This document shows, piece after piece, positions 1-64,000 of a stretch of DNA of 64,000 nucleotides (positions are counted from its first letter, which is position 1; each line of letters opens with the position of its first letter). Both the position numbers and the translations under genes were made by a program. The stretch is from NCBI GenBank assembly GCA_049970175.1, contig JBMFNL010000004.1, positions 1,822 through 65,821 on the forward strand, written 5' to 3'. The stretch is from Chloroflexia bacterium. GTDB taxonomy: Bacteria; Chloroflexota; Chloroflexia; DTKN01. The notes beneath the pieces were generated by a model that was not told where the DNA came from, did no database searches, and saw only the letters and a list, made by a program, of their open reading frames with translations.

Positions 1-1163
1 GAAAAGGTGTAAGGACCAGGTATAGGCCAACAGGGCATAGGCCAGGATGGCCGCCGTGGTCACCCATTCCACCCAGGTTGGCCGATAGACCGGCAGCGGG
101 GCGACCGGCTGTCCGGGGAGGTAGCCCACACGGATGAACATGCTGGACAGGTTCACATCCCAGCGGGCGATCACCAGGCCGGCCACGACCAGGAGTGTTG
201 CCAGAGGAAGGCTTCCGGAGCGTTCCCGCAAGCGGGGGATGAGCAGCAGCACGGCCGGGACGATACCGCCCAGGAAAATTTCTCCTATCCAGAAGGGGAC
301 GGTCAGCGGCCCCCCGGCGAGCATCTCCAGCCCCTCCGTCCGACCGGGGAGGTGGGTATAGGACATGGCGAAGAGGTCCCACAGGCGCATATAGAGGTAA
401 ATGACCAGGGCCGCTCCGACGAAGCGGCCCAGGCGAAGCAGGATGCGCCGAGGGACCGGTTCGCGGCCCAGGGCCCGTTCGGCCCCCAGTGTGGCCAGGA
501 TGGTGAGCGCCGGTCCGGCGGCTACGGCGTGGGCCAGGAAAAGCACGGCCGTCCCCGGATTTCCCCACAGGGGACGGAAGGGGATGACCCCGTAGGTCGC
601 TCCCAGGGAGGATTGATGGAGCAGGGAGAGGAGCAGGCCGGCCAGGGCCAGCACCGGAGCGAGGGCGTGCACCCGTTGCAGGAGGCAGGCCGGCCCGGGC
701 CAGCGTTTCTCCAACCAGGGGGCATGTCCGATCACCGGAGCCAACTCCAGGAAGAGGACGCCGGTGTAGAGGACCACGCACATCGTGATCTCCCACAGGA
801 CCGAGTGCGGGTTCCAGAAGACCAGGGGATGCCAGAAGCGTTCCGGCCGGCCCAGGTCCAAAAGGAGGGCCAGCACGGCGGAGGTGTAGCCCAGCAACCC
901 CACCAGGACCGCTATCCTGGCCAGCGGCCGGAAATCGTGCAGACGCAGGAGGTAGACGGCGGCGGAAAGGAGAAAGGCCCCCGCCCCCAACCCGATGGCC
1001 GAGAGGTCCAGGGTGATCCACACCCCCCAGGGGACGGCATCGCTCATTCCGGTGACGATCAATCCCCGGCTGTAGACCTGATAGGCGCCCACGCCGCCCA
1101 AGGCCAGAACGCCGAGGAGCAAGGCCGTCCAGGGCAGCAGGTAAGGGTGCCGACGCAGCGACA
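1..1163 (-). CDS. NrfD/PsrC-family polytopic membrane quinol-interacting subunit; 3' end of the gene lies outside the window
   Basis: Reverse-complement reading from ATG at 1163 gives MSLRRHPYLLPWTALLLGVLALGG... with a continuous hydrophobic multi-helix protein. It is directly downstream and co-directional with the NrfC-like gene, with a 1-nt gap. It is not in the ORF track because it runs off the window edge. Confidence 0.7.
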
Positions 1164-1970
1164 TCACGGCCTCCTCTCCGGCGGAGTCGTCGGCGGAACG
1201 GCGGCCAGCGAGGTCAGGTAATAGACCCGGGGCGAGGTGCCCAGGTCCTCGCGCAGACGCATGCTGGGGCGTTCTGCCAGCAAACGGGAGACGGTGCTCT
1301 GGGGATCGTTCAGGTCGCCGAAGAAGCGGGCCTCCACCGGGCATTCGGTGACGCAGGCCGGCGTGGCCTCGCGGTCCACGCCGGGGGTCAGCCCCAGGGC
1401 CAGCCCTCGCTCGATACGCTGGAGGCAGAAGGTACACTTTTCCACCACGCCTCGTGCCCGGCGGGGCACCTCCGGCACGCCGAAGTTGGGCACATAGGGG
1501 TTCACGCCCTCCCAGGCCTCCCAGTTGAAGTGTCGGGCCTCGTAGGGGCAGGCCACCATACAGTAACGACAGCCGATGCACCGGTCATAGTCCATGACCA
1601 CCAGGCCGTCCGGCCGGCGGTAGGTGGCCCCCACCGGGCAGACCGCCACACAGGGCGGATGTTCACAGTGCATACAGGGTCGGGGTAGGTAAATCTTGCC
1701 CCCGGTCAGTTCGGTCTGGATGTAGACTTCGTTCCAGGGGGCATCGGGGCGCACGTCGTTGACGGCCAGGCAGGCGTAGGTGCAATAGTGGCAGCCGATA
1801 CAGGCCCCCTGGTCAATGACCATGGCCCAGCGGTGGGGCGAGGAGGCCTCCGGTCGGGGAAAAGCGGAGGGTGCGCTCTCCAGCCGCCGCAGCAGGCGGG
1901 CAAGGCCGGCCGCCAGGGGAGCCAAGCCGGCCGCTGCCAGCAGGCCCAGAAATTCCCTACGACTGAGCAC
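1164..1970 (-). CDS. 4Fe-4S ferredoxin-type iron-sulfur subunit (NrfC/PsrB/DmsB-like) with Tat signal
   Basis: N-terminal twin-arginine motif SRREFLGLLAAAG. Four Cys clusters: CIGCHYCTYAC, CMHCEHPPCVAVCP, CIGCRYCMVACP, CTFCLQRI. Confidence 0.85.
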   Translation of the reverse strand: MLSRREFLGLLAAAGLAPLAAGLARLLRRLESAPSAFPRPEASSPHRWAMVIDQGACIGCHYCTYACLAVNDVRPDAPWNEVYIQTELTGGKIYLPRPCMHCEHPPCVAVCPVGATYRRPDGLVVMDYDRCIGCRYCMVACPYEARHFNWEAWEGVNPYVPNFGVPEVPRRARGVVEKCTFCLQRIERGLALGLTPGVDREATPACVTECPVEARFFGDLNDPQSTVSRLLAERPSMRLREDLGTSPRVYYLTSLAAVPPTTPPERRP

Positions 1971-3108
1971 CTTGTCCTCCCGTCCGCCGGCGCTGGAGGA
2001 GCAGGGTCACCAATACGCCGACCAACAGTCCCCCCAACGCTCCGCCGATCAAACCCAGGAGCAGGTTGCGGGTCGTTTGCCCCTGCAGGTCGTCCAGTTG
2101 TTTCTCCAGTGCGGTAATTCGTTGCATCAGGGGCACGGTCGCCTCGGTTACCGGAGCGAATTCCTCCCGTCGGCTGTGGATGGTATCGCGGGTATGACAC
2201 TGGGTACAGGCCTCGGAGGTTACGCCGAAAAAGTGGCCGGTGGGCAACGTGCCGCCGCTGGGCGAACCTTCGGGCGGCCGGTACATGTGGCAATCGGCGC
2301 AGGTCACGCCGTGCTGGGCGTGGGCCGCGTGAGCAAAGTCCTCGGCCCGGTCGCCGTGGCAGGTAGCGCAGAGGGCGGTCGAGGTGGGGAAAAGGAGGCC
2401 CTGGGAGTGCACGGCATGGCAACTGGCACATTTGACCCCGCGTTGGCTGTGCCCGCTGAGTTGCCATTCCTGGTAGGTGCTCGTGTGGCAGGCACCGCAG
2501 CGTTCGGCCGCCGGATCCACCGGCATCATATCGGTCTGGGGATGGCCCTCGCGGTAGGTGCCATGGCACGATTCACAGGTCACCCCTTCGGCCACCGGCA
2601 GGCCGGTGTTGGGGTCGTACCCGGTCGCATGGCAGGCCAGACAATAGCCCGGCTTGCGGTTTTCGACCCAGGAGGCCTGGAAGACCGGATCCTGAAAGGC
2701 CCGGGCATGGGTCGAGTTTTGCCATTCCTGGATATGGGGCTGATGACACCGGGCGCAGAATTCCGGCCCTTTGTATTCGGCCGGACGGATGGGAGGCAAG
2801 GTGGGCAGAGGCTCGGTCGGAAGGCGGGTCGGTACGTCCGGTGAAGTAGGCGAAACGGCCGTCGGCGTCTTCGACTCTCCCGGGGAGGTCGGATGGCAGG
2901 TCAAACAGGTTTCCTGGGTCCGGCCGGCGTGGTCGGCCGGCATCGCCTGGGGTCCGCCGATATGGCAACTCAGGCAGGCCTCGCGGCCGGCCACCGGGTG
3001 CGGCACGGCGGGGGCTTGGGTCAGCGGCGTTCCCCCGACCGTTTGGCTCAGCACCATCCCCAGGAAGGCGCCGGCCAATACGAATAGCCAAAGCCAACGT
3101 TTCATCAC
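1957..3108 (-). CDS. Decahaem c-type cytochrome, secreted, with C-terminal transmembrane anchor
   Basis: Signal peptide MMKRWLWLFVLAGAFLGMVLS. Ten CxxCH motifs: CLSCH, CLTCH, CARCH, CLACH, CESCH, CGACH, CASCH, CATCH, CADCH, CTQCH. C-terminal hydrophobic helix LLLGLIGGALGGLLVGVLVTLLL followed by RRR. Confidence 0.85.
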   Translation of the reverse strand: MMKRWLWLFVLAGAFLGMVLSQTVGGTPLTQAPAVPHPVAGREACLSCHIGGPQAMPADHAGRTQETCLTCHPTSPGESKTPTAVSPTSPDVPTRLPTEPLPTLPPIRPAEYKGPEFCARCHQPHIQEWQNSTHARAFQDPVFQASWVENRKPGYCLACHATGYDPNTGLPVAEGVTCESCHGTYREGHPQTDMMPVDPAAERCGACHTSTYQEWQLSGHSQRGVKCASCHAVHSQGLLFPTSTALCATCHGDRAEDFAHAAHAQHGVTCADCHMYRPPEGSPSGGTLPTGHFFGVTSEACTQCHTRDTIHSRREEFAPVTEATVPLMQRITALEKQLDDLQGQTTRNLLLGLIGGALGGLLVGVLVTLLLQRRRTGGQGAQS

Positions 3109-3210
3109 CGCTTCTCCCGGTTACTTTGTGAAAATATACGCAAAACAAGGTGCAAAAAATATTTTTCTTTGCTATTATAAAAACTTTCCGGCCGTTGTCC
3201 CCCGGCAGAT

Positions 3211-3239
3211 GTCCCGGACAGGCCGGGACATCTGTCCTG
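3211..3239. promoter_or_regulatory. Perfect 12-bp inverted repeat (CAGATGTCCCGG-acagg-CCGGGACATCTG) in the AT-rich leader of the cytochrome operon
   Basis: Read directly in the sequence. It lies about 65-70 bp upstream of a minus-strand TATAAT (plus-strand coordinates 3164-3169) and just downstream of the response-regulator stop. Confidence 0.4.
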
Positions 3240-3330
3240 TAGGGCGCTGTGGGATTGTTCCATCCCGCAGGAATCCAAAGGAGACAGGATAGCGGCACCG
3301 GACCGGGTCGGTCCCTTCGACCGGCCGCTC

Positions 3331-4002
3331 TCACTCTTCCAAAGGACACACTTCCCCGATGTGGTGTTCCAGGGCGTAGGTGGCGGCCTGCACCCGGGAG
3401 GAGAGGCCCAGTTTGCCGAGGATGGCGCTGACGTAGTTGCGCACGGTTTTTTCGCGCAATCCCAGGCGGTAGGCAATTTCTTTATTGCTCAACCCCCGGG
3501 CCACACCGGCCAGGACGCGCATTTCCTGTTCCGTCAGGCCGGCGAAGGCCTGGCGATGGCGTGCCTGGGCCCCCTCCCGCACCCGGCGTAGCACCCGTTC
3601 CGTCACCGCCGGATCGAGCAGAGCCTCGCCCCGCCCAACCGTCTCGATGGCCTGTACCAGGGCCTCGCAGCCGATCTGCTTCAGGACGTAGCCGCTGGCT
3701 CCGGCGGCGATGGCCTCGAAAAGGGCCTGGTCGTCCTCGTAGGAGGTGAGCATGATCACCCGGGTATCGGGCAGGCGGGCCCGGATCTCTCGACAGGCTT
3801 CCACCCCGGAACGACCGGGCAGGCGCACGTCCATCACCACCACGTCGGGATGTTTCCGCACGGCTTCGGCGACGGCCTCCTCGGCCGAGCCGGCCTCTCC
3901 GACCACCTGGAGGTGGGGATAACGCTCCAGCAGGGCCCGCAACCCCAATCGCACCACCTCATGGTCGTCCACCAGGAGCACACGCCAGCGTGTCTGGGTC
4001 AT
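3331..4002 (-). CDS. NarL/FixJ-family response regulator (REC + LuxR-type HTH)
   Basis: [19 protein letters not shown]...[13 protein letters not shown] receiver motifs. C-terminal [41 protein letters not shown] at 4002 overlaps the kinase stop (ATGA). Confidence 0.85.
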
Positions 4003-5450
4003 GGATACCTCCGGCCGGCCTCGTTCCCGCTCCTGCCCGACAGGCACGAACACGGCACCTGCACCGTAACCCGTGTCCCTGAGCCGGGCCGGGAGGCCAC
4101 CTGGAACGTCCCTCCCAGGATTTCGGCCCGCTCGCGCATGGTCCGCAGCCCCATCCCCCGCCCTTCCCGACGTACCTGCTCCGGGTCAAAGCCGCAACCG
4201 TCGTCGGCCACTTCCAGGCGCAGGGCCTCGGGTTCGCAGAAGACTTCCACTTTCACCCGATGGGCCCGGGCATGGCGGAGCACGTTGCTCAGGGCCTCCT
4301 GGACGATCCGGGAGAGATGGGCCACATGCCCCGGCGGAGGGTCGCAACCCAGGCCGTGCACCCGCAAATCGGCCTCCACCATCGTATTCAGGCGCACCTC
4401 CTGCACCATCTCGGCCAACCGCCGCACCAAAGAGCCCTCTTCAGAGCGGCCCCGCAGGTCGAAGATATAGGTCCGAATCTCCTGGATGACCTGGTTCAGG
4501 CTCCCCATGACGCTGCGGATCTTTTCCCTGGCCTCCTCCGGTGCTTCGGCGCAGGTATGCAGGGCATCCTCCAGGCGCAGCCCGGCGGCATAGAGCGACT
4601 GGATGATGCCGTCGTGCAGTTCGCGGCCGATGCGCTCCCGGTCGGCCAGGAGCAGGTTGCGGCGCTCGGCCTCGGCCACGATGGCTTCGGTCTCGGCCTC
4701 GAAGACGGCCAGGGCCCGCCCGGTGAAGAGGGCCATAGCGACGCCGTCCAGGGTACGGAACAAGGGGGCCAAGACGCCGATGGCATAGAGCAACCAGGGA
4801 TAGGCCAGCCACTCCCCAGGAAAGAAGGGGCCGGCCACGGCCAGGAAAACCCCTACGATGATGAAAAAGCCCAGCGCAAGGGCCGCGCCCAGAAGGTAAT
4901 GGGCGATGTGGGGAAAACCGGCCTCCCGCACTTCCCGACGTTGTTCCAGGAGGCCCAGACAGGAGAGGGCCGCCCCCGGCAGGCCCAGGAGGTAGCGCGC
5001 CAGCACATCCCCGGTGCTGAAGAGGACTTCGCCGGGCGCCCGCATGGCTGCCCAGAGGTACACCAGGGCCAGCACCCAGAACAGGACGAACAGGCCGGGC
5101 AGGAAGCGCACCCCCCGCCAGCGCGGCGAAGTGGGCCGCAGGAGTTCCACCCCAAACTGGAAGAGCAGGGCCAGCGCCAGGCCCCGGGCCAGGAGTTGCA
5201 GGACGGAAAGCCAGGAGATATAGGTCGGGATGGGCAGCCGTTCCTGGAGGGGGATGATCAGGTTGGCCCACTCGTTGAGCCCGTAAAGGAGACCGAAGCC
5301 GGCCAGCAAGCCCAGATGGCGGGCCAGGCGCAGCCGGCTGTAGCGCCTTCGTTCCAGGGCCGAGGCCAGACCCATCGAGAAGAAGGACAACCCACCAACG
5401 AAATAGATCAGGGCGCGGTTGGTGGTGAAGAAAAGGTTGAGCGCCTCCAA
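3999..5450 (-). CDS. Membrane sensor histidine kinase (HisKA_3/NarX-DesK type) with ~6 N-terminal TM helices
   Basis: H-box [10 protein letters not shown]. HATPase motifs [29 protein letters not shown]. Hydrophobic N-terminal half. Confidence 0.8.
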
Positions 5451-5460
5451 AAGCGCCTCC

Positions 5461-8400
5461 TCACCGCCGGTGGAGCACCCGGGGCAAGTAGACCCGCCAG
5501 AAAGAGAGGACGGCCGGCCCGTGGGCGGTCCGCCGGCCGTTCAGGTCCACGTCCTCCAGCGTGTAGAAGTAGGTCTGCCCCGGACGGGCCGCCGTGTCCA
5601 AAAATTCGTAGGAGGCCCCCTCGCCCCCGCCGGGCGAGCGGGAGGGGATGAGGGTGGCGTTGACCTTTTCTCCCTTCTCCTGGAGGGAGGCGCTGCGGTA
5701 GAGGTTGAAGCCGGCATTGTCCTGCTCGCCGGCGGTCTCCCAGGTGAGCAGGATGCCGGAAGCGGCCGGCCGGGCAGCAAAGGCCAGGAGTTTCACCGCC
5801 AAGGGAAGGTTCCCACCGGTGAAATCAGAAAAGAGGTTCACAGTCATCGTGAAGCGATTGTTCGCCGTCTCCACCAGGTTGCCGGCCGTCCAGTTGCCAC
5901 TATGATATCTCAGGGCCCGAATATTGCCCTCTGTACCCATCACATCGGCATCCACATAGTAGAAAGTGGCCGTGCAGGTGAAACTGGAGATGCCGCTCGT
6001 GGTAACCGTCCAGTAGCGGGTCAGGTAGTCGCTGGTGCTGGGGTTGTTCGGGTGTCTATCGTCCGCCAGATTGACGCAAGCCCGCCCGGAAACAAAGATG
6101 CCGCTGCTGAAATCCAGCGTGGCTGGCGAATATTCGGCCGTGTCCGTGGCATCGCCGATGGGGAAGAGAAACGAGCCGGCCGCGGCATACTCCTTGCACA
6201 GCGCCCCACTGCCATCGGCCACAACCATGCGCGTTGCGCCCGGCGTGCCGGAATAACCGCTGCCCACGCCCATGAGCAGGTCATAGTCCCCCAGCGTCAG
6301 CCGGCCGCTGGATAGGGTCAGCGTTCGGTCCACCTGCGTGGTGTGGGCCAGGTTGACCCTGGCGGGGTTGTTGATGGTCAGGGCGTAGAAAGCGGTGGTC
6401 GCGCTGCCGCCGATGGTCTGCGGGCTCGTGCCGTTGAACACCACCGTGCCGCTGTTGTGGGTGAAGGTACCGTTGTTTTCCCAGTTGCCGGCCACGTTGA
6501 TCGTCTTGCTGCCGTACACCGGGCCCAAAACGACCGCCCCGGTCTCAATCGTCAGGTGGTAAAAGTTATAGGTCCCCAGATTGGAGAGCGTGCCGTTCAG
6601 CGCCGTCCCCGTACCGTTGGCAAAGGTCACCGTCGCCGTTCCGCCGTTGAAGGTGTTGGTGCTGTAGACGGCAAAGCGGTCCCCGACGACGCGGAAACTG
6701 TGCGTCCCGGCGTTGAGGGTGCTGGCGGATTGCACCCAGATGCTCCCAAAAGTAGTCGTGCCGCTTCCCGACAGGCTGATGTTGCCCCCGCCGTTGAAAT
6801 AGATATCCTGGCCGGCCCCTTCCGTGAAGGTGCCGTTGTTGACAAAACTGTGATAGACGCAGACGCTCCCGCCGGTGGTGTGGTTCGTCGTCGCCCCGCC
6901 GGCGATCTCCAGGTCGTAAAAGACTTTCTGCCCGCCGCCCAGAATGCTGCTGGGTGTTCCGGTGAACAGGAACTTGCCGGTCCCCGGGTCCATCGTCCCG
7001 CTTCCGCTCACCTTGTCCAGGTCATGGACCACCGTCGTTGTGGTACTGCCGAAATAAACCTTGACGCCGGACTGGGAGTTGAGCGTCAGATTGTAGAAGG
7101 TCGTGTTCCCGCTCACCGTCTGGATGCCGTCGCCTCCCCCGCTCCCGGTGAAGCGCACCGTGCCGTTGTTGTGGGCAAAGGTGCCGGCCCGGGTCCAGTC
7201 GTCCTTCACGCTCAGGATGCCGGAGGTGGAGGTCAGGGTGCTGCCGGCGGCGATGGTCAGCGAGCCGCAGGCCGTCTTGTTCGAGCCGGCCGGGTAGTTG
7301 GGTTCTCGCCCGTTGTTGGCGAAGGCGGCGTTGAGGTTGAGGGCGGTGCTGTTGGTGATGATGACGTTATAGGGCATTCCCTTGTCCGTCCCGCAGGTGG
7401 GGTTGGTGTCGTCCGGCCACCACTCGGCGGCGGAATCGAAGGGGCCGGAGTTGTTGTAGCGCAGCGTCGAGCCGGCATCGTAAAAGGGCGTGCCGTCGCA
7501 GTTGGATGGGGCGCAACCGGTGCTGCTGCCGTCCTCCTCGCTGGCGACAAAGGTGTGCTGATTCAGGGTGAGGATGCCGGCGATGTGGGCCCGCCGGCCG
7601 GTATCGTGGTCGTAAAAATCCACCCCAAAGTTGCCGCTGCCGCCGGGGTTGCGGCGGAGGGTGACGTGGTTGAAAGTGGTCACCGCCGAGCCCAGCACCC
7701 GGCCGTTCCGGTTGTTTTCTCCGCTGAAGACAACCGTGCCGGTGCCCCGGTTGAAGGTGCCGTTGTTCCAGAAGACCGGTCCGGAGGTGGCATCGCCCTG
7801 CAGGGTGATGGTGGATGAGCCGGCGCTCAGTTCGGCCGAACTATCGTTCACCTTGAGTTCGCGCCGGACGGTGATGTCCACCGTCAGGGTGACGTTGCCG
7901 GTCACGGCGTTATCGATGAGCAGGTAGTCGAAGGTGGTGGCGGCGCTTCCGTCCACGTACTGGGCGCCGCTGCCGTTGAAGGTGACCTGCCGGCCGTTGG
8001 GGTTGAAGGTGCCATTGTTGGTCCAGTTTCCTCCTACGGCGAGGTCGCCGCCGATGGCGGAAGAGAGGATCAGGCTCCCCCCGCTGCCCACCAGCACCCG
8101 GCCGCTCACCGAGGTCCCGTCCGCAATCGCGCCAAAGTTGACGGTGCCGTTGTCCACGCGCAGGTCGCCGCCGATCGTCCAGGCCCCGCCGACGCGGGTG
8201 ATGGTCCGCCCCGGCGTGTTCATGGTAAAGTCATAAACGTTGAGCGCCCCAAAGTCGTCGATGTCGGTTTCGCGGTTGAAGACGTAGCAGTTGCGGGAGA
8301 AGGGTTTGGTGCTGGTGCCGTTGCCGGTATTGTTGACGATGTAGTAGCGGGTGTAGCGGGCGGCGGTGCCGATGGTGCCGCCGGGGTTTTCGACAGGCAC

Positions 8401-9000
8401 CGGGCCGTAGACGTATCCGCCGCTCGAGGTCAGGTAGCCGAACCAGGCGAAGGAGGCCGGCCGGCCGCCGAGGGCCGACCAGGGCAGGGCGAACTCGCGC
8501 GTGTTGGTCCCGCCGTCATCGGCGTAACTTCCCCAGCCGGTCGTCGGCCCGGACCAGCCGTTCGCGCCGTTCGCCAGACGGTATTCCCGGTAGCCGTTTT
8601 TGGCGTAGAGGACGATGTCGGCGCGGAACTGGAGGGCGGCGAAGTTGGTGCCGTCGTAATTGAAGCCGACGATGGTGCCGTCGGCATTGCTACCCCCGTT
8701 GATGGGAGCGAGCGGGTTGCGGTCCAGGTAGAGGATGGCGCCCTCGTAGATGTTGGCTCCGGCGATGCCGACGTAGAGGTTGTCGTCGTCCCAGGTCATA
8801 TACCAGACCTGGCCGCCGCTGGTCTGCCGGTTCTGACCGTCGGTGTGGTCGCCGTATTCGCCGGGGGAGATCGTTCCGTCCACGGTCGGCGTATTGAACT
8901 GGGCGGCGGCCGGCCGGGCGCCCGGGCCGGCGGTGAGGAGCAATCCCAGGGCCAGGGCAAGGAACAGCGGCAGGACGGCCCGAAGCGATCTCGTGTCCAT
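5461..9000 (-). CDS. Giant secreted cell-surface protein: N-terminal CBM9/DOMON-like glycan-binding module, long G/T/N-rich beta-helix-like repeats, shared C-terminal ~110-aa domain
   Basis: Start MDTRSLRAVLPLFLALALGLLL (RBS GAGGAGG) with signal peptide. QFNTPTVDGTISPGEYGD...WYMTWDDDNLY resembles CBM9. Repetitive GTxTFNGT-type segments. The C-terminal domain is almost identical to that of the 12387-17228 protein. Confidence 0.7.
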   Translation of the reverse strand: MDTRSLRAVLPLFLALALGLLLTAGPGARPAAAQFNTPTVDGTISPGEYGDHTDGQNRQTSGGQVWYMTWDDDNLYVGIAGANIYEGAILYLDRNPLAPINGGSNADGTIVGFNYDGTNFAALQFRADIVLYAKNGYREYRLANGANGWSGPTTGWGSYADDGGTNTREFALPWSALGGRPASFAWFGYLTSSGGYVYGPVPVENPGGTIGTAARYTRYYIVNNTGNGTSTKPFSRNCYVFNRETDIDDFGALNVYDFTMNTPGRTITRVGGAWTIGGDLRVDNGTVNFGAIADGTSVSGRVLVGSGGSLILSSAIGGDLAVGGNWTNNGTFNPNGRQVTFNGSGAQYVDGSAATTFDYLLIDNAVTGNVTLTVDITVRRELKVNDSSAELSAGSSTITLQGDATSGPVFWNNGTFNRGTGTVVFSGENNRNGRVLGSAVTTFNHVTLRRNPGGSGNFGVDFYDHDTGRRAHIAGILTLNQHTFVASEEDGSSTGCAPSNCDGTPFYDAGSTLRYNNSGPFDSAAEWWPDDTNPTCGTDKGMPYNVIITNSTALNLNAAFANNGREPNYPAGSNKTACGSLTIAAGSTLTSTSGILSVKDDWTRAGTFAHNNGTVRFTGSGGGDGIQTVSGNTTFYNLTLNSQSGVKVYFGSTTTTVVHDLDKVSGSGTMDPGTGKFLFTGTPSSILGGGQKVFYDLEIAGGATTNHTTGGSVCVYHSFVNNGTFTEGAGQDIYFNGGGNISLSGSGTTTFGSIWVQSASTLNAGTHSFRVVGDRFAVYSTNTFNGGTATVTFANGTGTALNGTLSNLGTYNFYHLTIETGAVVLGPVYGSKTINVAGNWENNGTFTHNSGTVVFNGTSPQTIGGSATTAFYALTINNPARVNLAHTTQVDRTLTLSSGRLTLGDYDLLMGVGSGYSGTPGATRMVVADGSGALCKEYAAAGSFLFPIGDATDTAEYSPATLDFSSGIFVSGRACVNLADDRHPNNPSTSDYLTRYWTVTTSGISSFTCTATFYYVDADVMGTEGNIRALRYHSGNWTAGNLVETANNRFTMTVNLFSDFTGGNLPLAVKLLAFAARPAASGILLTWETAGEQDNAGFNLYRSASLQEKGEKVNATLIPSRSPGGGEGASYEFLDTAARPGQTYFYTLEDVDLNGRRTAHGPAVLSFWRVYLPRVLHRR
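5508..5775. repeat. Direct repeat copy 1 (~268 bp, >90% identical, with a 130-bp block identical to 12429-12695)
   Basis: Aligned by eye. The identical block is atgagggtggcgttgaccttttctcccttctcctggagggagg...gatgccggaagcggccggccgggc. It encodes the shared C-terminal domain of the two surface proteins. Confidence 0.85.
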
Positions 9001-9183
9001 CGGAACCTCCTCAGGCCCCAGGGCCTTTCCGATGCACAAGCACCGGATTCCTGGATCGGATTATACCCAAAGCCGAGCGGCGGGTCAACCGGAGTGCATG
9101 TTGGTCGTTGGGCGAGGCCGGATTTCGATCCGGCCGTCGCTGCGCTCCGGCCCACTTCACACGGCGCCTCGCCGGGCCGTTCG

Positions 9184-9222
9184 GGTTTCGATACCCCTTC
9201 GGCCTCGATACGCCCCTTCGGA
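9184..9222. repeat. Short dispersed intergenic element, copy A (GGTTTCGATACC...CTCGATACGCCCCTTCGG)
   Basis: The GTTTCGATAC(G)C core and the CCCTTCGG motif recur at 23823-23885 and 28991-29034. Confidence 0.5.
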
Positions 9223-9298
9223 GGTTACCGACCCGCCGGGCGCCGTGTTGAGCCCGTCAAAACCTTCAAACCCGCAGATTTCTAACCTTCAACCGTGC

Positions 9299-10591
9299 TC
9301 AGGGGCCCTTCTCCTGGAAGTAGGGTTGGGTGAGGGAGATAGCCCGGGTTACCGCTTCCTCCACCGGAATACGGCCGTAGAAGGCCGCCTCGATCTCCCG
9401 GTCGGCCACCTCCTCGATCGTGCCCCAGCGGGGAAGGATCGGCAAGAAGCGCAAGGTCGGGATGACCTCGAGGAAGATACGGCTGCTAGCCGGAGGCCGG
9501 CCGGGTTCCAGGAAGGCCGGGGATTCGGCGACCGACTGCAGCGAAGGTACGGTGCGACCGGTTTTGGCCAGGATTTCCTGGCCTTCGACCGAGTTGGCAA
9601 ACTCGATCAGGGCCCAGGCTGCCTCCTTGTCCTGGGTAGCGGCCGCCATACAGAAGCCGTCGCTATGGAGGATCGAGGCCGCCTCCCGGCCGGCCGGCAG
9701 GGGGGCCACGTCCCACCGGAAAGCGGTGATGGTCCGGTAGGTCGGCACGCCGCGCCGGCTGTTGAAATACATCGCCAGGCGGCCGCCCAGGAAGCGGCTC
9801 TCGCTCGATTCAGCCTGTTCCGCCGCCGCATCAGGGACCACTTTCTCCTGCACCTGGAGATTCACGAACCATCGGAAGGCGGCCAGCGCCGCCGGGCTAT
9901 CCAGGGTCAGGTGGGAGGGATGGACCGGGTCGTCCACCAGTTCGCCCCCATTTTGCCAGATCAGGGGAGCCAGCCGCTGCAATCGGGGGGAAATCCCGGC
10001 CCCGTACTGGTCGATCCGTCCATCGCCGTCCAGGTCTCGGGTCAGGGCGCGGGCTGCATCCAGGAAATCATCCCAGGTCCAGCCAGCCCGGGGGTAGGGC
10101 AGGCCGGCCGCGTCAAACAGGTCCTGGTTGTAATAGACCACCAGGCTGGACACATTCTGGGGAATACACCAGAGTCGGCCGGACCAACGGAAGGCCTCGA
10201 TCGCCTGGGGGAAAAAGTCCGTTTCCCGGAAGAGATGGTTTCGCGCCAGGTAGGGTTCCAGGGCTTCCAGGCCGCCCTGGGCGGCGAAAAAAGCGAAGCG
10301 GCGGTAACTCAAGAGCATTACATCCGGGGGACGGCCGGCGGAAAAATCCATCAGCAGTTGTTGCTGGTATTCGCTCTGTCCGGGAACGTGGCGCAACTGG
10401 ACGTCAATGTCCGGATGTCGGGACTCGAAGGCCGCTACCAGGCTTTCGTAGGCGGCCAGTTCGGCCGGGTCGCCAAAAACGGCGAAGGAGATCGTACGGG
10501 TGCCGGCCGGTGTCCCGCACCCCCCAATCCACCATCCGAAGCACAGCCCCAGGATGATCAGAAGGAAGTACTTTCGACCGTAGATACGCAT
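9299..10591 (-). CDS. Extracellular solute-binding protein of a CUT1-type sugar ABC transporter (lipoprotein)
   Basis: Lipobox LGLCFGWWIGGCG. Family-1 SBP-like sequence throughout. Confidence 0.8.
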   Translation of the reverse strand: MRIYGRKYFLLIILGLCFGWWIGGCGTPAGTRTISFAVFGDPAELAAYESLVAAFESRHPDIDVQLRHVPGQSEYQQQLLMDFSAGRPPDVMLLSYRRFAFFAAQGGLEALEPYLARNHLFRETDFFPQAIEAFRWSGRLWCIPQNVSSLVVYYNQDLFDAAGLPYPRAGWTWDDFLDAARALTRDLDGDGRIDQYGAGISPRLQRLAPLIWQNGGELVDDPVHPSHLTLDSPAALAAFRWFVNLQVQEKVVPDAAAEQAESSESRFLGGRLAMYFNSRRGVPTYRTITAFRWDVAPLPAGREAASILHSDGFCMAAATQDKEAAWALIEFANSVEGQEILAKTGRTVPSLQSVAESPAFLEPGRPPASSRIFLEVIPTLRFLPILPRWGTIEEVADREIEAAFYGRIPVEEAVTRAISLTQPYFQEKGP

Positions 10592-10601
10592 CTTGGCCTC
10601 C

Positions 10602-11429
10602 TCAGTTCAAAAGCCATGATGGAGAAAAGTCGGCCGACAGGAAGCGCTGCCAGAAGAAAAAAAGGAGGAGGATAGGCAAAATCATCACCATTGCGCCGGC
10701 CATGAGAAGCGGCCAGGTGATTGGACCCAGTTGATGGAGCAACTGCAGGGCGACAGGCATGGTATACCACTCCGGGCGGCGGATGTACACTACCGGGCTG
10801 GAAAAATCGCCCCAGTACATCAAAAAGGCCAGGACGACCACACCGGCCGAGGCCGGCCGAACCAGCGGCAGGGCGATCTTCCACCAGATCGTCCAAGGGC
10901 TGGCCCCGTCCATACGGGCGGCATCGTAGACCTCGGAAGGAATCCGGCGAAAGGCCCCGTAGAAGAGCAACACGAAGAGGGGGCTGCCGGCCGCCAGGGC
11001 AGGGCAAATCAGCGCTCCGGGCGTATCCACCCACCCCAGCCAGGCCAGGAGGCGGAAGCGGAACACCCAGAGGGCCATGCTAGGCATCATCATCACCCCG
11101 ATGCTGGCCAGGACCAGACTGCGACGCAACCGTTCGGTCAGTTGGGCCAGGCCGAAGCCGGCCAGGCAGGCGTTCAACCAGGTCAGCGGCACGGCCACGG
11201 CGACGACCAGCAGGGAGTTGCCCAGGTATCGTCCCATGGGGAGCAGCCGAAAGAGGGCAGCATAGTTGTCCCAGTGCAGCGACTTGGGCCACCACTCCAG
11301 GGTGGACGCCGGAGGCAGGTCCGGCCGGCGCAGCGAAGCGACGAGCGCCCAGTAGAGGGGCAGAAGGAAGAGCAGGGCGCTCATCAGGGCCAGCAGGTCG
11401 CTGATCCGGAGGTGTCTCCTAAGCCGCAT
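10602..11429 (-). CDS. Sugar ABC transporter permease (MalG-like)
   Basis: Multi-TM protein with the EAA-like loop of binding-protein-dependent permeases. ATG at 11429 is preceded by GGGAGGAAA and overlaps the stop of the upstream permease. Confidence 0.8.
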   Translation of the reverse strand: MRLRRHLRISDLLALMSALLFLLPLYWALVASLRRPDLPPASTLEWWPKSLHWDNYAALFRLLPMGRYLGNSLLVVAVAVPLTWLNACLAGFGLAQLTERLRRSLVLASIGVMMMPSMALWVFRFRLLAWLGWVDTPGALICPALAAGSPLFVLLFYGAFRRIPSEVYDAARMDGASPWTIWWKIALPLVRPASAGVVVLAFLMYWGDFSSPVVYIRRPEWYTMPVALQLLHQLGPITWPLLMAGAMVMILPILLLFFFWQRFLSADFSPSWLLN

Positions 11430-12321
11430 CGGTGTTTCCTCCCAACCCGACCACCAGGTTGAGGATGCCAAAGATCAGCAGGGCCAGGAGCAGGTAGATC
11501 AGGACCAGCATGGCGGAAGCCAGGCCGAAATCACCCAGATCGAACGCCAGTTCATAGACCAGGAGCGGCGCCAAAGTGGTGGCATAGTCCGGTCCGCCAT
11601 AGGTCAACATAAAAGACGGGGTAAACGTGTTTTGCAGGCTGACAACAAGGTCGCGGAAGGTGAGGAGGAGCAGCCAAGGAAGGAGGAGCGGCAGGGTGAT
11701 CTTCCAAAAACACTGCCAGGGGCCGGCCCCATCCACCGTTGCCGCTTCGTACAGGGTGGATGGAATGCTTTGCCGGCCGGCCAGCAGGACCACAAACCCT
11801 TCGCCCAGTTGGAAAAGGGCCATGAGGACGATGGCCAGGTGGGCTGCAGCCGGGTCGGTTAACCAGGCTGGGGCCGGAACGCCGAGCATCTGCAGGAACA
11901 GGTTCAGCGGTCCGGAGACCGGGTTGAGGATCCAGAGCCAGAGCAGGGCGTAGGCGGACTCGGGGATGATGGTGGGCAGGTAGACGGCCGCTCGAAACAG
12001 GCCGAACAGCCTCCGGCGGTGCTGGAGGAGCAGGGCCAGGGCCAGCGCTCCCAGCACGCGTAGTGGGACGGCCATCCCCAGGAAGAGGAGGGTGTTGTAA
12101 AGTGCCCGACGCACCAGCGGCGCGGACCAGAGTTGGCGAAAGTTATCCAGCCCGGTCCAGGAAGGGGGACGGAAGGCGTCGTAATGGGTGAAGGACAGGG
12201 CGAGGGTGGCCAGAGCCGGCAGGATCACCAGGAGAAACGTGCCCGCCAGGTACGGGGAAAGGAACAGACCGGTCTGCAGCCAGTCGCTCCGAAAGCGTGG
12301 TCGCAGGGATGTTAGGGTCAT
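11419..12321 (-). CDS. Sugar ABC transporter permease (MalF-like)
   Basis: Start at MTLTSLRPRF (ATG 12321). The ORF-track entry 11419-13137 is an over-extension. Six TM segments and the permease signature region YEAATVDGAGPWQCFWKITLP. Confidence 0.8.
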   Translation of the reverse strand: MTLTSLRPRFRSDWLQTGLFLSPYLAGTFLLVILPALATLALSFTHYDAFRPPSWTGLDNFRQLWSAPLVRRALYNTLLFLGMAVPLRVLGALALALLLQHRRRLFGLFRAAVYLPTIIPESAYALLWLWILNPVSGPLNLFLQMLGVPAPAWLTDPAAAHLAIVLMALFQLGEGFVVLLAGRQSIPSTLYEAATVDGAGPWQCFWKITLPLLLPWLLLLTFRDLVVSLQNTFTPSFMLTYGGPDYATTLAPLLVYELAFDLGDFGLASAMLVLIYLLLALLIFGILNLVVGLGGNTDAA

Positions 12322-12386
12322 CGGCCTCCATGACCTCAGCAAAGGGCGGGAGGAGGGTTGGCCGGCCTTCCTCCCGCCTGCTGCTC

Positions 12387-15300
12387 CTAGCGGCCCACCA
12401 GCGGCAGGTAGACCTGCCGGTAGGCGATGACGGCCGGCCCGTGGGCGGTCCGCCGGCCGTTCAGGTCCACGTCCTCCAGGGTGTAGAAGTAGGTTTGCCC
12501 CGGACGGGCCGTCGTGTCCAGGAAATTGTAGACCGCCCCCTCGCCGCCCCCCGGACAACAGGAGGGGATGAGGGTGGCGTTGACCTTTTCTCCCTTCTCC
12601 TGGAGGGAGGCGCTGCGGTAGAGGTTGAAGCCGGCATTGTCCTGCTCGCCGGCGGTCTCCCAGGTGAGCAGGATGCCGGAAGCGGCCGGCCGGGCGGCGA
12701 AGGAGAGCAACTTGACGGCGGTGGGGATATACTCCTCCAGGCGGAAGGCATCCACATCCCAGTAACCGCCGGTTTCCTGCGGCCCGCCCAGGGCGCCGCT
12801 GCCGTCGGTGTGCAGGACCAGGGCGATGACCACCACCCGGCCCTTGTATCCGTCCGGAATCAGGATAGGGCGCTCGGCCCAGGTGTCCTGGGAGCCGCTG
12901 TAGGAGGCCAATTTCTGCCAGGTGTTGGCCGCCGCATCGCGAATCCAGACGGTGGCATAGTCGCCGGCGCTGATATTGTAGCGTTCCATAAGCACCAGAC
13001 GGATGGAGTAACCGGGGTTGTTGGGCAGCAGGATATAGGGAGTGTAGAACTGGTCCACCAAATAGTTGGTGTAGCCCACAAAACTCCCCTGGGTCTGGAG
13101 ACGGTAGTAGAAGGGAGAGACGTTGCGCCAGGCCCATTCGCTCTCCCGGGCCACTTCGATCTCGTCCTCATACCAGCCCACCCCGTAAGGAGGACCGTAA
13201 TTCGTGCCGTCGGTCTGGAAACGCAGGCGCAACTGGCCGGTCGTGCTACCGGCATAAGTGCTCAGGTCCACGTTGCCCTCGTAGTAGACCCACCAGCCGG
13301 TATTGTAATCCCCGCTGCGGGCATCCTCCATCGTCCAACAGGAGGTCGTGGCATTCGGCCGGCTCTCCAGGTAGAGGTAGTCGTATCCCGCTTCCGAACT
13401 GCCCCGGAAATGGGTATTGAAGTAGGCCCAGGCGCTCCCCCGCAGGTCCAGGGCCGGCGAGGTCATCTGGTAATCGGCGTTGTTGGCATCGTAGAGGGCG
13501 TGGGCACTGTAAGCCCCGCCCCAGGCGTAATCGGTCGAGCGGACCCACTTCCCACCCGGGTTGACCACCCAGCGGATAGGGTCACCCTCGAAGCAGTCCA
13601 GGCAGGCAAAGCCTTTCTTGGTCCAGTAGGGCGGGTCACCGGCAAAGTCCTGCAGGTAGGTTGCGGGCGAGCCGGAGAGGGTCTCGTAGGAGGTCGTGAA
13701 ACTCCAAACGGCGCTGTCCGAGGCCGAGGTCTGGTAGCCGTCGTCGGCGCGGACCTTCCAGTAGTAGGTCGTGTTGGGGGCGGTATAGTAGGGCAGGGCT
13801 GTGGTGAGGGCGATGGGGCCGCCGACGGTCGCGGCCGGTGGGTTGGTCGTGTCCACGAACCACCAGTAGCGCACGGTGTCGCCGTCGGGATCGGTGGCGG
13901 CGTTCCAGCGCAGCGCGGGGGCAAAGGCGGTGACGGTGGCGCCGTTCGAGGGCCAGGAGAGCGTGCCGATCACCGGCGGGTCGTTGATCGTGCCCAGGTA
14001 GAGGTCGTAATTCGTGTTGCGGTTGTCCACCCACAGAGCGATGGGGTGCTTGCCGTCGGCCGCGCCGCCGATCGGGTGGTAGGCCAGGGCCACGTAGTGA
14101 AAGCCCTCCACCGTGGTGTTGCCATTGGTGTTCAGGGTGTAAGGGGTGCCCAACCAGGTCTGGCCGTTGTTATCCGAGATCTGCAGGCACGTCTGGTTGC
14201 CGCCGTTGACATAGGCCACGCGAACCTTGGCCCCGTTGGCCGAGACGGCCGGGTAGCGCTGGTTGCCCCCGCTGGCATCGACGGTAGTCTCGGTAGAGAA
14301 GGTAGCGCCATCACTGGTAGAATAACGGATATAGATATTGTTGTTGCGCTGGTAAGCCACATAGTGGTACGAGCCGCTGCCATCGCCGTCGGCATAGGCG
14401 GCGCCGGCCTGGGATACGCCGGTGGATGTAGCGCAGTTCGCCCCAAGAGCCCCATAGTACCAGTAGCGCGTGGCGTTGTTGTAGTAGAAGGAACAGGACA
14501 TGTTCGCCGTGCCCACCTGCGTGGTCGGCCGCTCCAGGGGAAAACCGGTAGCATAGAGAAAACCGCCGGACCAGGAAGCGCCGCCGTCGAGCGACCAGAC
14601 GGTCAGCAGGTCGGGCTGACCGTCGCTCTCGAAGGGGACCTGGAACTGGGCGTAAAAGTCGTTCCCGTCGCCGCCGGCATCGGCGTCGGTGCCGCCGGGG
14701 AAGAGGGCGTAGGTGGTGTTCCAGTAGGTGACGCTCCAGGAGGAGACGTCGCGCACGCAATCGGAGGTGGCCACGGCGGCGTACCAGCGCAGGCCGCCGG
14801 CGCCGTTGAAGTAGAGTTCCATGGCGATATACAGTTGGCCGTTTCCGTCCACGGCGATGGTCGGCCGGCGGGCGCTTGCGGTTGTGGAGGCTACGACGTA
14901 CCACAGGTCCCACGTCTTGCCGTTGTTGCGGGACTTGCCGGCGACGGTGGCGTAGCAGGTGCTGCCGCAGCCGGTCGCATAGGGGTACTCAAAGGCGGTA
15001 TAGAGGTTGCCCTGGTTGTCGGCGACGGAGGTGACCCAGCCCGAGTTGTTGGGCAGCCCCTCGACCTGGATGTTGGGAATCGGGGCGACGGCCTGGGGAG
15101 CGGGTTGAGAAGATTCCGGGCCGGCCGGAGAGGGGTTCTCCGGGGACTCGATCTGGACCGCCGTCGCCTCGACCCTGGTCATATCCGCTTCCCGCAGGGT
15201 GATGGTGGCCAGCCGGATGCCGGGGCCGCTACTGCCGGTCCGGCCGGCGAGGAGACCGGGAAGGTTCTGGAAGATCGGGCCGGGGAGGGAGAAGGTGCCG

Positions 15301-17228
15301 GCTGGATCATCCAGGCACTCGGGGGCCTGTTTTCTACCGCTTTCCGGAGGCGGGAGAGGTGGGGTGGGTGTGGGGGTGGGCGAAGGGCCGGGGGTGGGAG
15401 TAAAGGTAGGCGTGGGTGTGGGGGTAGGTGTGTTGGTCGGCGTGGGCGTCGGCGTTGGCGTGTTCGTGGGGGTCGGGGTTGGTGTGGGGGTTGGGCCGCC
15501 GCCGCAGGAGGGGAACTTGAAAGAGCCGATACGCGTCTGCCAGCCAGCATTGCTGGTGGTCTGGTAGTATTCCTGGGTGTACCAGAAGGTGCAATCGTCG
15601 GTGGGGTCAACCTGCATCGCGCTATAGTCTCCCCAGCGGTAGTACGTGCTTGTCTGCGAACCGCTGCCGGCCCGGAGCACCGCCTCAGCCTGAGGCAACT
15701 GCCCCAGGGGGTCTGCGGCCAGTCGGCCGGCATACCGAATTCCCGGATAGACCGAACTGCTGGAGACGCTATAGCCCAGGGCGATGTTTCCCTGTTGGTC
15801 CATGGCGATGCTGCCCATCCATCGGTGGACAGCATCGGGGGAATAGACTCCCTCCTGATAGAGGCTCCAGGTGCCGCCGCTTCTGCGCAACTCGAACCAG
15901 TGGATGCCGGCCAGATCGGCTCCATTCGCGTCCACAGTATGGTTGGTCACCAGGACCTCATAGGTGCCGAAATTACGGTACTGCAAGCGGTACATCAACC
16001 GGTCGGAGATGGCATCCAACTTGACGGTTGTTCCAGGCTGGGGAATGCAGTTGCGGGCATAGCCACACATATTCGGGTCTACGTTGCTTGTATTGATCAC
16101 CTGGTTGGGATTGCCGCTGAGGCCAAAGGTCGAATTGGCAGGCGTGTTCCAATCCACATGGAATTCCCAGATACGGACGGCATCGTTGGGAGGAATCCAT
16201 GCGGAATCATCCCACTCGGCAAAGTAGTTTGGGCTTCCGGTCGGTGGCACGGGGCCATCCAGGTCGCTAGGCAACATTCCCCCGTAATTCGAGTTGACCG
16301 TGTAGAGGTTGAAATAGACCATCTGGGCCGATTGCCCCTGGAGCATCTTGGAGCGCTCAAAAGCGGCCACCCCGGCACCCCGCCACTGCCCCGATCCGGA
16401 GGCAAACTGGTTGGCCGTCATATAATAGCCGTCCGGCCAGACACCGATCTTCGGGTAGTCGTTCATATAGTTGTTCGGCCAGGTGAACTGGTAGCGGTAC
16501 CAGGAGCCCAGCGGATCCGGCGACTGCGAAACGGCAAAGCATTGGTAGAACGGCCCGCTGGGGTAGTTAGGCAGGGCAAACTGGCTCATCACCCAGCGGT
16601 CGGCCAGGGGATCGTAGAGGGTGATGGGGTCGCCGTCGTTCGTGTCCTGGCATGGACCGCCGAAGCCGCTCCACAGGGTGTTGCCGTTGGCCGGGCCGTA
16701 GAGCAGTGTTCCGCTTTTATTCCAGATGGCAAAGGACAGGTTGACCCATTGGATGTAATGATTGGGGCCTACATCTCCCTGGGTATCGGGCGGAAGGACG
16801 CCGTTGACGTTGTTGACCCCCTCAAAGTTCTGAATAGGAGCGGGCATATGGATCCCGCCGTGCCAGTCCTGGAGGATGGCCCGGATTTCGTTCCAGTCCC
16901 CGCTTCCGCCCTGTTTGGGGGGAGGTTCATTCTCCGGCCCTTTTAACACGACCTGGGGAGGGATAGGCGAGATCGAACGCAAAGGAGGGGACAGGTCCAC
17001 CTTGTCCGATTGAACGACGATCGGTCCAAAACTTACTTCCTGGGGGTTTGCCGAAGCGGCCATCGTATCGGCCTGCGCTGCCCCAAACCCGCTTCCGGCA
17101 TACAGGGCTGGGCGGCCTTGCCAAGGGGTATCTTCCGACCCGCGGCCCAGCCAGACGGTCAGCAGCACCACCAGTACCAGCGTGCCCATGCCCAACAGCC
17201 CGCGCACCAGTCTCCACGGATTGTTCAT
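12387..17228 (-). CDS. Giant multidomain cell-surface protein: N-terminal TM anchor, ~550-aa unknown domain, PT-rich linker, BNR/Asp-box repeat region, FN3-like domain, shared C-terminal domain
   Basis: Start MNNPWRLVRGLLGMGTLVLVVLL (GGGAGG RBS). (PT)n linker PTPTPTPTPTNTPTPTPTPT. Asp-box motifs SxDxGxTW: SRNNGKTW, SLDGGASWSG, SDNNGQTW. C-terminal ~110 aa near-identical to the 5461-9000 protein. Confidence 0.7.
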   Translation of the reverse strand: MNNPWRLVRGLLGMGTLVLVVLLTVWLGRGSEDTPWQGRPALYAGSGFGAAQADTMAASANPQEVSFGPIVVQSDKVDLSPPLRSISPIPPQVVLKGPENEPPPKQGGSGDWNEIRAILQDWHGGIHMPAPIQNFEGVNNVNGVLPPDTQGDVGPNHYIQWVNLSFAIWNKSGTLLYGPANGNTLWSGFGGPCQDTNDGDPITLYDPLADRWVMSQFALPNYPSGPFYQCFAVSQSPDPLGSWYRYQFTWPNNYMNDYPKIGVWPDGYYMTANQFASGSGQWRGAGVAAFERSKMLQGQSAQMVYFNLYTVNSNYGGMLPSDLDGPVPPTGSPNYFAEWDDSAWIPPNDAVRIWEFHVDWNTPANSTFGLSGNPNQVINTSNVDPNMCGYARNCIPQPGTTVKLDAISDRLMYRLQYRNFGTYEVLVTNHTVDANGADLAGIHWFELRRSGGTWSLYQEGVYSPDAVHRWMGSIAMDQQGNIALGYSVSSSSVYPGIRYAGRLAADPLGQLPQAEAVLRAGSGSQTSTYYRWGDYSAMQVDPTDDCTFWYTQEYYQTTSNAGWQTRIGSFKFPSCGGGPTPTPTPTPTNTPTPTPTPTNTPTPTPTPTFTPTPGPSPTPTPTPPLPPPESGRKQAPECLDDPAGTFSLPGPIFQNLPGLLAGRTGSSGPGIRLATITLREADMTRVEATAVQIESPENPSPAGPESSQPAPQAVAPIPNIQVEGLPNNSGWVTSVADNQGNLYTAFEYPYATGCGSTCYATVAGKSRNNGKTWDLWYVVASTTASARRPTIAVDGNGQLYIAMELYFNGAGGLRWYAAVATSDCVRDVSSWSVTYWNTTYALFPGGTDADAGGDGNDFYAQFQVPFESDGQPDLLTVWSLDGGASWSGGFLYATGFPLERPTTQVGTANMSCSFYYNNATRYWYYGALGANCATSTGVSQAGAAYADGDGSGSYHYVAYQRNNNIYIRYSTSDGATFSTETTVDASGGNQRYPAVSANGAKVRVAYVNGGNQTCLQISDNNGQTWLGTPYTLNTNGNTTVEGFHYVALAYHPIGGAADGKHPIALWVDNRNTNYDLYLGTINDPPVIGTLSWPSNGATVTAFAPALRWNAATDPDGDTVRYWWFVDTTNPPAATVGGPIALTTALPYYTAPNTTYYWKVRADDGYQTSASDSAVWSFTTSYETLSGSPATYLQDFAGDPPYWTKKGFACLDCFEGDPIRWVVNPGGKWVRSTDYAWGGAYSAHALYDANNADYQMTSPALDLRGSAWAYFNTHFRGSSEAGYDYLYLESRPNATTSCWTMEDARSGDYNTGWWVYYEGNVDLSTYAGSTTGQLRLRFQTDGTNYGPPYGVGWYEDEIEVARESEWAWRNVSPFYYRLQTQGSFVGYTNYLVDQFYTPYILLPNNPGYSIRLVLMERYNISAGDYATVWIRDAAANTWQKLASYSGSQDTWAERPILIPDGYKGRVVVIALVLHTDGSGALGGPQETGGYWDVDAFRLEEYIPTAVKLLSFAARPAASGILLTWETAGEQDNAGFNLYRSASLQEKGEKVNATLIPSCCPGGGEGAVYNFLDTTARPGQTYFYTLEDVDLNGRRTAHGPAVIAYRQVYLPLVGR
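12429..12695. repeat. Direct repeat copy 2 of the ~268-bp segment (see 5508-5775)
   Basis: Same alignment as copy 1. Offset 6.92 kb, same orientation. Confidence 0.85.
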
Positions 17229-17452
17229 CTCGACCTCCCGGCCGATCCAAAACAATCACCGGCCGCGCAAAATGTGCGACGGCCGGTTACGCCACCCGCT
17301 CCACCCGGTCCAGGCGTCCACATGGCGGGCCGGGCTTCATTGCCTCCGTCTGATTCGATTATAAACTTGCCCTGGCTCCCCGTCAATAGGAAAAAAGTAC
17401 CATTTGCGGTAGTACCCTGCGGCCCCCGGAGGCCGGTGGAAAGGCCGGCGAT

Positions 17453-17481
17453 TTGACGCCCTGAAGCCCATCGGGTACAAT
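17453..17481 (+). promoter_or_regulatory. Sigma-70-type promoter (TTGACG-17-TACAAT)
   Basis: Hexamers read directly, with 17-nt spacer. Lies upstream of the FmdB-like gene. Confidence 0.45.
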
Positions 17482-17536
17482 GCGGCGTACCGGGCCGGCC
17501 GGCATCCCATCGGCCAAGCCGCCGGAGGAGACACCG

Positions 17537-17719
17537 ATGAGAAGATGGTACGAATACGTCTGCCTGGATTGCGGCTACGGCGGGCTGACCCGCGACCCCC
17601 AGGGTTACCTCCAGGGCCGCTACGTCTGCCCCCGCTGTGGCAGCCTCCGCTTCGAGGTCTCGGAGCGCGAGGCGGTTCCCCTGACGGACGAGGACGAGGT
17701 GAGCCCGGAGATCGAATAG
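17537..17719 (+). CDS. FmdB-family zinc-ribbon protein
   Basis: MRRWYEYVCLDCGYGG...CPRCGS, two CxxC pairs. Short acidic C-terminal tail. Confidence 0.65.
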   Translation: MRRWYEYVCLDCGYGGLTRDPQGYLQGRYVCPRCGSLRFEVSEREAVPLTDEDEVSPEIE

Positions 17720-17752
17720 CCGTGGCCCGAGAGCATCCGAAGGACGATTCCG

Positions 17753-19147
17753 ATGATCGAAGCCCGTGTGCTGCGCGAACTGCGAAGTATCGTCGGCCGG
17801 GAATGGGTACATACCGAGCCGGAGGACCTCCTCTGCTACGGCTTTGACGCCACCTTCCGGGAGAGCCTGCCCGACGCGGTCGTCTCCCCGGCGACGACGG
17901 AGGAGGTCTCCCAAACCATGCAGGTGGCCTATCGGGAGACCATCCCGGTGGTGCCCCGGGGGCTGGGCAGCGGATTGGCCGGAGGAACCATCCCCATCCA
18001 CGGCGGCATCGTGCTGAACCTGACCCGGATGAACCGCATCCTGGAGATCGACCGGGCCAACATGGTCGCCGTGGTGCAGGCCGGCGTGGTCACCGCCGAC
18101 CTCCAGGAGGCGGTGGCCCGGCACGGGCTCTATTACCCGCCCGACCCCAGCAGTCAGCGCCACTCCAGCATCGGCGGCAACATCGCCTGCAACGCCGGCG
18201 GGCCGCACTGCCTCAAATACGGGGTAACCGCCGACTATGTGCTGGGGCTGGAGGTGGTCCTGGCCGACGGCCGCATCCTGCGCACCGGCGGCAAGACGAT
18301 CAAGCGGGCCGTCGGTTACCGCCTGAGCGACCTCTTCATCGGTTCGGAGGGCACCCTGGGGGTGATCACCGAGGCCATCCTCCGGCTCATCCCGCCCCCC
18401 AAGGCCACCTGCACGGCCATGGCCGTCTTCCCCCGCCTGAACGATGCCGGCGTGGCCGTGACACGCATCCTGGAGCAGGGCATCATCCCGGTGGCGCTGG
18501 AAATTATGGACGATACCACCATCGCCACGGTGGAGGCGCACAAGAAGATGGGCCTGCCGCTGGACGTGGAGGCCATCCTGGTCATCGAGACCGATGGAGA
18601 GCCGGACCAGGCCCGGCGGGAGATCGAAGGGATCGCCGAGATCTGCCGCCAGACGGGGGCCCGCGAGGTCCGGGTGGCGGCCGACGAGAAGGAAGGGGCA
18701 GCGCTCATGGCCGCCCGCAAGTCCGTGTCCCCCTCGCTGGCCCGCCGCCGGCCCAACAAACTCGGCGAGGACATCACCGTGCCTCGCAGCGCCATCCCCG
18801 AAGCGGTCGCCCGCATCAAGGAAATTTCCCGCCGCTACAACCTGCCCATCCCTATCTTCGGCCATATCGGCGACGGCAACCTCCACCCCAACATCCTCTT
18901 CGACCGGCGCGATGAAGAAGAGTTTGCCCGCGTGGAACAGGCGGCCGAGGCCATCTTTCGGGTGGCCATGGAACTGGGCGGCGTCCTTTCCGGCGAACAC
19001 GGCGTCGGCCTCCTGAAGCGCGATTTCATCGAGGAGAACCTGGGACCGGTGGCCCTGGAGGTCATGCGGGCGATCAAGCGGGTGCTGGACCCCAAGGGCA
19101 TCCTCAATCCGGGGAAGGTGCTTCCGGAGGGCGTGGGGGAGAGGTAG
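17753..19147 (+). CDS. FAD-linked oxidase (GlcD / D-lactate dehydrogenase family)
   Basis: FAD-binding PCMH domain motifs: PRGLGSGLAGG, VVLADGRILRTGG. C-terminal FAD-oxidase_C region: HIGDGNLHPNI, GEHGVGLLK. Confidence 0.8.
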   Translation: MIEARVLRELRSIVGREWVHTEPEDLLCYGFDATFRESLPDAVVSPATTEEVSQTMQVAYRETIPVVPRGLGSGLAGGTIPIHGGIVLNLTRMNRILEIDRANMVAVVQAGVVTADLQEAVARHGLYYPPDPSSQRHSSIGGNIACNAGGPHCLKYGVTADYVLGLEVVLADGRILRTGGKTIKRAVGYRLSDLFIGSEGTLGVITEAILRLIPPPKATCTAMAVFPRLNDAGVAVTRILEQGIIPVALEIMDDTTIATVEAHKKMGLPLDVEAILVIETDGEPDQARREIEGIAEICRQTGAREVRVAADEKEGAALMAARKSVSPSLARRRPNKLGEDITVPRSAIPEAVARIKEISRRYNLPIPIFGHIGDGNLHPNILFDRRDEEEFARVEQAAEAIFRVAMELGGVLSGEHGVGLLKRDFIEENLGPVALEVMRAIKRVLDPKGILNPGKVLPEGVGER

Positions 19148-19189
19148 GACGCGGGGCCCGGGAGGCATAGGGGACGAGGAGCGGGGAAG

Positions 19190-20815
19190 GTGCCCACGGG
19201 CAACGGTGAAAGGACTGGCGTTCAGGTGGCCGGAGGAAACGCAGCGGGAATCGAAGCCGAGGCCGGGGCCGGCCGAGGGGCGGTGGCACGGGCGGCCAGC
19301 CTCATCGGGCTGGGCAATATCCTCAGCCGGCTGCTGGGCCTGGCCCGCGAGGGTGCCATCGCCCACTACTTCGGCGCCGGCGGCCCGGTCAGCGCCTTTC
19401 GCCTGGCCCTCCAGATTCCCCAGATCGCCTACGACCTCCTGATCGGCGGGCTGGTGAGCGCGGCGCTCGTGCCGGTCTTTAGCGAGTACGCCGCCCGGGA
19501 GGACCGGGAGGAACTCGGGCGTCTGGTCAGCGCCTTCTGCAGCCTGGCCGCCGTCCTCCTGGCCCTCGTGGTCCTCCTCCTGGAAGTCCTGGCCCCCTGG
19601 GCCGTCGCCATCATGGGGGGCGGTCTGGAAGCGCAGTACCAGGCGCAGGCCGTAGCCGACCTTCGCCTGGTCGCCCCGGCGCTCCTTTTCCTGGGCCTCT
19701 CCGGGGCCCTGAGCGGCCTCCTCTACGCCCTCAAACGCTTCACCTACCCGGCCTTTGCCACCGCCGTCTTCAACGCTGGCATCGTCCTCCTCATCCTCCT
19801 GACCGGACGCCTCCTGGGCATCGCCGGCGCCGCCGTCGGCGTCGTGGTGGGCGCCTTTCTGCAACTGGCGTTGCAACTGCCGGGATTGCGGGGGACCCAC
19901 CTGCGTCCCACCCGGCATCTGGCCCACCCGGCGCTGAAGCGCATCCTCCTCCTGTACCTGCCGGTGCTCCTGGGCGTAGCCATCAGCATTGTCGGCACCG
20001 TGATCGACCGGCGGCTGGCCTCGGAAACCGGAGCGAGCAGCATCGCCTGGATGCAGAACGCCACCACCCTCATCCAGACCCCCCTGGGCCTCATCGCCGC
20101 GGCCGTCTCCCTGGCCGTGCTGCCTTCGCTTTCGCGTGCCAGCGCCTCCCGGGACGAACGGGCCTTCCAGAGCCAACTGGGACTGGGCCTGCGCCTGATT
20201 CTCACCCTGGTGGTGCCGGCCACCGTGGGCCTCTACGCCCTGGGCCGGCCGCTCATCGCCCTGCTCTTTGAGCACGGGGCCTTTATGCCCGACGATACCC
20301 GCATGGTCACCCTGGCCCTCTACCTTTACCTTCTGGGCCTGCCCTTTGCCGCCGTGGACCAACTCCTCATCTTCGCCTTCTACGCCCGGCGCGATACCCT
20401 CCGCCCCAACCTGGTGGGGGCCTATGCCATCGGCATCTACCTCCTCTTTGCCCTGCCGCTGGTGGGACGGTGGGGCATGTTCGCCCTGGTGCTGGCCAAC
20501 TCGGCCCAGTGGACCTGGCATGCCCTCTTTATGCTCCTCCTCCTGCACCGGCAGGTGGGCTGGCCGAAAGGCGAACGCATCGGGGCCACCCTGTGGCGCT
20601 CCTTGGCCGCCGCCGCCGGCATGGGGCTGGCCGCCTGGGGCACGGCGTTGGGCCTGGAAACCTGGCTGGGAGAGGCCGGAACGCTCCCCCGCCTCCTTTC
20701 CCTGGGGGCGGCGCTGGCCGTCGCTGTGGTCGTCTACCCGGGGCTGGCCGTGGCGCTGCGCCTGGAGGAGGTCAAGATCGCCTGGGAAGCGCTGCGCCGG
20801 CATCTGGGAGGATAG
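19190..20815 (+). CDS. murJ: Lipid II flippase MurJ (start uncertain; possible N-terminal extension)
   Basis: GNILSRLLGLAREGAIAHYFGAGGPVSAFRLALQIPQI is a MurJ N-terminal signature. The protein is polytopic throughout. Confidence 0.75.
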   Translation: MPTGNGERTGVQVAGGNAAGIEAEAGAGRGAVARAASLIGLGNILSRLLGLAREGAIAHYFGAGGPVSAFRLALQIPQIAYDLLIGGLVSAALVPVFSEYAAREDREELGRLVSAFCSLAAVLLALVVLLLEVLAPWAVAIMGGGLEAQYQAQAVADLRLVAPALLFLGLSGALSGLLYALKRFTYPAFATAVFNAGIVLLILLTGRLLGIAGAAVGVVVGAFLQLALQLPGLRGTHLRPTRHLAHPALKRILLLYLPVLLGVAISIVGTVIDRRLASETGASSIAWMQNATTLIQTPLGLIAAAVSLAVLPSLSRASASRDERAFQSQLGLGLRLILTLVVPATVGLYALGRPLIALLFEHGAFMPDDTRMVTLALYLYLLGLPFAAVDQLLIFAFYARRDTLRPNLVGAYAIGIYLLFALPLVGRWGMFALVLANSAQWTWHALFMLLLLHRQVGWPKGERIGATLWRSLAAAAGMGLAAWGTALGLETWLGEAGTLPRLLSLGAALAVAVVVYPGLAVALRLEEVKIAWEALRRHLGG

Positions 20816-20821
20816 GCCGCC

Positions 20822-23311
20822 GTGGACGTCGAGGAGGTCCTGGAGGCGCTGCAGAACGATCCGGAGGTTGCCCCCCACATCACCGCCTGGCGGACCTGGG
20901 AGGCCCGGCCGGCCCGCTATGCTCCCACGCCGGAGTGGCTCGACCGGCGCCTGCGGGAGGCCCTGGCCGAACTGGGCATCGCCCACCTCTATACCCACCA
21001 GGTCGAGGCGCTGGAGGCGGCGGCACGGGGAGAGCACGTCGTCGTCGCCACCGGCACCGCCTCCGGGAAAAGCCTCTGCTACCACCTGCCCGTCCTCCAG
21101 GCCCTCCTGGAGCATCCCGGCGCCGCCGCCCTCTACCTCTACCCCACCAAGGCGCTGGCCCACGACCAGGAGGCCTTCCTGCGCACCCTGGCCGGGAGGA
21201 CGGCCCTTCCTCCCTTCGGCACCTACGACGGCGATACCCCGCCGGCCCTCCGTCCCCGCCTGCGCCGGGAGGCCCGCCTCCTCCTGACCAACCCGGACAT
21301 GCTCCACGCCGGCATCTTGCCGCGCCACCCCCACTGGGCCCCCTTCCTGGCCGCGCTGCGCTACGTCATCCTGGACGAACTGCACGTCTACCGCGGCCTC
21401 TTCGGGAGCCACGTGGCCAACGTGCTGCGCCGGCTGAAGCGAATCTGCGCCTTTTACGGAAGCCGACCCCGCTTCCTCGTCGCCTCGGCCACCATCGGCA
21501 ACCCGGGGGAACTGGCCGGCCGGCTTCTGGAGGAAGCCGTAACCGTGGTGGAGGACGACGGTGCCCCCCGCGGCCGGCAGCACTTTCTCCTCTACAATCC
21601 CCCGCTGGCCGATCCCGCCCTGGGAATCCGCCGTAGCCTTCTCCTGGAGGCGGAGAATCTGGCCGCCCGCTTCCTGGAGGCCGGCCTGCCCACGGTCGTC
21701 TTCGCCCGTACCCGGCTGGGGATGGAACTGCTCCTCACCGACCTGCGGGAGCGGTGCGGCGGCCGGCGCGGCCGGCTCCGGGGGTATCGCGGCGGCTACC
21801 GGGCGGAGGTGCGTCGGGAGATCGAATCCGGCCTGCGTCGGGGAACGGTGCAGGGGGTGGTGGCCACCAACGCCCTGGAACTGGGCGTGGACATCGGGAC
21901 GCTCTCGGCCTGCATCCTGGCCGGCTATCCGGGGACGATCGCGGCGACCCGGCAGCAGGCCGGCCGCGCCGGCCGCCGGGAGGCCCCCTCCGCGGCCATC
22001 CTCATCGCCGGCCCCGGCCCCCTGGACCAGTACCTGGTTACCCACCCTAACTACTTCTTCGGCCGCTCCCCCGAACAGGCCCACATCCACCCGGATAACC
22101 CCTTTCTCCTGACCGAACACCTGCGCTGTGCCCTCTTCGAACTCTCCTTCGCGGCCGATGAACCCTTCGGCACCGTCCGGCCGACCCCTTACCTGGAGGC
22201 CCTGGCCGCCGAGGGCTGGGCCCTCCCGGCCGGCGGGCGTTACTACTGGATCGGCGGCGCCCCTCCGGCCGAACGCCTCTCCCTGCGCACCACCTCCGCC
22301 GATGTGGTCACCATCGTGGATGACTCCGGGGAAAAGCCGGTTGTCCTGGGGCAACTGGACCGCCCCGGCGCCGCCATCCTGGTCTACCCGGGGGCCGTCT
22401 ACTTGCACGAGGGGTGTTTCTACCAGGTGGAGCGGCTGGACTGGGAGGGCGGCACGGCCTACGTCCGGCCGGCCCGGCCGGAGTACTACACGCAGGCCGG
22501 CCTGGAGGTGGATTGGGAAGTTGCCCTGGAGGCCGGGAACGCGCCCCAGGGCCTGGGGATGCGCCACCACGGCGTGGTCCATGTCCAGGCCCGGGCCGCC
22601 TCCTATCGCCGGGTCCGCCTCTATACCCACGAGACGTTGGGCCGTGGGAGGATCGACCTGCCGCCCCAGGAGTTCCTCACCCAGGCCTTCTGGCTGACCT
22701 TGCCGGCACCGGCCCACGAGATCGTCCGCCCCGACTACGGCCCCAACTGGCCGGAGATGCGTCGCCGCGCCCGGGAGCGCGACCGCTTCATCTGCCAGCA
22801 CTGCGGCGTACACGAGGCCCAGGTCGGCCGCGAGCACGATGTCCACCACCGCATCCCCTTCCGCCGATTCGGCTACCGCCCGGGCGAAAACGAGGCCTAC
22901 CTCCAGGCCAACGACCTCTCCAACCTGGTCACGCTGTGCCGTTCCTGCCACGCCCGGGTGGATCACGGCCCCCGGGAAAGCACTGTGGCCGCCCTGCAGG
23001 GGCTGGGCCACCTCCTGCGCCACGTGGCCCCGCTCTTCCTGATGTGCGACCCCGGCGACATCCAGGTGGGCACCCGCCTGCGTATGCCCCCGGAGGGCCT
23101 ACCCGTCCTCCTCATCTACGACAACTGCCCCGGCGGGGCCGGCCTTAGCCCCCACCTCTTTGAGGCCTGCTCCGAATGGCTGCAGGCCGGCCGCTCCCGT
23201 CTCCTGGAATGCCCCTGCCCGGACGGCTGCCCTTCCTGCATCGGCCCTCCGGAAGAAGGGGAGGAAGGGACCAAGGCACAGGTCGGCCGGCTGCTGGAAC
23301 TGCTGACCTGA
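20822..23311 (+). CDS. MrfA/YprA-like DEXH-box helicase with C-terminal DUF1998 zinc finger and an embedded HNH-like motif
   Basis: Helicase motifs GTASGKS, DELH, ASAT, QQAGRAGRR. HNH-like segment CQHCGVHE...HDVHHRIPF...NLVTLCRSCHARVDHG. DUF1998-like segment DNCPGGAG...LECPCPDGCPSCIG. Confidence 0.75.
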   Translation: MDVEEVLEALQNDPEVAPHITAWRTWEARPARYAPTPEWLDRRLREALAELGIAHLYTHQVEALEAAARGEHVVVATGTASGKSLCYHLPVLQALLEHPGAAALYLYPTKALAHDQEAFLRTLAGRTALPPFGTYDGDTPPALRPRLRREARLLLTNPDMLHAGILPRHPHWAPFLAALRYVILDELHVYRGLFGSHVANVLRRLKRICAFYGSRPRFLVASATIGNPGELAGRLLEEAVTVVEDDGAPRGRQHFLLYNPPLADPALGIRRSLLLEAENLAARFLEAGLPTVVFARTRLGMELLLTDLRERCGGRRGRLRGYRGGYRAEVRREIESGLRRGTVQGVVATNALELGVDIGTLSACILAGYPGTIAATRQQAGRAGRREAPSAAILIAGPGPLDQYLVTHPNYFFGRSPEQAHIHPDNPFLLTEHLRCALFELSFAADEPFGTVRPTPYLEALAAEGWALPAGGRYYWIGGAPPAERLSLRTTSADVVTIVDDSGEKPVVLGQLDRPGAAILVYPGAVYLHEGCFYQVERLDWEGGTAYVRPARPEYYTQAGLEVDWEVALEAGNAPQGLGMRHHGVVHVQARAASYRRVRLYTHETLGRGRIDLPPQEFLTQAFWLTLPAPAHEIVRPDYGPNWPEMRRRARERDRFICQHCGVHEAQVGREHDVHHRIPFRRFGYRPGENEAYLQANDLSNLVTLCRSCHARVDHGPRESTVAALQGLGHLLRHVAPLFLMCDPGDIQVGTRLRMPPEGLPVLLIYDNCPGGAGLSPHLFEACSEWLQAGRSRLLECPCPDGCPSCIGPPEEGEEGTKAQVGRLLELLT

Positions 23312-23350
23312 ACTCCCGGACCGTGCCTGGTCCGCCTTCGCCGGCAGCGT

Positions 23351-23379
23351 TTGACAGCCACCCTTTTCTCTGGCATAAT
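23351..23379 (+). promoter_or_regulatory. Near-consensus promoter TTGACA-17-(TGg)CATAAT
   Basis: Read directly. It is followed by RBS GAGGAGG and the ATG at 23414. Confidence 0.5.
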
Positions 23380-23413
23380 ACCCTCACAACTGCCGGGCCG
23401 GAGGAGGAATGCG

Positions 23414-23602
23414 ATGTCCGAAATCTTGAACTGGTGGACCTGTTCCGAATGCCGTTACACCCTTCAGGCCAAGGAGCCGCCCGAGGTCTGTCCCGCTTGC
23501 CACAAGAAGTGTCAGTTCATCGAGGCTACCTGCTATACCCCGGAGTGCGGGGGACCGGCCAACCCGGATCCGCAGATCATCGCCGGCAAGAAGGCCGACT
23601 GA
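23414..23602 (+). CDS. Small 4-Cys zinc-ribbon protein (62 aa)
   Basis: MSEILNWWTCSECRYT...CPACHKKCQF...CYTPEC. Own promoter and RBS. Confidence 0.6.
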   Translation: MSEILNWWTCSECRYTLQAKEPPEVCPACHKKCQFIEATCYTPECGGPANPDPQIIAGKKAD

Positions 23603-23822
23603 CGGGCTTCCCACGATGTGGGCGGAACTTTGCCGGCCCATGACCTGGCCGATCCGGGCTTTCTCCTGGCCCAGTGGAAGGCTGTCCTGACCACCGTGCT
23701 CTTGTTCCTGGCCCTCCTGCAGGCGCTGGAGCAGACCGTGTTGCGCGACAAGGTCCGTCTTCGGAGGCATGTTTGTAGTCGAGCGAGGCGCCGAGGAGGA
23801 AATGCCTGCGGCGCTTGAGGTC

Positions 23823-23885
23823 GGTGGCTTCGGGGTTTCGATACGCGGCTCCCTTCGGTCGCCGCTACTCAATCGCCGAAGCCGC
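23823..23885. repeat. Short dispersed intergenic element, copy B (ggtggcttcgg-GGTTTCGATACGCGgctcccttcggtcgccGCTACTCAAtcg-ccgaagccgcc); outer arms form an 8-9-bp inverted repeat
   Basis: Read directly. It sits 55 bp upstream of the SbcC-like start. Confidence 0.5.
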
Positions 23886-23939
23886 CCTGGAGATCGCCTT
23901 ACCTAAAGGACCAGGAGACCTTCCCAGGAGGTCGCCGCC

Positions 23940-26498
23940 GTGATACCGGTATCGCTCCACCTGCGTAACTTTATGTGTTACCGCGAAGGCCTCCCTCCCC
24001 TGGAATTTGACTTCCGCCTGGCCTGCCTTTCCGGGCCGAACGGGGCCGGAAAATCGGCCCTCCTGGACGCCATCACCTGGGCGCTCTGGGGACAGGCCCG
24101 CGCCCGCTCCGACGATGCCCTCATCGCTCAGGGAGCCCAGGAAATGGAGGTCGAGTTCGAGTTCCTTCTGGAGGGCAACCACTACCGCGTCTACCGCCGG
24201 CGGGAAAGCGGCGGCCCCCGGGGGGCGGGCAAAACCCGTCTGGAACTCCAGGTCTACAGCCCGCTGGGCTGGAAAACGATGTCCGGAGAGAGCGTTCGCC
24301 AGACGGAGCAGCGCATCGTCGAACTCCTGCGGATGGATTACACCACCTTCATCAACTCCTCCTTCCTCCTGCAGGGCCGGGCCGACGAGTTCACCCTCAA
24401 GCCGCCGGCCGAACGCAAGCGCATCCTGGCCGATATCCTGGGCCTGGGCTACTACGATGTCCTGGAGCAGCGGGCCCGGGAGAGGCTGCGCGATGAGGAG
24501 AAGAACTTCCAGGCCCTCTCCCTGAGTATCGCCGAATTGGAGCGAGAACTGGCCCGTCGGGAAGAACTGGAAGAGGCGCTGGCCCGGGCCGAGGAGGAGG
24601 TAGCCCGGGATGAAGCGCTCCTTTCCCTCCGGCAGAAGGAACTGGCCGAGATCCAGGCCCGGCTGACTTCCCTGGAGGCCGACGCCCGGCAGGCGGAGGA
24701 AGTGCGCCGGAGACTTGCGCGCCTGGAGGAGGAAGGCGCCCGCCTGGAAGAGCGGATGGCCCAGACGGAAAGTCGTCTTCAGGAGGATCGGGCCCTCCTG
24801 GCACGGGAGGCCGAGATCGAAGCCGGCTTCCGCCGCCTCCAGGAGTTACGGGAGCGCAACGAGGCCCTTTCCCAGGCGGCCGGCCGGATTCTATCCCTCT
24901 CCGAGCGCCAGCACGCCCTGGAACAGGCCATCGAGCGGGCCAGGACAGACCTGGTCATGGAACGGGAAGTATTGCGCCGATCCCTCCAGGAGATGGACGA
25001 GCGTCTGGAGGAGCGGCCGGCCATCGAGAGCCGCCTGGAGGAAATCGCCCGGAAACTGGCCGCCCTCCGGGAAAAGGAGGCCCAGCGCAACGCCCTGCTC
25101 GAAGAGGCCCAGGAGCAGGTCGCCGCCATCCGTGCCCTCAAGGCCGATTGCCAGCGCCTGCGGGAGGAGATGGAGGCCCTGCGGCAGAAACTGGACATGC
25201 TGGGGGAGGAAGTCACCCATTGCCCCCTCTGCCAGAACCTCCTCAGCCCGGAATCGTATGCCCACATCCGCTCCTCCTACCAGGCCGAGGGAGAACAGAA
25301 GCGGGACCAGTACCGGCAAAAAGAAACCGAGATTCGCCGCCGGGAGGAAGCCCTGGCCGAACTTCGGGGACGACAGGAAACGTTGGAGCAGGAACTCAGG
25401 CAGGTGCGCCTCTTCGAGGGACAGCAGGCGGCCCTGGAGAAAAGCCGGATGGAACTGGCCCGACTGGCCGAGGAACGGCCGGCCCGGGAAAGCCGCCTGC
25501 GGGAACTCGAACGCGCTCTGGAGGAGGCCGCCTATGCCTCGGAGGAGCGGGCCGCCCTCCTTTCCCTGCAGCGGGAAATCGCCTCCCTGGATTATCGTCG
25601 CGAGGAGCACCAGGCCGTCCAGCAGGAACTGGCCCGGCTGAAGGCCGTCGAGGAAGAATACCACCGGTTGCAGGGCGTCCGCGAGCGCCTGTCCGAAGGC
25701 GAACGCCAGCAGGAGGAGTTGCGGGCCGCCCGAAAGCGCTGCCAGGAGGAACTGGCCCTGGAGGGGGAGCGCCTCTCCGCCCTGGAAGACCGATTGGCCG
25801 AACTGGAGGCCCTCCGCGCCCGCCGGGAGGAGGCCGAAACCGCCCTGCGCGAGGCCCAGGAGGCGCTGGGGCGGGCCCGGCAGGCCCAGGGGAGCGCCCG
25901 CGGGGCCTTGGAGCGCCTCCAGGAGGTCCAGGAGCGCCATCGGGAAAGGAAGCGGGCCTGCGAGGAGACGCTGGAGCGCCGGGGCATCTATGAGGAACTG
26001 ACCTTGGCCCTGGGGAAGCGGGGGGTCCAGGCCATGCTCATCGAAACGGCCGTCCCCGAGATCGAGCGCGAGGCCAACGAACTGCTGGCCCGCATGACCG
26101 ATGGGGAGATGGCCGTGCAACTGGCCATGCAGCGGGAGACGAAGCAGGGCACGGTGGTCGAGACGCTGGACATCAACGTTTCCGATTCGCGGGGCACCCG
26201 CCCCTACGAGAACTTTTCGGGCGGGGAAAAGTTGCGCATTAATCTCGCCCTGCGCATCGCCCTGAGCCGGCTCCTCTCCCGCCGCGCCGGCGCCAGCCTC
26301 CAGACCCTGGTCATCGACGAGGGTTTCGGCACCCAGGATGCCGAAGGCCGGCTGCGCCTGGTGGAGGCCATCCAGTCGGTGGAGAAGGAATTTGAAAGGA
26401 TTCTGGTGATTACCCATCTCCAGGAACTCAAAGACCTTTTTCCGGTGCGCATCGAGATCGCAAAGACGCCCGAAGGAAGCCGATGGACGGTGGTGTAG
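23940..26498 (+). CDS. SbcC/Rad50-like SMC-family ATPase (GTG start)
   Basis: Walker A SGPNGAGKSALLDAI. ~500-aa coiled coil with a CPLC zinc hook (...VTHCPLCQNL...). C-terminal ABC signature and Walker B FSGGEKLRINLALRIALS...LVIDEGFG. RBS CCAGGAGG. Confidence 0.8.
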   Translation: MIPVSLHLRNFMCYREGLPPLEFDFRLACLSGPNGAGKSALLDAITWALWGQARARSDDALIAQGAQEMEVEFEFLLEGNHYRVYRRRESGGPRGAGKTRLELQVYSPLGWKTMSGESVRQTEQRIVELLRMDYTTFINSSFLLQGRADEFTLKPPAERKRILADILGLGYYDVLEQRARERLRDEEKNFQALSLSIAELERELARREELEEALARAEEEVARDEALLSLRQKELAEIQARLTSLEADARQAEEVRRRLARLEEEGARLEERMAQTESRLQEDRALLAREAEIEAGFRRLQELRERNEALSQAAGRILSLSERQHALEQAIERARTDLVMEREVLRRSLQEMDERLEERPAIESRLEEIARKLAALREKEAQRNALLEEAQEQVAAIRALKADCQRLREEMEALRQKLDMLGEEVTHCPLCQNLLSPESYAHIRSSYQAEGEQKRDQYRQKETEIRRREEALAELRGRQETLEQELRQVRLFEGQQAALEKSRMELARLAEERPARESRLRELERALEEAAYASEERAALLSLQREIASLDYRREEHQAVQQELARLKAVEEEYHRLQGVRERLSEGERQQEELRAARKRCQEELALEGERLSALEDRLAELEALRARREEAETALREAQEALGRARQAQGSARGALERLQEVQERHRERKRACEETLERRGIYEELTLALGKRGVQAMLIETAVPEIEREANELLARMTDGEMAVQLAMQRETKQGTVVETLDINVSDSRGTRPYENFSGGEKLRINLALRIALSRLLSRRAGASLQTLVIDEGFGTQDAEGRLRLVEAIQSVEKEFERILVITHLQELKDLFPVRIEIAKTPEGSRWTVV

Positions 26499-27319
26499 GC
26501 GAAATCCCCCGAATCGCCGTGGAACTCTACGGGACCATCCCCGAAGGGACGGTCCGCTCCATCCGGCAGGAGGTCGAGGCTTGCTACCGCGCCCTCACCG
26601 TCCCGCTGCCGGAGGTGGTGAGCCTCTGCCTCTTCGATACCCTGGCCCGTTGGCGGGAATATGCGGCCCGCCGGCGGGAGGAGGCCGGGGTCATTACCGC
26701 CGGCGAAGAGGGCTTCCTGACGACGCACGAAGCCTGGGAAGGCGTGCCCCGGCTGAGCGTCTGCCTGGAACGGTTGGAGGCCCAGCCCCCGCTCGTCCAG
26801 CAGGGGGCGCTGCACCAGGTGGTGGCCCACAGCGTCCTGCACGGCCGGCCCGATTTCTACCGCTTCGCCATCCCCCGCTCGCTCATCGCCGAAAGCCGGG
26901 CGCGAGGGGTAGAATTGGAAATCTTCCAGCAGATCCTCTATTTTGTGGCCATCGCCATCAAAGGCTACCAGGCCGTCTCCCTCCTGGTGGAACACCGCTT
27001 CATCCAGGACCAGGTGGCCCTGGCCCTCCATCAATTGGAGGCCGGGGAAGACGACGTGGCACTCTGGAAGATGGCCCGCTGGGAGCCCCGGGCCCGCCTC
27101 CTCTACCTTTCGGCCCAGTTGAAGCCGCTCCTCTACCTCCGGCCGCTCCTGCCCTATGCCCCGGAACTGGCCGAAGCCGGCCGGGCCATGCTCTCCCACC
27201 TCCCGCCCGAGGAGATCGAGCGCCTGGAGGGCCTGGTGGAGGAACTGGTCGCCCAGCACAGCGGCGATACCCACCGCGACGTCAGCGCCGGCCTGGCCCT
27301 GGTGCTGAGCCGGCTGTAG
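26483..27319 (+). CDS. Hypothetical protein (278 aa), translationally coupled to the SbcC-like gene
   Basis: ATG lies inside the last codons of the upstream gene (...cgATGGacggtggtgTAG). I recognise no domain and see no SbcD-type DxH/GNHD phosphoesterase motifs. Confidence 0.5.
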   Translation: MDGGVGEIPRIAVELYGTIPEGTVRSIRQEVEACYRALTVPLPEVVSLCLFDTLARWREYAARRREEAGVITAGEEGFLTTHEAWEGVPRLSVCLERLEAQPPLVQQGALHQVVAHSVLHGRPDFYRFAIPRSLIAESRARGVELEIFQQILYFVAIAIKGYQAVSLLVEHRFIQDQVALALHQLEAGEDDVALWKMARWEPRARLLYLSAQLKPLLYLRPLLPYAPELAEAGRAMLSHLPPEEIERLEGLVEELVAQHSGDTHRDVSAGLALVLSRL

Positions 27320-27441
27320 GAAATTGGGGGTGGAAACCGGCTTCGGCCGGCCTTCCCCAAGCCGGAGGTTATGGAAGACCGGTCCCGATGAGAACCGACG
27401 ACCTTTAGGTAAGTGTTGAAACCCTTGGTGGAGGTGCAGAA

Positions 27442-28872
27442 ATGGATACAACGCCCACGAACGAACGGAAATCGTTATCGCTGCGCGAAGCCGTCGCCCA
27501 GGTCCTGGCCCAGCTGGACGGTCCTATCGCGCTGGAGGAGTTTGACCAACGGGTGCTGGCCGTTCGCCCTTCCTCGGCCAAGAACCCCCGCGCCTCGCTG
27601 CACACTCACCTGCGCTGGGAAGAAATCGGCAAGACCCTGGTCTTTCTGGACGACCGGACGATCTTGCCCCTGCGCATCGCCATGCGCGGGGTCCGCTTCC
27701 GCATCCCGCTGGCCCGTCAGGAGGTCGAGTCCGGTATCCTGCCGATCGAGCCGGCTTTCGACTATTTCTTATGCCCGAGCCTCTCCAAAGAGGCGGTGCA
27801 GTTGCTCGACAGGGAAGGCCGGCCGCTGCCGGCCGAGTTCGTGACCATCCGGAGCACGGTCCGCGCCCCAATCTTCGGGGAGCATATCTATGGAATGCCC
27901 GCCTTCAACCTGGATACATGGTTCCGCTCCTGCCAGGTTCGCCGGGGCGACAGCCTTCTGGTCACCATCGAAGACTGGGAGGCCGGCCGCTTCCGCCTGG
28001 AACACGAGCCGGCCGGCCGTCGCCGGAAGGCCGAGATCGCCCGAAAGAACCGGGAACTGGCCGATATCCTCTTTGATATGCTGGAGTCGGCCCGGGATGA
28101 GTGCCTCTTTGCCTATATGGCCATCCCCACGGCCTACGCCCGCCTGACCGACCCACGGGGCTACCCCGGCGACCACTGGTTCGATGTCCTGAAGAGCGAC
28201 CCCCGCATGGCGTACAATGGGTGGATAATCACCTACAGCGACTACCAGACGCCGCTGGAAGAGGCGATCTTCGGGCAAAGAAACCTGCCCGAGGAGGTGT
28301 TCACCCCGGCCCAGGGTCGCCGGGTCTATCGCTTCAAGGCGGCCCTGTGGCATCGGCCGTCTCTGTGGCGAACCATCGAGATTCAGGGGAGACAGACCCT
28401 GGCCGACTTGGACCGCATCCTGCGCGAAGCCTTTCACCACGACTGCTTCGACCACATGGGCGGATTCTGGAAGCGGATCCAACGCGGCCAGGGGCGCAGA
28501 TTCCGGGAGGTGGACCTGGGCAGCATCGAGCCATTTGGCGGCGGCGATGGGGCCGACCGGCACATCGCCACCCTGGGGCTGGAGGTGGGCGGCGAACTCA
28601 AGTACGTATACGATTTTGGCGACTGGATCGAACACCGCCTGACGCTGGAACAGATCGCCGAACCGGAGAGCGGAGCCCAATACCCGCGCATCGTCGGCCG
28701 GAACCCGCCTCGCTACCAGAACTGTCAGTCGTGCGCGGCGCGCGGCCGTAAAGTGCGGGCGAGTTGGATCTGCCTCGAGTGCTCGGACAAGCAGCAGCGC
28801 GACATACTGGTCTGTGAAAAGTGCCTGGAGGAGGAACACCAGGACCATTACGCCGAGCAAATCTTCTATTGA
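27442..28872 (+). CDS. Hypothetical protein (476 aa) with C-terminal pRiA4b ORF-3-like module and terminal Cys-rich finger
   Basis: LWRTIEIQGRQTLADLDRILREAFHHDCFDHMGGFW and KYVYDFGDWIEHRLTLEQI match, from memory, the PF07929-type signature (IWRR...LH...HLH.F...YxYDFGDxWxH). C-terminal CQSC-x10-CLEC-x10-CEKC..H..H. Confidence 0.55.
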   Translation: MDTTPTNERKSLSLREAVAQVLAQLDGPIALEEFDQRVLAVRPSSAKNPRASLHTHLRWEEIGKTLVFLDDRTILPLRIAMRGVRFRIPLARQEVESGILPIEPAFDYFLCPSLSKEAVQLLDREGRPLPAEFVTIRSTVRAPIFGEHIYGMPAFNLDTWFRSCQVRRGDSLLVTIEDWEAGRFRLEHEPAGRRRKAEIARKNRELADILFDMLESARDECLFAYMAIPTAYARLTDPRGYPGDHWFDVLKSDPRMAYNGWIITYSDYQTPLEEAIFGQRNLPEEVFTPAQGRRVYRFKAALWHRPSLWRTIEIQGRQTLADLDRILREAFHHDCFDHMGGFWKRIQRGQGRRFREVDLGSIEPFGGGDGADRHIATLGLEVGGELKYVYDFGDWIEHRLTLEQIAEPESGAQYPRIVGRNPPRYQNCQSCAARGRKVRASWICLECSDKQQRDILVCEKCLEEEHQDHYAEQIFY

Positions 28873-28990
28873 GCGCCGCCGGGTCTGACATCCGCTCATA
28901 CATCCCACCTAGGCCCTTACGGCGGCCCCCGACCGGCCGCGACGGGCCCAAAATCGCCTCCGCGACGGCCGTCCCCCACCATCTCAACAG

Positions 28991-29034
28991 CGTTTCGGGC
29001 CGCCAGGTTTCGATACGCGCTACGCGCTACTCAA
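28991..29034. repeat. Short dispersed intergenic element, copy C (cgtttcgggccgccaGGTTTCGATACGCGctacgcGCTACTCAA)
   Basis: Read directly. It sits 120 bp downstream of the 476-aa gene stop. Confidence 0.5.
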
Positions 29035-29083
29035 CCTACATTCGTGCCAGAACGAGTTATGTGTGGATGTCAGGCCGGGTAGG

Positions 29084-29112
29084 TTGACTGCGCAGAGGTT
29101 TCGGGATATACT
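29084..29112 (+). promoter_or_regulatory. Promoter TTGACT-17-TATACT upstream of mltG
   Basis: Read directly. Confidence 0.45.
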
Positions 29113-29140
29113 ACGGCCCGGAAATTGTACCTGGGTCTCG

Positions 29141-30244
29141 ATGGAGGAAACGGTGCGCGAATTCCTGCGCTTTCTCTTCTTTCTTCTGCTGATCGCCTCC
29201 CTGATCGTGGTGGGGGTCCTCTTCTACGCCATCCGCTTTCTGCGCACCTCGGCCCCGGCCCTGCCCTCTTCGGCGAACGTGGTTCGGTCGGGAGAGGTGG
29301 TCTTTGTGATCGAGCCCGGCGAGACCACGGCCGGCATCGCCCACCGCCTGGCCGAGCAAAACCTCATCCGGGCCATCTGGCCCATCCCGGCGGACTGGCT
29401 CTTCCGCACCTGGGCCTGGGTGCGGGGGATGGACGGGCGACTGGAGGCCGGCCGGCATGTCCTGCGCTACGGCATGACCCTGGACGAAATTCTGGAGGCG
29501 CTGGCCGTTTCCCCCACGGTGGAGGAAATCACCTTCACCATCCGCGAGGGGCTACGCCTGGAGGAGGTGGCCGAGGTCCTGGAGGCCCAGGACGTGATGT
29601 CGGCCGAGGAATTCCTGGAGGCCGTGAAACAACCCTACGATTACGATTTCCTGGCCGACCGCCCGGAGGGCGCTTCCCTGGAGGGCTATATCTTCCCCGA
29701 TACCTACACCGTCCCCCGGACCTACACCCCCACCCAGGTCGTGGACTTTATCCTGCAGAACTTTGACCGGCAATTCGACGCCGAGATGCGCCAGGAGGTC
29801 CAGGTCCAGGGGCGGACCGTCTACGAAGTGGTCACCCTGGCCTCGATTGTGGAGCGGGAGGCCGTGGTGGATGCCGAGCGTCCCATCATCGCCGGCGTCT
29901 TCCTCAACCGGCTGAAGGCCGGCTGGCCGCTTGCCGCCGACCCGACGGTGCAGTATGCCCTGGGCTATAACGCCCGGCAGGGAACGTGGTGGCCGGTGCT
30001 CTACTTCGACGAACTGGGCATCGAAAGCCTGGACGAGATCGACAGCCCCTACAATACCTACCGTTACGCCGGACTTCCCCCCGGGCCGATCTGTAACCCC
30101 GGCCTGGCCTCCCTTCGGGCGGCACTACAGCCGGCCCAGACCGATTACTACTTCTTCGTGGCCAAAAACGACGGCTCCGGCGAGCACGCCTTCGCCCGAA
30201 CGGCGGAGGAACACGCCGCCAACGTGGCCCGCTATCAACGGTAG
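29141..30244 (+). CDS. mltG: Endolytic murein transglycosylase MltG (YceG family)
   Basis: N-terminal TM helix FLRFLFFLLLIASLIVVGVLFYAI. YceG-like body with the conserved PYNTY motif near the C-terminus. Confidence 0.8.
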   Translation: MEETVREFLRFLFFLLLIASLIVVGVLFYAIRFLRTSAPALPSSANVVRSGEVVFVIEPGETTAGIAHRLAEQNLIRAIWPIPADWLFRTWAWVRGMDGRLEAGRHVLRYGMTLDEILEALAVSPTVEEITFTIREGLRLEEVAEVLEAQDVMSAEEFLEAVKQPYDYDFLADRPEGASLEGYIFPDTYTVPRTYTPTQVVDFILQNFDRQFDAEMRQEVQVQGRTVYEVVTLASIVEREAVVDAERPIIAGVFLNRLKAGWPLAADPTVQYALGYNARQGTWWPVLYFDELGIESLDEIDSPYNTYRYAGLPPGPICNPGLASLRAALQPAQTDYYFFVAKNDGSGEHAFARTAEEHAANVARYQR

Positions 30245-30316
30245 GACCGTTCACACGTACCGAAGCCCGTCCAAACACCCCGCAGGAGCGGGGTATCCTG
30301 AGGGAGAAGCAGCCGA

Positions 30317-31078
30317 ATGACCATCGGGTTTCGACAGGCTCAACCCATCGCACTGGCCGCCTTCCTGGGCCTTTTCCTGGGAACGCTTCTGGGCGTGCTC
30401 ATCCAGCGCCTGCCCCGGGAGGACCACCTCCGTCTTTTCCGCCGGCCGCGCTGCACCCGCTGCGGGCAACCGCTGGGCTGGGAACTTGTGCCGCTCCTGG
30501 GCTACCTCCTCCAACGGGGGCGCTGTCGGCACTGCGGAAAGCCGATCCCGGTTTTCTTCCCCCTGGTCGAACTCCTGACCGGGACCGTCTTCGCCCTCCT
30601 GGTCTGGCGGCACGGCCCGAGCGGCACGGCCGGCCTCTACGCCGTCTTCAGCCTGGCCCTCATCTTGACCCTCTTCCTGGACTGGCTGCACCGGGACATC
30701 TATTACCTGATCATCATCCCCCCCGCCGCGCTGGCCTTGCTTTCCCCGCTCTGGGGAAACAACCTGCGAGCGGAACTTCAGAGCCGGCTGGCCGGCCTGG
30801 GGGTCGGCCTGATCTTCTTCGGCCTGCTCTTTCTCCTGGGGCAGGTGCTCTTCCGCAGCCAGGCCCTGGGCCTGGGGGACGTCTGGCTGGCCGGGAGCAT
30901 CGGGGCGATGGCCGGCTTCTACGGAGCGCTATGGGCCCTTTCCCTGGGCATCGTCCTGGCCGCCGTCGCCGCCGGGCTGCTCCTGCTCCTCCGGCGGCAT
31001 TCGGCCGGCGACTATATGCCCTACGGCGCCTATCTCTGTCTGGCCGCCCTGGGCTATTTCTGCTTCGGCCCTATTTGA
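30317..31078 (+). CDS. pilD: Type IV prepilin peptidase (A24 family)
   Basis: Zn-finger CxxC...CxxC (CTRCGQP...CRHCGKP) preceding the polytopic peptidase body. Confidence 0.8.
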   Translation: MTIGFRQAQPIALAAFLGLFLGTLLGVLIQRLPREDHLRLFRRPRCTRCGQPLGWELVPLLGYLLQRGRCRHCGKPIPVFFPLVELLTGTVFALLVWRHGPSGTAGLYAVFSLALILTLFLDWLHRDIYYLIIIPPAALALLSPLWGNNLRAELQSRLAGLGVGLIFFGLLFLLGQVLFRSQALGLGDVWLAGSIGAMAGFYGALWALSLGIVLAAVAAGLLLLLRRHSAGDYMPYGAYLCLAALGYFCFGPI

Positions 31079-31096
31079 CACGGTTGGAGAACTCCG

Positions 31097-31777
31097 GTGG
31101 AAGTCTGCCTGCTGGCCTATACGCCCGAACCGCTGCGGCTCCTCTACACCGCCGCCCGCACCTGCTACAGCGCGGCGAGGCCGATGGAGTTGTGGGGAGA
31201 GCCGGCCGCGCCGGAGCGGATGAAGCGCCTGATTCGCCAGGTGGTGGAAAGCGGACACCACTCCATCCTGGAACACGTCTCCTTCACCTTTGCCGTAGCC
31301 GGTATCTCCCGAACGGCCAGCCATCAACTCGTCCGCCATCGCCTGGCCTCCTACAGCCAGCAGTCCCAGCGCTATGTCCGGGGGCCGTTCCCCTATGTGA
31401 CGCCGGCCTCCTGGGAACGGGCCGGGGCAGAGTGGCTCCGGCGCTACCAGGAGGCGATGGCCGGCCTGGAGCGCCTCTACCAGGAAGCGGTGGCGGCGGG
31501 CATCCCCCCGGAGGATGCCCGCTTCGTCCTGCCCCAGGCGGTGACCACCCACCTGACCATGACCATGAACCTGCGCGAACTCATCCACGTCGTCGGGCTG
31601 CGCACCTGCCTCCGGGCCCAGTGGGAGATACGCGAACTCTTCACCCGGGTGGCCGAACTCGTGCGCGCCGTCGAGCCCTTCCTGGGCTCTTTCCTGGTGA
31701 CCAAGTGCGAGCGGCTGGGCTACTGCGATGAACGGGAAACGTGCGGGCGCTACCCGTTGCGCTCCGAACGCGGCTGA
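31097..31777 (+). CDS. thyX: Flavin-dependent thymidylate synthase ThyX
   Basis: ThyX signature RHRxxSxxxxSQRY (QLVRHRLASYSQQSQRY). Confidence 0.85.
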   Translation: MEVCLLAYTPEPLRLLYTAARTCYSAARPMELWGEPAAPERMKRLIRQVVESGHHSILEHVSFTFAVAGISRTASHQLVRHRLASYSQQSQRYVRGPFPYVTPASWERAGAEWLRRYQEAMAGLERLYQEAVAAGIPPEDARFVLPQAVTTHLTMTMNLRELIHVVGLRTCLRAQWEIRELFTRVAELVRAVEPFLGSFLVTKCERLGYCDERETCGRYPLRSERG

Positions 31778-31794
31778 AGGATAAAGGTGACCCG

Positions 31795-32427
31795 ATGAGC
31801 GAGGCGTTTCTTCAGAAGACGGTGGAAGAGTTTCTGAACGAACTGGCCAGCAAGGCCCCGGTGCCGGGCGGGGGAAGCGTCTCCGCCCTGAGCGGGGCGC
31901 TGGCGGCCGGGCTGGTGACGATGGTCTGCGACCTGACCATCGGCAAGAAGCAGTACGCCGAGGTGGAGGAGGAAATCCGCCGCTACCGGGAGGAGGCGGA
32001 GAACCTGAGGCTGCGCCTGCAAGGTCTCATCCAGGCCGACGTGGAGGCCTACGGCCGGCTGGCGGCGGCCTATAAACTCCCCCGGGAGACGGAGGAAGAG
32101 CAGGCCGATCGCTACGCCGCCGTCCAGGAAGCCACCATGGAGGCCACCCGGGTGCCTCTGGAAATCGCCGAGGCGGCCCGGCGGGTGGTGGAACTTTCCG
32201 GCCCGGTGGCCGAGAAGGGCTCGCGCCTGGCGGTGAGCGATGCCGGCATCGCCGCCCTCCTGGGCGAGGCCGCCGTCCACAGCGCCCTGCTGAACGTCAA
32301 GATCAACCTGCCCACCATCGAGGACGAGCCGTTTGTGGCCGAGGCCCGCCGTCGGATGAAAAAGGTCCTCGCCGGCCTGGCCGAGCGCCGGGAGGCCATC
32401 CTCCGGACGGTCGAGGAAAGATTGTAG
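31795..32427 (+). CDS. Cyclodeaminase/cyclohydrolase-family protein (FtcD C-terminal-like)
   Basis: PGGGSVSALSGALAAGLVTMV motif and all-helical body. Confidence 0.65.
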   Translation: MSEAFLQKTVEEFLNELASKAPVPGGGSVSALSGALAAGLVTMVCDLTIGKKQYAEVEEEIRRYREEAENLRLRLQGLIQADVEAYGRLAAAYKLPRETEEEQADRYAAVQEATMEATRVPLEIAEAARRVVELSGPVAEKGSRLAVSDAGIAALLGEAAVHSALLNVKINLPTIEDEPFVAEARRRMKKVLAGLAERREAILRTVEERL

Positions 32428-32486
32428 GTCGGATGGGCAATCCGACCTACGGCCGACCACAGGGCAGGTCAGATCGACCATCCGAC

Positions 32487-33395
32487 TTACTCCCACAACT
32501 GCTGGAACAGGTGCCACTGCTCCGGGTGGGCGCGGATGCACGGCTCCATGGCCCGGGCGATGCGCTGGACGTTTTCGCGGACGCAGGCTTCGCGCTCGCC
32601 TTCCCGCAGGAGTTCGATGGGCAGCATGTTGACCCGGTATTCCCCCTTTTCCCGGCGGCAGTAGGCCAGGAAGAGGCTGGCGCCGGTATGCAGGGCCAAC
32701 CGGACGTGGCCGTCGGGAAGGAGGGTCGGCCGGCCGAAGAACTCGACCACGGTGCCCTGGCCTTTGATCGGCCGATCGGCCCCGGTCACCACGATTCCCC
32801 CCTCTTCCAGCACGCGGAAGGCGGCGCGTAGGGCCTTGGGCCCCACCGGCATGATGCGCGTCTGCTGAAACTCGCGCAACCGGTTCAGGAAGAGGAAGCC
32901 GCGTTCCTGCTCCGGCAGGACGAGCACGAGCATCGGATAGCCCCGGGCGGTGATGGCCTGGCCGGCCAGGTCGAAACTGCTCAGGTGCGGCGCGATCAGG
33001 ATGACCCCTTTCCCCGAACGGTGGGCCTCGACGAAGCGCGACCAGCCGGGCTCATCCCAGTGCACCATGGCGGCGATTTTGGCCGGCGGAAGGGAGGGCA
33101 GGTAGAACATTTCATAGTACTGCCGGGCGGCATGGACAAAGATGCGCAGCGCCACCCAGCGCCGGCGGCAAAGGCTTTCCCCCAGCACCGGCCGCAGGTT
33201 GCTTTCCAGGATGCCCCGGGTATGCGGGGCAAAAAGCCCCCACAGCCAGGCAATCGTCTGCACCAGTGGGTAACCTATGGCGCGGGGGAGGATGCGGGCC
33301 AGGAAAAGCCCCACCCGCATCAGCCGTTCGCTCAGGGGCCGGGCCTGCCGGAACCACCGCTGGCGGAAGGACGGGAGGCCGGTTGGCATACGCAC
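32487..33395 (-). CDS. Lysophospholipid/lipid A-type acyltransferase (LpxL/HtrB-like LPLAT)
   Basis: LPLAT fold features: N-terminal TM region; catalytic-region motif ILIAPHLSSFD (acyltransferase HX4D-like); VTGADRP. Confidence 0.6.
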   Translation of the reverse strand: MRMPTGLPSFRQRWFRQARPLSERLMRVGLFLARILPRAIGYPLVQTIAWLWGLFAPHTRGILESNLRPVLGESLCRRRWVALRIFVHAARQYYEMFYLPSLPPAKIAAMVHWDEPGWSRFVEAHRSGKGVILIAPHLSSFDLAGQAITARGYPMLVLVLPEQERGFLFLNRLREFQQTRIMPVGPKALRAAFRVLEEGGIVVTGADRPIKGQGTVVEFFGRPTLLPDGHVRLALHTGASLFLAYCRREKGEYRVNMLPIELLREGEREACVRENVQRIARAMEPCIRAHPEQWHLFQQLWE

Positions 33396-33416
33396 ACTCC
33401 TGATTCTATCCGCATC

Positions 33417-35933
33417 CTATCCGGACCGTGAGCGGTCCAGACGGCGACGGGCAGCCTCGTTCCGGCGGACCTCCTCCGGTACCGGGCGGAAGGTAGCCAG
33501 AAACTCCTCCCTGAAGGCCGGAAACGTTCCGTCCAGGATGCTCCGGCGAATGTTCCCCAGCAGTTGGAGGAGAAAGTGCAGGTTATGGATGGTGGCCAGG
33601 CGCAACCCCAGGGTCTCCTGGCTCTGGAAGAGGTGGCGCAGGTAGGCCCGGGAAAAGTGCCGGCAGGTATAACAGGTACAGTCCTCCTCGACCGGCCGGG
33701 GGTCGCGGGCGTAGGAAGCGTTGTGGATGTTCAGGCGGCCTTCGCGCACCAGAAGGGCGCCGTGGCGGGCAATGCGGGTAGCCAGCACGCAGTCGAACAT
33801 ATCCATCCCCCGTGCCACTCCCTCAAAGAAATCCTCCGGCGAGCCGACGCCCAGGAGGTGGCGGGGTTTCTCCCGGGGCAGGAAAGAGACGCACACCTCC
33901 AGCATGGCGTGCATCACCTCCTTCGGTTCGCCCACGGAGAGGCCGCCGATGGCATAGCCGGGGAAATCCATCGCCGCCAGCGTCTCGGCACTTTCGCGGC
34001 GCAGGTCGGGGTAGACGCTGCCCTGGAGGATGCCGAAGAGGGCCTGGTCGGGCCGGCGATGGGCCTTCCGGGAGCGCTCGGCCCAGCGCAGGGTGCGCCG
34101 GTGGGCCTCTTCGGCGTAGTCGCGGGGGCAGGGGTAAGGGGTGCATTCGTCCAGGGGCATAATGATGTCGGCACCCAGTTTCTCCTGGACCTCGATCACC
34201 TTCTCGGGCGTGAACAGGTGGAGGCTGCCGTCTATGTGGGAGCGAAAGGTCACGCCCTCCTCGGCCACCTGGCGGTTGGCGGCCAGGGAAAAGACCTGGA
34301 AGCCGCCGCTATCGGTGAGGATGGGGCCGTCCCAGCCCATGAAGCGGTGCAGTCCGCCCAGTTCGGCCACCACGTCGGCGCCGGGGCGGAGGTAGAGGTG
34401 GTAGGTATTGGCCAGGACGATGGTGGCCCCCACCTCGCGCAGTTCATCGGGGGAGACGGTCTTGACGGTGGCCTGGGTGCCCACCGGGATAAAGACGGGG
34501 GTGGGGACATCGCCGTGGGGCGTATGGAGGAGGCCGGCCCGGGCGGCGCTGTGGGGGTCTTCGGCGACGATCTCGAAGGCGGCCCTCACCCCCGCCCCCC
34601 TACCCCCCTCCCCCTCTCCCAGTGGGAGAGGGGGAGGGGGGATAAGGGGGAAAGGGGTGAGGGCCTGCACCAACCGCTCCGCCAGCAGGTCTTCCGACGG
34701 CCCTTCGGCCCACAGGCCGGAAAGGGTGGCCTCATCCACCGGGAGGCCGGCCGCCTCCAGACGGGCCCGGGCCTCGGCAGGAGGGAGAGCATGCCGTCGG
34801 GCGATGACCTGGTTCAGGGTCCGGACGGCCCGGCGTACCTCCTCCTCGGGCCGGCCGGCCCGGATTTGTTCCACGCCCCAGCGCAGGAGAACCTGCGCCG
34901 CGGCATCGTCCACATCGGCGGTGAGGGTCTCGTCCTGGTAGAGGCGCTCGATGGCACTCCGTAGACTTTCCATAGACCTGGTCTCCTTGGGGCTTCCTCC
35001 GGGTTTCTTATGCCCGACACCCCACCACTTACTCCTCCCGGCTTCTCCAGGTTTCCTACCAAGCCCGAATTCCACACCCGCCGCCCTGCTCTCCTCCCAG
35101 GCCGCTTGCAGCGCCGGGAGGTCGGGAAAGACCGCATCCGGCCGGACCTCGGCCGTTTTCAGGTCCGCCGGCCCATGCACGCCGGTCAGCACCAAAAGTG
35201 TGGTCAGGCCGAGGCGTTTTCCTCCGGCGATGTCGGTATCCAGCCGGTCGCCCAGGATGGCCGTGCGTTTCGGGGTGGCCCCCAGCCGGCGCATCCCCTC
35301 CTCCAGAAGCCAGCGTTCCGGCTTGCCGATGACGATGGGGGAAACGCCGGTCGCCGCTTCCAGGGCGGCCAGGATGGCCCCACAGCCGGGGGTGATGCCC
35401 TCGGGGGCGGGGAAAGTGCGGTCGGGGTTGGTGCCGATGAAGGTAGCCCCGGCCCGGATGAGCAGGGTCGCCCGCCGCAGTTTCTCGTAGGTCAGGTGGG
35501 TATCCAGCCCCACGACGACATAGACCGGCCGCTCTTCATCCCACCGGAAGTAGCCGTCGCCCAGGAGGGCTTCCTCCAGCCCCTGCATGCCGATGAAGTA
35601 GACGCCGGTACCGCGGGGAGCACGGGCCTCCAGGTAGGCGCGTGTGGCCAGCGCCGAGGTCAGGATCTGTTCCGGATGCGCCGGAAGTCCCAAGCGGGCC
35701 AGTTTTTCCGCATACTGCTGGGGGGTACGGGTCGAGTTATTGGTGAGGAAAAGGTAAGGGATGCCCTCCCGGCCGAGCCAGCGCACAAAATCGGCCGCGC
35801 CCGGCAAGGGCATGTCGCCCCGGTAGAATACCCCGTCCAGGTCGGCCAGGAGGTAGCGAATACGGGCCAGCAAAGTGTCCATCGGTCCTCCTGGCGGCCC
35901 ATTATACCACAGTTTGACACCGCCGTTCTCCAT
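33417..35933 (-). CDS. tgt: Fusion ORF: HAD-IIA (NagD-like) phosphatase + ~130-aa helical domain + G/P-rich linker + tRNA-guanine transglycosylase (Tgt)
   Basis: HAD motifs DLDGV, LTNNS, GKP, GDRLDTD (aa ~18-270). Tgt core LHTPHGDVPTPVFIPVGT...LDEC...CTCYTC zinc site. One continuous frame with no stop. Internal ATG at 34973 with AAGGAGA RBS (MESLRS). Confidence 0.7.
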   Translation of the reverse strand: MENGGVKLWYNGPPGGPMDTLLARIRYLLADLDGVFYRGDMPLPGAADFVRWLGREGIPYLFLTNNSTRTPQQYAEKLARLGLPAHPEQILTSALATRAYLEARAPRGTGVYFIGMQGLEEALLGDGYFRWDEERPVYVVVGLDTHLTYEKLRRATLLIRAGATFIGTNPDRTFPAPEGITPGCGAILAALEAATGVSPIVIGKPERWLLEEGMRRLGATPKRTAILGDRLDTDIAGGKRLGLTTLLVLTGVHGPADLKTAEVRPDAVFPDLPALQAAWEESRAAGVEFGLGRKPGEAGRSKWWGVGHKKPGGSPKETRSMESLRSAIERLYQDETLTADVDDAAAQVLLRWGVEQIRAGRPEEEVRRAVRTLNQVIARRHALPPAEARARLEAAGLPVDEATLSGLWAEGPSEDLLAERLVQALTPFPLIPPPPLPLGEGEGGRGAGVRAAFEIVAEDPHSAARAGLLHTPHGDVPTPVFIPVGTQATVKTVSPDELREVGATIVLANTYHLYLRPGADVVAELGGLHRFMGWDGPILTDSGGFQVFSLAANRQVAEEGVTFRSHIDGSLHLFTPEKVIEVQEKLGADIIMPLDECTPYPCPRDYAEEAHRRTLRWAERSRKAHRRPDQALFGILQGSVYPDLRRESAETLAAMDFPGYAIGGLSVGEPKEVMHAMLEVCVSFLPREKPRHLLGVGSPEDFFEGVARGMDMFDCVLATRIARHGALLVREGRLNIHNASYARDPRPVEEDCTCYTCRHFSRAYLRHLFQSQETLGLRLATIHNLHFLLQLLGNIRRSILDGTFPAFREEFLATFRPVPEEVRRNEAARRRLDRSRSG

Positions 35934-35985
35934 CCTTTATAATGGCCGGTGTCCGGTCAGGGTTTTCGGTGGGCGGAGGATAGCG

Positions 35986-36573
35986 GTGATCGCCACCTTG
36001 TACGGCGAACTTCGGGCGCGGGGGGAGGACTGGGTCCTGGTGGAAGTCGGCGGGGTCGGCTTCCAGGTGCGGGTGCCAACTTCCATCCTGGAGGAACTGG
36101 GCGAGATCGGCGAGAAGGTACGCCTGTACACCTGCCTCCTTCTGCGCGACGATGCCCTGACGCTCTACGGCTTTGCCACGCCGGAGCAGCGGGAACTCTT
36201 CGAACTCTTTCTCACCGTTTCCGGCATCGGCCCCAAACTGGCCCTTGCCCTCCTTTCGAGCACCTCGGCCGAGGCGTTGCGGCTGGCCATCGCCCGGGAG
36301 GATGTGGACGTCCTGGCCCGGGTGCCGGGCATCGGCCGGAAGACGGCCGGCCGGCTGATTCTGGAACTCAAGGGCCGGGTGGACCTGAGCCGGCTGGGCC
36401 TGCCGGGGGCGGCCCTCCCGCCGGAACAGGCCGAACTTCTAGAGGTGCTCACCAGCCTGGGCTACACGCCGGCCGAGGCCCGGGCGGCGGCCTCTTCCCT
36501 CCCTCCCGAGGCCAGGGAGATGCCCCTGGAGGAGCGCCTCCGCTTGGCCCTACGCTATTTCGGAGGCGTATAG
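35986..36573 (+). CDS. ruvA: Holliday junction DNA helicase RuvA (GTG start)
   Basis: IATLYGEL...GVGFQVRVP...FLTVSGIGPKLALALL (HhH). RBS GGAGGA 6 nt upstream of the GTG. Confidence 0.8.
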   Translation: MIATLYGELRARGEDWVLVEVGGVGFQVRVPTSILEELGEIGEKVRLYTCLLLRDDALTLYGFATPEQRELFELFLTVSGIGPKLALALLSSTSAEALRLAIAREDVDVLARVPGIGRKTAGRLILELKGRVDLSRLGLPGAALPPEQAELLEVLTSLGYTPAEARAAASSLPPEAREMPLEERLRLALRYFGGV

Positions 36574-36652
36574 GGGTCTTCCGGGAAGGATGGCCGCCCG
36601 TAGCCATCCTTCCCGGGCCCTGCCATGGTGTGGATTGGCCGTCCTCAGGCCC

Positions 36653-37375
36653 TCATCCCGATGACCGACGCCCCGAGGGCATCCTCCGGACCTTCCACCA
36701 AAGGCGCAGGAAGTTGCGCATGGCCCGGAAGACGACCCGGAAACTTCCCCCGGATTGTTTCCCCACCAAGCGGGGGTAGTGGTGCACACCCACTTCGGTC
36801 AGCGTGGCCCCCCGACGACGTGCCTTGGCCAGAATCTCGGTGTTGATGAGGGCCCCGCCAAACTCCAGGTGAATATCCCTCAGGAGGTCCCCCCGAAAGA
36901 CCTTGAAGGCACAGTCCACATCGCGCAGACGCAGGCCGAAGAAGAGGCGCACGGCCAGGTTGAAGATTCGGGCATAGAGCAGGCGGAGCGGCGGATCGCG
37001 CCGGCGAATCCGGTAGCCGGCCACGATGTCGTACCGGCCCACGTAGGGCAGGAGGCGCTCCAGGTCGGCGATGTCGAACTGGCGGTCCGAGTCCATAAAC
37101 ATCACATAGTCGCCCCGGGTGTGGGCAAAGCCGGTCATCAGGGCATCGCCGTAGCCCCGGTTGACCTCGTGGTGGAGGGCGATGACGCGCGCATCCTCGG
37201 CCGCCAGCCGGTCCACGATCTGGGGGGTGGCGTCGCGGCTGCCGTCGTCCACGATGACGATCTCGAAATCTCGCACCAGGCCGGGCAGGACCTCCAGGCA
37301 GCGGCGCACCACGAACTCGATGTTGGCCTCCTCGTTATGGGCCGGCAGGACGACGGAAAGCGTGCTCTCCAGCAC
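36653..37375 (-). CDS. Family 2 glycosyltransferase (Dpm1-like)
   Basis: VVLPAHNEE...IVIVDDGSRDAT...DSD (DxD). Confidence 0.75.
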   Translation of the reverse strand: MLESTLSVVLPAHNEEANIEFVVRRCLEVLPGLVRDFEIVIVDDGSRDATPQIVDRLAAEDARVIALHHEVNRGYGDALMTGFAHTRGDYVMFMDSDRQFDIADLERLLPYVGRYDIVAGYRIRRRDPPLRLLYARIFNLAVRLFFGLRLRDVDCAFKVFRGDLLRDIHLEFGGALINTEILAKARRRGATLTEVGVHHYPRLVGKQSGGSFRVVFRAMRNFLRLWWKVRRMPSGRRSSG

Positions 37376-37387
37376 CCGCTTACCCTC

Positions 37388-38647
37388 CTACGGCCAACGG
37401 CTGTACTGGGCCACGTAGGCTTTGACCGCATGATAGGCCGGCCGGGGGTTGCCGGCCGGGTCAATGAGGCCAAAGGCCGACTTCTGATCGTCGGGCGGGT
37501 TGGTGCGGGCAAAGTTCAGGTTCCAGATGAACATGGCCCCCATCCAGGGCTGGTAGGTGGTGCGGCCCATCTCCAGCGCCCGCACCAAATAGTCCGCCTG
37601 GTCCTGGGCCGTGTTATAGGCGGCGTACTCGTAGCCGGGAGCGGCCACTTCGGTGATGCCTTCGATGGAGGCCCAGCCGAACTCGGTGATCCAGATCTGT
37701 TTTTCGCCGTCGCCGTACGTTTCCATCACCTTGCGGATGTTCTCGACATGGCGGAAATAATGGGTCGGGTGGTCCACCCAACCCGGACCGGGGCCGGGGC
37801 GATCGGGCCAGAGCGTATCCGGAGGATTGAGCGTGCCGGCCACATGCACGGCCAGGACGTCGAAATAGTTCCGTACGACACCATCCTGGTACCGGTACAC
37901 CGCCTCCAGGTAGGCGATGTCATCAAGGGCGATGGCGGGGTCGTTCACCCCGGTGGGCGTCAGGGGGCCGAAGAGGACGATGGCCAGCGGATCGGCCTCC
38001 TTGATGCGGGTATAGGCCACCTTCAGGAGTTCCACATAGCGGCCCGGCCCCTGGACGTAGCCGGCGTTTTCCACAGCATAGTTCTGCTCGTTCCAGATCT
38101 CATAGGCCTGGATACGCCCCCGGTAACGGGTGGCCATCGCGTAGAGGAAATCGCCCAGGTCGTTGGGATCGGTCGGCATCCCGGGGCCGCCGTCCTCTGT
38201 AGCCCAGCCCGGGGCGCGGACGATGCTCACCAAGAGTTTCCGTTGGTGTTGCCCCACGGCCTCCACCACGTTGTCCAGTTCATCCCAGATGTAGTAGCCC
38301 TTGGAGCCCTCGATATACTCCCACCAAACCTGCTGGCGCACCCATTCGATGCCCAGGTCGTCCACATAGCCCAGGACCTCGTCATAGTCCTTGTAGAACA
38401 GGTCCACGTCAATGCCGAAGGAAAAATAGGGCGTATGCATCGGGAAGGTGGGGTCCGGCGTTGGGCTGGGGGTCAGCGTGGGGCCGGGCGTTCGGGTGGG
38501 CTTGGGCGTGTTCGTCGGCACCGGCGTCTCCACGGCCACCGAAACCGGGGGGAGGGAAGGCATCGTGGTCGTCGGCCCGCAGGCGGCCAGGAGGGAGGCG
38601 AGCACGGCGAGGGCGATGAGGAAACGGAAGGGCTTAGAGCAGGTCAT
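37388..38647 (-). CDS. Secreted lipoprotein glycoside hydrolase, clan GH-A (GH5-like), paralog 1
   Basis: Lipobox LLAACG. PT-rich linker. YEIWNEQNY (NEP-type acid/base) and IWITEFGW (nucleophile) motifs. Confidence 0.65.
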   Translation of the reverse strand: MTCSKPFRFLIALAVLASLLAACGPTTTMPSLPPVSVAVETPVPTNTPKPTRTPGPTLTPSPTPDPTFPMHTPYFSFGIDVDLFYKDYDEVLGYVDDLGIEWVRQQVWWEYIEGSKGYYIWDELDNVVEAVGQHQRKLLVSIVRAPGWATEDGGPGMPTDPNDLGDFLYAMATRYRGRIQAYEIWNEQNYAVENAGYVQGPGRYVELLKVAYTRIKEADPLAIVLFGPLTPTGVNDPAIALDDIAYLEAVYRYQDGVVRNYFDVLAVHVAGTLNPPDTLWPDRPGPGPGWVDHPTHYFRHVENIRKVMETYGDGEKQIWITEFGWASIEGITEVAAPGYEYAAYNTAQDQADYLVRALEMGRTTYQPWMGAMFIWNLNFARTNPPDDQKSAFGLIDPAGNPRPAYHAVKAYVAQYSRWP

Positions 38648-38685
38648 CGCGGTCTCCTTTCGTGTTGCGTGTTGCGTGTTGCGTG

Positions 38686-39960
38686 TTACGGCCATTGGGT
38701 GTGTTCCCGGATGTCGTCGCGCACGGCTTTGTAGGCCGGCCGGAGGGACCAATCGGCCCGCAGCAGGCTGAAGGGGGCCTTTTCGTCCGTCGGCGGGGTG
38801 ATGGTGGCAAAGTTCAGGTTCCAGATGAACATGGCCCCCAGCCAGGGCTGGTAAATGGTGCGGCCCATCTCCAGCGCCTGAATCAGGTAGACGGACTGCT
38901 CATACTCCGTGTTGTTGAGGGCGTATTCGTAGCCGGGAGCGGGCGTATCGCCGATATTTTCCAGCGAAGCCCAGCCGAACTCGGTGATCCAGATTTGTTT
39001 TTCGCCGTCACCGTATTCCTCCATCACCCGGCGGATGTTTTCCACGTGACGGAAGTAGAAGGTGGGATGGTCCACCCAGCCCGGGCCGGGGCCGGGACGT
39101 TCGGGCCAGAGGGTATCGGGCGGGTTGTGCACACCGGCCACATGGGCGGCCAGGACGTCGAAATACCCTTTGACCTCGCCGCCGTTGTATTCGTACATCT
39201 GACGCAGGTAGGTGATGTCATCAATGGCGATGTTGGGATCGTTCACGCCGGTGGGCGTCAGGGGGCCCAGGAGGACAAAGGCGTAGGGGTCGGCCTCCTT
39301 GATGCGGGTGTAGGCCACCTTCAGGAGTTCCACGTAGCGGCCCGGCCCCTGGACGTAGCCGTCGTTTTCCACAGCATAGTTCTGCTCGTTCCAAATCTCA
39401 TAGGCCTGGATGCGGCCGGCGTAGCGGGTGACCATAGCATGGAGGAAATCGCCCAGGTCATCGGGGTTGGCCGGCATCCCGTAGCCGCCGTCGGCGGTGG
39501 CCCAGGAAGGCGAACGGACGATGCTCACCAGAAGTTTCCGGTAGTAGCGGCCCACCGCGTCCACGACCTTGTCCATCTCATCCCAGACGTACTCGCCTTT
39601 GGCCGGCTCGAGGTCGGCCCAGGAGACCTGCTGGCGCTCCCACTCCACCCCCAGGTCGTTGACGTATTCCATAATGTCGTCCTGGCTGCGCCCGACCACT
39701 TCGGGGTAGAAGAGGTGGGCATTGATGCCGTAGGAAAAGTGGGTGGTGCGCATGGGGAAAAACGGGTCGGGTGTGGGCGAGGGGGTGAGGGTAGGCGGTG
39801 GGGGAGGCGTGGGTTCGGGCGTGGCCGTCGGTTCGACGACGGCCGTCGGCTGGGCCGTGGGCACGATAGGCGGAGGCGTTTGCGGAGCGGCCGGCCCGCA
39901 GGCCCCCAAGAAGAGGGCCAGGACCAGGGTCGGCCAGACGATCCTCTTGTTTCGACGCAT
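38686..39960 (-). CDS. Secreted lipoprotein glycoside hydrolase, clan GH-A (GH5-like), paralog 2
   Basis: Lipobox LFLGACG. Same NEQ and TEFGW motifs. Roughly 60-70% identical to paralog 1 by eye. Confidence 0.65.
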   Translation of the reverse strand: MRRNKRIVWPTLVLALFLGACGPAAPQTPPPIVPTAQPTAVVEPTATPEPTPPPPPTLTPSPTPDPFFPMRTTHFSYGINAHLFYPEVVGRSQDDIMEYVNDLGVEWERQQVSWADLEPAKGEYVWDEMDKVVDAVGRYYRKLLVSIVRSPSWATADGGYGMPANPDDLGDFLHAMVTRYAGRIQAYEIWNEQNYAVENDGYVQGPGRYVELLKVAYTRIKEADPYAFVLLGPLTPTGVNDPNIAIDDITYLRQMYEYNGGEVKGYFDVLAAHVAGVHNPPDTLWPERPGPGPGWVDHPTFYFRHVENIRRVMEEYGDGEKQIWITEFGWASLENIGDTPAPGYEYALNNTEYEQSVYLIQALEMGRTIYQPWLGAMFIWNLNFATITPPTDEKAPFSLLRADWSLRPAYKAVRDDIREHTQWP

Positions 39961-40027
39961 TCGGTTCTCCTTTTTTTGTAAAATCAAGGGCCGGCCGATT
40001 CCGGCTCGGCGGGAGCGGCATAGGCGC

Positions 40028-41758
40028 TCACTTGGGCATTCCGGCCAGGGCGGTATAGGCCGGCCGCAGCGTCCCGTTGGGGCGGATGACCCCAAAGGAG
40101 GACTTTTCATCGGTGGCGGGGAAACAGGTGGCAAAGTTCAGGTTCCAGACGAACATGGCCCCCATCCAGGGCTGATACTCGGTACGTGCCTTTTCAAAGG
40201 CTCGCACCAGGTAATCGGCCTGCTCCTGCTCCGAGTTGTAGTAGCCGTATTCATAGCCCCGGGCGGCACGGGAGGTAACGTTTTCCGTAGAGGCCCAGCC
40301 GAACTCGGTGATCCAGATGGGCTTATCGCCCATCCCATAGGCCACCATGACGGCGCGAATGTTCTCCACATGGCGGAAGTAGTGGGTGGGGTGGTCCACC
40401 CAGCCGGGGCCGGGACCGGGGTTATCCGGCCAAAGGGTGTCGGGAGGATTGAGCGTGCCGGCCACATGCACGCCCAGGACATCGAAATAGTTGCGGATGA
40501 TGCCGCCCTGGTATTCGAGCATCCGCTTCAGGTAGGTGATGTCGTCAATAGCCAGGTAGGGGTTGTTCACGCCGGTGGGGGTGAGGGGGCCGCAGACCAC
40601 GATGGCCCCGGGGTCGGCCTCCTTGATGCGGCGGTAGGCCACCTTCAGGAGTTCGACGTAGCGGTCGGCCCCGGCCACATAGCCGTCGTTCTCCACGGCA
40701 TAGTTCTGTTCGTTCCAGACCTCATAGGCCTGCACCTGTCCCCGATAGCGGGAGGCCATGGCGTAGAGGAAATCGCCCAGATCGTTCGGGTTGGCCGGCA
40801 TCCCGTGTCCGCCCCCCCGAGTGGCCCAGGCCGGGGACCAGACGATGCTGAACATCACCTGAATCCCCTTCTGGCCGGCCTTTTGGGCGATCACATCGAG
40901 AAAGCCCCAGTTGTAGGCGCCCTTGACCGGCTCGATGTCGGCCCAGTGGACCTGCTGGCGAATCCAGCCGAAGCCGGCCCCCCGAACCAGGTCCAGGACG
41001 CCGTCGATGTTGCTCCCGGTCAGGTGCACGTCAAAGCCGTAGCGTAGGTTGCCGGAGGTCGCCGGGGGCGGCGTGGGCGTCGGTGTGGGCGTGGGCATGG
41101 ACAGAGGAGCGCCGCTTCCCTGCAATCGGTGCAGGTACTCGTAGCCGAGCAACCCCAACAGCACCTCGTAGGGCGTGCCGGCCAGTTCGGGGTGGTACTC
41201 GAAGCGGTTGCGCTCAAAGTACTGCACCAGGTAAGTCTGGCCGTCGGTGGGGCTGACCTCATAGAACGGTTCGGAGATGGGATAGCCGAAGACCGGGAGG
41301 CCTCCATAGCGCCTCCAGTAGTCCAGGAAGACGCCGCTCAGGGAATGCCCGCCATAATAGGGGAAGTAGAGCCGGCCCGGCGTATCGGAATGGGGCTCGG
41401 GCGCCGGATCGAAGGTGCGCCCCTGGGTGACGATGAGGCCGAGCAGGCGCAGGAGGACCTCGTAGCGCGTGCCGGCATATTCGGGATGGTACTCGAAGAT
41501 GGCCCGCTCAAAGTACTGGGTCAGGTAGGTATTTCCATCGGTGCTGAGGTCCAGGAACTCGTCGGTGATGGGGTAGCCGAAGATGTAGAGGCCGCCGTTG
41601 TTCTCCCAGTAATCCAGGAAGGCTCCGGAGACGGTATGCCCGGTTTCGGCGAAATAGCGGGAGCGCGTCGTTCCAGGCGCGGCCCCGGCCGGCCATGCGG
41701 CCAGAGGCAGGAGCACCCCCAGGACCAGAAGGAAACCCATCCATCGCCGAACGATCAT
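40028..41758 (-). CDS. Secreted glycoside hydrolase, clan GH-A paralog 3, with two N-terminal ~75-aa LGFP-like repeats
   Basis: Signal peptide. Tandem repeats ...GG(L/Y)xxFGYPI(T/S)(D/E)xF...TYL(T/V)QYFER..FEYHPE...YEVLL.LLG resemble LGFP cell-wall-binding repeats. C-terminal half has the same GH-A motifs VWNEQNY and IWITEFGW. Confidence 0.6.
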   Translation of the reverse strand: MIVRRWMGFLLVLGVLLPLAAWPAGAAPGTTRSRYFAETGHTVSGAFLDYWENNGGLYIFGYPITDEFLDLSTDGNTYLTQYFERAIFEYHPEYAGTRYEVLLRLLGLIVTQGRTFDPAPEPHSDTPGRLYFPYYGGHSLSGVFLDYWRRYGGLPVFGYPISEPFYEVSPTDGQTYLVQYFERNRFEYHPELAGTPYEVLLGLLGYEYLHRLQGSGAPLSMPTPTPTPTPPPATSGNLRYGFDVHLTGSNIDGVLDLVRGAGFGWIRQQVHWADIEPVKGAYNWGFLDVIAQKAGQKGIQVMFSIVWSPAWATRGGGHGMPANPNDLGDFLYAMASRYRGQVQAYEVWNEQNYAVENDGYVAGADRYVELLKVAYRRIKEADPGAIVVCGPLTPTGVNNPYLAIDDITYLKRMLEYQGGIIRNYFDVLGVHVAGTLNPPDTLWPDNPGPGPGWVDHPTHYFRHVENIRAVMVAYGMGDKPIWITEFGWASTENVTSRAARGYEYGYYNSEQEQADYLVRAFEKARTEYQPWMGAMFVWNLNFATCFPATDEKSSFGVIRPNGTLRPAYTALAGMPK

Positions 41759-41825
41759 CCAGTCCACCTCCTTCTTTGCCGGTATGTCGCGGGGTATTAT
41801 ACCATCACCCTCCGACCCAGGCAAA

Positions 41826-41854
41826 TTGACGTCGGCCTTCCTCGGCCCTATAAT
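41826..41854 (+). promoter_or_regulatory. Consensus-like promoter TTGACG-17-TATAAT
   Basis: Read directly. Followed by GGAGGG RBS and GTG at 41887. Confidence 0.5.
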
Positions 41855-41886
41855 GGGATACACAGGTTCGGATCGGAGGGCTCGCG

Positions 41887-42453
41887 GTGGATAGACGGAG
41901 CCGGCGGCAGGCCGCCTGGATCGAGATACCGCTCGGCGAGGTCCGGCTGGTCGCTCCGGCGCACCTAGCCGACTGGCCGCGGCGGGCCGAGGTGGTGCCC
42001 GGCTTTGCCGAGCGGGTGGCCCGGGCCCGGTCCACCGGCCGCTGGCCGGGAGCGCCCCTTCGAGTACGCCGCCAGGGCGAAGGCTACGTGCTGGTGAGCG
42101 GCTTTTCCCGTCTGGCCGTGGCTTTCGAGGCCGGCCTGCCGGTGGTGCGCGCCGTGGTGGAGCCGGCCGCCCGGGCGATCCCGCTCGCCGCGATCCGGCT
42201 GCGCCCCTGGCAGGAACGGGCCCGCCTGAATGCCGAGAAACTGGACCGGCGGCTGAAGATGGCCCGGGCGACGGCCGGAGGGATGCCGGGCCATCTGAGC
42301 CTGCCCGTTCCGCTGGTGGTGCGGCCGGCCCGCACGGGAGAGCCGGCCGGCTACATCCTCCTGGATGGGCTGTATTGGTATCACGTCGCCCTGGCCCTGG
42401 CCCGGGAGAGACGATTGGATAACCCCTCCGTGCCCGCTATCGTGCGAGGTTGA
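41887..42453 (+). CDS. Protein with two degenerate ParB/Srx-like N-terminal-domain repeats
   Basis: PLRVRRQGEGYVLVSGFSRLAVAFEAGLPVVRAVV and PLVVRPARTGEPAGYILLDGLYWYHVALA...VPAIV both fit the ParB-box pattern (P.xV...g.YxLxxGxxRxxAa...vPaxV) but lack the GERR arginines. Confidence 0.5.
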   Translation: MDRRSRRQAAWIEIPLGEVRLVAPAHLADWPRRAEVVPGFAERVARARSTGRWPGAPLRVRRQGEGYVLVSGFSRLAVAFEAGLPVVRAVVEPAARAIPLAAIRLRPWQERARLNAEKLDRRLKMARATAGGMPGHLSLPVPLVVRPARTGEPAGYILLDGLYWYHVALALARERRLDNPSVPAIVRG

Positions 42454-43654
42454 GATGCCGTTCGATATCGCCCACCTGATGCCGGCCATCGAGGACCTGG
42501 CCTCCTACTACGCTTCGGAGGTTGTCCCCGACCTGCACAACTGCTCTGAAGCCGCCCGAGCCTTGCTTCAGGAGACGTCCAGGGAAACGCTGGAGGAGGT
42601 TTCTTGCAAGCCGGCCCTGCGGGTCCTGGCCATGCCCCTGGAGGACCCCGGCCGGGCCCTGGCCGCCCCGCCGCCTCCGGAAGGATACCGCGTCCTGGCC
42701 AGCGACGGCTCGTCGGTGGACGTGGACCCGCACTTCCCGGCGCGCTACGTCCTCCTGCACACGGCCCTGGCCGGCCTGGCCTATGGCCCGCCGGCCTACT
42801 GGACCGAGCACGTCCCGCGCCTCTTCTTCCGCCGGGAGGAACTGGAACTCGCTTACCCGGGAAGCGAGGAGCCGGTGGAGGTGGAAGGCCCGGTGGTGGT
42901 CACGCTGCGGGCCTATGAGGAGTTACGGGCGCTGGGCGAAGGGGTGGGCCGGCTTCTCCAAAGCCCGGACGATCGCCCGCTTCTGGCGATGATGGACGCC
43001 GTGATCCTCTGGACCCACCACGGAAGCGGTCCGGGCCACGAGGCCTTGCGGGAAGATTACCTGCGCCGCAGCGTGGAGCAGGTGGACCGGTTTCGGAAGT
43101 GGGGCGTTCCCCTGGTCAGTTTCACCAGCATGCCCCGCCACCGAGAAGTGGTCAACACCCTCCTGGCCCTGGGCTGCCCGCAGGAACGCAAGTTGGCCTG
43201 CAGCGACTGTCGGGAGCCGCGCCGGGAGTGCCTGTTCCTGCAGGGGTTGCAGGATCGCCACCTCTTTTCCTTTCTGAAGGAGGGAGAGCGTTCGGCCCTT
43301 TTCCGGCCCGTTTACCGGGGAGATACGGCCTGGCGATTGCCCCCCGGGGTACAGCCGTTCGATCCGGAACTCGTCTTTTTCTACCTCAACACCGGCCCGG
43401 AGGTCGCCCGGGTGGAGATGCCGCTTTGGATCTTCCGGGACAACCTCCTGCCGACCGTGCACGCCGTCCTCCTGGACCAGTGCCGGCCGCGGCGGGCCGA
43501 TACGGTGGGCTATCCCCTGGCCCTGACCTTGGCCCACCGGGAGGCCGTCCTGACGGCCCAGGACCGCCGGTTCATCCAGTGGCTGGTGGAGGAGGCCCTG
43601 GCCCGCCGGGGGCTGTATCTTCCCCCCTCGGCCAAGGCGGAGATGAAGGAGTAG
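42452..43654 (+). CDS. NurA-like (RNase H-fold) nuclease candidate
   Basis: VLASDGSSVDVD (NurA motif I-like xDGS). Downstream acidic residues MMDAVILW. ~400 aa. Start overlaps the upstream stop (TGAGATG). Confidence 0.45.
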   Translation, partial: EMPFDIAHLMPAIEDLASYYASEVVPDLHNCSEAARALLQETSRETLEEVSCKPALRVLAMPLEDPGRALAAPPPPEGYRVLASDGSSVDVDPHFPARYVLLHTALAGLAYGPPAYWTEHVPRLFFRREELELAYPGSEEPVEVEGPVVVTLRAYEELRALGEGVGRLLQSPDDRPLLAMMDAVILWTHHGSGPGHEALREDYLRRSVEQVDRFRKWGVPLVSFTSMPRHREVVNTLLALGCPQERKLACSDCREPRRECLFLQGLQDRHLFSFLKEGERSALFRPVYRGDTAWRLPPGVQPFDPELVFFYLNTGPEVARVEMPLWIFRDNLLPTVHAVLLDQCRPRRADTVGYPLALTLAHREAVLTAQDRRFIQWLVEEALARRGLYLPPSAKAEMKE

Positions 43655-43675
43655 GGACGTTCGCGGATATCCCGC

Positions 43676-45301
43676 TCACCGGCCCCCGCCGGCGCAGGCA
43701 CAGGCACAGCCGGCGCAAGCACAGGCACAGGCGCAGGCACAGCCCCCTCCGCTCCGGGAACTGCCGGAGTAGGAGGGGCGCGGGGGCGGGTTGGTCGCCT
43801 GGGTGACCCCGCCGGTGAAGCCGGTGACGCTGCGAACGATTCGGCCGGCCGTGTCGGAGACGCCGCGCACGACCTTGGCCGCAAAGTCGGCCCCCGGGAG
43901 GGTCACCGGCCCGGCGGTCGGGGCCCCGCCGGCCGGGAGGGCCCAGGGGCGGTAATGCCCCCACCAGGTCGGCACATACACCGGCCCCTCGCGGAAGGTG
44001 CGCTCGGTGCGGCGCTCGAAATCGTCGTCCAGCAGGGTCCACTCCAGCCCTTCGTCGAACAGGCGGCTGCGCACCTCGGGCGTCTGCGCCCCCTCCACCT
44101 GCTCCCAGGCCCGCCGGATGATGTCGCGGTAGTAGGCCGCCGTCTCCTTCCGGCTGAAGCCCTTCATCTTGTTGTTGACCTCTTTGACCAGGGCGATCAT
44201 CATCTCCTGGAGTTTCTTCTCCTGCAGTGCGCCTTGGTCATCAACGGCCGCCAAAAAGTCCTGCTCATACGGATACAGTCCTTCCGGCCGGGGCTCGTTC
44301 TTCTGCAGGCGCAGCGGATCGCCCTGGAGCACGGTCAGCGCTCCCTTCTTGAGCAGGCCGAAGAGAATCATCGTCAGCACCTTGTTGAGCGGCGTCTCCA
44401 GGACGATGGCCGCCTCCACCGCCGTCAGGCCGCGTTTGATGCCCACCCCCTCCACCTTCATCTCGGGGGGCAAGTAGGCCAGCCGCCTCCGCGCCTGCGC
44501 CCGATGGCCGACCACGATCAGGGCCACGACCAGCGCGCCGATGATGACGACCGGGTTCAAAAGGAAACGGCCCACCGCCTCCAACGCCTTGAGCACGGGC
44601 GAGGGAGCCTTTTGAACGGCCGACGCATCCACGTAGGACCGCGGGAAGGAGGCGCCAAAGATGTACTGCCGGTCCGGCCGGGCATCCGGATTCGTCCAGC
44701 GATAGACGATACGGCCCTCCTCGATGTAGGCCTCCGGCTGCTCCTGGGGCCAGCCGGAGGGACTGGCGTGCCAGCGCGGCTCCTCCGGTTGCACGCCGGG
44801 AGGCAGGTGAAAGCGCACGGTCAACTCGGTGGAGCCGTGGACCAGGCTGCCGTCGAACCAGGTGGGGGAGAATTCGATGCTGGCGTAGTTGGGGTCCCGG
44901 CCGTCCTCGTAGAGCATCTTCCCCACGCCCTCTATCCACACCCGGACGGTTCCGCTTCGGCCGGGGCGGATGGCCTGGCCTCCCAGGTAGACGGCCACGC
45001 CCGGCTGGACGTAGGGCGAGGGCTCGATCCAGGAGAGGGCCTCTCCATTCGCCTCGGCCTGGACGTTGTCCAGGCGGATTTCGTTGGGCAACCCCACGTC
45101 CACGACGTCAATAGGGTCGGCTCCGAGGTCGCAGGTGAAGGTGAAGGCATAGGCCAGACGGACCGTGCCGTCCCGGTTGATCCAGACATCCACCTCCTCG
45201 CGGTCCAGGGTGAAGGAATAGGTCTGGGCCCGGACGGTGCCGGCCGGAGCCAGCAGAACGATCAAAGCCACCAGCAAGAGGACGGTCCGCCACCTGCACA
45301 T
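43676..45301 (-). CDS. DUF2207-family membrane protein (secreted N-domain, central TM, cytoplasmic domain, low-complexity C-terminal tail)
   Basis: Signal peptide. Central helix NPVVIIGALVVALIVVG. Architecture typical of DUF2207. Tail SGGGCACACACACAGCACACAGGGR. Confidence 0.6.
   Translation of the reverse strand: MCRWRTVLLLVALIVLLAPAGTVRAQTYSFTLDREEVDVWINRDGTVRLAYAFTFTCDLGADPIDVVDVGLPNEIRLDNVQAEANGEALSWIEPSPYVQPGVAVYLGGQAIRPGRSGTVRVWIEGVGKMLYEDGRDPNYASIEFSPTWFDGSLVHGSTELTVRFHLPPGVQPEEPRWHASPSGWPQEQPEAYIEEGRIVYRWTNPDARPDRQYIFGASFPRSYVDASAVQKAPSPVLKALEAVGRFLLNPVVIIGALVVALIVVGHRAQARRRLAYLPPEMKVEGVGIKRGLTAVEAAIVLETPLNKVLTMILFGLLKKGALTVLQGDPLRLQKNEPRPEGLYPYEQDFLAAVDDQGALQEKKLQEMMIALVKEVNNKMKGFSRKETAAYYRDIIRRAWEQVEGAQTPEVRSRLFDEGLEWTLLDDDFERRTERTFREGPVYVPTWWGHYRPWALPAGGAPTAGPVTLPGADFAAKVVRGVSDTAGRIVRSVTGFTGGVTQATNPPPRPSYSGSSRSGGGCACACACACAGCACACAGGGR
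43693..43745. repeat. Imperfect hexanucleotide microsatellite (GCACAG/GCGCAG)~9 inside the CDS, encoding a (Cys-Ala)n tail
   Basis: Read directly: gcaggcacaggcacagccggcgcaagcacaggcacaggcgcaggcacagcc. Confidence 0.7.
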
Positions 45302-45332
45302 CGCGTTCCTCCCGAAGACAGGTGAACCCGGC

Positions 45333-45698
45333 TCACCACTTGGGCTCTTCGACCACCTGGTAGGTGGAGCCGCAATAGGGGCAAGAGACCAGGATGGCCC
45401 CTTCCTTCACCGTGATGCTCTCCTTATCCAGATCGGCCCCGCAGTTTTTGCACTTGAGTTTTTCCATGCTCACCTGGCCGCTGAGGTCGATCTTCTGGAC
45501 GATCTCCTGGGGGCCCTGCGGCACCCGGATGCGGGCCAGAACCACGATGAGCACCAGGCCGATGAGTACGGCCACGCCTCCATAGACCTTCCAGGTGGGG
45601 TCGCCGTACTCCGGGCTGAAGCCGGCCAGGAAGAGAAAGGCCCCGGCAAAGATAAGGATGCCGGCGACAATGTAACCCAACGTCTTGCCTGCAGTCAT
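45333..45698 (-). CDS. Small membrane protein with C-terminal zinc ribbon
   Basis: Start MTAGKTLGYIVAGILIFAGAFLFLAG. Two TM helices. CKNCGAD...CPYCGS. Confidence 0.5.
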   Translation of the reverse strand: MTAGKTLGYIVAGILIFAGAFLFLAGFSPEYGDPTWKVYGGVAVLIGLVLIVVLARIRVPQGPQEIVQKIDLSGQVSMEKLKCKNCGADLDKESITVKEGAILVSCPYCGSTYQVVEEPKW

Positions 45699-45915
45699 GT
45701 CCTGTTCTCCTTCTGCTCCACCACGCCTTTCCAGGCAAAGCAAGTGCAGTATAGCATCCCTGGTGGGGAGTGTCAAACGGATTTGACAGGCCGGCGAATG
45801 GTAAAATATGCATCTCGTTGCATATAAAGAGTGTTGAAACAACGGAGGTGGATCGGTGTTCGAACGAACGGGAAAGATGACGGGCCGGGCCCGGACGATG
45901 GAACGGGCCGGCGTG

Positions 45916-46971
45916 ATGCGGCGGCTTTCGCTCCTGGACCGCTTGCTGACGCTATGGATCTTCCTGGCGATGGCCGTCGGCGTGGGAATCGGCTATCTCT
46001 TCCCCGAAGCCGTACAGGCGTTCAACCAGGCCGTCTCGGTGGAGACGACCAACATCCCCATCGCCATCGGCTTGATCCTCATGATGTACCCGCCACTGGC
46101 CAAGGTGCACTATGAGGAACTGGGGGATGTCTTCCGCAACTGGAAGGTGCTGGCCTTTTCCCTGCTCCAGAACTGGATCATCGGACCGCTCCTGATGTTC
46201 GGCCTGGCGGTCCTCTTCCTGCACGGCTACCCTGAGTATATGGCCGGCCTGATCATGATCGGCCTGGCCCGCTGCATTGCTATGGTGATCGTCTGGAACG
46301 AACTGGCCCGAGGCGATACCGAGTATGCTGCCGGCTTGGTCGCCTTCAACAGCCTCTTCCAGGTCTTTTTCTACAGCCTCTACGCCTACATCTTCATTAC
46401 CGTGCTGCCCTCCTGGTTCGGCCTGCCGGGGACGGCGGTCCATGTGACCATCGGTGAGATCGCCCAGAGCGTCTTCATCTACCTGGGCATCCCCTTCATC
46501 GCCGGTTTCCTCACCCGGGTGGCCCTCATCCGGTTGCGGGGCAAGGAATGGTATGAGACCCGCTTCATTCCCCGCATCAGCCCGTTGACGCTGGCCGCGC
46601 TCCTCTTCACCATCGTGGTCATGTTCAGCCTGAAGGGGAACCTGATCGTGTCGCTACCGCTGGATGTGGTCCGCGTCGCCGTTCCTTTGGTCCTGTACTT
46701 TGTCCTGATGTTCCTGATCAGTTTCTGGATGGGGCATCGGATCGGTGCCTCCCACCCCCAGACGACCACGCTGGCCTTTACCGCCGCCAGCAACAACTTT
46801 GAACTGGCCATCGCGGTGGCGGTGGCGGTCTTTGGCATCGAATCGGGCCAGGCCTTTGCCGCGGTCATCGGTCCCCTGATCGAGGTGCCGGTGATGATCG
46901 GGCTGGTCAATGTGGCCTTTGCTCTGGGGCGGAGGTTGTTCGGTGCCCGGTCGGAGGTGACCACGACGTAG
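45916..46971 (+). CDS. ACR3-family arsenite efflux transporter
   Basis: [20 protein letters not shown]...[10 protein letters not shown], typical ACR3 N-terminus, with 10 TM segments. Confidence 0.75.
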
Positions 46972-47024
46972 CAAACAGGGGGTAGCCACGTCAACGGTGG
47001 CTGTCCCCTGTTCTCCTGGGAGAG

Positions 47025-48035
47025 TTGGCCATGAGAGCAAAGCAAGGGCTTTCCATACGAGACGAAACCAAACCGTTGATTCTGATCGCGGCGATCGCGG
47101 TGGGGATTTTGCTGAACCGGGTCGCCGGAGGCGTGGTGCGGGAACTATACGGGCTGGTCAACATCGGCCTGTTCCTGGTCATCTACGCCATTATGCTCTT
47201 TGTGGAGGTCAAAGAGGTCGGCCGGGCCTTCACGAAGGTGAAACCCACCGTGCTGGCCCTGCTGACCAACTTTGTCTTCACGCCCCTGTTCGCGTGGTTT
47301 CTCGGCTGGCTGTTTCTGCGGAACTATCCAGACCTCTGGGCTGGGGTGGTCCTCTATAAACTGACGCCCTGCATCGGCTGGTACCTGATCTTCATTGACC
47401 TGGGCGAAGGGGATGTGCCCTGGGGGGTCGCTCTGCTGCCGTGGAACCTCGTGCTGCAAATCCTTCTGCTCCCGGTATACATGTGGCTGCTGGTCGGCAA
47501 AGTTGTGCCGGTAGATGCATTGACGCTGATCCGGAGCGTGGGGATTTTCCTCTTCCTGCCCTTTGTGCTCGGCTGGGTGACCCGTGAGGGGCTGGTCCGC
47601 TGGAAGGGACGGGAGTGGACATACGGCCCCTTCAAGCGGGTGATGGGAGAGGTCAAACTCTGGGCCCTGGTCCTGGTCATCATCGGCATCTTTGGCTCCC
47701 AGAATGCATTGGGCATCGGGGACCTGGGCCGCATCCTGCTGATCATCGGCGTCATCTCCCTCTTCTTCGTCAGTCTGTTCCTGATCGGCCTCCTGGTGGG
47801 CAAAGTCTTTCGCCTGGGGTATGAGGACACGACGACGCTGGTCTTTACCACCACGGCCCGGAACTCGGAGGCGGTGGTCGGTGTGGCCGCCAGCGCCTTT
47901 CCGGACCATCCGCTGGTCATCTTTGCCATCATCCTGGGGCCGATTGTGGAGTTGCCGGTGTTGCTTCTGCTGAGCCGAGTCATGCTCTACCTGAGAAAGC
48001 GCTTGTGGTGTAGGGCGCCGAGCCTGGTGCCGTAA
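47025..48035 (+). CDS. BART-superfamily (ACR3/BASS-like) transporter paralog
   Basis: ~10 TM segments and similar topology to the upstream gene, but a divergent sequence. Confidence 0.5.
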   Translation: MAMRAKQGLSIRDETKPLILIAAIAVGILLNRVAGGVVRELYGLVNIGLFLVIYAIMLFVEVKEVGRAFTKVKPTVLALLTNFVFTPLFAWFLGWLFLRNYPDLWAGVVLYKLTPCIGWYLIFIDLGEGDVPWGVALLPWNLVLQILLLPVYMWLLVGKVVPVDALTLIRSVGIFLFLPFVLGWVTREGLVRWKGREWTYGPFKRVMGEVKLWALVLVIIGIFGSQNALGIGDLGRILLIIGVISLFFVSLFLIGLLVGKVFRLGYEDTTTLVFTTTARNSEAVVGVAASAFPDHPLVIFAIILGPIVELPVLLLLSRVMLYLRKRLWCRAPSLVP

Positions 48036-48047
48036 TGAGGGGGGGCG

Positions 48048-48956
48048 ATGTTTCGCCGTGTGCTTTTCCCGACGGACTTCTCGGCCTATGCCGCCGCAGT
48101 GGTGGACTGTTTGCCCGAACTCCGGCAGGCGGGGACAGAGGAAGTCGTGCTTCTGGGCGTCATCCGGCCGGCGGAGGTGCCCTTGGGAGGGTCGCTGGAT
48201 CAAGATATCCTGGAAGAAGTCCGCTGGGGGGCCGAGCAGCAGTTGCATATCGTTCGGCGGGCACTGGAGGGCCAGGGGCTGGCGGTGCGGATTCGTCTGG
48301 AGGTCGGGCCGCCGGTCTCGGAGATCCTGCGCGTAGCGGCGGAGGAGCAGGTACACCTGATCGTGATGGGGGCGCAGGGGAGAAGTCTGGTCCAGGAACT
48401 TCTCCTGGGAAGCGTGGCCCACGAGGTAGCCCGTCGGGCTCCGGTACCGGTTCTGATCGAGAAGTTCGAGGTCATACGGCAGTGGGGCCGGGTAGAATGC
48501 CGGCGACGCTGCACCCGTACCTTCCAGCGCGTCCTTCACCCCACCGATTTCTCCGATTGCGCCAACGAGGCCTTCCACCTGGTCAAACGTCTCGCCGCGG
48601 CGGGCACCCAGGAAGTCATCCTGGTGCACGTTCAGGATGAGCGAACAATGCGCCATCGGCCTCCGGAACAACTGGCTGAGTTTGACCGCGTGGACAGCGA
48701 ACGTCTGGACCGGATGCGTCGGGCGTTGCTCCTTCACGGAATCCCTCAGGTCAAGGTACTCCTGCGCCATGGCCACCCCGTTATGGAAGTGTTGCGTGTG
48801 GCGGAGGAGGAAAGCGTCTGCCTGATCGTCCTGGGTTCACGCGGGAGCAGCCCGGTGGCCGAGATACTGGCCGGCAGCACTTTTGAGAACGTCATTCGGC
48901 AGAGCCGCTGGCCGGTGCTGGTGGTGCGTGGAGGCAAGTGCAGTGCCGCCCGGTGA
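48048..48956 (+). CDS. Tandem universal stress protein (2 x UspA domains)
   Basis: Two repeats of RVLFPTDFS...LIVMG(A/S)(Q/R)G...LGSV...V...PVLVV. Confidence 0.8.
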   Translation: MFRRVLFPTDFSAYAAAVVDCLPELRQAGTEEVVLLGVIRPAEVPLGGSLDQDILEEVRWGAEQQLHIVRRALEGQGLAVRIRLEVGPPVSEILRVAAEEQVHLIVMGAQGRSLVQELLLGSVAHEVARRAPVPVLIEKFEVIRQWGRVECRRRCTRTFQRVLHPTDFSDCANEAFHLVKRLAAAGTQEVILVHVQDERTMRHRPPEQLAEFDRVDSERLDRMRRALLLHGIPQVKVLLRHGHPVMEVLRVAEEESVCLIVLGSRGSSPVAEILAGSTFENVIRQSRWPVLVVRGGKCSAAR

Positions 48957-48970
48957 AAAGCCGCCCGCCC

Positions 48971-49510
48971 TCATCCCGGGCGGGTGGCAAACTGGGCCAC
49001 GTCCCGACGGATGAGCACGAGCGGCATCCGGACAACCCCCAGCGAGGGCGCGATAGGACAGGACATGGTCGCATCATACAGGGAGATGAAAACGTCGGTG
49101 GTGATCTCTACGTGCTTGGCCAGGGTGGTCAGGGTGGAGATGCGGAGCAAGGCATCGAAACGGAAAGGGCCGACCAGCACGGTCACCGGCTCCATCTTGC
49201 GGTTCAGTTCCGCCGGGTCGTAGTCGAGCGGCTCACTGGCCGGCGGGAGGAGGTGAAAGGCCAGGACCTGGGCCGTGCGGATGTGCAGTTCGGGGAAGGC
49301 CAGCGGCCGACCATGCTCTCCCCCCAGGAGGAGGGCATGGGCATCGTACAGGGAAACGTAATCGGGCGCGATGGTGCGCAGGTAGGTGCTCACCCGCACC
49401 GCCTCTTTGGTGATGACATCTCCCCAGGCCAGGCTGTTCAGCGTATAGACCATGGCCGGGGTGGCCTTCTCATCGCCGGCCAGGGTATAGGGCTTTTTCT
49501 TCTCCGCCAT
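48971..49510 (-). CDS. Hypothetical protein
   Basis: ORF only. No recognisable motif. Confidence 0.4.
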   Translation of the reverse strand: MAEKKKPYTLAGDEKATPAMVYTLNSLAWGDVITKEAVRVSTYLRTIAPDYVSLYDAHALLLGGEHGRPLAFPELHIRTAQVLAFHLLPPASEPLDYDPAELNRKMEPVTVLVGPFRFDALLRISTLTTLAKHVEITTDVFISLYDATMSCPIAPSLGVVRMPLVLIRRDVAQFATRPG

Positions 49511-50147
49511 CGGTTCCTCCCAGGAGGCCGGCTTCCCTCAGGTGGCAGGTATCGTTGAGGAGAAGGAGCCGGCCGTTCCCATTTTCATAATGCACCTGGT
49601 TGAGCGCCGCCGGGTCCTGTCCCAGACGCCAGAAGTACCCCAGGTCCAACCCCAGCAGGGTGCACAGCAGCACCCGGTTGACCACGAGGTGGCCGACCAG
49701 GACAACCGTCCGGCCGGCATATTCCTGAAGCAGGTGCTCCAGGAGGGCCTGTAGCCGGGATTGCACCTGGAGCAACGACTCCCCCTGGGGAAATTGCAAT
49801 TCCTGGGGAGCCGTTCGCCAGAGGCGATAGCGTTCCGGATCGCGCTCCTGCGCCTCGGCAGGGGATAGGCCGGTCCATTCCCCATAGTCCACATCCAGCA
49901 ACTCCTCGCGGGGCTGGGCCGCCAGCCCCAGCGCCTCGGCGATGGGGCCGGCCGTCTGCCGGGCCCGCTGCAGGGGGCTGGTATACAGGGCGGCGACGGC
50001 CGGCCAGCGGGAGCGAACGGCCCGCGCCGCCGCCTGGGCCTGGCGGAGACCCACCTCATCCAGCGGCAGGTCGGTCCGCCCGCGAAAACGGACTTCCTGG
50101 TTCCAGGCGGTGCGGCCGTGGCGCACGATGATCAGGTCGATTCCCAT
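49470..50147 (-). CDS. Histidine phosphatase-family protein (phosphoglycerate mutase-like)
   Basis: LIIVRHGRTAWN (RHG motif) ...HLVVNRVLL. Confidence 0.75.
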   Translation of the reverse strand: MGIDLIIVRHGRTAWNQEVRFRGRTDLPLDEVGLRQAQAAARAVRSRWPAVAALYTSPLQRARQTAGPIAEALGLAAQPREELLDVDYGEWTGLSPAEAQERDPERYRLWRTAPQELQFPQGESLLQVQSRLQALLEHLLQEYAGRTVVLVGHLVVNRVLLCTLLGLDLGYFWRLGQDPAALNQVHYENGNGRLLLLNDTCHLREAGLLGGTDGGEEKALYPGRR

Positions 50148-50150
50148 AGT

Positions 50151-50708
50151 TCACCTCGCCGCCAGCCCGGCAAAGAAAAGGATCAGCAGGCCCAGGCAGC
50201 AGAAGAGAGGAAAAGCGCCCACGACGATGCCGATGATGCTATGGGTACGCCCCTGTCGGGTCGGCGCAACCTTCTCCTGGGCCAGGCCGATCACGCCCAG
50301 GACCAGCCCCAGAAGCGCCCCCAGTTCGGCCAGGAGGAACAGTCCCAGGCCGATGAGGACGACGGTGCCCCCCGTTTCCACCGCCTGGCGCAGGGCGGGG
50401 TCGCGGTTCATCAGGGCCGCGAAGGCCTCCGGGTCCAGATACGCCTGCTCCAGCACCCGGGGATCGCGCTCCTGAAGGGCATTCCCCACCTGGATGACCG
50501 CCACCACGGTCATGACCAGACTCAGGATGAGCAGGAGGAGGGCCAGGAGGCCCAGAATCAGGCCGGCCCGAGCCGGTCCGCTCGAAAGGGGAAGGGCGGA
50601 GGTCGGGCCGGGGGACTCAACATCCGCCGGGGGAGACAGAATCCGGTGGCAGTGAGGACATACGCGCAAGCCTTCTTCATAGGGCCGGCCGCAGTAGGGA
50701 CAGTTCAT
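50151..50708 (-). CDS. Zinc-ribbon membrane protein (DUF4064-like)
   Basis: MNCPYCGRPY...CPHCH followed by 4 TM helices. Start choice uncertain (alternatives at 50786 and 50750). Confidence 0.5.
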   Translation of the reverse strand: MNCPYCGRPYEEGLRVCPHCHRILSPPADVESPGPTSALPLSSGPARAGLILGLLALLLLILSLVMTVVAVIQVGNALQERDPRVLEQAYLDPEAFAALMNRDPALRQAVETGGTVVLIGLGLFLLAELGALLGLVLGVIGLAQEKVAPTRQGRTHSIIGIVVGAFPLFCCLGLLILFFAGLAAR

Positions 50709-50842
50709 CGAAAACTCCTGGGCGCTACCCGCTTCGTCGGATAATCCCATTCTATCACACCTGCCCCATGCCGGCAACGCGGGCATTCACCGAGGCGAAT
50801 TTTCGACCCATTTTACCGCGGTCCGGAGCACACGCCGGCCGG

Positions 50843-51205
50843 CTAGGGCCGAAAATAGCGCTGCCCGGTGAATACCATGCTGGCCCCGTACTCGTTGCAG
50901 GCCTGGATGACCTCGTGGTCGTTCAGGGAGCCGCCGGGCTGGATGACCGCCGTCACTCCCTCGCGCAGCCCCACCTCTACCCCGTCACGGAAAGGGAAAA
51001 AGCCGTCCGAAGCCATGGCCGCGCCCTCCAGCCCGCCGTGCCGCGCCGCCACCTCGGCGGCGATCTCCTCCTTCCGACCCGCCTCCAGCGCGCTGTAGGT
51101 GCATCCGTAGCGTTCCAGGGCCAGCCGCTCGCGCAGGTTGCGCCCACCCCCAGGGCCGGTCGGAAGGGGATTGGAAGTCGGTGCCGCGGGAGATATGGGG
51201 GCCGG
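50843..51205 (-). pseudogene. purH: 3' remnant of purH (AICAR transformylase/IMP cyclohydrolase), last ~100 codons only
   Basis: In-frame translation ...[91 protein letters not shown] matches the PurH C-terminus (SDAFFPFRDG...VIQPGGS...MVFTG.RHF). The frame is open up to a stop at 51206-51208, with no upstream PurH body. Confidence 0.55.
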
Positions 51206-51442
51206 CTAGGCCTTTTTCCTGACATACACCCGGTATTCTCCTCCCTCCTCTTCGATTCCCAAAAACTCGTTTCCGGTGCTCTCGCACCAGGCCGGCATGT
51301 CGGTGCGGATGCCCTTGTCGTCCGAGATGACCTCCAGCACTTGCCCGGGCGACATCCGGGCCATCTTCTCCGCCGTCAAAACGATCGGCATCGGGCAGTA
51401 CAGCCCCACGCAGTCGAGCGTATCGTCGGCCTGAATCGGCAT
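51206..51442 (-). CDS. TusA-like sulfurtransferase
   Basis: LDCVGLYCPMPIV (CPxP motif). Confidence 0.75.
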   Translation of the reverse strand: MPIQADDTLDCVGLYCPMPIVLTAEKMARMSPGQVLEVISDDKGIRTDMPAWCESTGNEFLGIEEEGGEYRVYVRKKA

Positions 51443-51452
51443 GGCCTCCTCC

Positions 51453-51938
51453 TCAGGAGATAAACAGGTTGACCCGGGCCCGCCGGGCCTCGCCCAGGTA
51501 GGTCGCCGCCCCGGCAAAGAGGTCCACTTCGGGAATAAAGTCCGCCTCCTTCAGGCCCATCAGCCCGATGGTCGTGGTGCAGGCGACCAGCCGGACGCCC
51601 AAGGCCTTGGCCTGGGCGATCATCTCCGGCAGGGAAGGCATCCGCTCCGCCCGCATCAGGCGCTTCATCATCCAGGGGCCCAGGCCGGCAAAGTGGAAAC
51701 GCGAGAGGGGCAGGGCCCCGGCATGTCCCCGGTTCATCCAGTTCAGCAGTCGGCGCATCCAGCCCCGGCCGCCCCGGGCCGCCCCCCGGCGTTTGATGAC
51801 GTTCAGGCCCCAGAAGGTGAAAAAGATCGTCACCTCCATCCCCATCGCCGCGGCGGTGTTGGCCAGGGTGAAGGCGGCCAGCGCCTTGTCCATCTCTCCG
51901 CTGAAGAGGATAATGGTGGCCTTTTCCTTTTCCTCCAT
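51453..51938 (-). CDS. DsrE/DsrF-like sulfur-relay family protein
   Basis: TIILFSGEMDKALAAFTLANTAAAMGMEVTIFFTFWG...ACTTTIGLMG. Confidence 0.6.
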   Translation of the reverse strand: MEEKEKATIILFSGEMDKALAAFTLANTAAAMGMEVTIFFTFWGLNVIKRRGAARGGRGWMRRLLNWMNRGHAGALPLSRFHFAGLGPWMMKRLMRAERMPSLPEMIAQAKALGVRLVACTTTIGLMGLKEADFIPEVDLFAGAATYLGEARRARVNLFIS

Positions 51939-51946
51939 CGCTCACC

Positions 51947-52169
51947 TCATACCACCGTCTCCCAAGGAGGGCGGTCCGATTCCCCGGCGCAGGAGGGGCA
52001 GACCTCGGCATCCCGGGGCATCGGTTGCCCACACTCCGGACAATAGAGGATCTCCGCCCCGCAGGCCTGGCAGAACGGATAGGGCATGACCAGGGCCTGA
52101 TCACAGAAGGGGCAACGGCAGATCACTTTTTCTTCGCCGGCCGGTTTTGTGCTTTCCACCTCACGCCTC
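51947..52169 (-). CDS. Small zinc-ribbon protein (GTG start, AGGAGG RBS)
   Basis: CRCPFCDQ...CQACG...CPECG...CPSC. Confidence 0.5.
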
Positions 52170-52553
52170 CTTCGCTTCGGCGGCCACCCGGGCCTCGTAG
52201 TTGGCGATGGCTTCGGCCAGGGCCTCCGTGCCCAGGTTGGAGCAGTGCATCTTCTGCGGCGGCAAGCCCCCCAGTTGCTCGGCAATCTGCTGCTTGGTGA
52301 TCGACTTGGCCTCCTCCAGCGTCTTGCCCTTGACCATCTCGGTGACGATGCTGGAGACGGCGATCGCCGCACCGCAACCAAAGGTCTTGAACTTGACATC
52401 CTCGATGCGCCCGTCCTTGACCTTGATGTAAAAGGTCATCATGTCCCCGCAGATGGGGTTGCCCACCGAGCCGACCCCGTCGGCATCGGGGATTTCCCCC
52501 ACGTTGCGCGGGTGCATAAAGTGCTCCAGGACGATGTCGCTGTACATCTTCAC
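52161..52553 (-). CDS. iscU: Fe-S cluster scaffold IscU/NifU-like
   Basis: NPICGDMMTFYIKV...FGCGAAIAVSS...HCSNL. Confidence 0.85.
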   Translation of the reverse strand: MKMYSDIVLEHFMHPRNVGEIPDADGVGSVGNPICGDMMTFYIKVKDGRIEDVKFKTFGCGAAIAVSSIVTEMVKGKTLEEAKSITKQQIAEQLGGLPPQKMHCSNLGTEALAEAIANYEARVAAEAKEA

Positions 52554-52570
52554 CTCCTATCCGGCGCCCC

Positions 52571-53740
52571 TCAATGCCCCGGGTAGAGGGGCGACATCTG
52601 CCGCAGACGTTCGATGATCGGCGGCAGGACCTCCAGTACATAGTCCACGTCTTCCATCGTGTTCCCCTCGCCCAGGGTGAAGACAAGCGACCCCTGGGCC
52701 AGGGCCGGCTCCACCCCGATGGCCGTGAGCACGTGGGAAGCCTTGAGAACCCGGGAGGTGCAGGTGGAGCCGCTGGAAGCGGCCACCCCCTGCATGTTGA
52801 GGAAGAGAAGCATGGACTCGCCCTCGATGTATTCCACGGTGACGCTGACGTGGTGGGGAAGCCTCTGGGTCGGGTGGCCGGTCAGGTAGACGTGGGGAAT
52901 TTCGCCGGTCAGCCGGGCGATCAGCCGGTCGCGCAAGGGAACGAGGCGGCGGGCACGTTCCTCCAATTCGGCCGCGGCCAGTTCCGCCGCCACGCCCAGC
53001 CCGACGATGGCCGGGACGTTCTCCGTTCCGGCCCGCCGGCCGTTTTCCTGGATGCCGCCGTCGATGAGCGGGACGATGCGCACCCCCCGCCGGATGTAGA
53101 GCGCCCCCGCCCCCTTGGGGCCGTAGAACTGGCTGCCGGCCAGGCTGAGCAGGTCCACCCCCAGTTCCTCCACCTTCACCGGGATGTGCCCCACCGCCGC
53201 CACCGCATCGGTGTGGAAGGGGATGCCCCGCGCCCGCACTACCCGGGCGATCTCGGCGATCGGTTCGATCGTCCCGATCTCGCCGTTGGCCAGCATCACC
53301 GAGACCAAGACGGTGTCGTCCCGCAGGGCCTCGGCCACGGCCTGGGGGTCCACCAGGCCGTAGCGGTCCACCGGCACCTGGGTGACCTCAAAGCCCAGTT
53401 TTCCCATCGTCTCGGCGGCATAGAGCACCGACTGATGCTCGACGGCCGAGACGACGATGTGGTTGCCCTTGCCCCGGCTGCGGGCCATCATGGCGATGCC
53501 CTTGACCGCCATATTGTTGGCCTCGCTGCCGCTGGCGGTGAAATAGACCTCGTTGGGCTGCGCCCCGATGAGCGCCGCCACTTTCTCCCGTGCCTCCTCG
53601 ACGGCCCGCCGGGGGACGTCGCCGTAGCGGTGCAGGCTCAGGGGGTTGCCAAAGTGCTCCCGCAGGTACGGCAGCATGGCCTCCACCACTTCGGGCCGGA
53701 TGGGGGTGGTGGCACCGTGATCCAGATAAACCTCTCGCAT
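52571..53740 (-). CDS. iscS: Cysteine desulfurase (IscS/NifS)
   Basis: PLP-lysine region, SSGSTCTS active-site Cys loop, 389 aa. Confidence 0.85.
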   Translation of the reverse strand: MREVYLDHGATTPIRPEVVEAMLPYLREHFGNPLSLHRYGDVPRRAVEEAREKVAALIGAQPNEVYFTASGSEANNMAVKGIAMMARSRGKGNHIVVSAVEHQSVLYAAETMGKLGFEVTQVPVDRYGLVDPQAVAEALRDDTVLVSVMLANGEIGTIEPIAEIARVVRARGIPFHTDAVAAVGHIPVKVEELGVDLLSLAGSQFYGPKGAGALYIRRGVRIVPLIDGGIQENGRRAGTENVPAIVGLGVAAELAAAELEERARRLVPLRDRLIARLTGEIPHVYLTGHPTQRLPHHVSVTVEYIEGESMLLFLNMQGVAASSGSTCTSRVLKASHVLTAIGVEPALAQGSLVFTLGEGNTMEDVDYVLEVLPPIIERLRQMSPLYPGH

Positions 53741-53755
53741 CGTTTACTTCTCCTT

Positions 53756-54886
53756 CTACAGACCCAGTTCCGCCCGGGTGCGCACATAGCGCAGGAGGTT
53801 CTCCCGGGCGATCAACCCCACCAGCCGGCCGGTCTCCTCCACCGGCATCTGGTTGACGTTGTGCTTGTCCATCCGCAGGAGCACGCTCCAGGCGTCCTCT
53901 TCCGGGTGGGCCAGCACCAGCCGACCGTAGGGTACCATAATTTCGCCCACCGGGGTGTAGGGCCAGCGCTCCCGGGGCAGGTCGCGGACGTTGTGCATGG
54001 TCACCAGGCCGGCCAGGCGATCATCCTCCGTCACCACGAAGCACCGGCCGCCCTGCCGCAGGATGTAATCGTCCACCAGGCTGGCCACGCTGAGTCCCCG
54101 GGGAATATGGGGACACTCGGGACTCATCAGGGTGGCCACATTGACCTGGCGCAGGGCTTCCCGCAGGAGGACCTGCTGGTAACTCTGGGAGGCGGCGTTA
54201 TCCATGAACCAGCCGATCAATACCAGCCAGAGGCCGTTTCCCCAGTCGCCGCTCAGGGCCCAGACGAGGCCGCCGCCGATCAGGAGGAAGGCGACCAGGC
54301 GGCCGATTCCGGCGGCGATCTCGGTGGCCCGCCGGTAGTTCCGGCCGAGGAGCCAGAGGACGGCCCGCAGGATGCGCCCGCCATCCAGCGGGAGCCCCGG
54401 CAGGAGGTTGAAGCCGGCCAGGAAGAGGTTCCACCAGGTCAGACGCAGGAAGAGGCCGCCGGCCAGGAGGAAGAGTCCCCCTTGCCCCAGGCGGAAGAGG
54501 AAGGCGATGACCGCAGCGATGAGGGCCAGCACCAGGCTGGTGACCGGCCCCACGCCGGCCATGAGCAACTCCTCCCCCGGGCGGTCGGCCTCCTGCTCGA
54601 TGCTGGCCACCCCGCCGAAGAGGAAGAGGGTGATGCTCCGCACCGGGATGCCCTGGCTCCGGGCCACCAGGCTGTGGGCCAGTTCGTGGGCTACCACCGA
54701 GGCGAAGAGGAGCAGGCTGCCCAGGGCGCCGGCCAGCCAGTAGAGCGGACGGGGCAGGCCGGCGTAGGAAGCCGGCAGTTCGCCCAGGGCCAGGTAGAGG
54801 GTGAGGAGGAAAAAGACCAGGAACCAGGTATAGTTGATGCGGATGGGGATGCCAAAGACCCTCCCCAGGGTCAACGACATGCGCAC
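53756..54886 (-). CDS. Site-2 protease (M50 family) with CBS pair
   Basis: HELAHSLVAR (HExxH). Polytopic. C-terminal CBS-like region. Confidence 0.8.
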   Translation of the reverse strand: MRMSLTLGRVFGIPIRINYTWFLVFFLLTLYLALGELPASYAGLPRPLYWLAGALGSLLLFASVVAHELAHSLVARSQGIPVRSITLFLFGGVASIEQEADRPGEELLMAGVGPVTSLVLALIAAVIAFLFRLGQGGLFLLAGGLFLRLTWWNLFLAGFNLLPGLPLDGGRILRAVLWLLGRNYRRATEIAAGIGRLVAFLLIGGGLVWALSGDWGNGLWLVLIGWFMDNAASQSYQQVLLREALRQVNVATLMSPECPHIPRGLSVASLVDDYILRQGGRCFVVTEDDRLAGLVTMHNVRDLPRERWPYTPVGEIMVPYGRLVLAHPEEDAWSVLLRMDKHNVNQMPVEETGRLVGLIARENLLRYVRTRAELGL

Positions 54887-55084
54887 CGGTTACCTCCTCA
54901 ACGGAACCTCGGGTCCAGGGCTTTCCTGGTCCTCGCCCCGGCCGGGCGGTCTCCACCTGCACATCTGCGCATCGTTTCCTTCGTTCTGCTCCGGCGAATC
55001 GGCCGATCCGTTCTAGGATATTATACCACGGAACGGGAAAAACGCTGTGAGCCGAGTTACAGGTAGGTGCCGGCCCGGACGATC

Positions 55085-55113
55085 TTGCATCCTGCCGAGT
55101 TCTGTAGTAAAAT
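55085..55113 (+). promoter_or_regulatory. Promoter TTGCAT-17-TAAAAT
   Basis: Read directly. Lies upstream of the CAP-domain gene. Confidence 0.4.
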
Positions 55114-55199
55114 CATGATCAGCAGCAGGCAAATTCTTGATACCCGGAACCGTGGTTACCCTCGAGGTCCGTATCTGAACGCTGTCTCGGAACGAGAAG

Positions 55200-56390
55200 A
55201 TGCTAGCCGCCTCCCGGAAGCGGTGGGTGTGGTGGGTGGGAATCCTCCTTCTGGTTCTGGCCGGGCCGATGCAAGCGGAAGGCCGGGAAGGATCGCTTCC
55301 CCCGTCGCCCTCGAACGGCCGGCCGGCCGTCGCTATAGAAGCCTCGCTTTCCTCCTTCCGTATGGCCCGGCGGTTGCTCGTCCTGGTCAACGGGGCCCGA
55401 TGGGAACGGGGTATCCCCCCGCTCAAGGCGGAGCCGATGCTGGCCCGCGCGGCCCGGGCGCACGCGCTGAGCATGGCCCAGGAGGATTACTTCGGCCACC
55501 GGGGAAAGGATAACTCCACCCCCTGGGAACGCATCGAGGCGGCCGGGTATCAGACCTGGCAGGTGCTGGCCGAAAACATCGCGGCCGGCTATGACACCCC
55601 GGAAAAAGTCCTGGCCGCCTGGCTGGAAAGCCCTCCTCACCGCAGCAACCTCCTGAACCCCGAACTCCGGGAGGCCGGCATCGGTTACGCCTTTCAGCCG
55701 GGCGACACCTACCCCGGCGGCAACTGGGGCTATGTACATTACTGGACGATGGATATGGGTTGCCGGTGGGACTCCTACCCCCTGGTCATTGCCCTGGAGG
55801 CCTATTCCACCACCACCCGGCAGGTTTCCCTCTACCTCTACGGCCAGGGTTGGGCCCAGGAGATGCGCCTGAGCAACGACCGGACGAACTGGACCGCTTG
55901 GCAGCCCTATCGTTCCACCCTGACCTGGGAACTCGCTCCCGGGAACGGCCCCAAGGTGGTCTACGCCGAACTGCGGGATGGACGGGGCAATGTGATGCGC
56001 TCGGAGGATGACATCCTCCTCCAGGAAGGCCCGGACGCTCCCGCTTTCCACGTCCACCCGGAGCAGGTCGTCTTCACCCTGGGACCGGGGCAGCACGCCG
56101 GACAACCCCAAAGGCATACCTTCCAGTTGCAGGGGGAACGGGGGTCGGTGGCCTGGCAGGCTTCCCTCGATCAGGGCTGGCTGGCCCTGGATGTCTATTC
56201 CGGGACCACCCCGAGCCGGCTGAACCTGACCCTGGACGATGCGGCCGGCCGGCTCCCTCCCGGCCTCTACACGGCGACCCTCTCCTTCCAGGGAGGGGGC
56301 ACACGGGTGAACGTGCCGGTCCGCCTCCTCGTCCTGCCTCGTCTCCACGTCCTCTATCTGCCGCTCCTGCTCAACCGGGGGCACCCCTGA
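55200..56390 (+). CDS. Secreted CAP (SCP/PR-1-like) domain protein with C-terminal beta-rich domains
   Basis: Signal peptide. HRGKDNSTPWERIEAAGY...ENIAAGYDTPEKVLAAWLESPPHRSNLLNPELREAGIGYA is a CAP signature. Confidence 0.7.
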   Translation: MLAASRKRWVWWVGILLLVLAGPMQAEGREGSLPPSPSNGRPAVAIEASLSSFRMARRLLVLVNGARWERGIPPLKAEPMLARAARAHALSMAQEDYFGHRGKDNSTPWERIEAAGYQTWQVLAENIAAGYDTPEKVLAAWLESPPHRSNLLNPELREAGIGYAFQPGDTYPGGNWGYVHYWTMDMGCRWDSYPLVIALEAYSTTTRQVSLYLYGQGWAQEMRLSNDRTNWTAWQPYRSTLTWELAPGNGPKVVYAELRDGRGNVMRSEDDILLQEGPDAPAFHVHPEQVVFTLGPGQHAGQPQRHTFQLQGERGSVAWQASLDQGWLALDVYSGTTPSRLNLTLDDAAGRLPPGLYTATLSFQGGGTRVNVPVRLLVLPRLHVLYLPLLLNRGHP

Positions 56391-56471
56391 ACGGGGCGGT
56401 TTCCGGGCGGTGCGTTGTGGGGGAGCGGTCCGGCCGACCCTCCCCTCTCACCCCCCAACCCTCGCTTCCGT

Positions 56472-56500
56472 TTGACAGTTTTGCTTCCCTGTGGCATAAT
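56472..56500 (+). promoter_or_regulatory. Promoter TTGACA-17-(TGg)CATAAT driving the ileS leader
   Basis: Read directly. Confidence 0.5.
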
Positions 56501-56506
56501 CAAAAT

Positions 56507-56790
56507 GAAAGGCGATGATGGAGACGAGTAGGCGTGGGACACCGCTCAGAGAGCCCGCGGCAGGTGCGAGCCGGGTGCGGAAGCCGCGTCGAAAATCCCT
56601 CCGGAGCCGCTGACCGAACGGCCGCTGTGCCGGCCCAGTAGACTCAGCCGGGTTCGTCCCCCGTTATCCGGACGCGGCGATCGCGGGTCGCCGGCCGAGC
56701 GGCCCCAAACCTGGGGCAAGAGGGGTGGTACCGCGGGAGGTTTGGCTCCCGTCCCTTCGGGGACGGGTTTTTCTTTGCCCCCGCCGTGCC
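56507..56790 (+). promoter_or_regulatory. T-box riboswitch leader of ileS
   Basis: Conserved T-box sequence AGGGGTGGTACCGCGGG at 56720-56736. AGAGAG/GA motif in stem I region (56547-56553). Terminator hairpin follows immediately. Confidence 0.65.
56744..56779 (+). terminator. Intrinsic terminator of the T-box leader (CCCGTCCC-ttcg-GGGACGGG + TTTTTCTTT)
   Basis: Read directly. Its 5' arm can alternatively pair with the T-box sequence (antiterminator). Confidence 0.65.
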
Positions 56791-56834
56791 GCGGCCGGCC
56801 CACGGCCCGACAATCCATCGAGAGGAGGTTCGCG

Positions 56835-59800
56835 ATGTTTCAACCGGTTTCAACCGACACGGACTTTGTGGCCCAGGAACACCAGGTGCTGGCCTTCTGG
56901 AGGGAAAACCGCACTTTCCAGAAACTTCTCGCCCTCCGTGCCGGCGGACCCCGCTGGTCCTTCATTGACGGACCCATCACCGCCAACAACCCCATGGGCG
57001 TCCACCACGGCTGGGGGCGGACGTACAAGGACCTCTACCATCGCTTCTGGGCGATGAAAGGCTACCAGACCCGCTACCAGAACGGCTTCGACTGCCAGGG
57101 CCTCTGGGTGGAGGTGGAGGTGGAGAAGGAACTGGGCTTTCGCTCCAAGCGCGACATCGAGGCCTATGGCATCGCCCGCTTTGTCCGCAAGTGCAAGGAG
57201 CGGGTGCTCCGCTACGCCGCGGTACAGACCGAGCAATCCATCCGCCTGGGCTACTGGATGGACTGGAACGACCCCGAGGCCCTGCGCGACCTGGGCCGTC
57301 GGCTGCTGGAGAATCCCGAGGAAGTCATCACCGTCCAGGGGCCGGCCGGGCCGGTGACCGACACGGTGGAGCAGATCGTGGCCCGGCTGGGCCTGCCCGA
57401 ACTGGGCGGCTCATACTTTACCTTCTCCAACGAGAACAACTATATGATCTGGACCTTTCTCAAGCGCTGCTGGGAGCGGGGGTGGCTCTACAAGGGCACC
57501 GATGTCATGCCCTGGTGCCCCCGCTGCGCCACCGGCATCAGCCAGCACGAGATCGTCACCGAGGGCTACCAGGAGCGCGTCCACCCCGGCGTGACCCTGC
57601 GCTTTCCCCTGCGCGGCCGGCCGGGCGAAAGCCTCCTGGTCTGGACCACGACGCCCTGGACGCTCACCAGCAACGTCGCCGCAGCCGTGGGGCCCGCCTT
57701 GACCTATGTCCGGGTCCGGCAGGGGGAAGAGGTGTTTTACCTTTCCAAGGGCACCCTCTCCATGCTTCAGGGGCCCTACGAGGTGCTGGCGGAAATGCCA
57801 GGCACGGCCCTGGAGGGCTGGGAATATGAGGGCCCCTTCGACGAACTGCCGGTCCCGCAAGCCTCCGGCGCGCCTTCGGCCCACCGCGTCATCCTCTGGG
57901 ATGAGGTCGGGGAAGCAGAGGGCACGGGCATCGTCCACATCGCTCCCGGCTGCGGGGCGGAGGACTTGGCCCTGGGCCGGCAGTACGGCCTGCCGGCCGT
58001 CGCCCCGCTGGACGAGGAGGGCGTCTTCCTCGAGGGCTTCGGTTTCCTCAGCGGGACCCCGGTCGGCGAGAGCGCGCCGAGAATTCTGGAAAACCTCCGG
58101 GGCAAGGGCCTTCTCTACCGGGTGGAGGATTATACCCACCGCTACCCGGTCTGCTGGCGCTGCGGCACCGAACTGGTCTTCCGGCTGGTGGGGGAGTGGT
58201 TCATCTCCATGGGCGAACTGCGCTACGACATGATGGAGGTCACCCGACAGATTCGCTGGATTCCCGAGTTCGGCCTGGAGCGGGAACTGGACTGGCTGCG
58301 CAACATGCGCGACTGGATGATCAGCAAGAAGCGCTACTGGGGGCTGGCCCTGCCCATTTGGGAGTGCCGGCAGTGCGGCCACTTTGAGGTTATCGGCGAC
58401 GAACACGAACTGGAGGCCCGGGCAGTGGCCGGCTGGGAGGAGTTCGCCGGCCATACTCCCCATCGTCCCTGGGTGGATGCCGTGCGCATCCGCTGCTCCC
58501 ACTGCGGGGCGGAGGTCTCCCGCATCCCCGATGTGGGCAACCCCTGGCTGGATGCCGGCATCGTCAGTTTCAGCACCCTCCAGTACCGCACCAACCGCGA
58601 TTACTGGCGCCGGTGGTATCCGGCGGATTTCATCACCGAGTCCTTCCCCGGCCAGTTCCGCAACTGGTTCTACAGCCTCCTGGCCATGGCCACCGTGCTG
58701 GAAAAATCCCCGCCCTTCCGGGTCTGCTTCGGCTACGCCACCCTGCTGGGCGAGGACGGCCGGGAGATGCACAAGTCCTGGGGGAACATGATCGAGTTCA
58801 ACGAGGCCGCCGACCGGATGGGCGTGGACGTGATGCGCTGGCTGTACTGCCGCCAGAAACCGGAATCCGACCTCCTCTTCGGCTACGGCAAGGCCGACGA
58901 GGTGCGCCGGCAGTTCCTCCTTCCCCTCTGGAACGCCTACACCTTCCTGGTGTCGTATGCCCGCGTGGACGGCTGGACGCCCGGCCGGGGCCGGGCCGAG
59001 GCGGCGACCCTCACCCAACTGGACCGCTGGATTCTGGCCCGCCTGAGCCAGGTCGTGGCCGGGGTGACGGAGCGGCTGAACGACTATGATGCCTACGGCG
59101 CCACCCTCCTGATCGAGGCCTTCATAGACGACCTGACCAACTGGTACATCCGCCGCAGCCGCCGGCGATTCTGGAAGAGCGAACAGGATGCCGACAAGAA
59201 CGCCGCTTACGCCACCTTCTACCAGGTCATGACCACCCTCTGTCGGCTGCTGGCTCCCTTTGTCCCCTTTGTGACCGAGGCGATGTACCAGAACCTGGTG
59301 CGCTCGGTGGACCCGACGGCTCCGGAAAGCGTCCACCACACCGATTGGCCGCAGGCGGACCCGGCGGCGGTGGACGAGGCTTTGCTGGAGCGGATGGCCC
59401 TGGCCCGGAGGATCGCTGCCCTGGGGCATGCGGCCCGGGCCGGCCGCGGCCTGAAGGTACGCCGGCCCCTTTCCCGCGCCCTGGTCCACTGGCCGTATCC
59501 GGACGGGCTGGACGAGGAACTCCTGGCGCTGGTCCGGGAGGAATTGAACGTCAAGGAAGTGGTGCGGGTGGAGGACGAAAGCGAACTGTTCACCTATCGG
59601 GTGCTGCCCGACAACCGGGCGCTCGGGCCGCGCTTCGGGCCGCGTTTCCCGGCGGTGCGGGCCGCCCTGGCCGCCCAGGACCCCGTAGCCGTAGTCCGAC
59701 GGCTGCGTTCCGGCCTGCCGCTGCGCCTCGTGGTAGACGGCGAGGAGGTGGAACTTTTGCCGGCGGAGGTGTTGATTCAGGAGGAACCGCGGGAGGGGCT

Positions 59801-60128
59801 GGCGGTGGCCTCGGAACGGGGCCTCACCGTGGCCGTGGATACGCGGATGACCCCGGAACTGCGGGCCGAGGGGCTGGCGCGCGAGGTGGTCCGCCGTATC
59901 CAGAATCTGCGCAAAGAGGCCGGCTTCAACCTGGACGACCGCATCGAGACGGTCTATCAGGCCGGAGGCGAACTGGCCGAGGCCGTGGCGGCCTGGCAGG
60001 AATACATCGCCGCGGAGACGCTGAGCCTGGTGCTGAGGCCGGGCGAGCCGGAGCCGGGGATGGCGGTGGCGGAGGACCGGGTGGAGGGCCACCGGCTACG
60101 CCTGGGCGTGCGCCGGTTGACGAAATGA
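56835..60128 (+). CDS. ileS: Isoleucine--tRNA ligase
   Basis: Class I catalytic motifs PITANNPMGVHHGWGRT (HIGH-like) and MHKSWGN (KMSKS-like). CP1 editing motif TTTPWTLTSN. Zn knuckles CPRC/CRQC/CSHC. 1097 aa. GAGGAGG RBS. Confidence 0.8.
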   Translation: MFQPVSTDTDFVAQEHQVLAFWRENRTFQKLLALRAGGPRWSFIDGPITANNPMGVHHGWGRTYKDLYHRFWAMKGYQTRYQNGFDCQGLWVEVEVEKELGFRSKRDIEAYGIARFVRKCKERVLRYAAVQTEQSIRLGYWMDWNDPEALRDLGRRLLENPEEVITVQGPAGPVTDTVEQIVARLGLPELGGSYFTFSNENNYMIWTFLKRCWERGWLYKGTDVMPWCPRCATGISQHEIVTEGYQERVHPGVTLRFPLRGRPGESLLVWTTTPWTLTSNVAAAVGPALTYVRVRQGEEVFYLSKGTLSMLQGPYEVLAEMPGTALEGWEYEGPFDELPVPQASGAPSAHRVILWDEVGEAEGTGIVHIAPGCGAEDLALGRQYGLPAVAPLDEEGVFLEGFGFLSGTPVGESAPRILENLRGKGLLYRVEDYTHRYPVCWRCGTELVFRLVGEWFISMGELRYDMMEVTRQIRWIPEFGLERELDWLRNMRDWMISKKRYWGLALPIWECRQCGHFEVIGDEHELEARAVAGWEEFAGHTPHRPWVDAVRIRCSHCGAEVSRIPDVGNPWLDAGIVSFSTLQYRTNRDYWRRWYPADFITESFPGQFRNWFYSLLAMATVLEKSPPFRVCFGYATLLGEDGREMHKSWGNMIEFNEAADRMGVDVMRWLYCRQKPESDLLFGYGKADEVRRQFLLPLWNAYTFLVSYARVDGWTPGRGRAEAATLTQLDRWILARLSQVVAGVTERLNDYDAYGATLLIEAFIDDLTNWYIRRSRRRFWKSEQDADKNAAYATFYQVMTTLCRLLAPFVPFVTEAMYQNLVRSVDPTAPESVHHTDWPQADPAAVDEALLERMALARRIAALGHAARAGRGLKVRRPLSRALVHWPYPDGLDEELLALVREELNVKEVVRVEDESELFTYRVLPDNRALGPRFGPRFPAVRAALAAQDPVAVVRRLRSGLPLRLVVDGEEVELLPAEVLIQEEPREGLAVASERGLTVAVDTRMTPELRAEGLAREVVRRIQNLRKEAGFNLDDRIETVYQAGGELAEAVAAWQEYIAAETLSLVLRPGEPEPGMAVAEDRVEGHRLRLGVRRLTK

Positions 60129-60145
60129 GCGGTTTATGCTATAGT
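60117..60145 (+). promoter_or_regulatory. Promoter TTGACG-17-(TGc)TATAGT for infC-rplT, overlapping the ileS stop codon
   Basis: Read directly. Confidence 0.5.
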
Positions 60146-60193
60146 ACCCTTGCCGGGTCTACCGGATCGGCGATAGTAGCGCGATAAGGAGGA

Positions 60194-60712
60194 GTGGAAA
60201 TCGTCGAGAAGCTACGTGTGAACACGCGGATTCGAGCGCCGGAGGTCCTCCTGATTGGGCCGGACGGTCGGCGCATCGGGGTGAAACCGCTGCAGGAAGC
60301 GCTGAATCTGGCTGCCCAGGAGGGGATGGACCTGGTGGAAGTCGATCCTCTGGCCAATCCGCCGGTCTGCCGGATGCTGGACTATGGCAAGTATCGCTAC
60401 GAGCAGACCAAGCGCGAGCGGGCGGCGCGGAAACGCCAGCGGATGGTGGAGATCAAGGAGGTGCGCTTACGGCCCAAGATCGGCGAACATGACCTTCAGA
60501 TCAAGGTGGGGGCGGCGCGTCGCTTCCTGGAGGAAGGCAATCGGGTCAAGGTGACCATGCGCTTTCGGGGACGGGAATGGTCCCATAGCGACATTGCCGA
60601 AGCGGTGCTGCAACAGGTGGCCACGATGCTGGAGGATGTCGCCGAGGTGGAGCAGTCCCCGGCCGGCGGAGGTCGGGAACTGACGATGCTTCTGTCGCCC
60701 CGGAAGAAATAA
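60194..60712 (+). CDS. infC: Translation initiation factor IF-3; probable non-canonical AUC start at 60200
   Basis: IRAPEVLLIGPDGRRIGV...PPVCRMLDYGKY...VKEVRL. AAGGAGG at 60186-60192 is 7 nt before ATC (60200). The in-frame GTG at 60194 is only 1 nt from the SD. Confidence 0.8.
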   Translation: MEIVEKLRVNTRIRAPEVLLIGPDGRRIGVKPLQEALNLAAQEGMDLVEVDPLANPPVCRMLDYGKYRYEQTKRERAARKRQRMVEIKEVRLRPKIGEHDLQIKVGAARRFLEEGNRVKVTMRFRGREWSHSDIAEAVLQQVATMLEDVAEVEQSPAGGGRELTMLLSPRKK

Positions 60713-60828
60713 GACCGAGCCCCTGGGTTGTGCGAGCGTATCCGGGCGGCGGGGGTGGAAAACCCGTCGAGGGGGTGTGTGTCCGGAAAACGGGGGCCGT
60801 ATGCACCGGACATTGAGGAGGAATTGCC

Positions 60829-61191
60829 TTGCCGAGGGTCAAACGAGGAATGATGGTTCGTCGCCGTCATGACAAGGTGCGCAAGCAGGCCGAAGGCTTT
60901 CGCGGCGGCCGGCACCGCACCTTCAAGACGGCCCATGAGGCGGTGATGCGCTCGATGCACCACGCCTATCGGGATCGCCGCCGGCGCAAGCGTGACATGC
61001 GGCGGCTGTGGATTACGCGCATCAACGCCGCCGCCCGGCAACTGGGCACGACCTACGGGCAACTCATCTGTGGGCTGAATCGGGCCGGCATCGAACTGGA
61101 CCGCAAGGTGCTGGCCGACCTGGCCGTGCGGGAGCCGGAGGTCTTTGCTCAGGTGGTGGAGCGGGCTCGGGCGGCCCTGCAGCCCGCATAA
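60829..61191 (+). CDS. rplT: 50S ribosomal protein L20 (TTG start)
   Basis: MPRVKRG...RRRHDKV...[24 protein letters not shown]. Confidence 0.85.
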
Positions 61192-61259
61192 GGGCTTCGT
61201 TCGCCGCGCATTTTTGTGGGGCGCAATCCATTGCGCCCTGTGTTATTGTGGGGGTTACC

Positions 61260-61421
61260 ATGCCCAAGCGAACATACCAACCCAAGGTTCTGCGTCGTCT
61301 GCGCAAGCATGGTTTTCGCGCCCGCATGAAGACGACGGCCGGCCGCAAGGTGCTCAAAGCCCGCGCCCGGAAGGGCCGCTGGCGGCTCACCGTCAGCGAG
61401 GAGCCGCGTGGGCGTAAGTAG
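61260..61421 (+). CDS. rpmH: 50S ribosomal protein L34
   Basis: [23 protein letters not shown]...[13 protein letters not shown]. Confidence 0.85.
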
Positions 61422-61526
61422 GGGCGCTTCGAAAAGTCCCCGAGGCGCTTCGGGAAACGTCCAGGGGCGTACCATGGTGCGCCGAGCGCGGGGTTATGCG
61501 CCGGAGGATGTGGCCGGGAGTCCGGG

Positions 61527-61883
61527 GTGGAACGCCGCTACCGTCTGCGCGGGAGGAAACGTTTTCAGGAGGTACGCGAGCAGGGCCGGCGCTGGGTCCA
61601 CCCGTTGGTTGTGCTGGGCGGGCTCCCCAACGAACTCGGCCTCACCCGATGCGGCTTTATCGTCAGCCACCGGCTGGGCGATGCCGTCGTCCGCAACCGT
61701 ATCCGGCGGAGGCTGCGCGAGGCGGTACGGCTGTGCCATCGCCGGATTCGGCCGGGGTGGGACCTGGTCTGGGTGGCCCGTCCTCCGATCGGGCAGGCCG
61801 ACTTTCCGGCCATCTCCGCCGCCGTGGAATCGCTCCTGAAGCAGGCCGGCCTGTGGAATGCCGGCGAGGATAGAGGTGCGTAA
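61527..61883 (+). CDS. rnpA: RNase P protein component
   Basis: [11 protein letters not shown]...[23 protein letters not shown]. Confidence 0.85.
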
Positions 61884-62085
61884 GGTTTTGCTTTTCCTGA
61901 TTCGGCTGTATCAGCAGACGGTTTCGCAGGTCTTGCCCCCGACCTGCCGCTTTGTTCCCTCCTGTTCGGAATACGGCTACCAGGCGATCGCCCGGTACGG
62001 CGTGCTGAAAGGAGGCTGGTTGGCGCTTCGCCGAATTGCCCGCTGTCATCCGTTTCATCCGGGGGGGTATGACCCGGTGCCCTGA
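61858..62085 (+). CDS. yidD: Membrane protein insertion efficiency factor YidD (start possibly GTG at 61876)
   Basis: [31 protein letters not shown]...[14 protein letters not shown]. Confidence 0.75.
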
Positions 62086-62105
62086 AAGGCAGGAGGGTTC
62101 GATCG

Positions 62106-63083
62106 TTGGGTGCCATCTGGAACGGCTTTGTCGTTGCTCTGGAAGAAACGCTCAAGTTCTTCTGGCAGATCACCGGGCAGAACCCGGCCCTGGCCATCCT
62201 CCTGTTCACCATCGCCGTCAAAGTGGTCCTGCTGCCGCTCACCACGAGCCAGTTGCGCTCGACGCGGGAGATGCAGAAACTTCAGCCCAAAGTGCGGGAA
62301 CTCCAGAGCCGGTACAAAAAAGATCGCCAGAAACTGAACGAGGAACTGATGAAGTTGTACCGGGAGCACGGGATCAACCCGGCGGCCGGCTGTTTGCCCT
62401 CCCTGCTCCAGTTCCCCATTTTCTTCGGGGTTTATTTCGCCATCCTCAACCTCACCCGTCCCCTGGGGCTGAGCACCCTCCTGGGCCGCTGGGTCGGCTT
62501 TGCCAGCGCAGCCCATCTGGGATTGGGGGCGATCCCGGCCAGCATCCAGGAGGGCCTTTCCCACGGCATCCTGGCCCATCAGGCCGTCCTGTGGATGGAG
62601 AGCCTGGGCAAACCCGACCCCTGGCACATCCTCCCCATCCTGGCCGGCGTCCTGCAACTCCTGCAGCAGAAGATGATGACACCCAGGGATGCCGATCCCC
62701 AGCAGGCGGCGATGAACAACGCCATGCTCTTGATGCCGCTCATGATCGTCTTTATCGGCTGGGCCTTCCCGGCCGGCCCGGTGCTCTATTGGGTGATCCA
62801 GAGTTTCCTGGGCATCATCCAGCAGTACCTGACCGCCGGCTGGGGCTCCCTCAAGGACTGGCTTCCCTTCCTGCCCGAACGTCCGGTTTCGCCCCGCCCC
62901 CGGCGTTCCAAGGCCAGGTCGGAGGAGCGGCCCCGTGGCGGGTTCGTCCGCTGGATGGAGCGGACCTTGGGCCTGCAGGAGCAGGCGGCCCGCCGGGAGG
63001 GCCTCGTTGAGCCGGAGGAAGGCCCGGAGGAGGTGCCGCCCGCTCTGCCTCCTGCGCCGAGGAAACGCCGCAGCAGCCGCTGA
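62106..63083 (+). CDS. yidC: Membrane protein insertase YidC (short, Gram-positive-type)
   Basis: LAILLFTIAVKVVLLPLTTSQ...CLPSLLQFPIFFGVYF. Basic C-terminal tail. Confidence 0.85.
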   Translation: MGAIWNGFVVALEETLKFFWQITGQNPALAILLFTIAVKVVLLPLTTSQLRSTREMQKLQPKVRELQSRYKKDRQKLNEELMKLYREHGINPAAGCLPSLLQFPIFFGVYFAILNLTRPLGLSTLLGRWVGFASAAHLGLGAIPASIQEGLSHGILAHQAVLWMESLGKPDPWHILPILAGVLQLLQQKMMTPRDADPQQAAMNNAMLLMPLMIVFIGWAFPAGPVLYWVIQSFLGIIQQYLTAGWGSLKDWLPFLPERPVSPRPRRSKARSEERPRGGFVRWMERTLGLQEQAARREGLVEPEEGPEEVPPALPPAPRKRRSSR

Positions 63084-63101
63084 GCGCATAAGGAGAAGCC
63101 G

Positions 63102-63803
63102 ATGAAGCAGGGCATTACCATCCGGGCCCAAACGGTGGAGGAGGCCGTTCGCCTGGCCCTGGAGCACCTGGGGCTGTCGCGGGAGGAGGTCGAGATCCAG
63201 GTGCTGGAGGAACCCGGGGCCGGGCCGGCCGGAAGTGAAGAGGCCCTGGTCCAGGTGACCCCTCGGGGGGCGGCGGCCCCGCCCGAGGAAGGCGTGGAGC
63301 CCCCGCAAGTCGGCCTGGAGGTGCTGAGCGAACTTTTGCGGCACATGGGCCTGCAGGCCCACGTGAGCATCGGGGAGTACGCCGTCGAGCCGGGGGAGCC
63401 CCGGCCGATTCTGGACGTGACCACGACGAACGAGCGCGACTCGGGGCTGCTCATCGGCCGGCGGGGCGAGACGCTGAACCGGCTGCAGTTCCTGGTCAAC
63501 CTGCTGGTCAACCGGAAGTTGCATCGCTGGCCCGGCCTGCTGGTGGACGTGGAGCACTACCGACGACGGCGCGACGCCTCCCTGCGCGATCTGGCTCGCC
63601 GCATGGCCGAGCGGGTCGTCCGCACCCAGCAGCCGATCACCCTGGAGCCGATGCCGGCCTACGAACGGCGCATCATCCACCTGGCCCTGCGGGATAACCC
63701 CCAGGTGACCACCCAGAGCACCGGCGAAGGGGATAGCCGCAAGGTGGTCATCTATCCGGCCGGATGGGAACTTCCCCCGACTTCCTCGTCCTCGGGCACG
63801 TGA
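63102..63803 (+). CDS. jag: Jag/KhpB (KH + R3H RNA-binding protein)
   Basis: N-terminal Jag_N, KH-like region, and C-terminal R3H (RRIIHLALRDNPQVTTQSTGEG). Confidence 0.8.
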   Translation: MKQGITIRAQTVEEAVRLALEHLGLSREEVEIQVLEEPGAGPAGSEEALVQVTPRGAAAPPEEGVEPPQVGLEVLSELLRHMGLQAHVSIGEYAVEPGEPRPILDVTTTNERDSGLLIGRRGETLNRLQFLVNLLVNRKLHRWPGLLVDVEHYRRRRDASLRDLARRMAERVVRTQQPITLEPMPAYERRIIHLALRDNPQVTTQSTGEGDSRKVVIYPAGWELPPTSSSSGT

Positions 63804-64000
63804 CCCTCGACCTCCAGCCGGACGGCTCCTTCCGGCCGGGCGGGACCGCCCTCTACGCCGCCCTGACGGCGGCCCGTCTGGGTTACCGGGCGGCGCTCTA
63901 TACCGCGGCCTCGCCGGCCGAGGCCGATGAGTGGCTGGTGTCGCTGCGCCGGGCCGGGGTCGAGGTGGTGTGCCGGCCGTCTCCGGCCACGACCACCTTC
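63764..64000 (+). CDS. PfkB/ribokinase-family carbohydrate kinase; 3' end outside the window
   Basis: MGTSPDFLVLGHVTLDLQPDG...GGTALYAALTAARLG. Confidence 0.55.
   Translation, partial: MGTSPDFLVLGHVTLDLQPDGSFRPGGTALYAALTAARLGYRAALYTAASPAEADEWLVSLRRAGVEVVCRPSPATTTF

What the first reader, a model, noticed from the sequence alone, without database searches (positions are those of the whole stretch)
23351..29034. Orphan SbcC/Rad50-like ATPase operon with a zinc-ribbon gene and two unknown partner proteins, bracketed by a dispersed repeat
The 852-aa protein (23940-26498) has every SbcC/Rad50 hallmark: Walker A, a long coiled coil with a CPLC zinc hook, the ABC signature and Walker B. There is no SbcD/Mre11 phosphoesterase gene on either side. 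The cassette instead starts with a 62-aa four-Cys zinc-ribbon protein behind a near-consensus TTGACA-17-TGgCATAAT promoter. It continues with a 278-aa protein whose ATG is embedded in the SbcC-like stop region (translational coupling) and in which I see no known motif. It ends with a 476-aa protein whose C-terminal ~120 aa carry the pRiA4b-ORF3-like signature (IWRR...HLH.F...YVYDFGDWIEH) plus a terminal CxxC-x10-CxxC-x10-CxxC finger. Copies of the GGTTTCGATACGCG...GCTACTCAA element sit 55 bp upstream and 120 bp downstream of the coding block. The next gene (mltG) has its own promoter. An SMC-type ATPase with unknown effectors rather than its canonical nuclease is the architecture of several phage-defence systems (Lamassu, Wadjet and similar). 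This particular gene combination is not one I recognise.
Basis: partly seen in the sequence, partly recalled or inferred. Interest (0 to 1): 0.78.

Follow-up and report, generated by a model that had tools for sequence, protein, structure and literature searches.

The report
SbcC-type ATPase coupled to eroded zincin-fold protein
The conserved unit here is two genes, not four: a DNA-repair-type SbcC/Rad50 ATPase whose gene overlaps that of an uncharacterised protein with a metalloprotease-like fold that has lost its catalytic residues, while the other flagged genes and the repeats are chance neighbours.

Summary
This includes the 852-aa SbcC/Rad50-like ATPase with all its motifs and a CPLC hook, the overlapping 278-aa gene, the 476-aa PRiA4_ORF3 protein, the zinc-ribbon gene behind a strong promoter, and two repeat copies.

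Comparative data break the "cassette" apart. Only SbcC-like plus the 278-aa gene travel together: 16 of 16 loci in one Chloroflexota clade, with a 16-nt overlap in 10 of 15 relatives, despite at least 5 upstream and 5 downstream contexts. The 476-aa gene is a phylum-wide, unlinked, DNA-binding-type protein, and a close relative lacks it at this site. The zinc-ribbon gene and the repeats were found only in this species.

The 278-aa protein is not SbcD. A confident model has a zincin-like fold. Its unnamed family is mostly archaeal, stands alone there, and carries HExxH. The SbcC-linked clade has lost His, Glu and Asp of that set.

The ATPase groups at 41-46% identity with a Chloroflexota-wide set of ~850-aa SbcC-like proteins that are also never next to sbcD. 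The surroundings are housekeeping genes, and there is no PADLOC hit for the partners.

My reading is a repair-type ATPase with a new, probably non-proteolytic accessory subunit. The mechanism is inferred.

The parts
23940..26498 (+). SbcC/Rad50-type ABC ATPase, 852 aa. It has a complete head, two coiled-coil arms of about 230 aa each, and a CPLC zinc hook at residues 428-431. This is core gene 1 of the conserved pair.
   Evidence: Searches give the ORF, Pfam/NCBIfam hits and motif positions. The closest solved relatives are Rad50 heads from M. jannaschii and T. maritima and E. coli SbcC. A clade at 55-87% identity is followed by a gap to the ~850-aa Chloroflexota-wide homologues at 41-46%.
26483..27319 (+). 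278-aa zincin-fold protein of an unnamed family. The canonical HExxH...D/E set is eroded: Q112, V113, G161, Q163. H82, H116, H120, Y126, K160 and K214 are retained. This is core gene 2 of the pair.
26483..26498 (+). 16-nt overlap between the 278-aa start (ATG behind GAAGGAAG) and the end of the SbcC-like ORF (TAG). This is a probable translational-coupling junction.
   Evidence: Sequence. The same 16-nt overlap occurs in 10 of 15 related loci, down to 58-60% protein identity. The other five have gaps of 2-100 nt.
23351..23379 (+). Sigma-70-like promoter, TTGACA-17-CATAAT with TG, in front of the zinc-ribbon gene. It may also drive the SbcC-like gene in this genome. No promoter-like site was found directly upstream of the SbcC-like gene.
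   Evidence: Relatives instead carry their own TGnTAnAAT-like sequences directly upstream of SbcC-like.
23414..23602 (+). 62-aa rubredoxin-like 4-Cys zinc-ribbon protein. It is a neighbour in this species only and is not part of the conserved unit.
   Evidence: RUBY_RBDX 1.6e-6. No homologue lies beside the pair in any of the 15 related pair loci (L001-L003, L087-L097, L101). It is present only in the same-species contigs L105 and L106.
27442..28872 (+). 476-aa multi-domain protein, probably DNA-binding: winged helix, B3-like barrel, MM3350/PRiA4_ORF3 (SNAPC3-like), and a C-terminal 3x CxxC finger. It is conserved across the phylum and is not linked to the pair.
23834..23872 (+). Repeat copy 1, GGTTTCGATACGCG-15 nt-CGCTACTCAA. 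It is embedded in a longer hairpin spanning 23820-23887.
   Evidence: MFE -36.1 kcal/mol, z = -2.05. No Rfam match.
29006..29034 (+). Repeat copy 2, GGTTTCGATACGCG-5 nt-CGCTACTCAA. It lies between the 476-aa gene and the mltG promoter, inside the segment that L090 lacks.
   Evidence: It shows no notable fold (z = -0.15). The only Rfam matches in its region were two elsewhere in the intergenic stretch, far below their gathering scores.

Best explanation
The real feature is a lineage-specific two-gene module in one clade of Chloroflexota. It is an SbcC/Rad50-type ATPase, related at 41-46% identity to the ~850-aa SbcC-like protein found across the phylum. Its gene is translationally coupled to that of a 278-aa zincin-fold protein.

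**Shown.**
- The pair is always adjacent, and usually overlaps by 16 nt, while both flanks vary.
- The ATPase has every catalytic motif and a zinc hook.
- The partner is not SbcD/Mre11. It belongs to an unnamed family that is chiefly archaeal, stands alone there, and carries HExxH.
- The SbcC-linked clade has replaced the first His and the Glu of HExxH, and a conserved Asp. It keeps H82, H116, H120, Y126 and K160.

**Inferred.**
- The ATPase dimerises through the hook and engages DNA ends or secondary structures in an ATP-dependent way, as Rad50/SbcC does.
- The 278-aa protein is made in step with it and docks on it as an accessory subunit.
- Having lost the canonical peptidase residues, the partner most likely acts as a non-proteolytic adaptor or regulator. 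A less likely alternative is a hydrolase with a remodelled His-rich metal site.
- The catalytic nuclease, if one exists, is encoded elsewhere.

The zinc-ribbon gene, the 476-aa DNA-binding-type protein and the short repeats are incidental neighbours in this species.
For: **Co-localisation.**
- The window, L001-L003 and 12 metagenome loci whose 278-homologue is at least 60% identical all have SbcC-like immediately upstream.
- The 16-nt overlap is kept in 10 of 15 relatives.
- There are at least 5 upstream and 5 downstream contexts.

**Partner identity.**
- The model is confident.

**Family and erosion.**
- 241 cluster representatives, none of those tested with a Pfam hit.
- The 80 best genome hits are all archaeal, and none has SbcC-like within 7 kb.
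- The residue tables show HE/D/E in all 76 archaeal proteins and QV(or QI)/G in all 52 proteins of the window's sequence cluster. That cluster includes all 16 proteins shown to be SbcC-linked.

**Housekeeping nature.**
- The pair is syntenic with mltG in the window and L090, and lies near rpL9-dnaB in L001 and L003.
- Distant homologues sit near recN-like and HhH-GPD genes and never beside a Metallophos gene.
- The partners have no PADLOC hit.

**Unlinked neighbours.**
Against: - No physical interaction was tested. Adjacency within a clade of 58-100% identity could partly reflect common descent.
- The nearest relatives of the 278-aa clade (40-48% identity, motif HVAAAH) are not next to SbcC-like. 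The link is therefore young and narrow.
- Invariant H82, H116, H120, Y126 and K160 show that some site is still under selection, so "non-catalytic" is not established.
- I could not determine whether these genomes encode SbcD/Mre11 or a second SbcC elsewhere.
- I could not determine whether the ATPase clade is an orthologue or a paralogue of the phylum-wide protein.
Confidence: 0.55

Rival explanations
1. The 278-aa protein is the catalytic partner that replaces SbcD. It would be a YbeY-like, metal-dependent nuclease or hydrolase using the retained His cluster (H82, H111, H116, H120), giving a Rad50-family machine with a non-Mre11 nuclease.
For: - The motif AH-S-x-L-H-G is invariant across the family and resembles YbeY's AHMVVHG / HGSLHL.
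- No SbcD lies near any of 21 SbcC-like loci: the 16 loci with the pair and 5 distant homologues.
- The invariant His, Tyr and Lys residues are retained after HE was lost.
Against: - The profile alignment to YbeY is not significant (probability 7.6%).
- YbeY's third ligand position is Tyr here.
- The residues lost (H112, E113, D161) are exactly those expected to build a zincin active site. They are invariant or nearly so in the archaeal majority.
- No nuclease family matches by sequence.
Confidence: 0.15
2. The locus is an anti-phage or anti-plasmid system of the SMC-ATPase-plus-effector type (Lamassu-like or Wadjet-like).
For: - It has an SMC-family ATPase with a non-canonical partner.
- There are weak PADLOC hits to LmuB models (best 3.6e-25).
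- The flanks around the pair vary.
- A helicase-HNH gene lies upstream in this genome.
Against: - The LmuB hits cover only generic head and coiled-coil regions. They are far weaker than the SbcC/Rad50 hits (5.8e-75).
- There is no LmuA, LmuC or JetABD hit, and no PADLOC hit for the 278-aa or 476-aa proteins.
- The neighbours are housekeeping genes, not a defence island.
- Across 15 relatives the ATPase and its partner keep similar levels of identity to the window's proteins (56-85% and 60-89%), which fits joint, vertical-looking inheritance.
- The partner's catalytic set is eroded, which is unlike an effector.
Confidence: 0.08
3. Two unrelated housekeeping genes became adjacent and overlapping once in an ancestor and have simply stayed so. 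There is no functional or physical link.
For: - The association is confined to one clade.
- The family is standalone in archaea and in the sister bacterial clade.
- Overlapping genes are hard to separate once formed.
Against: - The pair survived repeated rearrangement on both sides.
- Adjacency persists in the 5 loci where the overlap was lost.
- The loss of the catalytic residues coincides with the clade in which the link exists. However, the unlinked sister clade also lost them.
Confidence: 0.2

Closest known systems
SbcCD / Mre11-Rad50 (E. coli SbcCD, PDB 6S6V; archaeal and Thermotoga Rad50-Mre11)
   Same: The ATPase has the Rad50/SbcC head motifs, antiparallel coiled coil and CxxC zinc hook. 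Its best sequence matches are SbcC/Rad50 models and Rad50 head structures.
   Different: No Mre11/SbcD phosphoesterase gene is adjacent in this or any related locus. The co-translated partner has a zincin-like fold. The protein scores below the NCBIfam SbcC and Rad50 cut-offs. At 852 aa its arms are shorter than those of E. coli SbcC (1048 aa).
Lamassu (LmuB SMC-like ATPase with LmuA effector, with or without LmuC)
   Same: It pairs an SMC-family ATPase with a non-nuclease-family partner, and there are weak LmuB profile hits.
   Different: There is no LmuA or LmuC homologue. In the Lamassu systems I recall, the effector gene comes first, whereas here the ATPase does (recalled, not tested). The context is housekeeping. 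The ATPase groups with a phylum-wide SbcC-like set. The partner lacks an intact catalytic site.
Zincin-fold hydrolases (YbeY endoribonuclease, PDB 1XM5; M48 BepA; M9 collagenase; Chloroflexus putative hydrolase 3CMN)
   Different: No sequence-level match to any Pfam or NCBIfam zincin family was found. A helical C-terminal domain of about 150 aa is added. In the window's clade the first His and the catalytic Glu are replaced by Gln and Val, and D161 by Gly.
MM3350 / PRiA4_ORF3 proteins and SNAPc subunit 3 (for the 476-aa neighbour)
   Different: This is a much larger architecture, with an N-terminal winged helix, a B3-like barrel and a C-terminal 3x CxxC finger. It is a conserved single gene across Chloroflexota and is not a plasmid or IS passenger.

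Membership tests
SbcCD / Mre11-Rad50 complex | Rad50/SbcC ABC-ATPase head (Walker A, Q-loop, signature, Walker B, H-loop) | tested here: met
   The motifs are at residues 32, ~145, 759, 790 and 824. Pfam finds AAA_23 and SbcC_Walker_B.
SbcCD / Mre11-Rad50 complex | Long coiled coil with a central CxxC zinc hook | tested here: met
   There is a single CPLC at 428-431, flanked by E/R/L/A/Q/K-rich arms at about 190-425 and 450-690. The Rad50_zn_hook hit is weak (0.002).
SbcCD / Mre11-Rad50 complex | Cognate Mre11/SbcD calcineurin-like phosphoesterase, normally encoded beside the ATPase | tested here: not met
   No gene annotated Metallophos was seen in the flanks that could be annotated or compared around the window, nor in the Pfam-annotated loci of two relatives and five distant homologues. 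For the 12 metagenome loci only the gene directly downstream was checked, and it is the 278 homologue. The 278-aa partner has a zincin fold. Whether sbcD lies elsewhere in the genome could not be tested.
SbcCD / Mre11-Rad50 complex | Score above the curated family cut-off (NCBIfam TIGR00618 sbcc; Rad50 equivalogs) | tested here: not met
   TIGR00618 scores 253 bits against a cut-off of 478.5. The Rad50 models score 106-173 bits against cut-offs of 700-1087.
Lamassu | LmuB-type SMC ATPase | tested here: inconclusive
   The best PADLOC LmuB hit is 3.6e-25, is partial (residues 21-281), and is much weaker than the SbcC/Rad50 hits.
Lamassu | LmuA effector (and LmuC in three-gene forms) encoded alongside | tested here: not met
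   None of the 62-aa, 278-aa or 476-aa proteins has a PADLOC hit.
Wadjet | JetA, JetB and JetD partners of a JetC ATPase | tested here: not met
   There is only a marginal JetC Walker-A hit (1.5e-5), and no JetA, JetB or JetD hit.
Zincin (gluzincin-type) metallopeptidases | Zincin alpha/beta fold with an active-site helix | tested here: met
Zincin (gluzincin-type) metallopeptidases | HExxH motif (two His ligands plus the catalytic Glu) and a downstream acidic ligand | tested here: not met
   The window protein reads L-H-Q-V-V-A-H, with Q112, V113, G161 and Q163. All 76 archaeal homologues tabulated have H112-E113, and nearly all family members that keep HE also keep D161 and E163.
YbeY (UPF0054) metallo-endoribonucleases | H-x3-H-x5-H zinc motif and family-level sequence similarity | tested here: not met
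   The spacing here is H116-x3-H120-x5-Y126. hhalign probability is 7.6%. Only the fold is similar.
PRiA4_ORF3 / MM3350 (476-aa neighbour) | Pfam PF07929 above the gathering score, and the MM3350 fold | tested here: met

The most novel reading that the evidence does not exclude
In this Chloroflexota clade, a Rad50/SbcC-type ATPase has acquired a dedicated subunit that is not Mre11/SbcD. The subunit is a zincin-fold protein recruited from an otherwise standalone, mainly archaeal family and then stripped of its peptidase residues. Together with the phylum-wide absence of an adjacent sbcD, this would define a new composition of the Rad50-family DNA-end-processing machine. The partner would act either as a pseudo-protease adaptor or as a novel metal-dependent nuclease.
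Probability: 0.3. Interest if true: 0.7.

Novelty: new variant of a known kind. Interest (0 to 1): 0.45.

Why it matters
[quoted passage not shown] Here a bona fide SbcC-type ATPase is coupled to an uncharacterised zincin-fold protein. In all 21 Chloroflexota loci examined it is never encoded beside SbcD.

If the two proteins form a complex, Rad50-family ATPases could be re-equipped with other subunits outside defence systems. It would also give a first functional handle on an unnamed protein family of about 240 sequence clusters that is widespread in Bathyarchaeia.

The work also removes a false lead. The apparent four-gene "defence cassette bracketed by repeats" is an accident of gene order in one species.

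Tried and rejected
- **Is the 278-aa protein a divergent SbcD/Mre11?** Rejected. It has no Metallophos hit, and its confident model matches zincins, not calcineurin-like folds.
- **Is the four-gene cassette conserved?** Rejected by the neighbourhoods.
- **Does PADLOC recognise a defence system?** Only generic ATPase and helicase hits appeared.
- **Is the archaeal 278 family linked to Rad50?** No. None of 80 loci has an SbcC/Rad50-like gene within 7 kb, and no neighbour is conserved.
- **Are the repeats a known RNA?** No match reached a family's gathering score. The only hits were two chance-level ones in the 28870-29150 region. Only copy 1 folds notably.
- **Are the repeats a boundary element?** They are absent from all 104 related loci held at the time of the search.
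- **Sequence link to YbeY.** hhalign was not significant. I first verified my recalled YbeY sequence as identical to 1xm5_A.
- **Clade-specific SbcC residues as a docking-site hint.** They are scattered, with only a mild cluster at residues 301-350 of the coiled coil. I did not rely on this.
- **Technical failures.**
  - Alignment A2 was too diverse for the search for related loci.
  - The afdb50 library was unavailable.
  - A neighbour-joining tree timed out and was replaced by average-linkage clustering.
- **Literature.** Two searches found nothing on an SbcC-zincin pairing or on SbcCD in Chloroflexota.


Full report
**1. Observation**

The region contains, on the + strand:
- a DEAD/HNH/MZB (MrfA-like) helicase at 20822-23311;
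- a 62-aa four-Cys protein at 23414-23602;
- an 852-aa ORF at 23940-26498;
- a 278-aa ORF at 26483-27319;
- a 476-aa ORF at 27442-28872;
- mltG/YceG.

The 852-aa protein carries the full Rad50/SbcC motif set. Walker A (GPNGAGKS) is at residue 32, the Q-loop near 145, a single central CPLC at 428-431, the signature FSGGE at 759, Walker B (LVIDE) at 790 and the H-loop ITH at 824. Two coiled-coil-like arms flank the hook. Its hits are:
- Pfam AAA_23 and SbcC_Walker_B;
- NCBIfam sbcc TIGR00618 at 253 bits, below the cut-off of 478.5;
- Rad50 head structures and E. coli SbcC among solved structures.

The remaining features check out as follows.
- The promoter-like site at 23351-23379 matches 11 of 12 positions and has a TG. 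mltG has its own site at 29084-29112.
- The 278-aa ATG lies 16 nt inside the SbcC-like ORF, behind GAAGGAAG.
- The 476-aa protein matches PRiA4_ORF3 and ends in three CxxC pairs.
- The repeat TTCGATAC...GCTACTCAA occurs twice on the + strand. None of 100 shuffles reached two copies. A partial copy lies at 9184.

One correction is needed. Repeat copy 1 lies between the zinc-ribbon gene and the SbcC-like gene, so the repeats bracket SbcC-278-476 and not the cassette as drawn from 23351.

**2. Which genes belong together**

*The 278-aa protein.* A word-index search found only 40 homologous clusters, all from Chloroflexota-type MAGs. The window itself matches a "Chloroflexia bacterium" MAG.
- In two genomes with 70% and 61% identical homologues, an 853-aa SbcC-like gene lies directly upstream. 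Neither a 476-aa-type gene nor a zinc-ribbon gene is nearby, and the flanks differ.
- A metagenome scan added 18 loci.
- In every locus where the homologue is at least 64% identical (12 loci), SbcC-like is immediately upstream. In the six loci at 40-48% identity it is not.
- Counting the window and L001-L003, that makes 16 of 16.
- The 16-nt overlap is retained in 10 of 15 relatives, down to 58-60% identity. The other five have gaps of 2-100 nt.
- The pair sits in at least 5 different upstream and 5 different downstream contexts.

*The 476-aa protein.* It has more than 650 homologues at 55-73% identity over its full length. They lie in unrelated neighbourhoods. In genome GCA_964592645.1 the 476-aa orthologue and the SbcC-278 pair are on different contigs.

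*Closest comparisons.* In L090 (83% nucleotide identity) the pair is followed directly by the mltG block, which corresponds to window 29154-34973. The 476-aa gene and repeat copy 2 are therefore an indel relative to that relative. Only contigs of the same species (99.8-99.9% identity) share the full arrangement.

*The repeat.* It is absent from all 104 loci held at the time of the search and matches no Rfam family at a meaningful score. Only copy 1 lies in a notable hairpin (z = -2.05, against -0.15 for copy 2).

The conserved unit is therefore two genes.

**3. What the 278-aa protein is**

It has no Pfam, NCBIfam or PADLOC hit. The same is true of ten distant relatives tested against Pfam, apart from one insignificant TetR_C_29 match (E 0.043).

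An AlphaFold2 model built on 22 homologues is confident (pLDDT 90.9, pTM 0.89). It shows an N-terminal alpha/beta domain and a C-terminal helical domain of about 150 aa.

An exhaustive profile search found 241 cluster representatives, all about 250-295 aa. A scan of 185,579 species genomes with the HE-containing subset found 202 relatives. The best 80 are all archaeal: mostly Bathyarchaeia, with some Hadarchaeota, Brockarchaeota and Nitrososphaeria. None has an SbcC/Rad50-like gene within 7 kb, and their neighbours are not conserved.

The family consensus is R-H112-E113-x-x-H116-S-x-L-H120-G. It also has H82, Y126, K160-D161-x-E163 and K214.
- All 76 archaeal proteins tabulated keep H112-E113.
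- All 52 proteins in the window's sequence cluster have Q-V (or Q-I) at 112-113, and in the tabulated patterns G or S at 161. That cluster includes all 16 proteins shown to be SbcC-linked. E163 is variable. H82, H116, H120, Y126 and K160 stay invariant.
- The nearest, unlinked bacterial clade (motif HVAAAH) has also lost these residues.

The canonical zincin catalytic set is therefore eroded in the window's protein, while another conserved site persists. A sequence-profile alignment to E. coli YbeY is not significant. I first verified that my recalled YbeY sequence is identical to 1xm5_A.

**4. What the ATPase is**

Its homologues fall into two groups:
- a clade at 55-87% identity, of about the same size as the 278-linked clade;
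- after a gap, hundreds of ~850-aa proteins at 41-46% identity over the full length, from Anaerolineae, Dehalococcoidia and other Chloroflexota. Their sources call them SbcC or SMC family ATPase.

I inspected five loci of the second group. None has a Metallophos/SbcD gene. Four have a convergent HhH-GPD glycosylase gene and two have a recN-like gene nearby.

"Orphan" SbcC-like is thus the rule in this phylum, and its surroundings are DNA-repair or housekeeping genes. In the window the neighbours are MurJ, MltG, ThyX and similar. A crude metallophosphoesterase regex finds nothing in the 64 kb. PADLOC gives only generic LmuB, PbeC and PtuA head similarities. These are far below the SbcC/Rad50 scores, and there is nothing for the partners.

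**5. The 476-aa neighbour**

**6. Mechanism**

*Shown.*
- An intact SbcC-type ATPase gene.
- A conserved, usually overlapping downstream gene for a zincin-fold protein lacking the canonical catalytic residues.
- Persistence of the pair through repeated flank rearrangements.
- No adjacent SbcD.
- Housekeeping context.

*Inferred.* The ATPase acts like Rad50/SbcC: it dimerises through the hook and clamps DNA ends or structures when ATP is bound. The 278-aa protein is co-translated and binds it as an accessory subunit. It most likely serves as a non-proteolytic adaptor or regulator.

*Rivals.*
- The partner is a remodelled metal-dependent nuclease that substitutes for SbcD (0.15).
- Inherited adjacency with no interaction (0.2).
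- A defence system (0.08).

*What I could not test.* Whether SbcD or a second SbcC exists elsewhere in these genomes, whether the two proteins bind each other, and the genome-wide copy number of the repeat.

**7. Verdict**

Its interpretation is right in part. The partner of the ATPase is unknown and is not SbcD.

The finding is a new variant of a known kind: a Rad50/SbcC-family ATPase with a previously undescribed partner family. It is narrow in distribution and has no functional evidence, so its interest is moderate.

Noticed in passing
window 17272-17356 (- strand): A c-di-GMP-II-GAG riboswitch aptamer (Rfam RF03169, 53.5 bits against a gathering score of 40). It lies directly upstream of a 1622-aa minus-strand ORF at 12390-17255.
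   Followed up: no
window 20822-23311 (+): An MrfA-type DEAD/DEAH helicase with a C-terminal MZB zinc domain. An HNH endonuclease domain is inserted at residues 658-712. In another assembly of the same species (L105) it is called as two ORFs of 429 and 335 aa. It is not found next to SbcC-like in any other genome examined.
   Followed up: partly
loci L007-L086 (archaeal genomes): The 278-aa family, with an intact HExxHxxxH motif, is a widespread standalone gene in Bathyarchaeia, Hadarchaeota, Brockarchaeota and Nitrososphaeria. It has no Pfam family and no conserved neighbour. An MFS-like gene is present in 15 of 80 loci and a CTP-synthase-like gene in 8 of 80.
   Followed up: partly
loci L108-L112: The Chloroflexota-wide ~851-aa SbcC-like gene lies convergent with an HhH-GPD DNA glycosylase gene in 4 of 5 loci. 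It lies downstream of a recN-like SMC_N gene in 2 of 5. It is never beside a Metallophos/SbcD gene. The Walker A of this group typically reads G-D-N-G-H-G-K-S, against G-P-N-G-A-G-K-S in the window's clade.
   Followed up: partly
loci L098, L099, L102-L104: The sister clade of the 278-aa family (motif HVAAAH, 40-48% identity) has its own conserved neighbours. A protein of about 150-200 aa lies upstream, ending in ...LLEILT.AQ.LKHEVD.... In L098, L099 and L103 a membrane protein of about 370 aa lies downstream. There is no SbcC-like gene.
   Followed up: no
window 37433-40975 (- strand ORFs 37391-42436): Three tandem paralogous segments of about 1.3 kb, spaced 1298 and 1324 nt apart and 70-87% identical. 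They indicate a triplicated gene.
   Followed up: no
window 5476-5775 and 12396-12695: A 300-nt direct repeat at 91% identity, 6.9 kb apart. It lies inside two large minus-strand ORFs of 1199 and 1622 aa.
   Followed up: no
window 23618-23818 (+): A 66-aa ORF with a hydrophobic stretch, in the 338-nt gap between the zinc-ribbon and SbcC-like genes. It is called as a gene in the NCBI assembly of the same species (L105) and has no Pfam hit.
   Followed up: no
window 24840-24990 (SbcC-like residues 301-350): A coiled-coil stretch that is unusually conserved within the 278-linked clade. It has 15 conserved positions, 7 of them clade-specific, against about 6 conserved positions in neighbouring 50-residue bins. 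It could be a docking surface.
   Followed up: partly
L003 11479-13302; L108 2765-4804: Intein_splicing domains occur in DnaB (L003) and in a sugar epimerase/dehydratase (L108) of related Chloroflexota.
   Followed up: no

Follow-up and report, generated by a model that had tools for sequence, protein, structure and literature searches.

The operon and its start signals

The window analysed here is a stretch of 64,000 nucleotides from an uncultured Chloroflexia bacterium. On its forward strand lie two adjacent genes, gene 1 and gene 2, which are preceded by the following signals:

41796-41824, reverse strand: divergent promoter-like site, TTGCCT-17-TATAAT with a TG extension, pointing toward the glycosidase gene (promoter scan)
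41826-41854, forward strand: sigma-70-type operon promoter, with -35 box TTGACG (41826-41831), a spacer of 17 nt and -10 box TATAAT (41849-41854)
41875-41879, forward strand: Shine-Dalgarno-like GGAGG, 7 nt 5' of the GTG start of gene 1 at 41887 (sequence reading)
41887-42453, forward strand: gene 1, encoding a basic protein of 188 aa (pI 11.6) with two ParB/Srx N-domain repeats
42455-43654, forward strand: gene 2, encoding an acidic NurA-family nuclease of 399 aa (pI 5.6)

The operon promoter matches 11 of the 12 consensus positions, both by direct reading and in a promoter scan. It is a genuine promoter, yet a typical one for this genome and not an exceptional one: scanning of the whole window yields 7 sites with at least 11 of 12 matches, against 0.06 expected from shuffles. 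Thus the consensus promoter proposed for gene 1 in an earlier, sequence-only reading of this locus is present as described. The sequence TTGAC-17-CCTATAAT is invariant 5' of the gene 1 orthologues (8 loci, in differing neighbourhoods). Besides the -35 and -10 boxes nothing is conserved in the promoter alignment, neither an inverted repeat nor an operator, and a LexA-type box (GAAC-N4-GTTC) was not seen in the promoter region when checked by eye. The divergent promoter-like site forms part of the shared intergenic region, outside the operon proper, and its -35 box is separated by 1 nt from that of the operon promoter.

An AGGAGG or GGAGG element occurs at the equivalent place in the gene 1 orthologues, and gene 2 has a GAGG 5 nt 5' of its ATG. 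The stop codon of gene 1 (TGA, 42451-42453) and the ATG of gene 2 (42455) were previously thought to overlap; the actual arrangement is TGA-G-ATG, with a gap of 1 nt. From this arrangement, translation of the two genes is likely to be coupled.

A duplicated ParB/Srx domain and a NurA-family nuclease

Within the two genes, the following elements can be distinguished:

41908-42168, forward strand: ParB/Srx repeat 1 of gene 1, aa 8-94 (Spo0J 1vz0/6sdk alignment, invariant columns, hhalign of the halves)
42169-42450, forward strand: ParB/Srx repeat 2 of gene 1, aa 95-188 (same evidence)
42704-42706, forward strand: codon for the predicted first metal-binding Asp of gene 2, D84 in LASDGS (invariant; motif counterpart of D51 in Pyrococcus furiosus NurA)
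42920-42997, forward strand: predicted catalytic Glu (E156, codon 42920-42922) and predicted second Asp (D181, codon 42995-42997)
43175-43231, forward strand: cysteine cluster C241-x7-C249-x2-C252-x6-C259 (C241, C249 and C259 invariant, C252 nearly so)
43514-43564, forward strand: C-terminal NurA motif GYPxxLxLAH(361)xEAxLxxxDR(370-371), with the predicted catalytic His

The gene 1 protein consists of a ParB/Srx N-terminal domain duplicated in tandem, which bears out the proposal of two repeats with this fold. Its N-terminal and C-terminal halves align with each other in hhalign (Prob 95.6, E 1.1e-8, 35% identity), the family profile matches the N-domain of Thermus Spo0J (1vz0) twice (E 2.7e-10), and the predicted structure (pLDDT 91.5) retrieves ParB-CDP (6sdk), Noc, KorB and sulfiredoxin, with 7bnk, 7ol9 and 6ky4 among the entries, at a Foldseek probability of 1.0. 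Taken alone, the protein in the window scores below the cut-off of Pfam ParB_N (PF02195; 14.1 versus 26.3 bits), and 23 of 30 homologues match this model. The two repeats fill all 188 residues, and the protein carries no HTH, RHH or AbrB module and no C-terminal dimerisation domain. Foldseek returned no full-length tandem match from the PDB or BFVD, as the query-normalised TM-scores of at most 0.39 are equivalent to a single repeat. The tandem family constitutes one 50% cluster among 1.84 billion representatives, with two further, distant relatives that have a triple repeat.

At the position of the ParB GERR motif, repeat 1 has GFSR (with G72, F73 and R75 invariant and S74 kept in at least 90%), while repeat 2 has an invariant DGLYW (D160-W164) in which the arginine is fully lost. 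The assertion that both repeats lack the GERR arginine motif is consequently correct for repeat 2 (GLYW) but not for repeat 1, where R75 is retained. Repeat 2 also keeps a PWQE(R/K) motif, which aligns to the PYQPR of ParB. The full GERR motif of the nucleotide pocket is found in neither repeat, with just the last arginine in repeat 1 and none in repeat 2. With the canonical ParB pocket degenerate in repeat 1 as well as in repeat 2, nucleotide binding by the gene 1 protein is doubtful.

Gene 2 had been proposed to encode a NurA-like protein with an xDGS motif, and this assignment is confirmed. The protein matches Pfam PF09376 over aa 152-365 with 45.1 bits (gathering score 21; E 1.2e-11), as do all 35 of its 35 homologues (best E 1.2e-27); the motif is present as LASDGS, with D84, and an identical protein bears the NCBI name 'DNA double-strand break repair nuclease NurA'. 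The metal-binding site of P. furiosus NurA consists of D51, E105, D126 and H411 (PMC3300031). E156 and D181 resemble E105 and D126 in order and spacing, the residues being matched by motif order and by alignment to the C-terminal motif of 2ygk and not by structural superposition. In a broad NurA alignment of 30 sequences, which reaches down to 26-33% identity, D84, E156, D181 and H361 never vary, and neither do D370 and R371. The nuclease is therefore predicted from sequence to be catalytically intact, with a two-metal site of the RNase H/PIWI type (D84-E156-D181-H361). It is too distant from the solved NurA chains for a significant match to PDB sequences: the best match of a broader NurA-family profile is the C-terminal motif of Sulfolobus solfataricus NurA (2ygk), which with E 1.4 is non-significant alone. 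A narrower profile matched only dihydropteroate synthases, which were dismissed as chance. The cysteine cluster lies in a region of low pLDDT (61-76) in the gene 2 model and is possibly a metal-binding knuckle.

Conservation, neighbourhoods and possible motors

Synteny in relatives had been set beforehand as a test that could refute the pairing. It holds: among uncultured Chloroflexia, the gene 1 orthologue is located directly upstream of NurA in about 15 distinct loci. The pair sits in at least four unrelated neighbourhoods, namely a glycosidase cluster, fabH-fabD-fabG, a peptidase C25 gene with one for a pterin-binding protein, and a peptidase M16 gene with NrdD, and its promoter is conserved along with it. 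The two proteins co-diverge, with a correlation of r = 0.87 between their pairwise identities (45 pairs), and they have complementary charges (family medians of pI 10.7 and 5.6). The combination of a ParB fold with NurA is real and apparently undescribed; a literature search for a NurA-ParB pairing found nothing relevant. In the window, the pair is flanked by a glycosidase upstream and by an uncharacterised membrane-type protein of 541 aa downstream. The latter had been named as DUF2207, an identification that could not be confirmed, as the protein has no Pfam, NCBIfam or PHROG match.

Each gene can also occur without the other. NurA is not accompanied by the ParB-like gene at L002 and at L011/L012, and the ParB-like gene stands without NurA at the loci L021 and L028, where no substitute nuclease partner was found among the neighbours. 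A split ParB-like gene 5' of the L011 NurA was considered and rejected: tblastn with the ParB-like protein gave no match in L011 or L012, and the translations of the small ORFs at this position are unrelated to it by eye.

The family is confined to one narrow lineage of uncultured Chloroflexia, and the source organisms are probably thermophiles. These data bear on the possibility of an anti-phage or anti-plasmid module, in which the ParB/Srx protein would sense DNA that is foreign or modified, or else a nucleotide signal, and license degradation by NurA. Such a module would be comparable to GmrSD or SspE divided over two proteins; in those enzymes a nuclease domain is under the control of a ParB-fold NTPase domain (DUF262). 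The coupling of a ParB-fold sensor to a nuclease effector is indeed an established design in these two systems. The pair resembles a compact cassette with its own promoter that has moved between neighbourhoods, either gene is occasionally lost, and the most divergent NurA of the clade (L011/L012, 46% identity) is found in a defence-like setting amid GmrSD_N, HNH, HD and HTH genes. However, this island lacks the ParB-like gene, and the pair itself is flanked by housekeeping genes, among which there are no integrases and no other defence genes. Neither protein has a match in PADLOC-DB 2.0 (at E up to 1) or in PHROGs, and no relatives were found among 72,556 plasmids or in the IMG/VR viral contigs. 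Co-divergence within a single lineage is consistent with vertical descent, and the degeneration of both GERR motifs argues against an NTPase switch. A role in defence is thus unlikely.

The absence of a HerA gene nearby, noted from the sequence, has been substantiated in two ways: HerA is absent among the Pfam-scanned neighbours of the pair, and tblastn with the HerA of one locus (L033) gave no match in about 384 kb comprising the window and the other loci. In the flanks analysed there is no HerA within 5-10 kb of any pair. A 640-aa ORF upstream of the L002 NurA, taken as a candidate HerA, was discarded as an artefact, since it is antisense to the orthologous glycosidase gene. A HerA gene may lie in another part of the genome, beyond the 64 kb covered. 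An SbcC/Rad50-like ATPase is encoded 16 kb upstream of the pair in the window.

It could be imagined that the two genes are linked by transcription only, with NurA using a distant HerA-type or other motor, such as the SbcC/Rad50-like ATPase might provide, and the ParB-like protein acting independently, say as a nucleoid-associated protein or a nucleotide binder. The view of the genome is limited to 64 kb, loci with one gene only do occur, and a NurA relative with 33% identity, at locus L033, has a HerA (HAS-barrel + DUF87) two genes downstream. That HerA may, however, belong to a separate HerA-effector system, since it is adjoined by an overlapping gene of 199 aa and a patatin gene. Moreover, adjacency and promoter have survived rearrangement into at least four neighbourhoods, the proteins diverge in a correlated manner, the gene 1 stop and the gene 2 start are tightly coupled and no pair has a HerA within 5-10 kb. 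A merely transcriptional link appears quite improbable on these grounds.

The closest outgroup is a sister clade of NurA proteins from Chloroflexota (about 408 aa in length, in some cases with the annotation Dehalococcoidia), with 26-33% identity. These are solo chromosomal genes with a fixed selB-(PaREP1)-nurA-cinA position in genomes of 2.5-8 Mb, and the clade is much more widespread, comprising more than 100 clusters with complete genomes among them. Some of these genes are abutted at their start by a small upstream PaREP1 (HEPN-related) gene. A ParB or HerA gene was also sought beside two distant NurA relatives (P0036 and P0037), and the upstream genes proved to be the SelB C-terminus, PaREP1 or unrelated.

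The arrangement of a small gene followed, after 1 nt, by a larger nuclease gene behind a near-consensus promoter is reminiscent of a toxin-antitoxin operon, in which the upstream ParB-fold protein would neutralise a potentially toxic NurA and the strong promoter might be autoregulated. The opposite charges of the proteins and the PaREP1 genes of the sister clade would fit such a scheme. Yet the gene 1 protein lacks a DNA-binding module of the HTH, RHH or AbrB kind, the promoter alignment holds no conserved operator or inverted repeat outside the -35 and -10 boxes, the solo NurA genes of L002 and of the whole sister clade give no signs of toxicity, and the setting is non-mobile. A toxin-antitoxin function is therefore very unlikely.

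A possible mechanism in comparison with known systems

The best explanation, to which a probability of roughly 0.45 may be given, is that the operon encodes a chromosomal, HerA-independent NurA nuclease together with a basic ParB-fold accessory subunit, expressed from its own sigma-70 promoter in one Chloroflexia lineage. By analogy with characterised NurA enzymes, the acidic NurA would be the cutter, acting as a 5'-3' exo- and endonuclease on DNA ends or single strands. The basic protein would be a covalent pseudo-dimer of degenerate ParB/Srx N-domains that binds nucleic acid and may also bind one nucleotide, because GxxR is kept in repeat 1 and PxQxR in repeat 2. It would recruit, load or gate NurA and so fill the regulatory place of the HerA ATPase, though it is no motor. 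The role of the pair is likely to be in housekeeping DNA repair or processing and not in defence against mobile elements.

The general idea of a nucleic-acid-targeting module, put forward in the sequence-only reading, is still sensible, and the ParB/Srx and NurA assignments on which it was built are right. An origin in defence or plasmid partition, as suggested there, has found no support: matches in PADLOC and PHROGs and relatives on plasmids or viral contigs are lacking, housekeeping genes make up the flanks, the distribution is limited to a narrow lineage and the outgroup is solo and chromosomal. The evidence points more to the processing of chromosomal DNA than to immunity or partition.

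The pair shares with HerA-NurA of archaea and Deinococcus-Thermus the PF09376 nuclease with the D-E-D-H pattern of P. furiosus NurA, N-terminal helices in gene 2 that resemble the NurA dimerisation N-domain, and a two-gene operon with a partner. This partner is an FtsK-like hexameric ATPase in HerA-NurA and a protein of 188 aa without a P-loop here. Further differences are the lack of HerA in the window and in the flanks analysed, the lack of an adjacent Mre11-Rad50, and the invariant cysteines C241, C249 and C259 of gene 2. Like the solo Chloroflexota NurA proteins, gene 2 has the catalytic residues, the Cys cluster and no adjacent HerA; those proteins differ in having no ParB-like partner, in their fixed position between selB and cinA and in their wider spread.

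With the CTP-dependent clamps ParB/Spo0J, Noc and KorB, gene 1 has in common the ParB N-terminal fold in each half, the PxQxR of repeat 2 and the last GERR arginine in repeat 1. It differs by its tandem N-domains, by the lack of both the parS-binding HTH and the C-terminal dimerisation domain, and by GFSR and GLYW in place of GERR. ParA was not detected by the Pfam scan among the immediate neighbours of the pair in the window, and the gene 1 product is not a partition protein.

GmrSD and SspE likewise combine a ParB/Srx-fold module with a nuclease, and the position of DGLYW in repeat 2 may resemble that of the DGQQR motif in DUF262. However, they are single fused polypeptides with a DUF1524/HNH nuclease, whereas two separate polypeptides are found here, with a NurA predicted to be of the RNase H/PIWI type; the DGxxR arginine is replaced by an invariant Trp in repeat 2, and PADLOC has no match for this pair.

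A more specific proposal is that the tandem protein mimics, in covalently closed form, the nucleotide-engaged dimer of ParB N-domains, that GxxR of repeat 1 and PWQxR of repeat 2 together make up a single composite nucleotide site, and that the protein would serve as a motor-less loader or gate for a NurA dimer. This is decidedly speculative and in this precise form improbable; if true, it would represent a new kind of HerA-independent machine for end resection or DNA degradation, in repair or immunity.

With proteins of just 188 and 399 aa, the system lends itself to in vitro study, but its lineage is narrow and uncultured, and no new biological principle is indicated as yet. Work on NurA has so far dealt almost exclusively with its part as the nuclease of the HerA-NurA resection machine. 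The stable pairing with a non-ATPase partner, together with a larger sister clade without an adjacent partner, shows that bacterial NurA enzymes work in other contexts as well, which raises the question of how NurA reaches DNA without a translocase. The partner itself has a rare architecture, consisting solely of two degenerate ParB N-domains, and could show to what use the ParB/Srx fold is put after loss of the CTP switch.

The cassette and its promoter

The ParB-like gene (gene 1) and the NurA-family gene (gene 2) form a compact unit, with the following features.

Features of the cassette
41826-41831 and 41849-41854, + strand: operon promoter, -35 box TTGACG and -10 box TATAAT, 17-nt spacer (sequence reading and scan)
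41824..41796, - strand: promoter-like site TTGCCT-17-TATAAT, directed at a secreted glycosidase gene
7 nt 5' of GTG 41887, + strand: ribosome-site-like GGAGG (sequence reading)
41887-42453, + strand: gene 1, 188 aa, GTG start
42455-43654, + strand: gene 2, 399 aa, ATG start

Both promoter-like sites lie within the intergenic region 41759-41886 and, as the second faces the other way, their -35 boxes stand back to back, 1 nt apart (AGGCAA-A-TTGACG, within 41796-41854). The promoter proposed in the sequence-only reading is real, but its strength is not unusual, since seven sites reach at least 11 of 12 consensus matches in a scan of the whole window (17386-, 9088-, 23351+, 35914+, 41826+, 45776- and 56472+), against 0.06 expected in shuffles. 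Near-consensus sigma-70 promoters are normal for this genome, and their frequency is an aid to operon mapping in this organism. In eight loci without a same-strand gene immediately before the pair, TTGAC-17-CCTATAAT is invariant, and no conservation beyond it was found in the upstream alignment, which indicates that the promoter is part of the cassette.

The most plausible start of gene 2 is ATG 42455, as its homologues all begin with MPFD. A single base separates this codon from the gene 1 stop (TGA 42451-42453), so the overlap of stop and start that had been claimed does not exist. The two genes are likely to be translationally coupled.

A tandem ParB/Srx protein and a NurA-family nuclease

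The gene 1 product consists of two tandem copies of the ParB/Srx N-domain, as had been proposed. The window protein itself scores below threshold with Pfam ParB_N (14.1 bits, cut-off 26.3); 23 of 30 homologues match PF02195, and the family profile matches Thermus Spo0J (1vz0, E 2.7e-10), with query stretches 58-103 and 95-177 both aligning to one ParB N-domain. When the N- and C-terminal halves are profiled separately, they align with each other (hhalign Prob 95.6, E 1.1e-8, 35% identity, 74 columns). The AlphaFold model (pLDDT 91.5, pTM 0.72) matches ParB-CDP (6sdk), M. xanthus ParB, Noc, KorB and sulfiredoxin with a Foldseek probability of 1.0, each match spanning about 90-98 columns, equivalent to one repeat. 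Neither solved structures nor BFVD viral models matched both repeats together (query-normalised TM-scores <=0.39). The two repeats take up all 188 residues and leave neither an HTH nor a C-terminal dimerisation domain; therefore this is not a partition ParB. Loss of the arginine of the GERR motif, earlier ascribed to both repeats, holds for repeat 2 (GLYW, W164 invariant), while repeat 1 retains it (GFSR, R75 invariant). Repeat 2 also keeps PWQE(R/K), aligned to PYQPR of ParB. The protein is strongly basic (pI 11.6, 30 Arg; family median pI 10.7).

The gene 2 product is, as also proposed, a NurA-family nuclease. It matches PF09376 with 45.1 bits (cut-off 21), as do 35 of 35 homologues (best E 1.2e-27), and was already known from annotation, an identical protein in NCBI carrying the name 'DNA double-strand break repair nuclease NurA'. 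The two Mn2+ ions of P. furiosus NurA are held by D51, E105, D126 and H411 (PMC3300031). These are resembled in order and spacing by D84 (within LASDGS), E156, D181 and H361 of gene 2, invariant across an alignment extending to relatives with 26-33% identity, and the active site is predicted to be intact. Against PDB sequences the family profile has a weak top match (E 1.4), to S. solfataricus NurA (2ygk) at its GYPxxLxxAH...DRE motif. The model (pLDDT 78, pTM 0.80) starts with long helices resembling the NurA N-domain. Judged from the alignment, a Cys cluster (C241, C249 and C259 invariant, C252 nearly so) marks this bacterial NurA clade and is a candidate metal binder. The nuclease is acidic (pI 5.6).

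Distribution, and the absence of a nearby HerA

Close relatives of each protein form only about 40 clusters among 5.8 billion proteins. Named relatives are without exception 'Chloroflexia bacterium' MAGs, and their contigs are often common to both. GTDB, with one genome per species, yielded 9 loci (9/9 in Chloroflexia MAGs) and JGI metagenomes 12. Counted as distinct loci with duplicates removed, the arrangements are as follows.

Arrangements
About 15 loci: ParB-like gene immediately 5' of the NurA gene
2 loci (L002, L011/L012): NurA without the ParB-like gene
2 loci (L021, L028): ParB-like gene without NurA

Synteny in relatives is thus confirmed, and pairwise identities of the two products are correlated (r = 0.87, n=45 pairs). 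The neighbourhood varies by lineage. In the window, L003 and L007 the pair adjoins the glycosidase cluster; elsewhere it lies between fabH-fabD-fabG and peptidase M28, beside peptidase C25 and a pterin-binding protein, or with CinA and peptidase M16 to one side and NrdD to the other. The solo NurA gene of L002 adjoins the same glycosidase as the window pair.

Searched against 1.84 billion 50%-identity representatives, the tandem ParB-like profile finds a single cluster at E <=1e-30. The only detectable distant tandem relatives, P0163 (339 aa) and P0164 (258 aa), have E ~1e-20 and three ParB_N-like repeats each, the third with an intact DGLLR motif; all other matches align to one repeat only. 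In the NurA profile search, a far larger sister clade from other Chloroflexota appears (~408 aa, 26-33% identity, >100 clusters); it takes in genomes of 2.5-8 Mb, of which one bears the name Dehalococcoidia. Its locus is fixed, selB-(PaREP1)-nurA-cinA, usually without a small partner, and HerA was not found at the loci examined.

Sister-clade NurA loci
L032, 5629-7227
L030, 779-2377
L034 and L035, 5001-6227

In some of these genomes an inserted 123-aa PaREP1 (HEPN-related) gene abuts the NurA start codon, a further small-partner form of HerA-less NurA.

HerA, the usual ATPase partner of NurA, was indeed absent nearby: Pfam scans of 24 window proteins did not find it, and a tblastn search with the HerA of L033 gave no matches in the window and the other 34 loci (about 384 kb). 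In L033, a NurA relative with 33% identity has HerA two genes downstream (6001-11500: NurA, an HSDR_N_2 protein, a 199-aa protein overlapping HerA with HAS-barrel and DUF87, and a patatin gene). Placed between the overlapping 199-aa gene and the patatin gene, this HerA may belong to a separate HerA-effector system. The locus may represent either such a defence system beside NurA or a true NurA-HerA neighbourhood. A distal HerA, with independent functions for genes 1 and 2, is a possible alternative for the pair.

Proposed function and genomic setting

The favoured reading is that gene 2 encodes a chromosomal, HerA-independent NurA nuclease, and that the basic ParB-fold partner would bind nucleic acid and then recruit or gate it. 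It is favoured because the active site appears intact, a basic partner is joined with an acidic nuclease, the genes are co-inherited, co-diverging and likely coupled in translation, the setting is housekeeping, and the closest outgroup is a solo chromosomal gene with a fixed place beside cinA. Ordinary chromosomal genes in the window include MurJ, YceG, TGT, RuvA, IleRS and transporters. The partner could possibly act instead as an inhibitor of NurA, in a toxin-antitoxin-like manner.

The main rival is that the pair may be a defence module, its design being analogous to GmrSD and SspE; GmrSD_N (DUF262) itself has a ParB fold. The only hint in the loci comes from L011 (3000-14000; also L012), where the most divergent NurA of the clade (46% identity to that of the window) lies in a defence-island-like setting with HTH, HD_4, GmrSD_N, HNH and PolyA_pol/HD genes, but this island lacks the ParB-like gene. 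The defence or plasmid origin suggested earlier also found no support in PADLOC and PHROG (no matches for the pair proteins) or in plasmid and IMG/VR searches (no relatives). Three points are new as far as the literature was searched: that NurA is stably paired with a degenerate ParB/Srx tandem protein, that this architecture is rare, and that Chloroflexota have HerA-less NurA clades. The pair is easily testable and is confined to a narrow uncultured lineage.

Other features of the window
5461-9039 and 12387-17255, - strand: very large ORFs, 1192 and 1622 aa
20822-28872, + strand: run of DNA-metabolism genes, 13-21 kb upstream of the pair
35875-36573, + strand: RuvA, 5 kb upstream of the pair
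37388-41863, - strand: three paralogous secreted TIM-barrel glycosidase-like genes, weak GH10/GH42/GH5 matches
43676-45301, - strand: 541-aa neighbour, convergent with the pair, signal peptide and membrane-type segments

The two large ORFs have a gene-like codon composition and no Pfam match at E <=1e-4. The run at 20822-28872 is possibly a cluster for repair or defence. It holds a DEAH helicase (TIGR03817-like, 644 bits, under the cut-off) that carries an HNH insertion and, at the C-terminus, an MrfA Zn-binding (DUF1998) domain, an 852-aa SbcC/Rad50-like ATPase with no obvious SbcD/Mre11 adjoining, a 278-aa protein without matches and a PRiA4_ORF3-like protein. The listed RuvA ORF contains a 12/12 promoter match (TTGACA-18-TATAAT, from 35914), a sign that RuvA itself begins further downstream. 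In L003 and L007 the pair is likewise preceded by the glycosidase trio, whose longest member has an additional N-terminal repeat region; a single copy adjoins the L002 NurA. In the window, the glycosidase gene beside the pair probably starts at the signal-peptide Met (MIVRRWMGFLL, about 41758) rather than at GTG 41863. The sequence-only description was borne out except for the overlap, the arginine loss in both repeats and DUF2207, a call that is unconfirmed as the 541-aa neighbour has no match in Pfam, NCBIfam or PHROG. This neighbour has an unusual Cys-Ala tail at its end, GGGCACACACACAGCACACAGGGR; a GCACAGGC-like repeat at about 43680-43750 codes for it.
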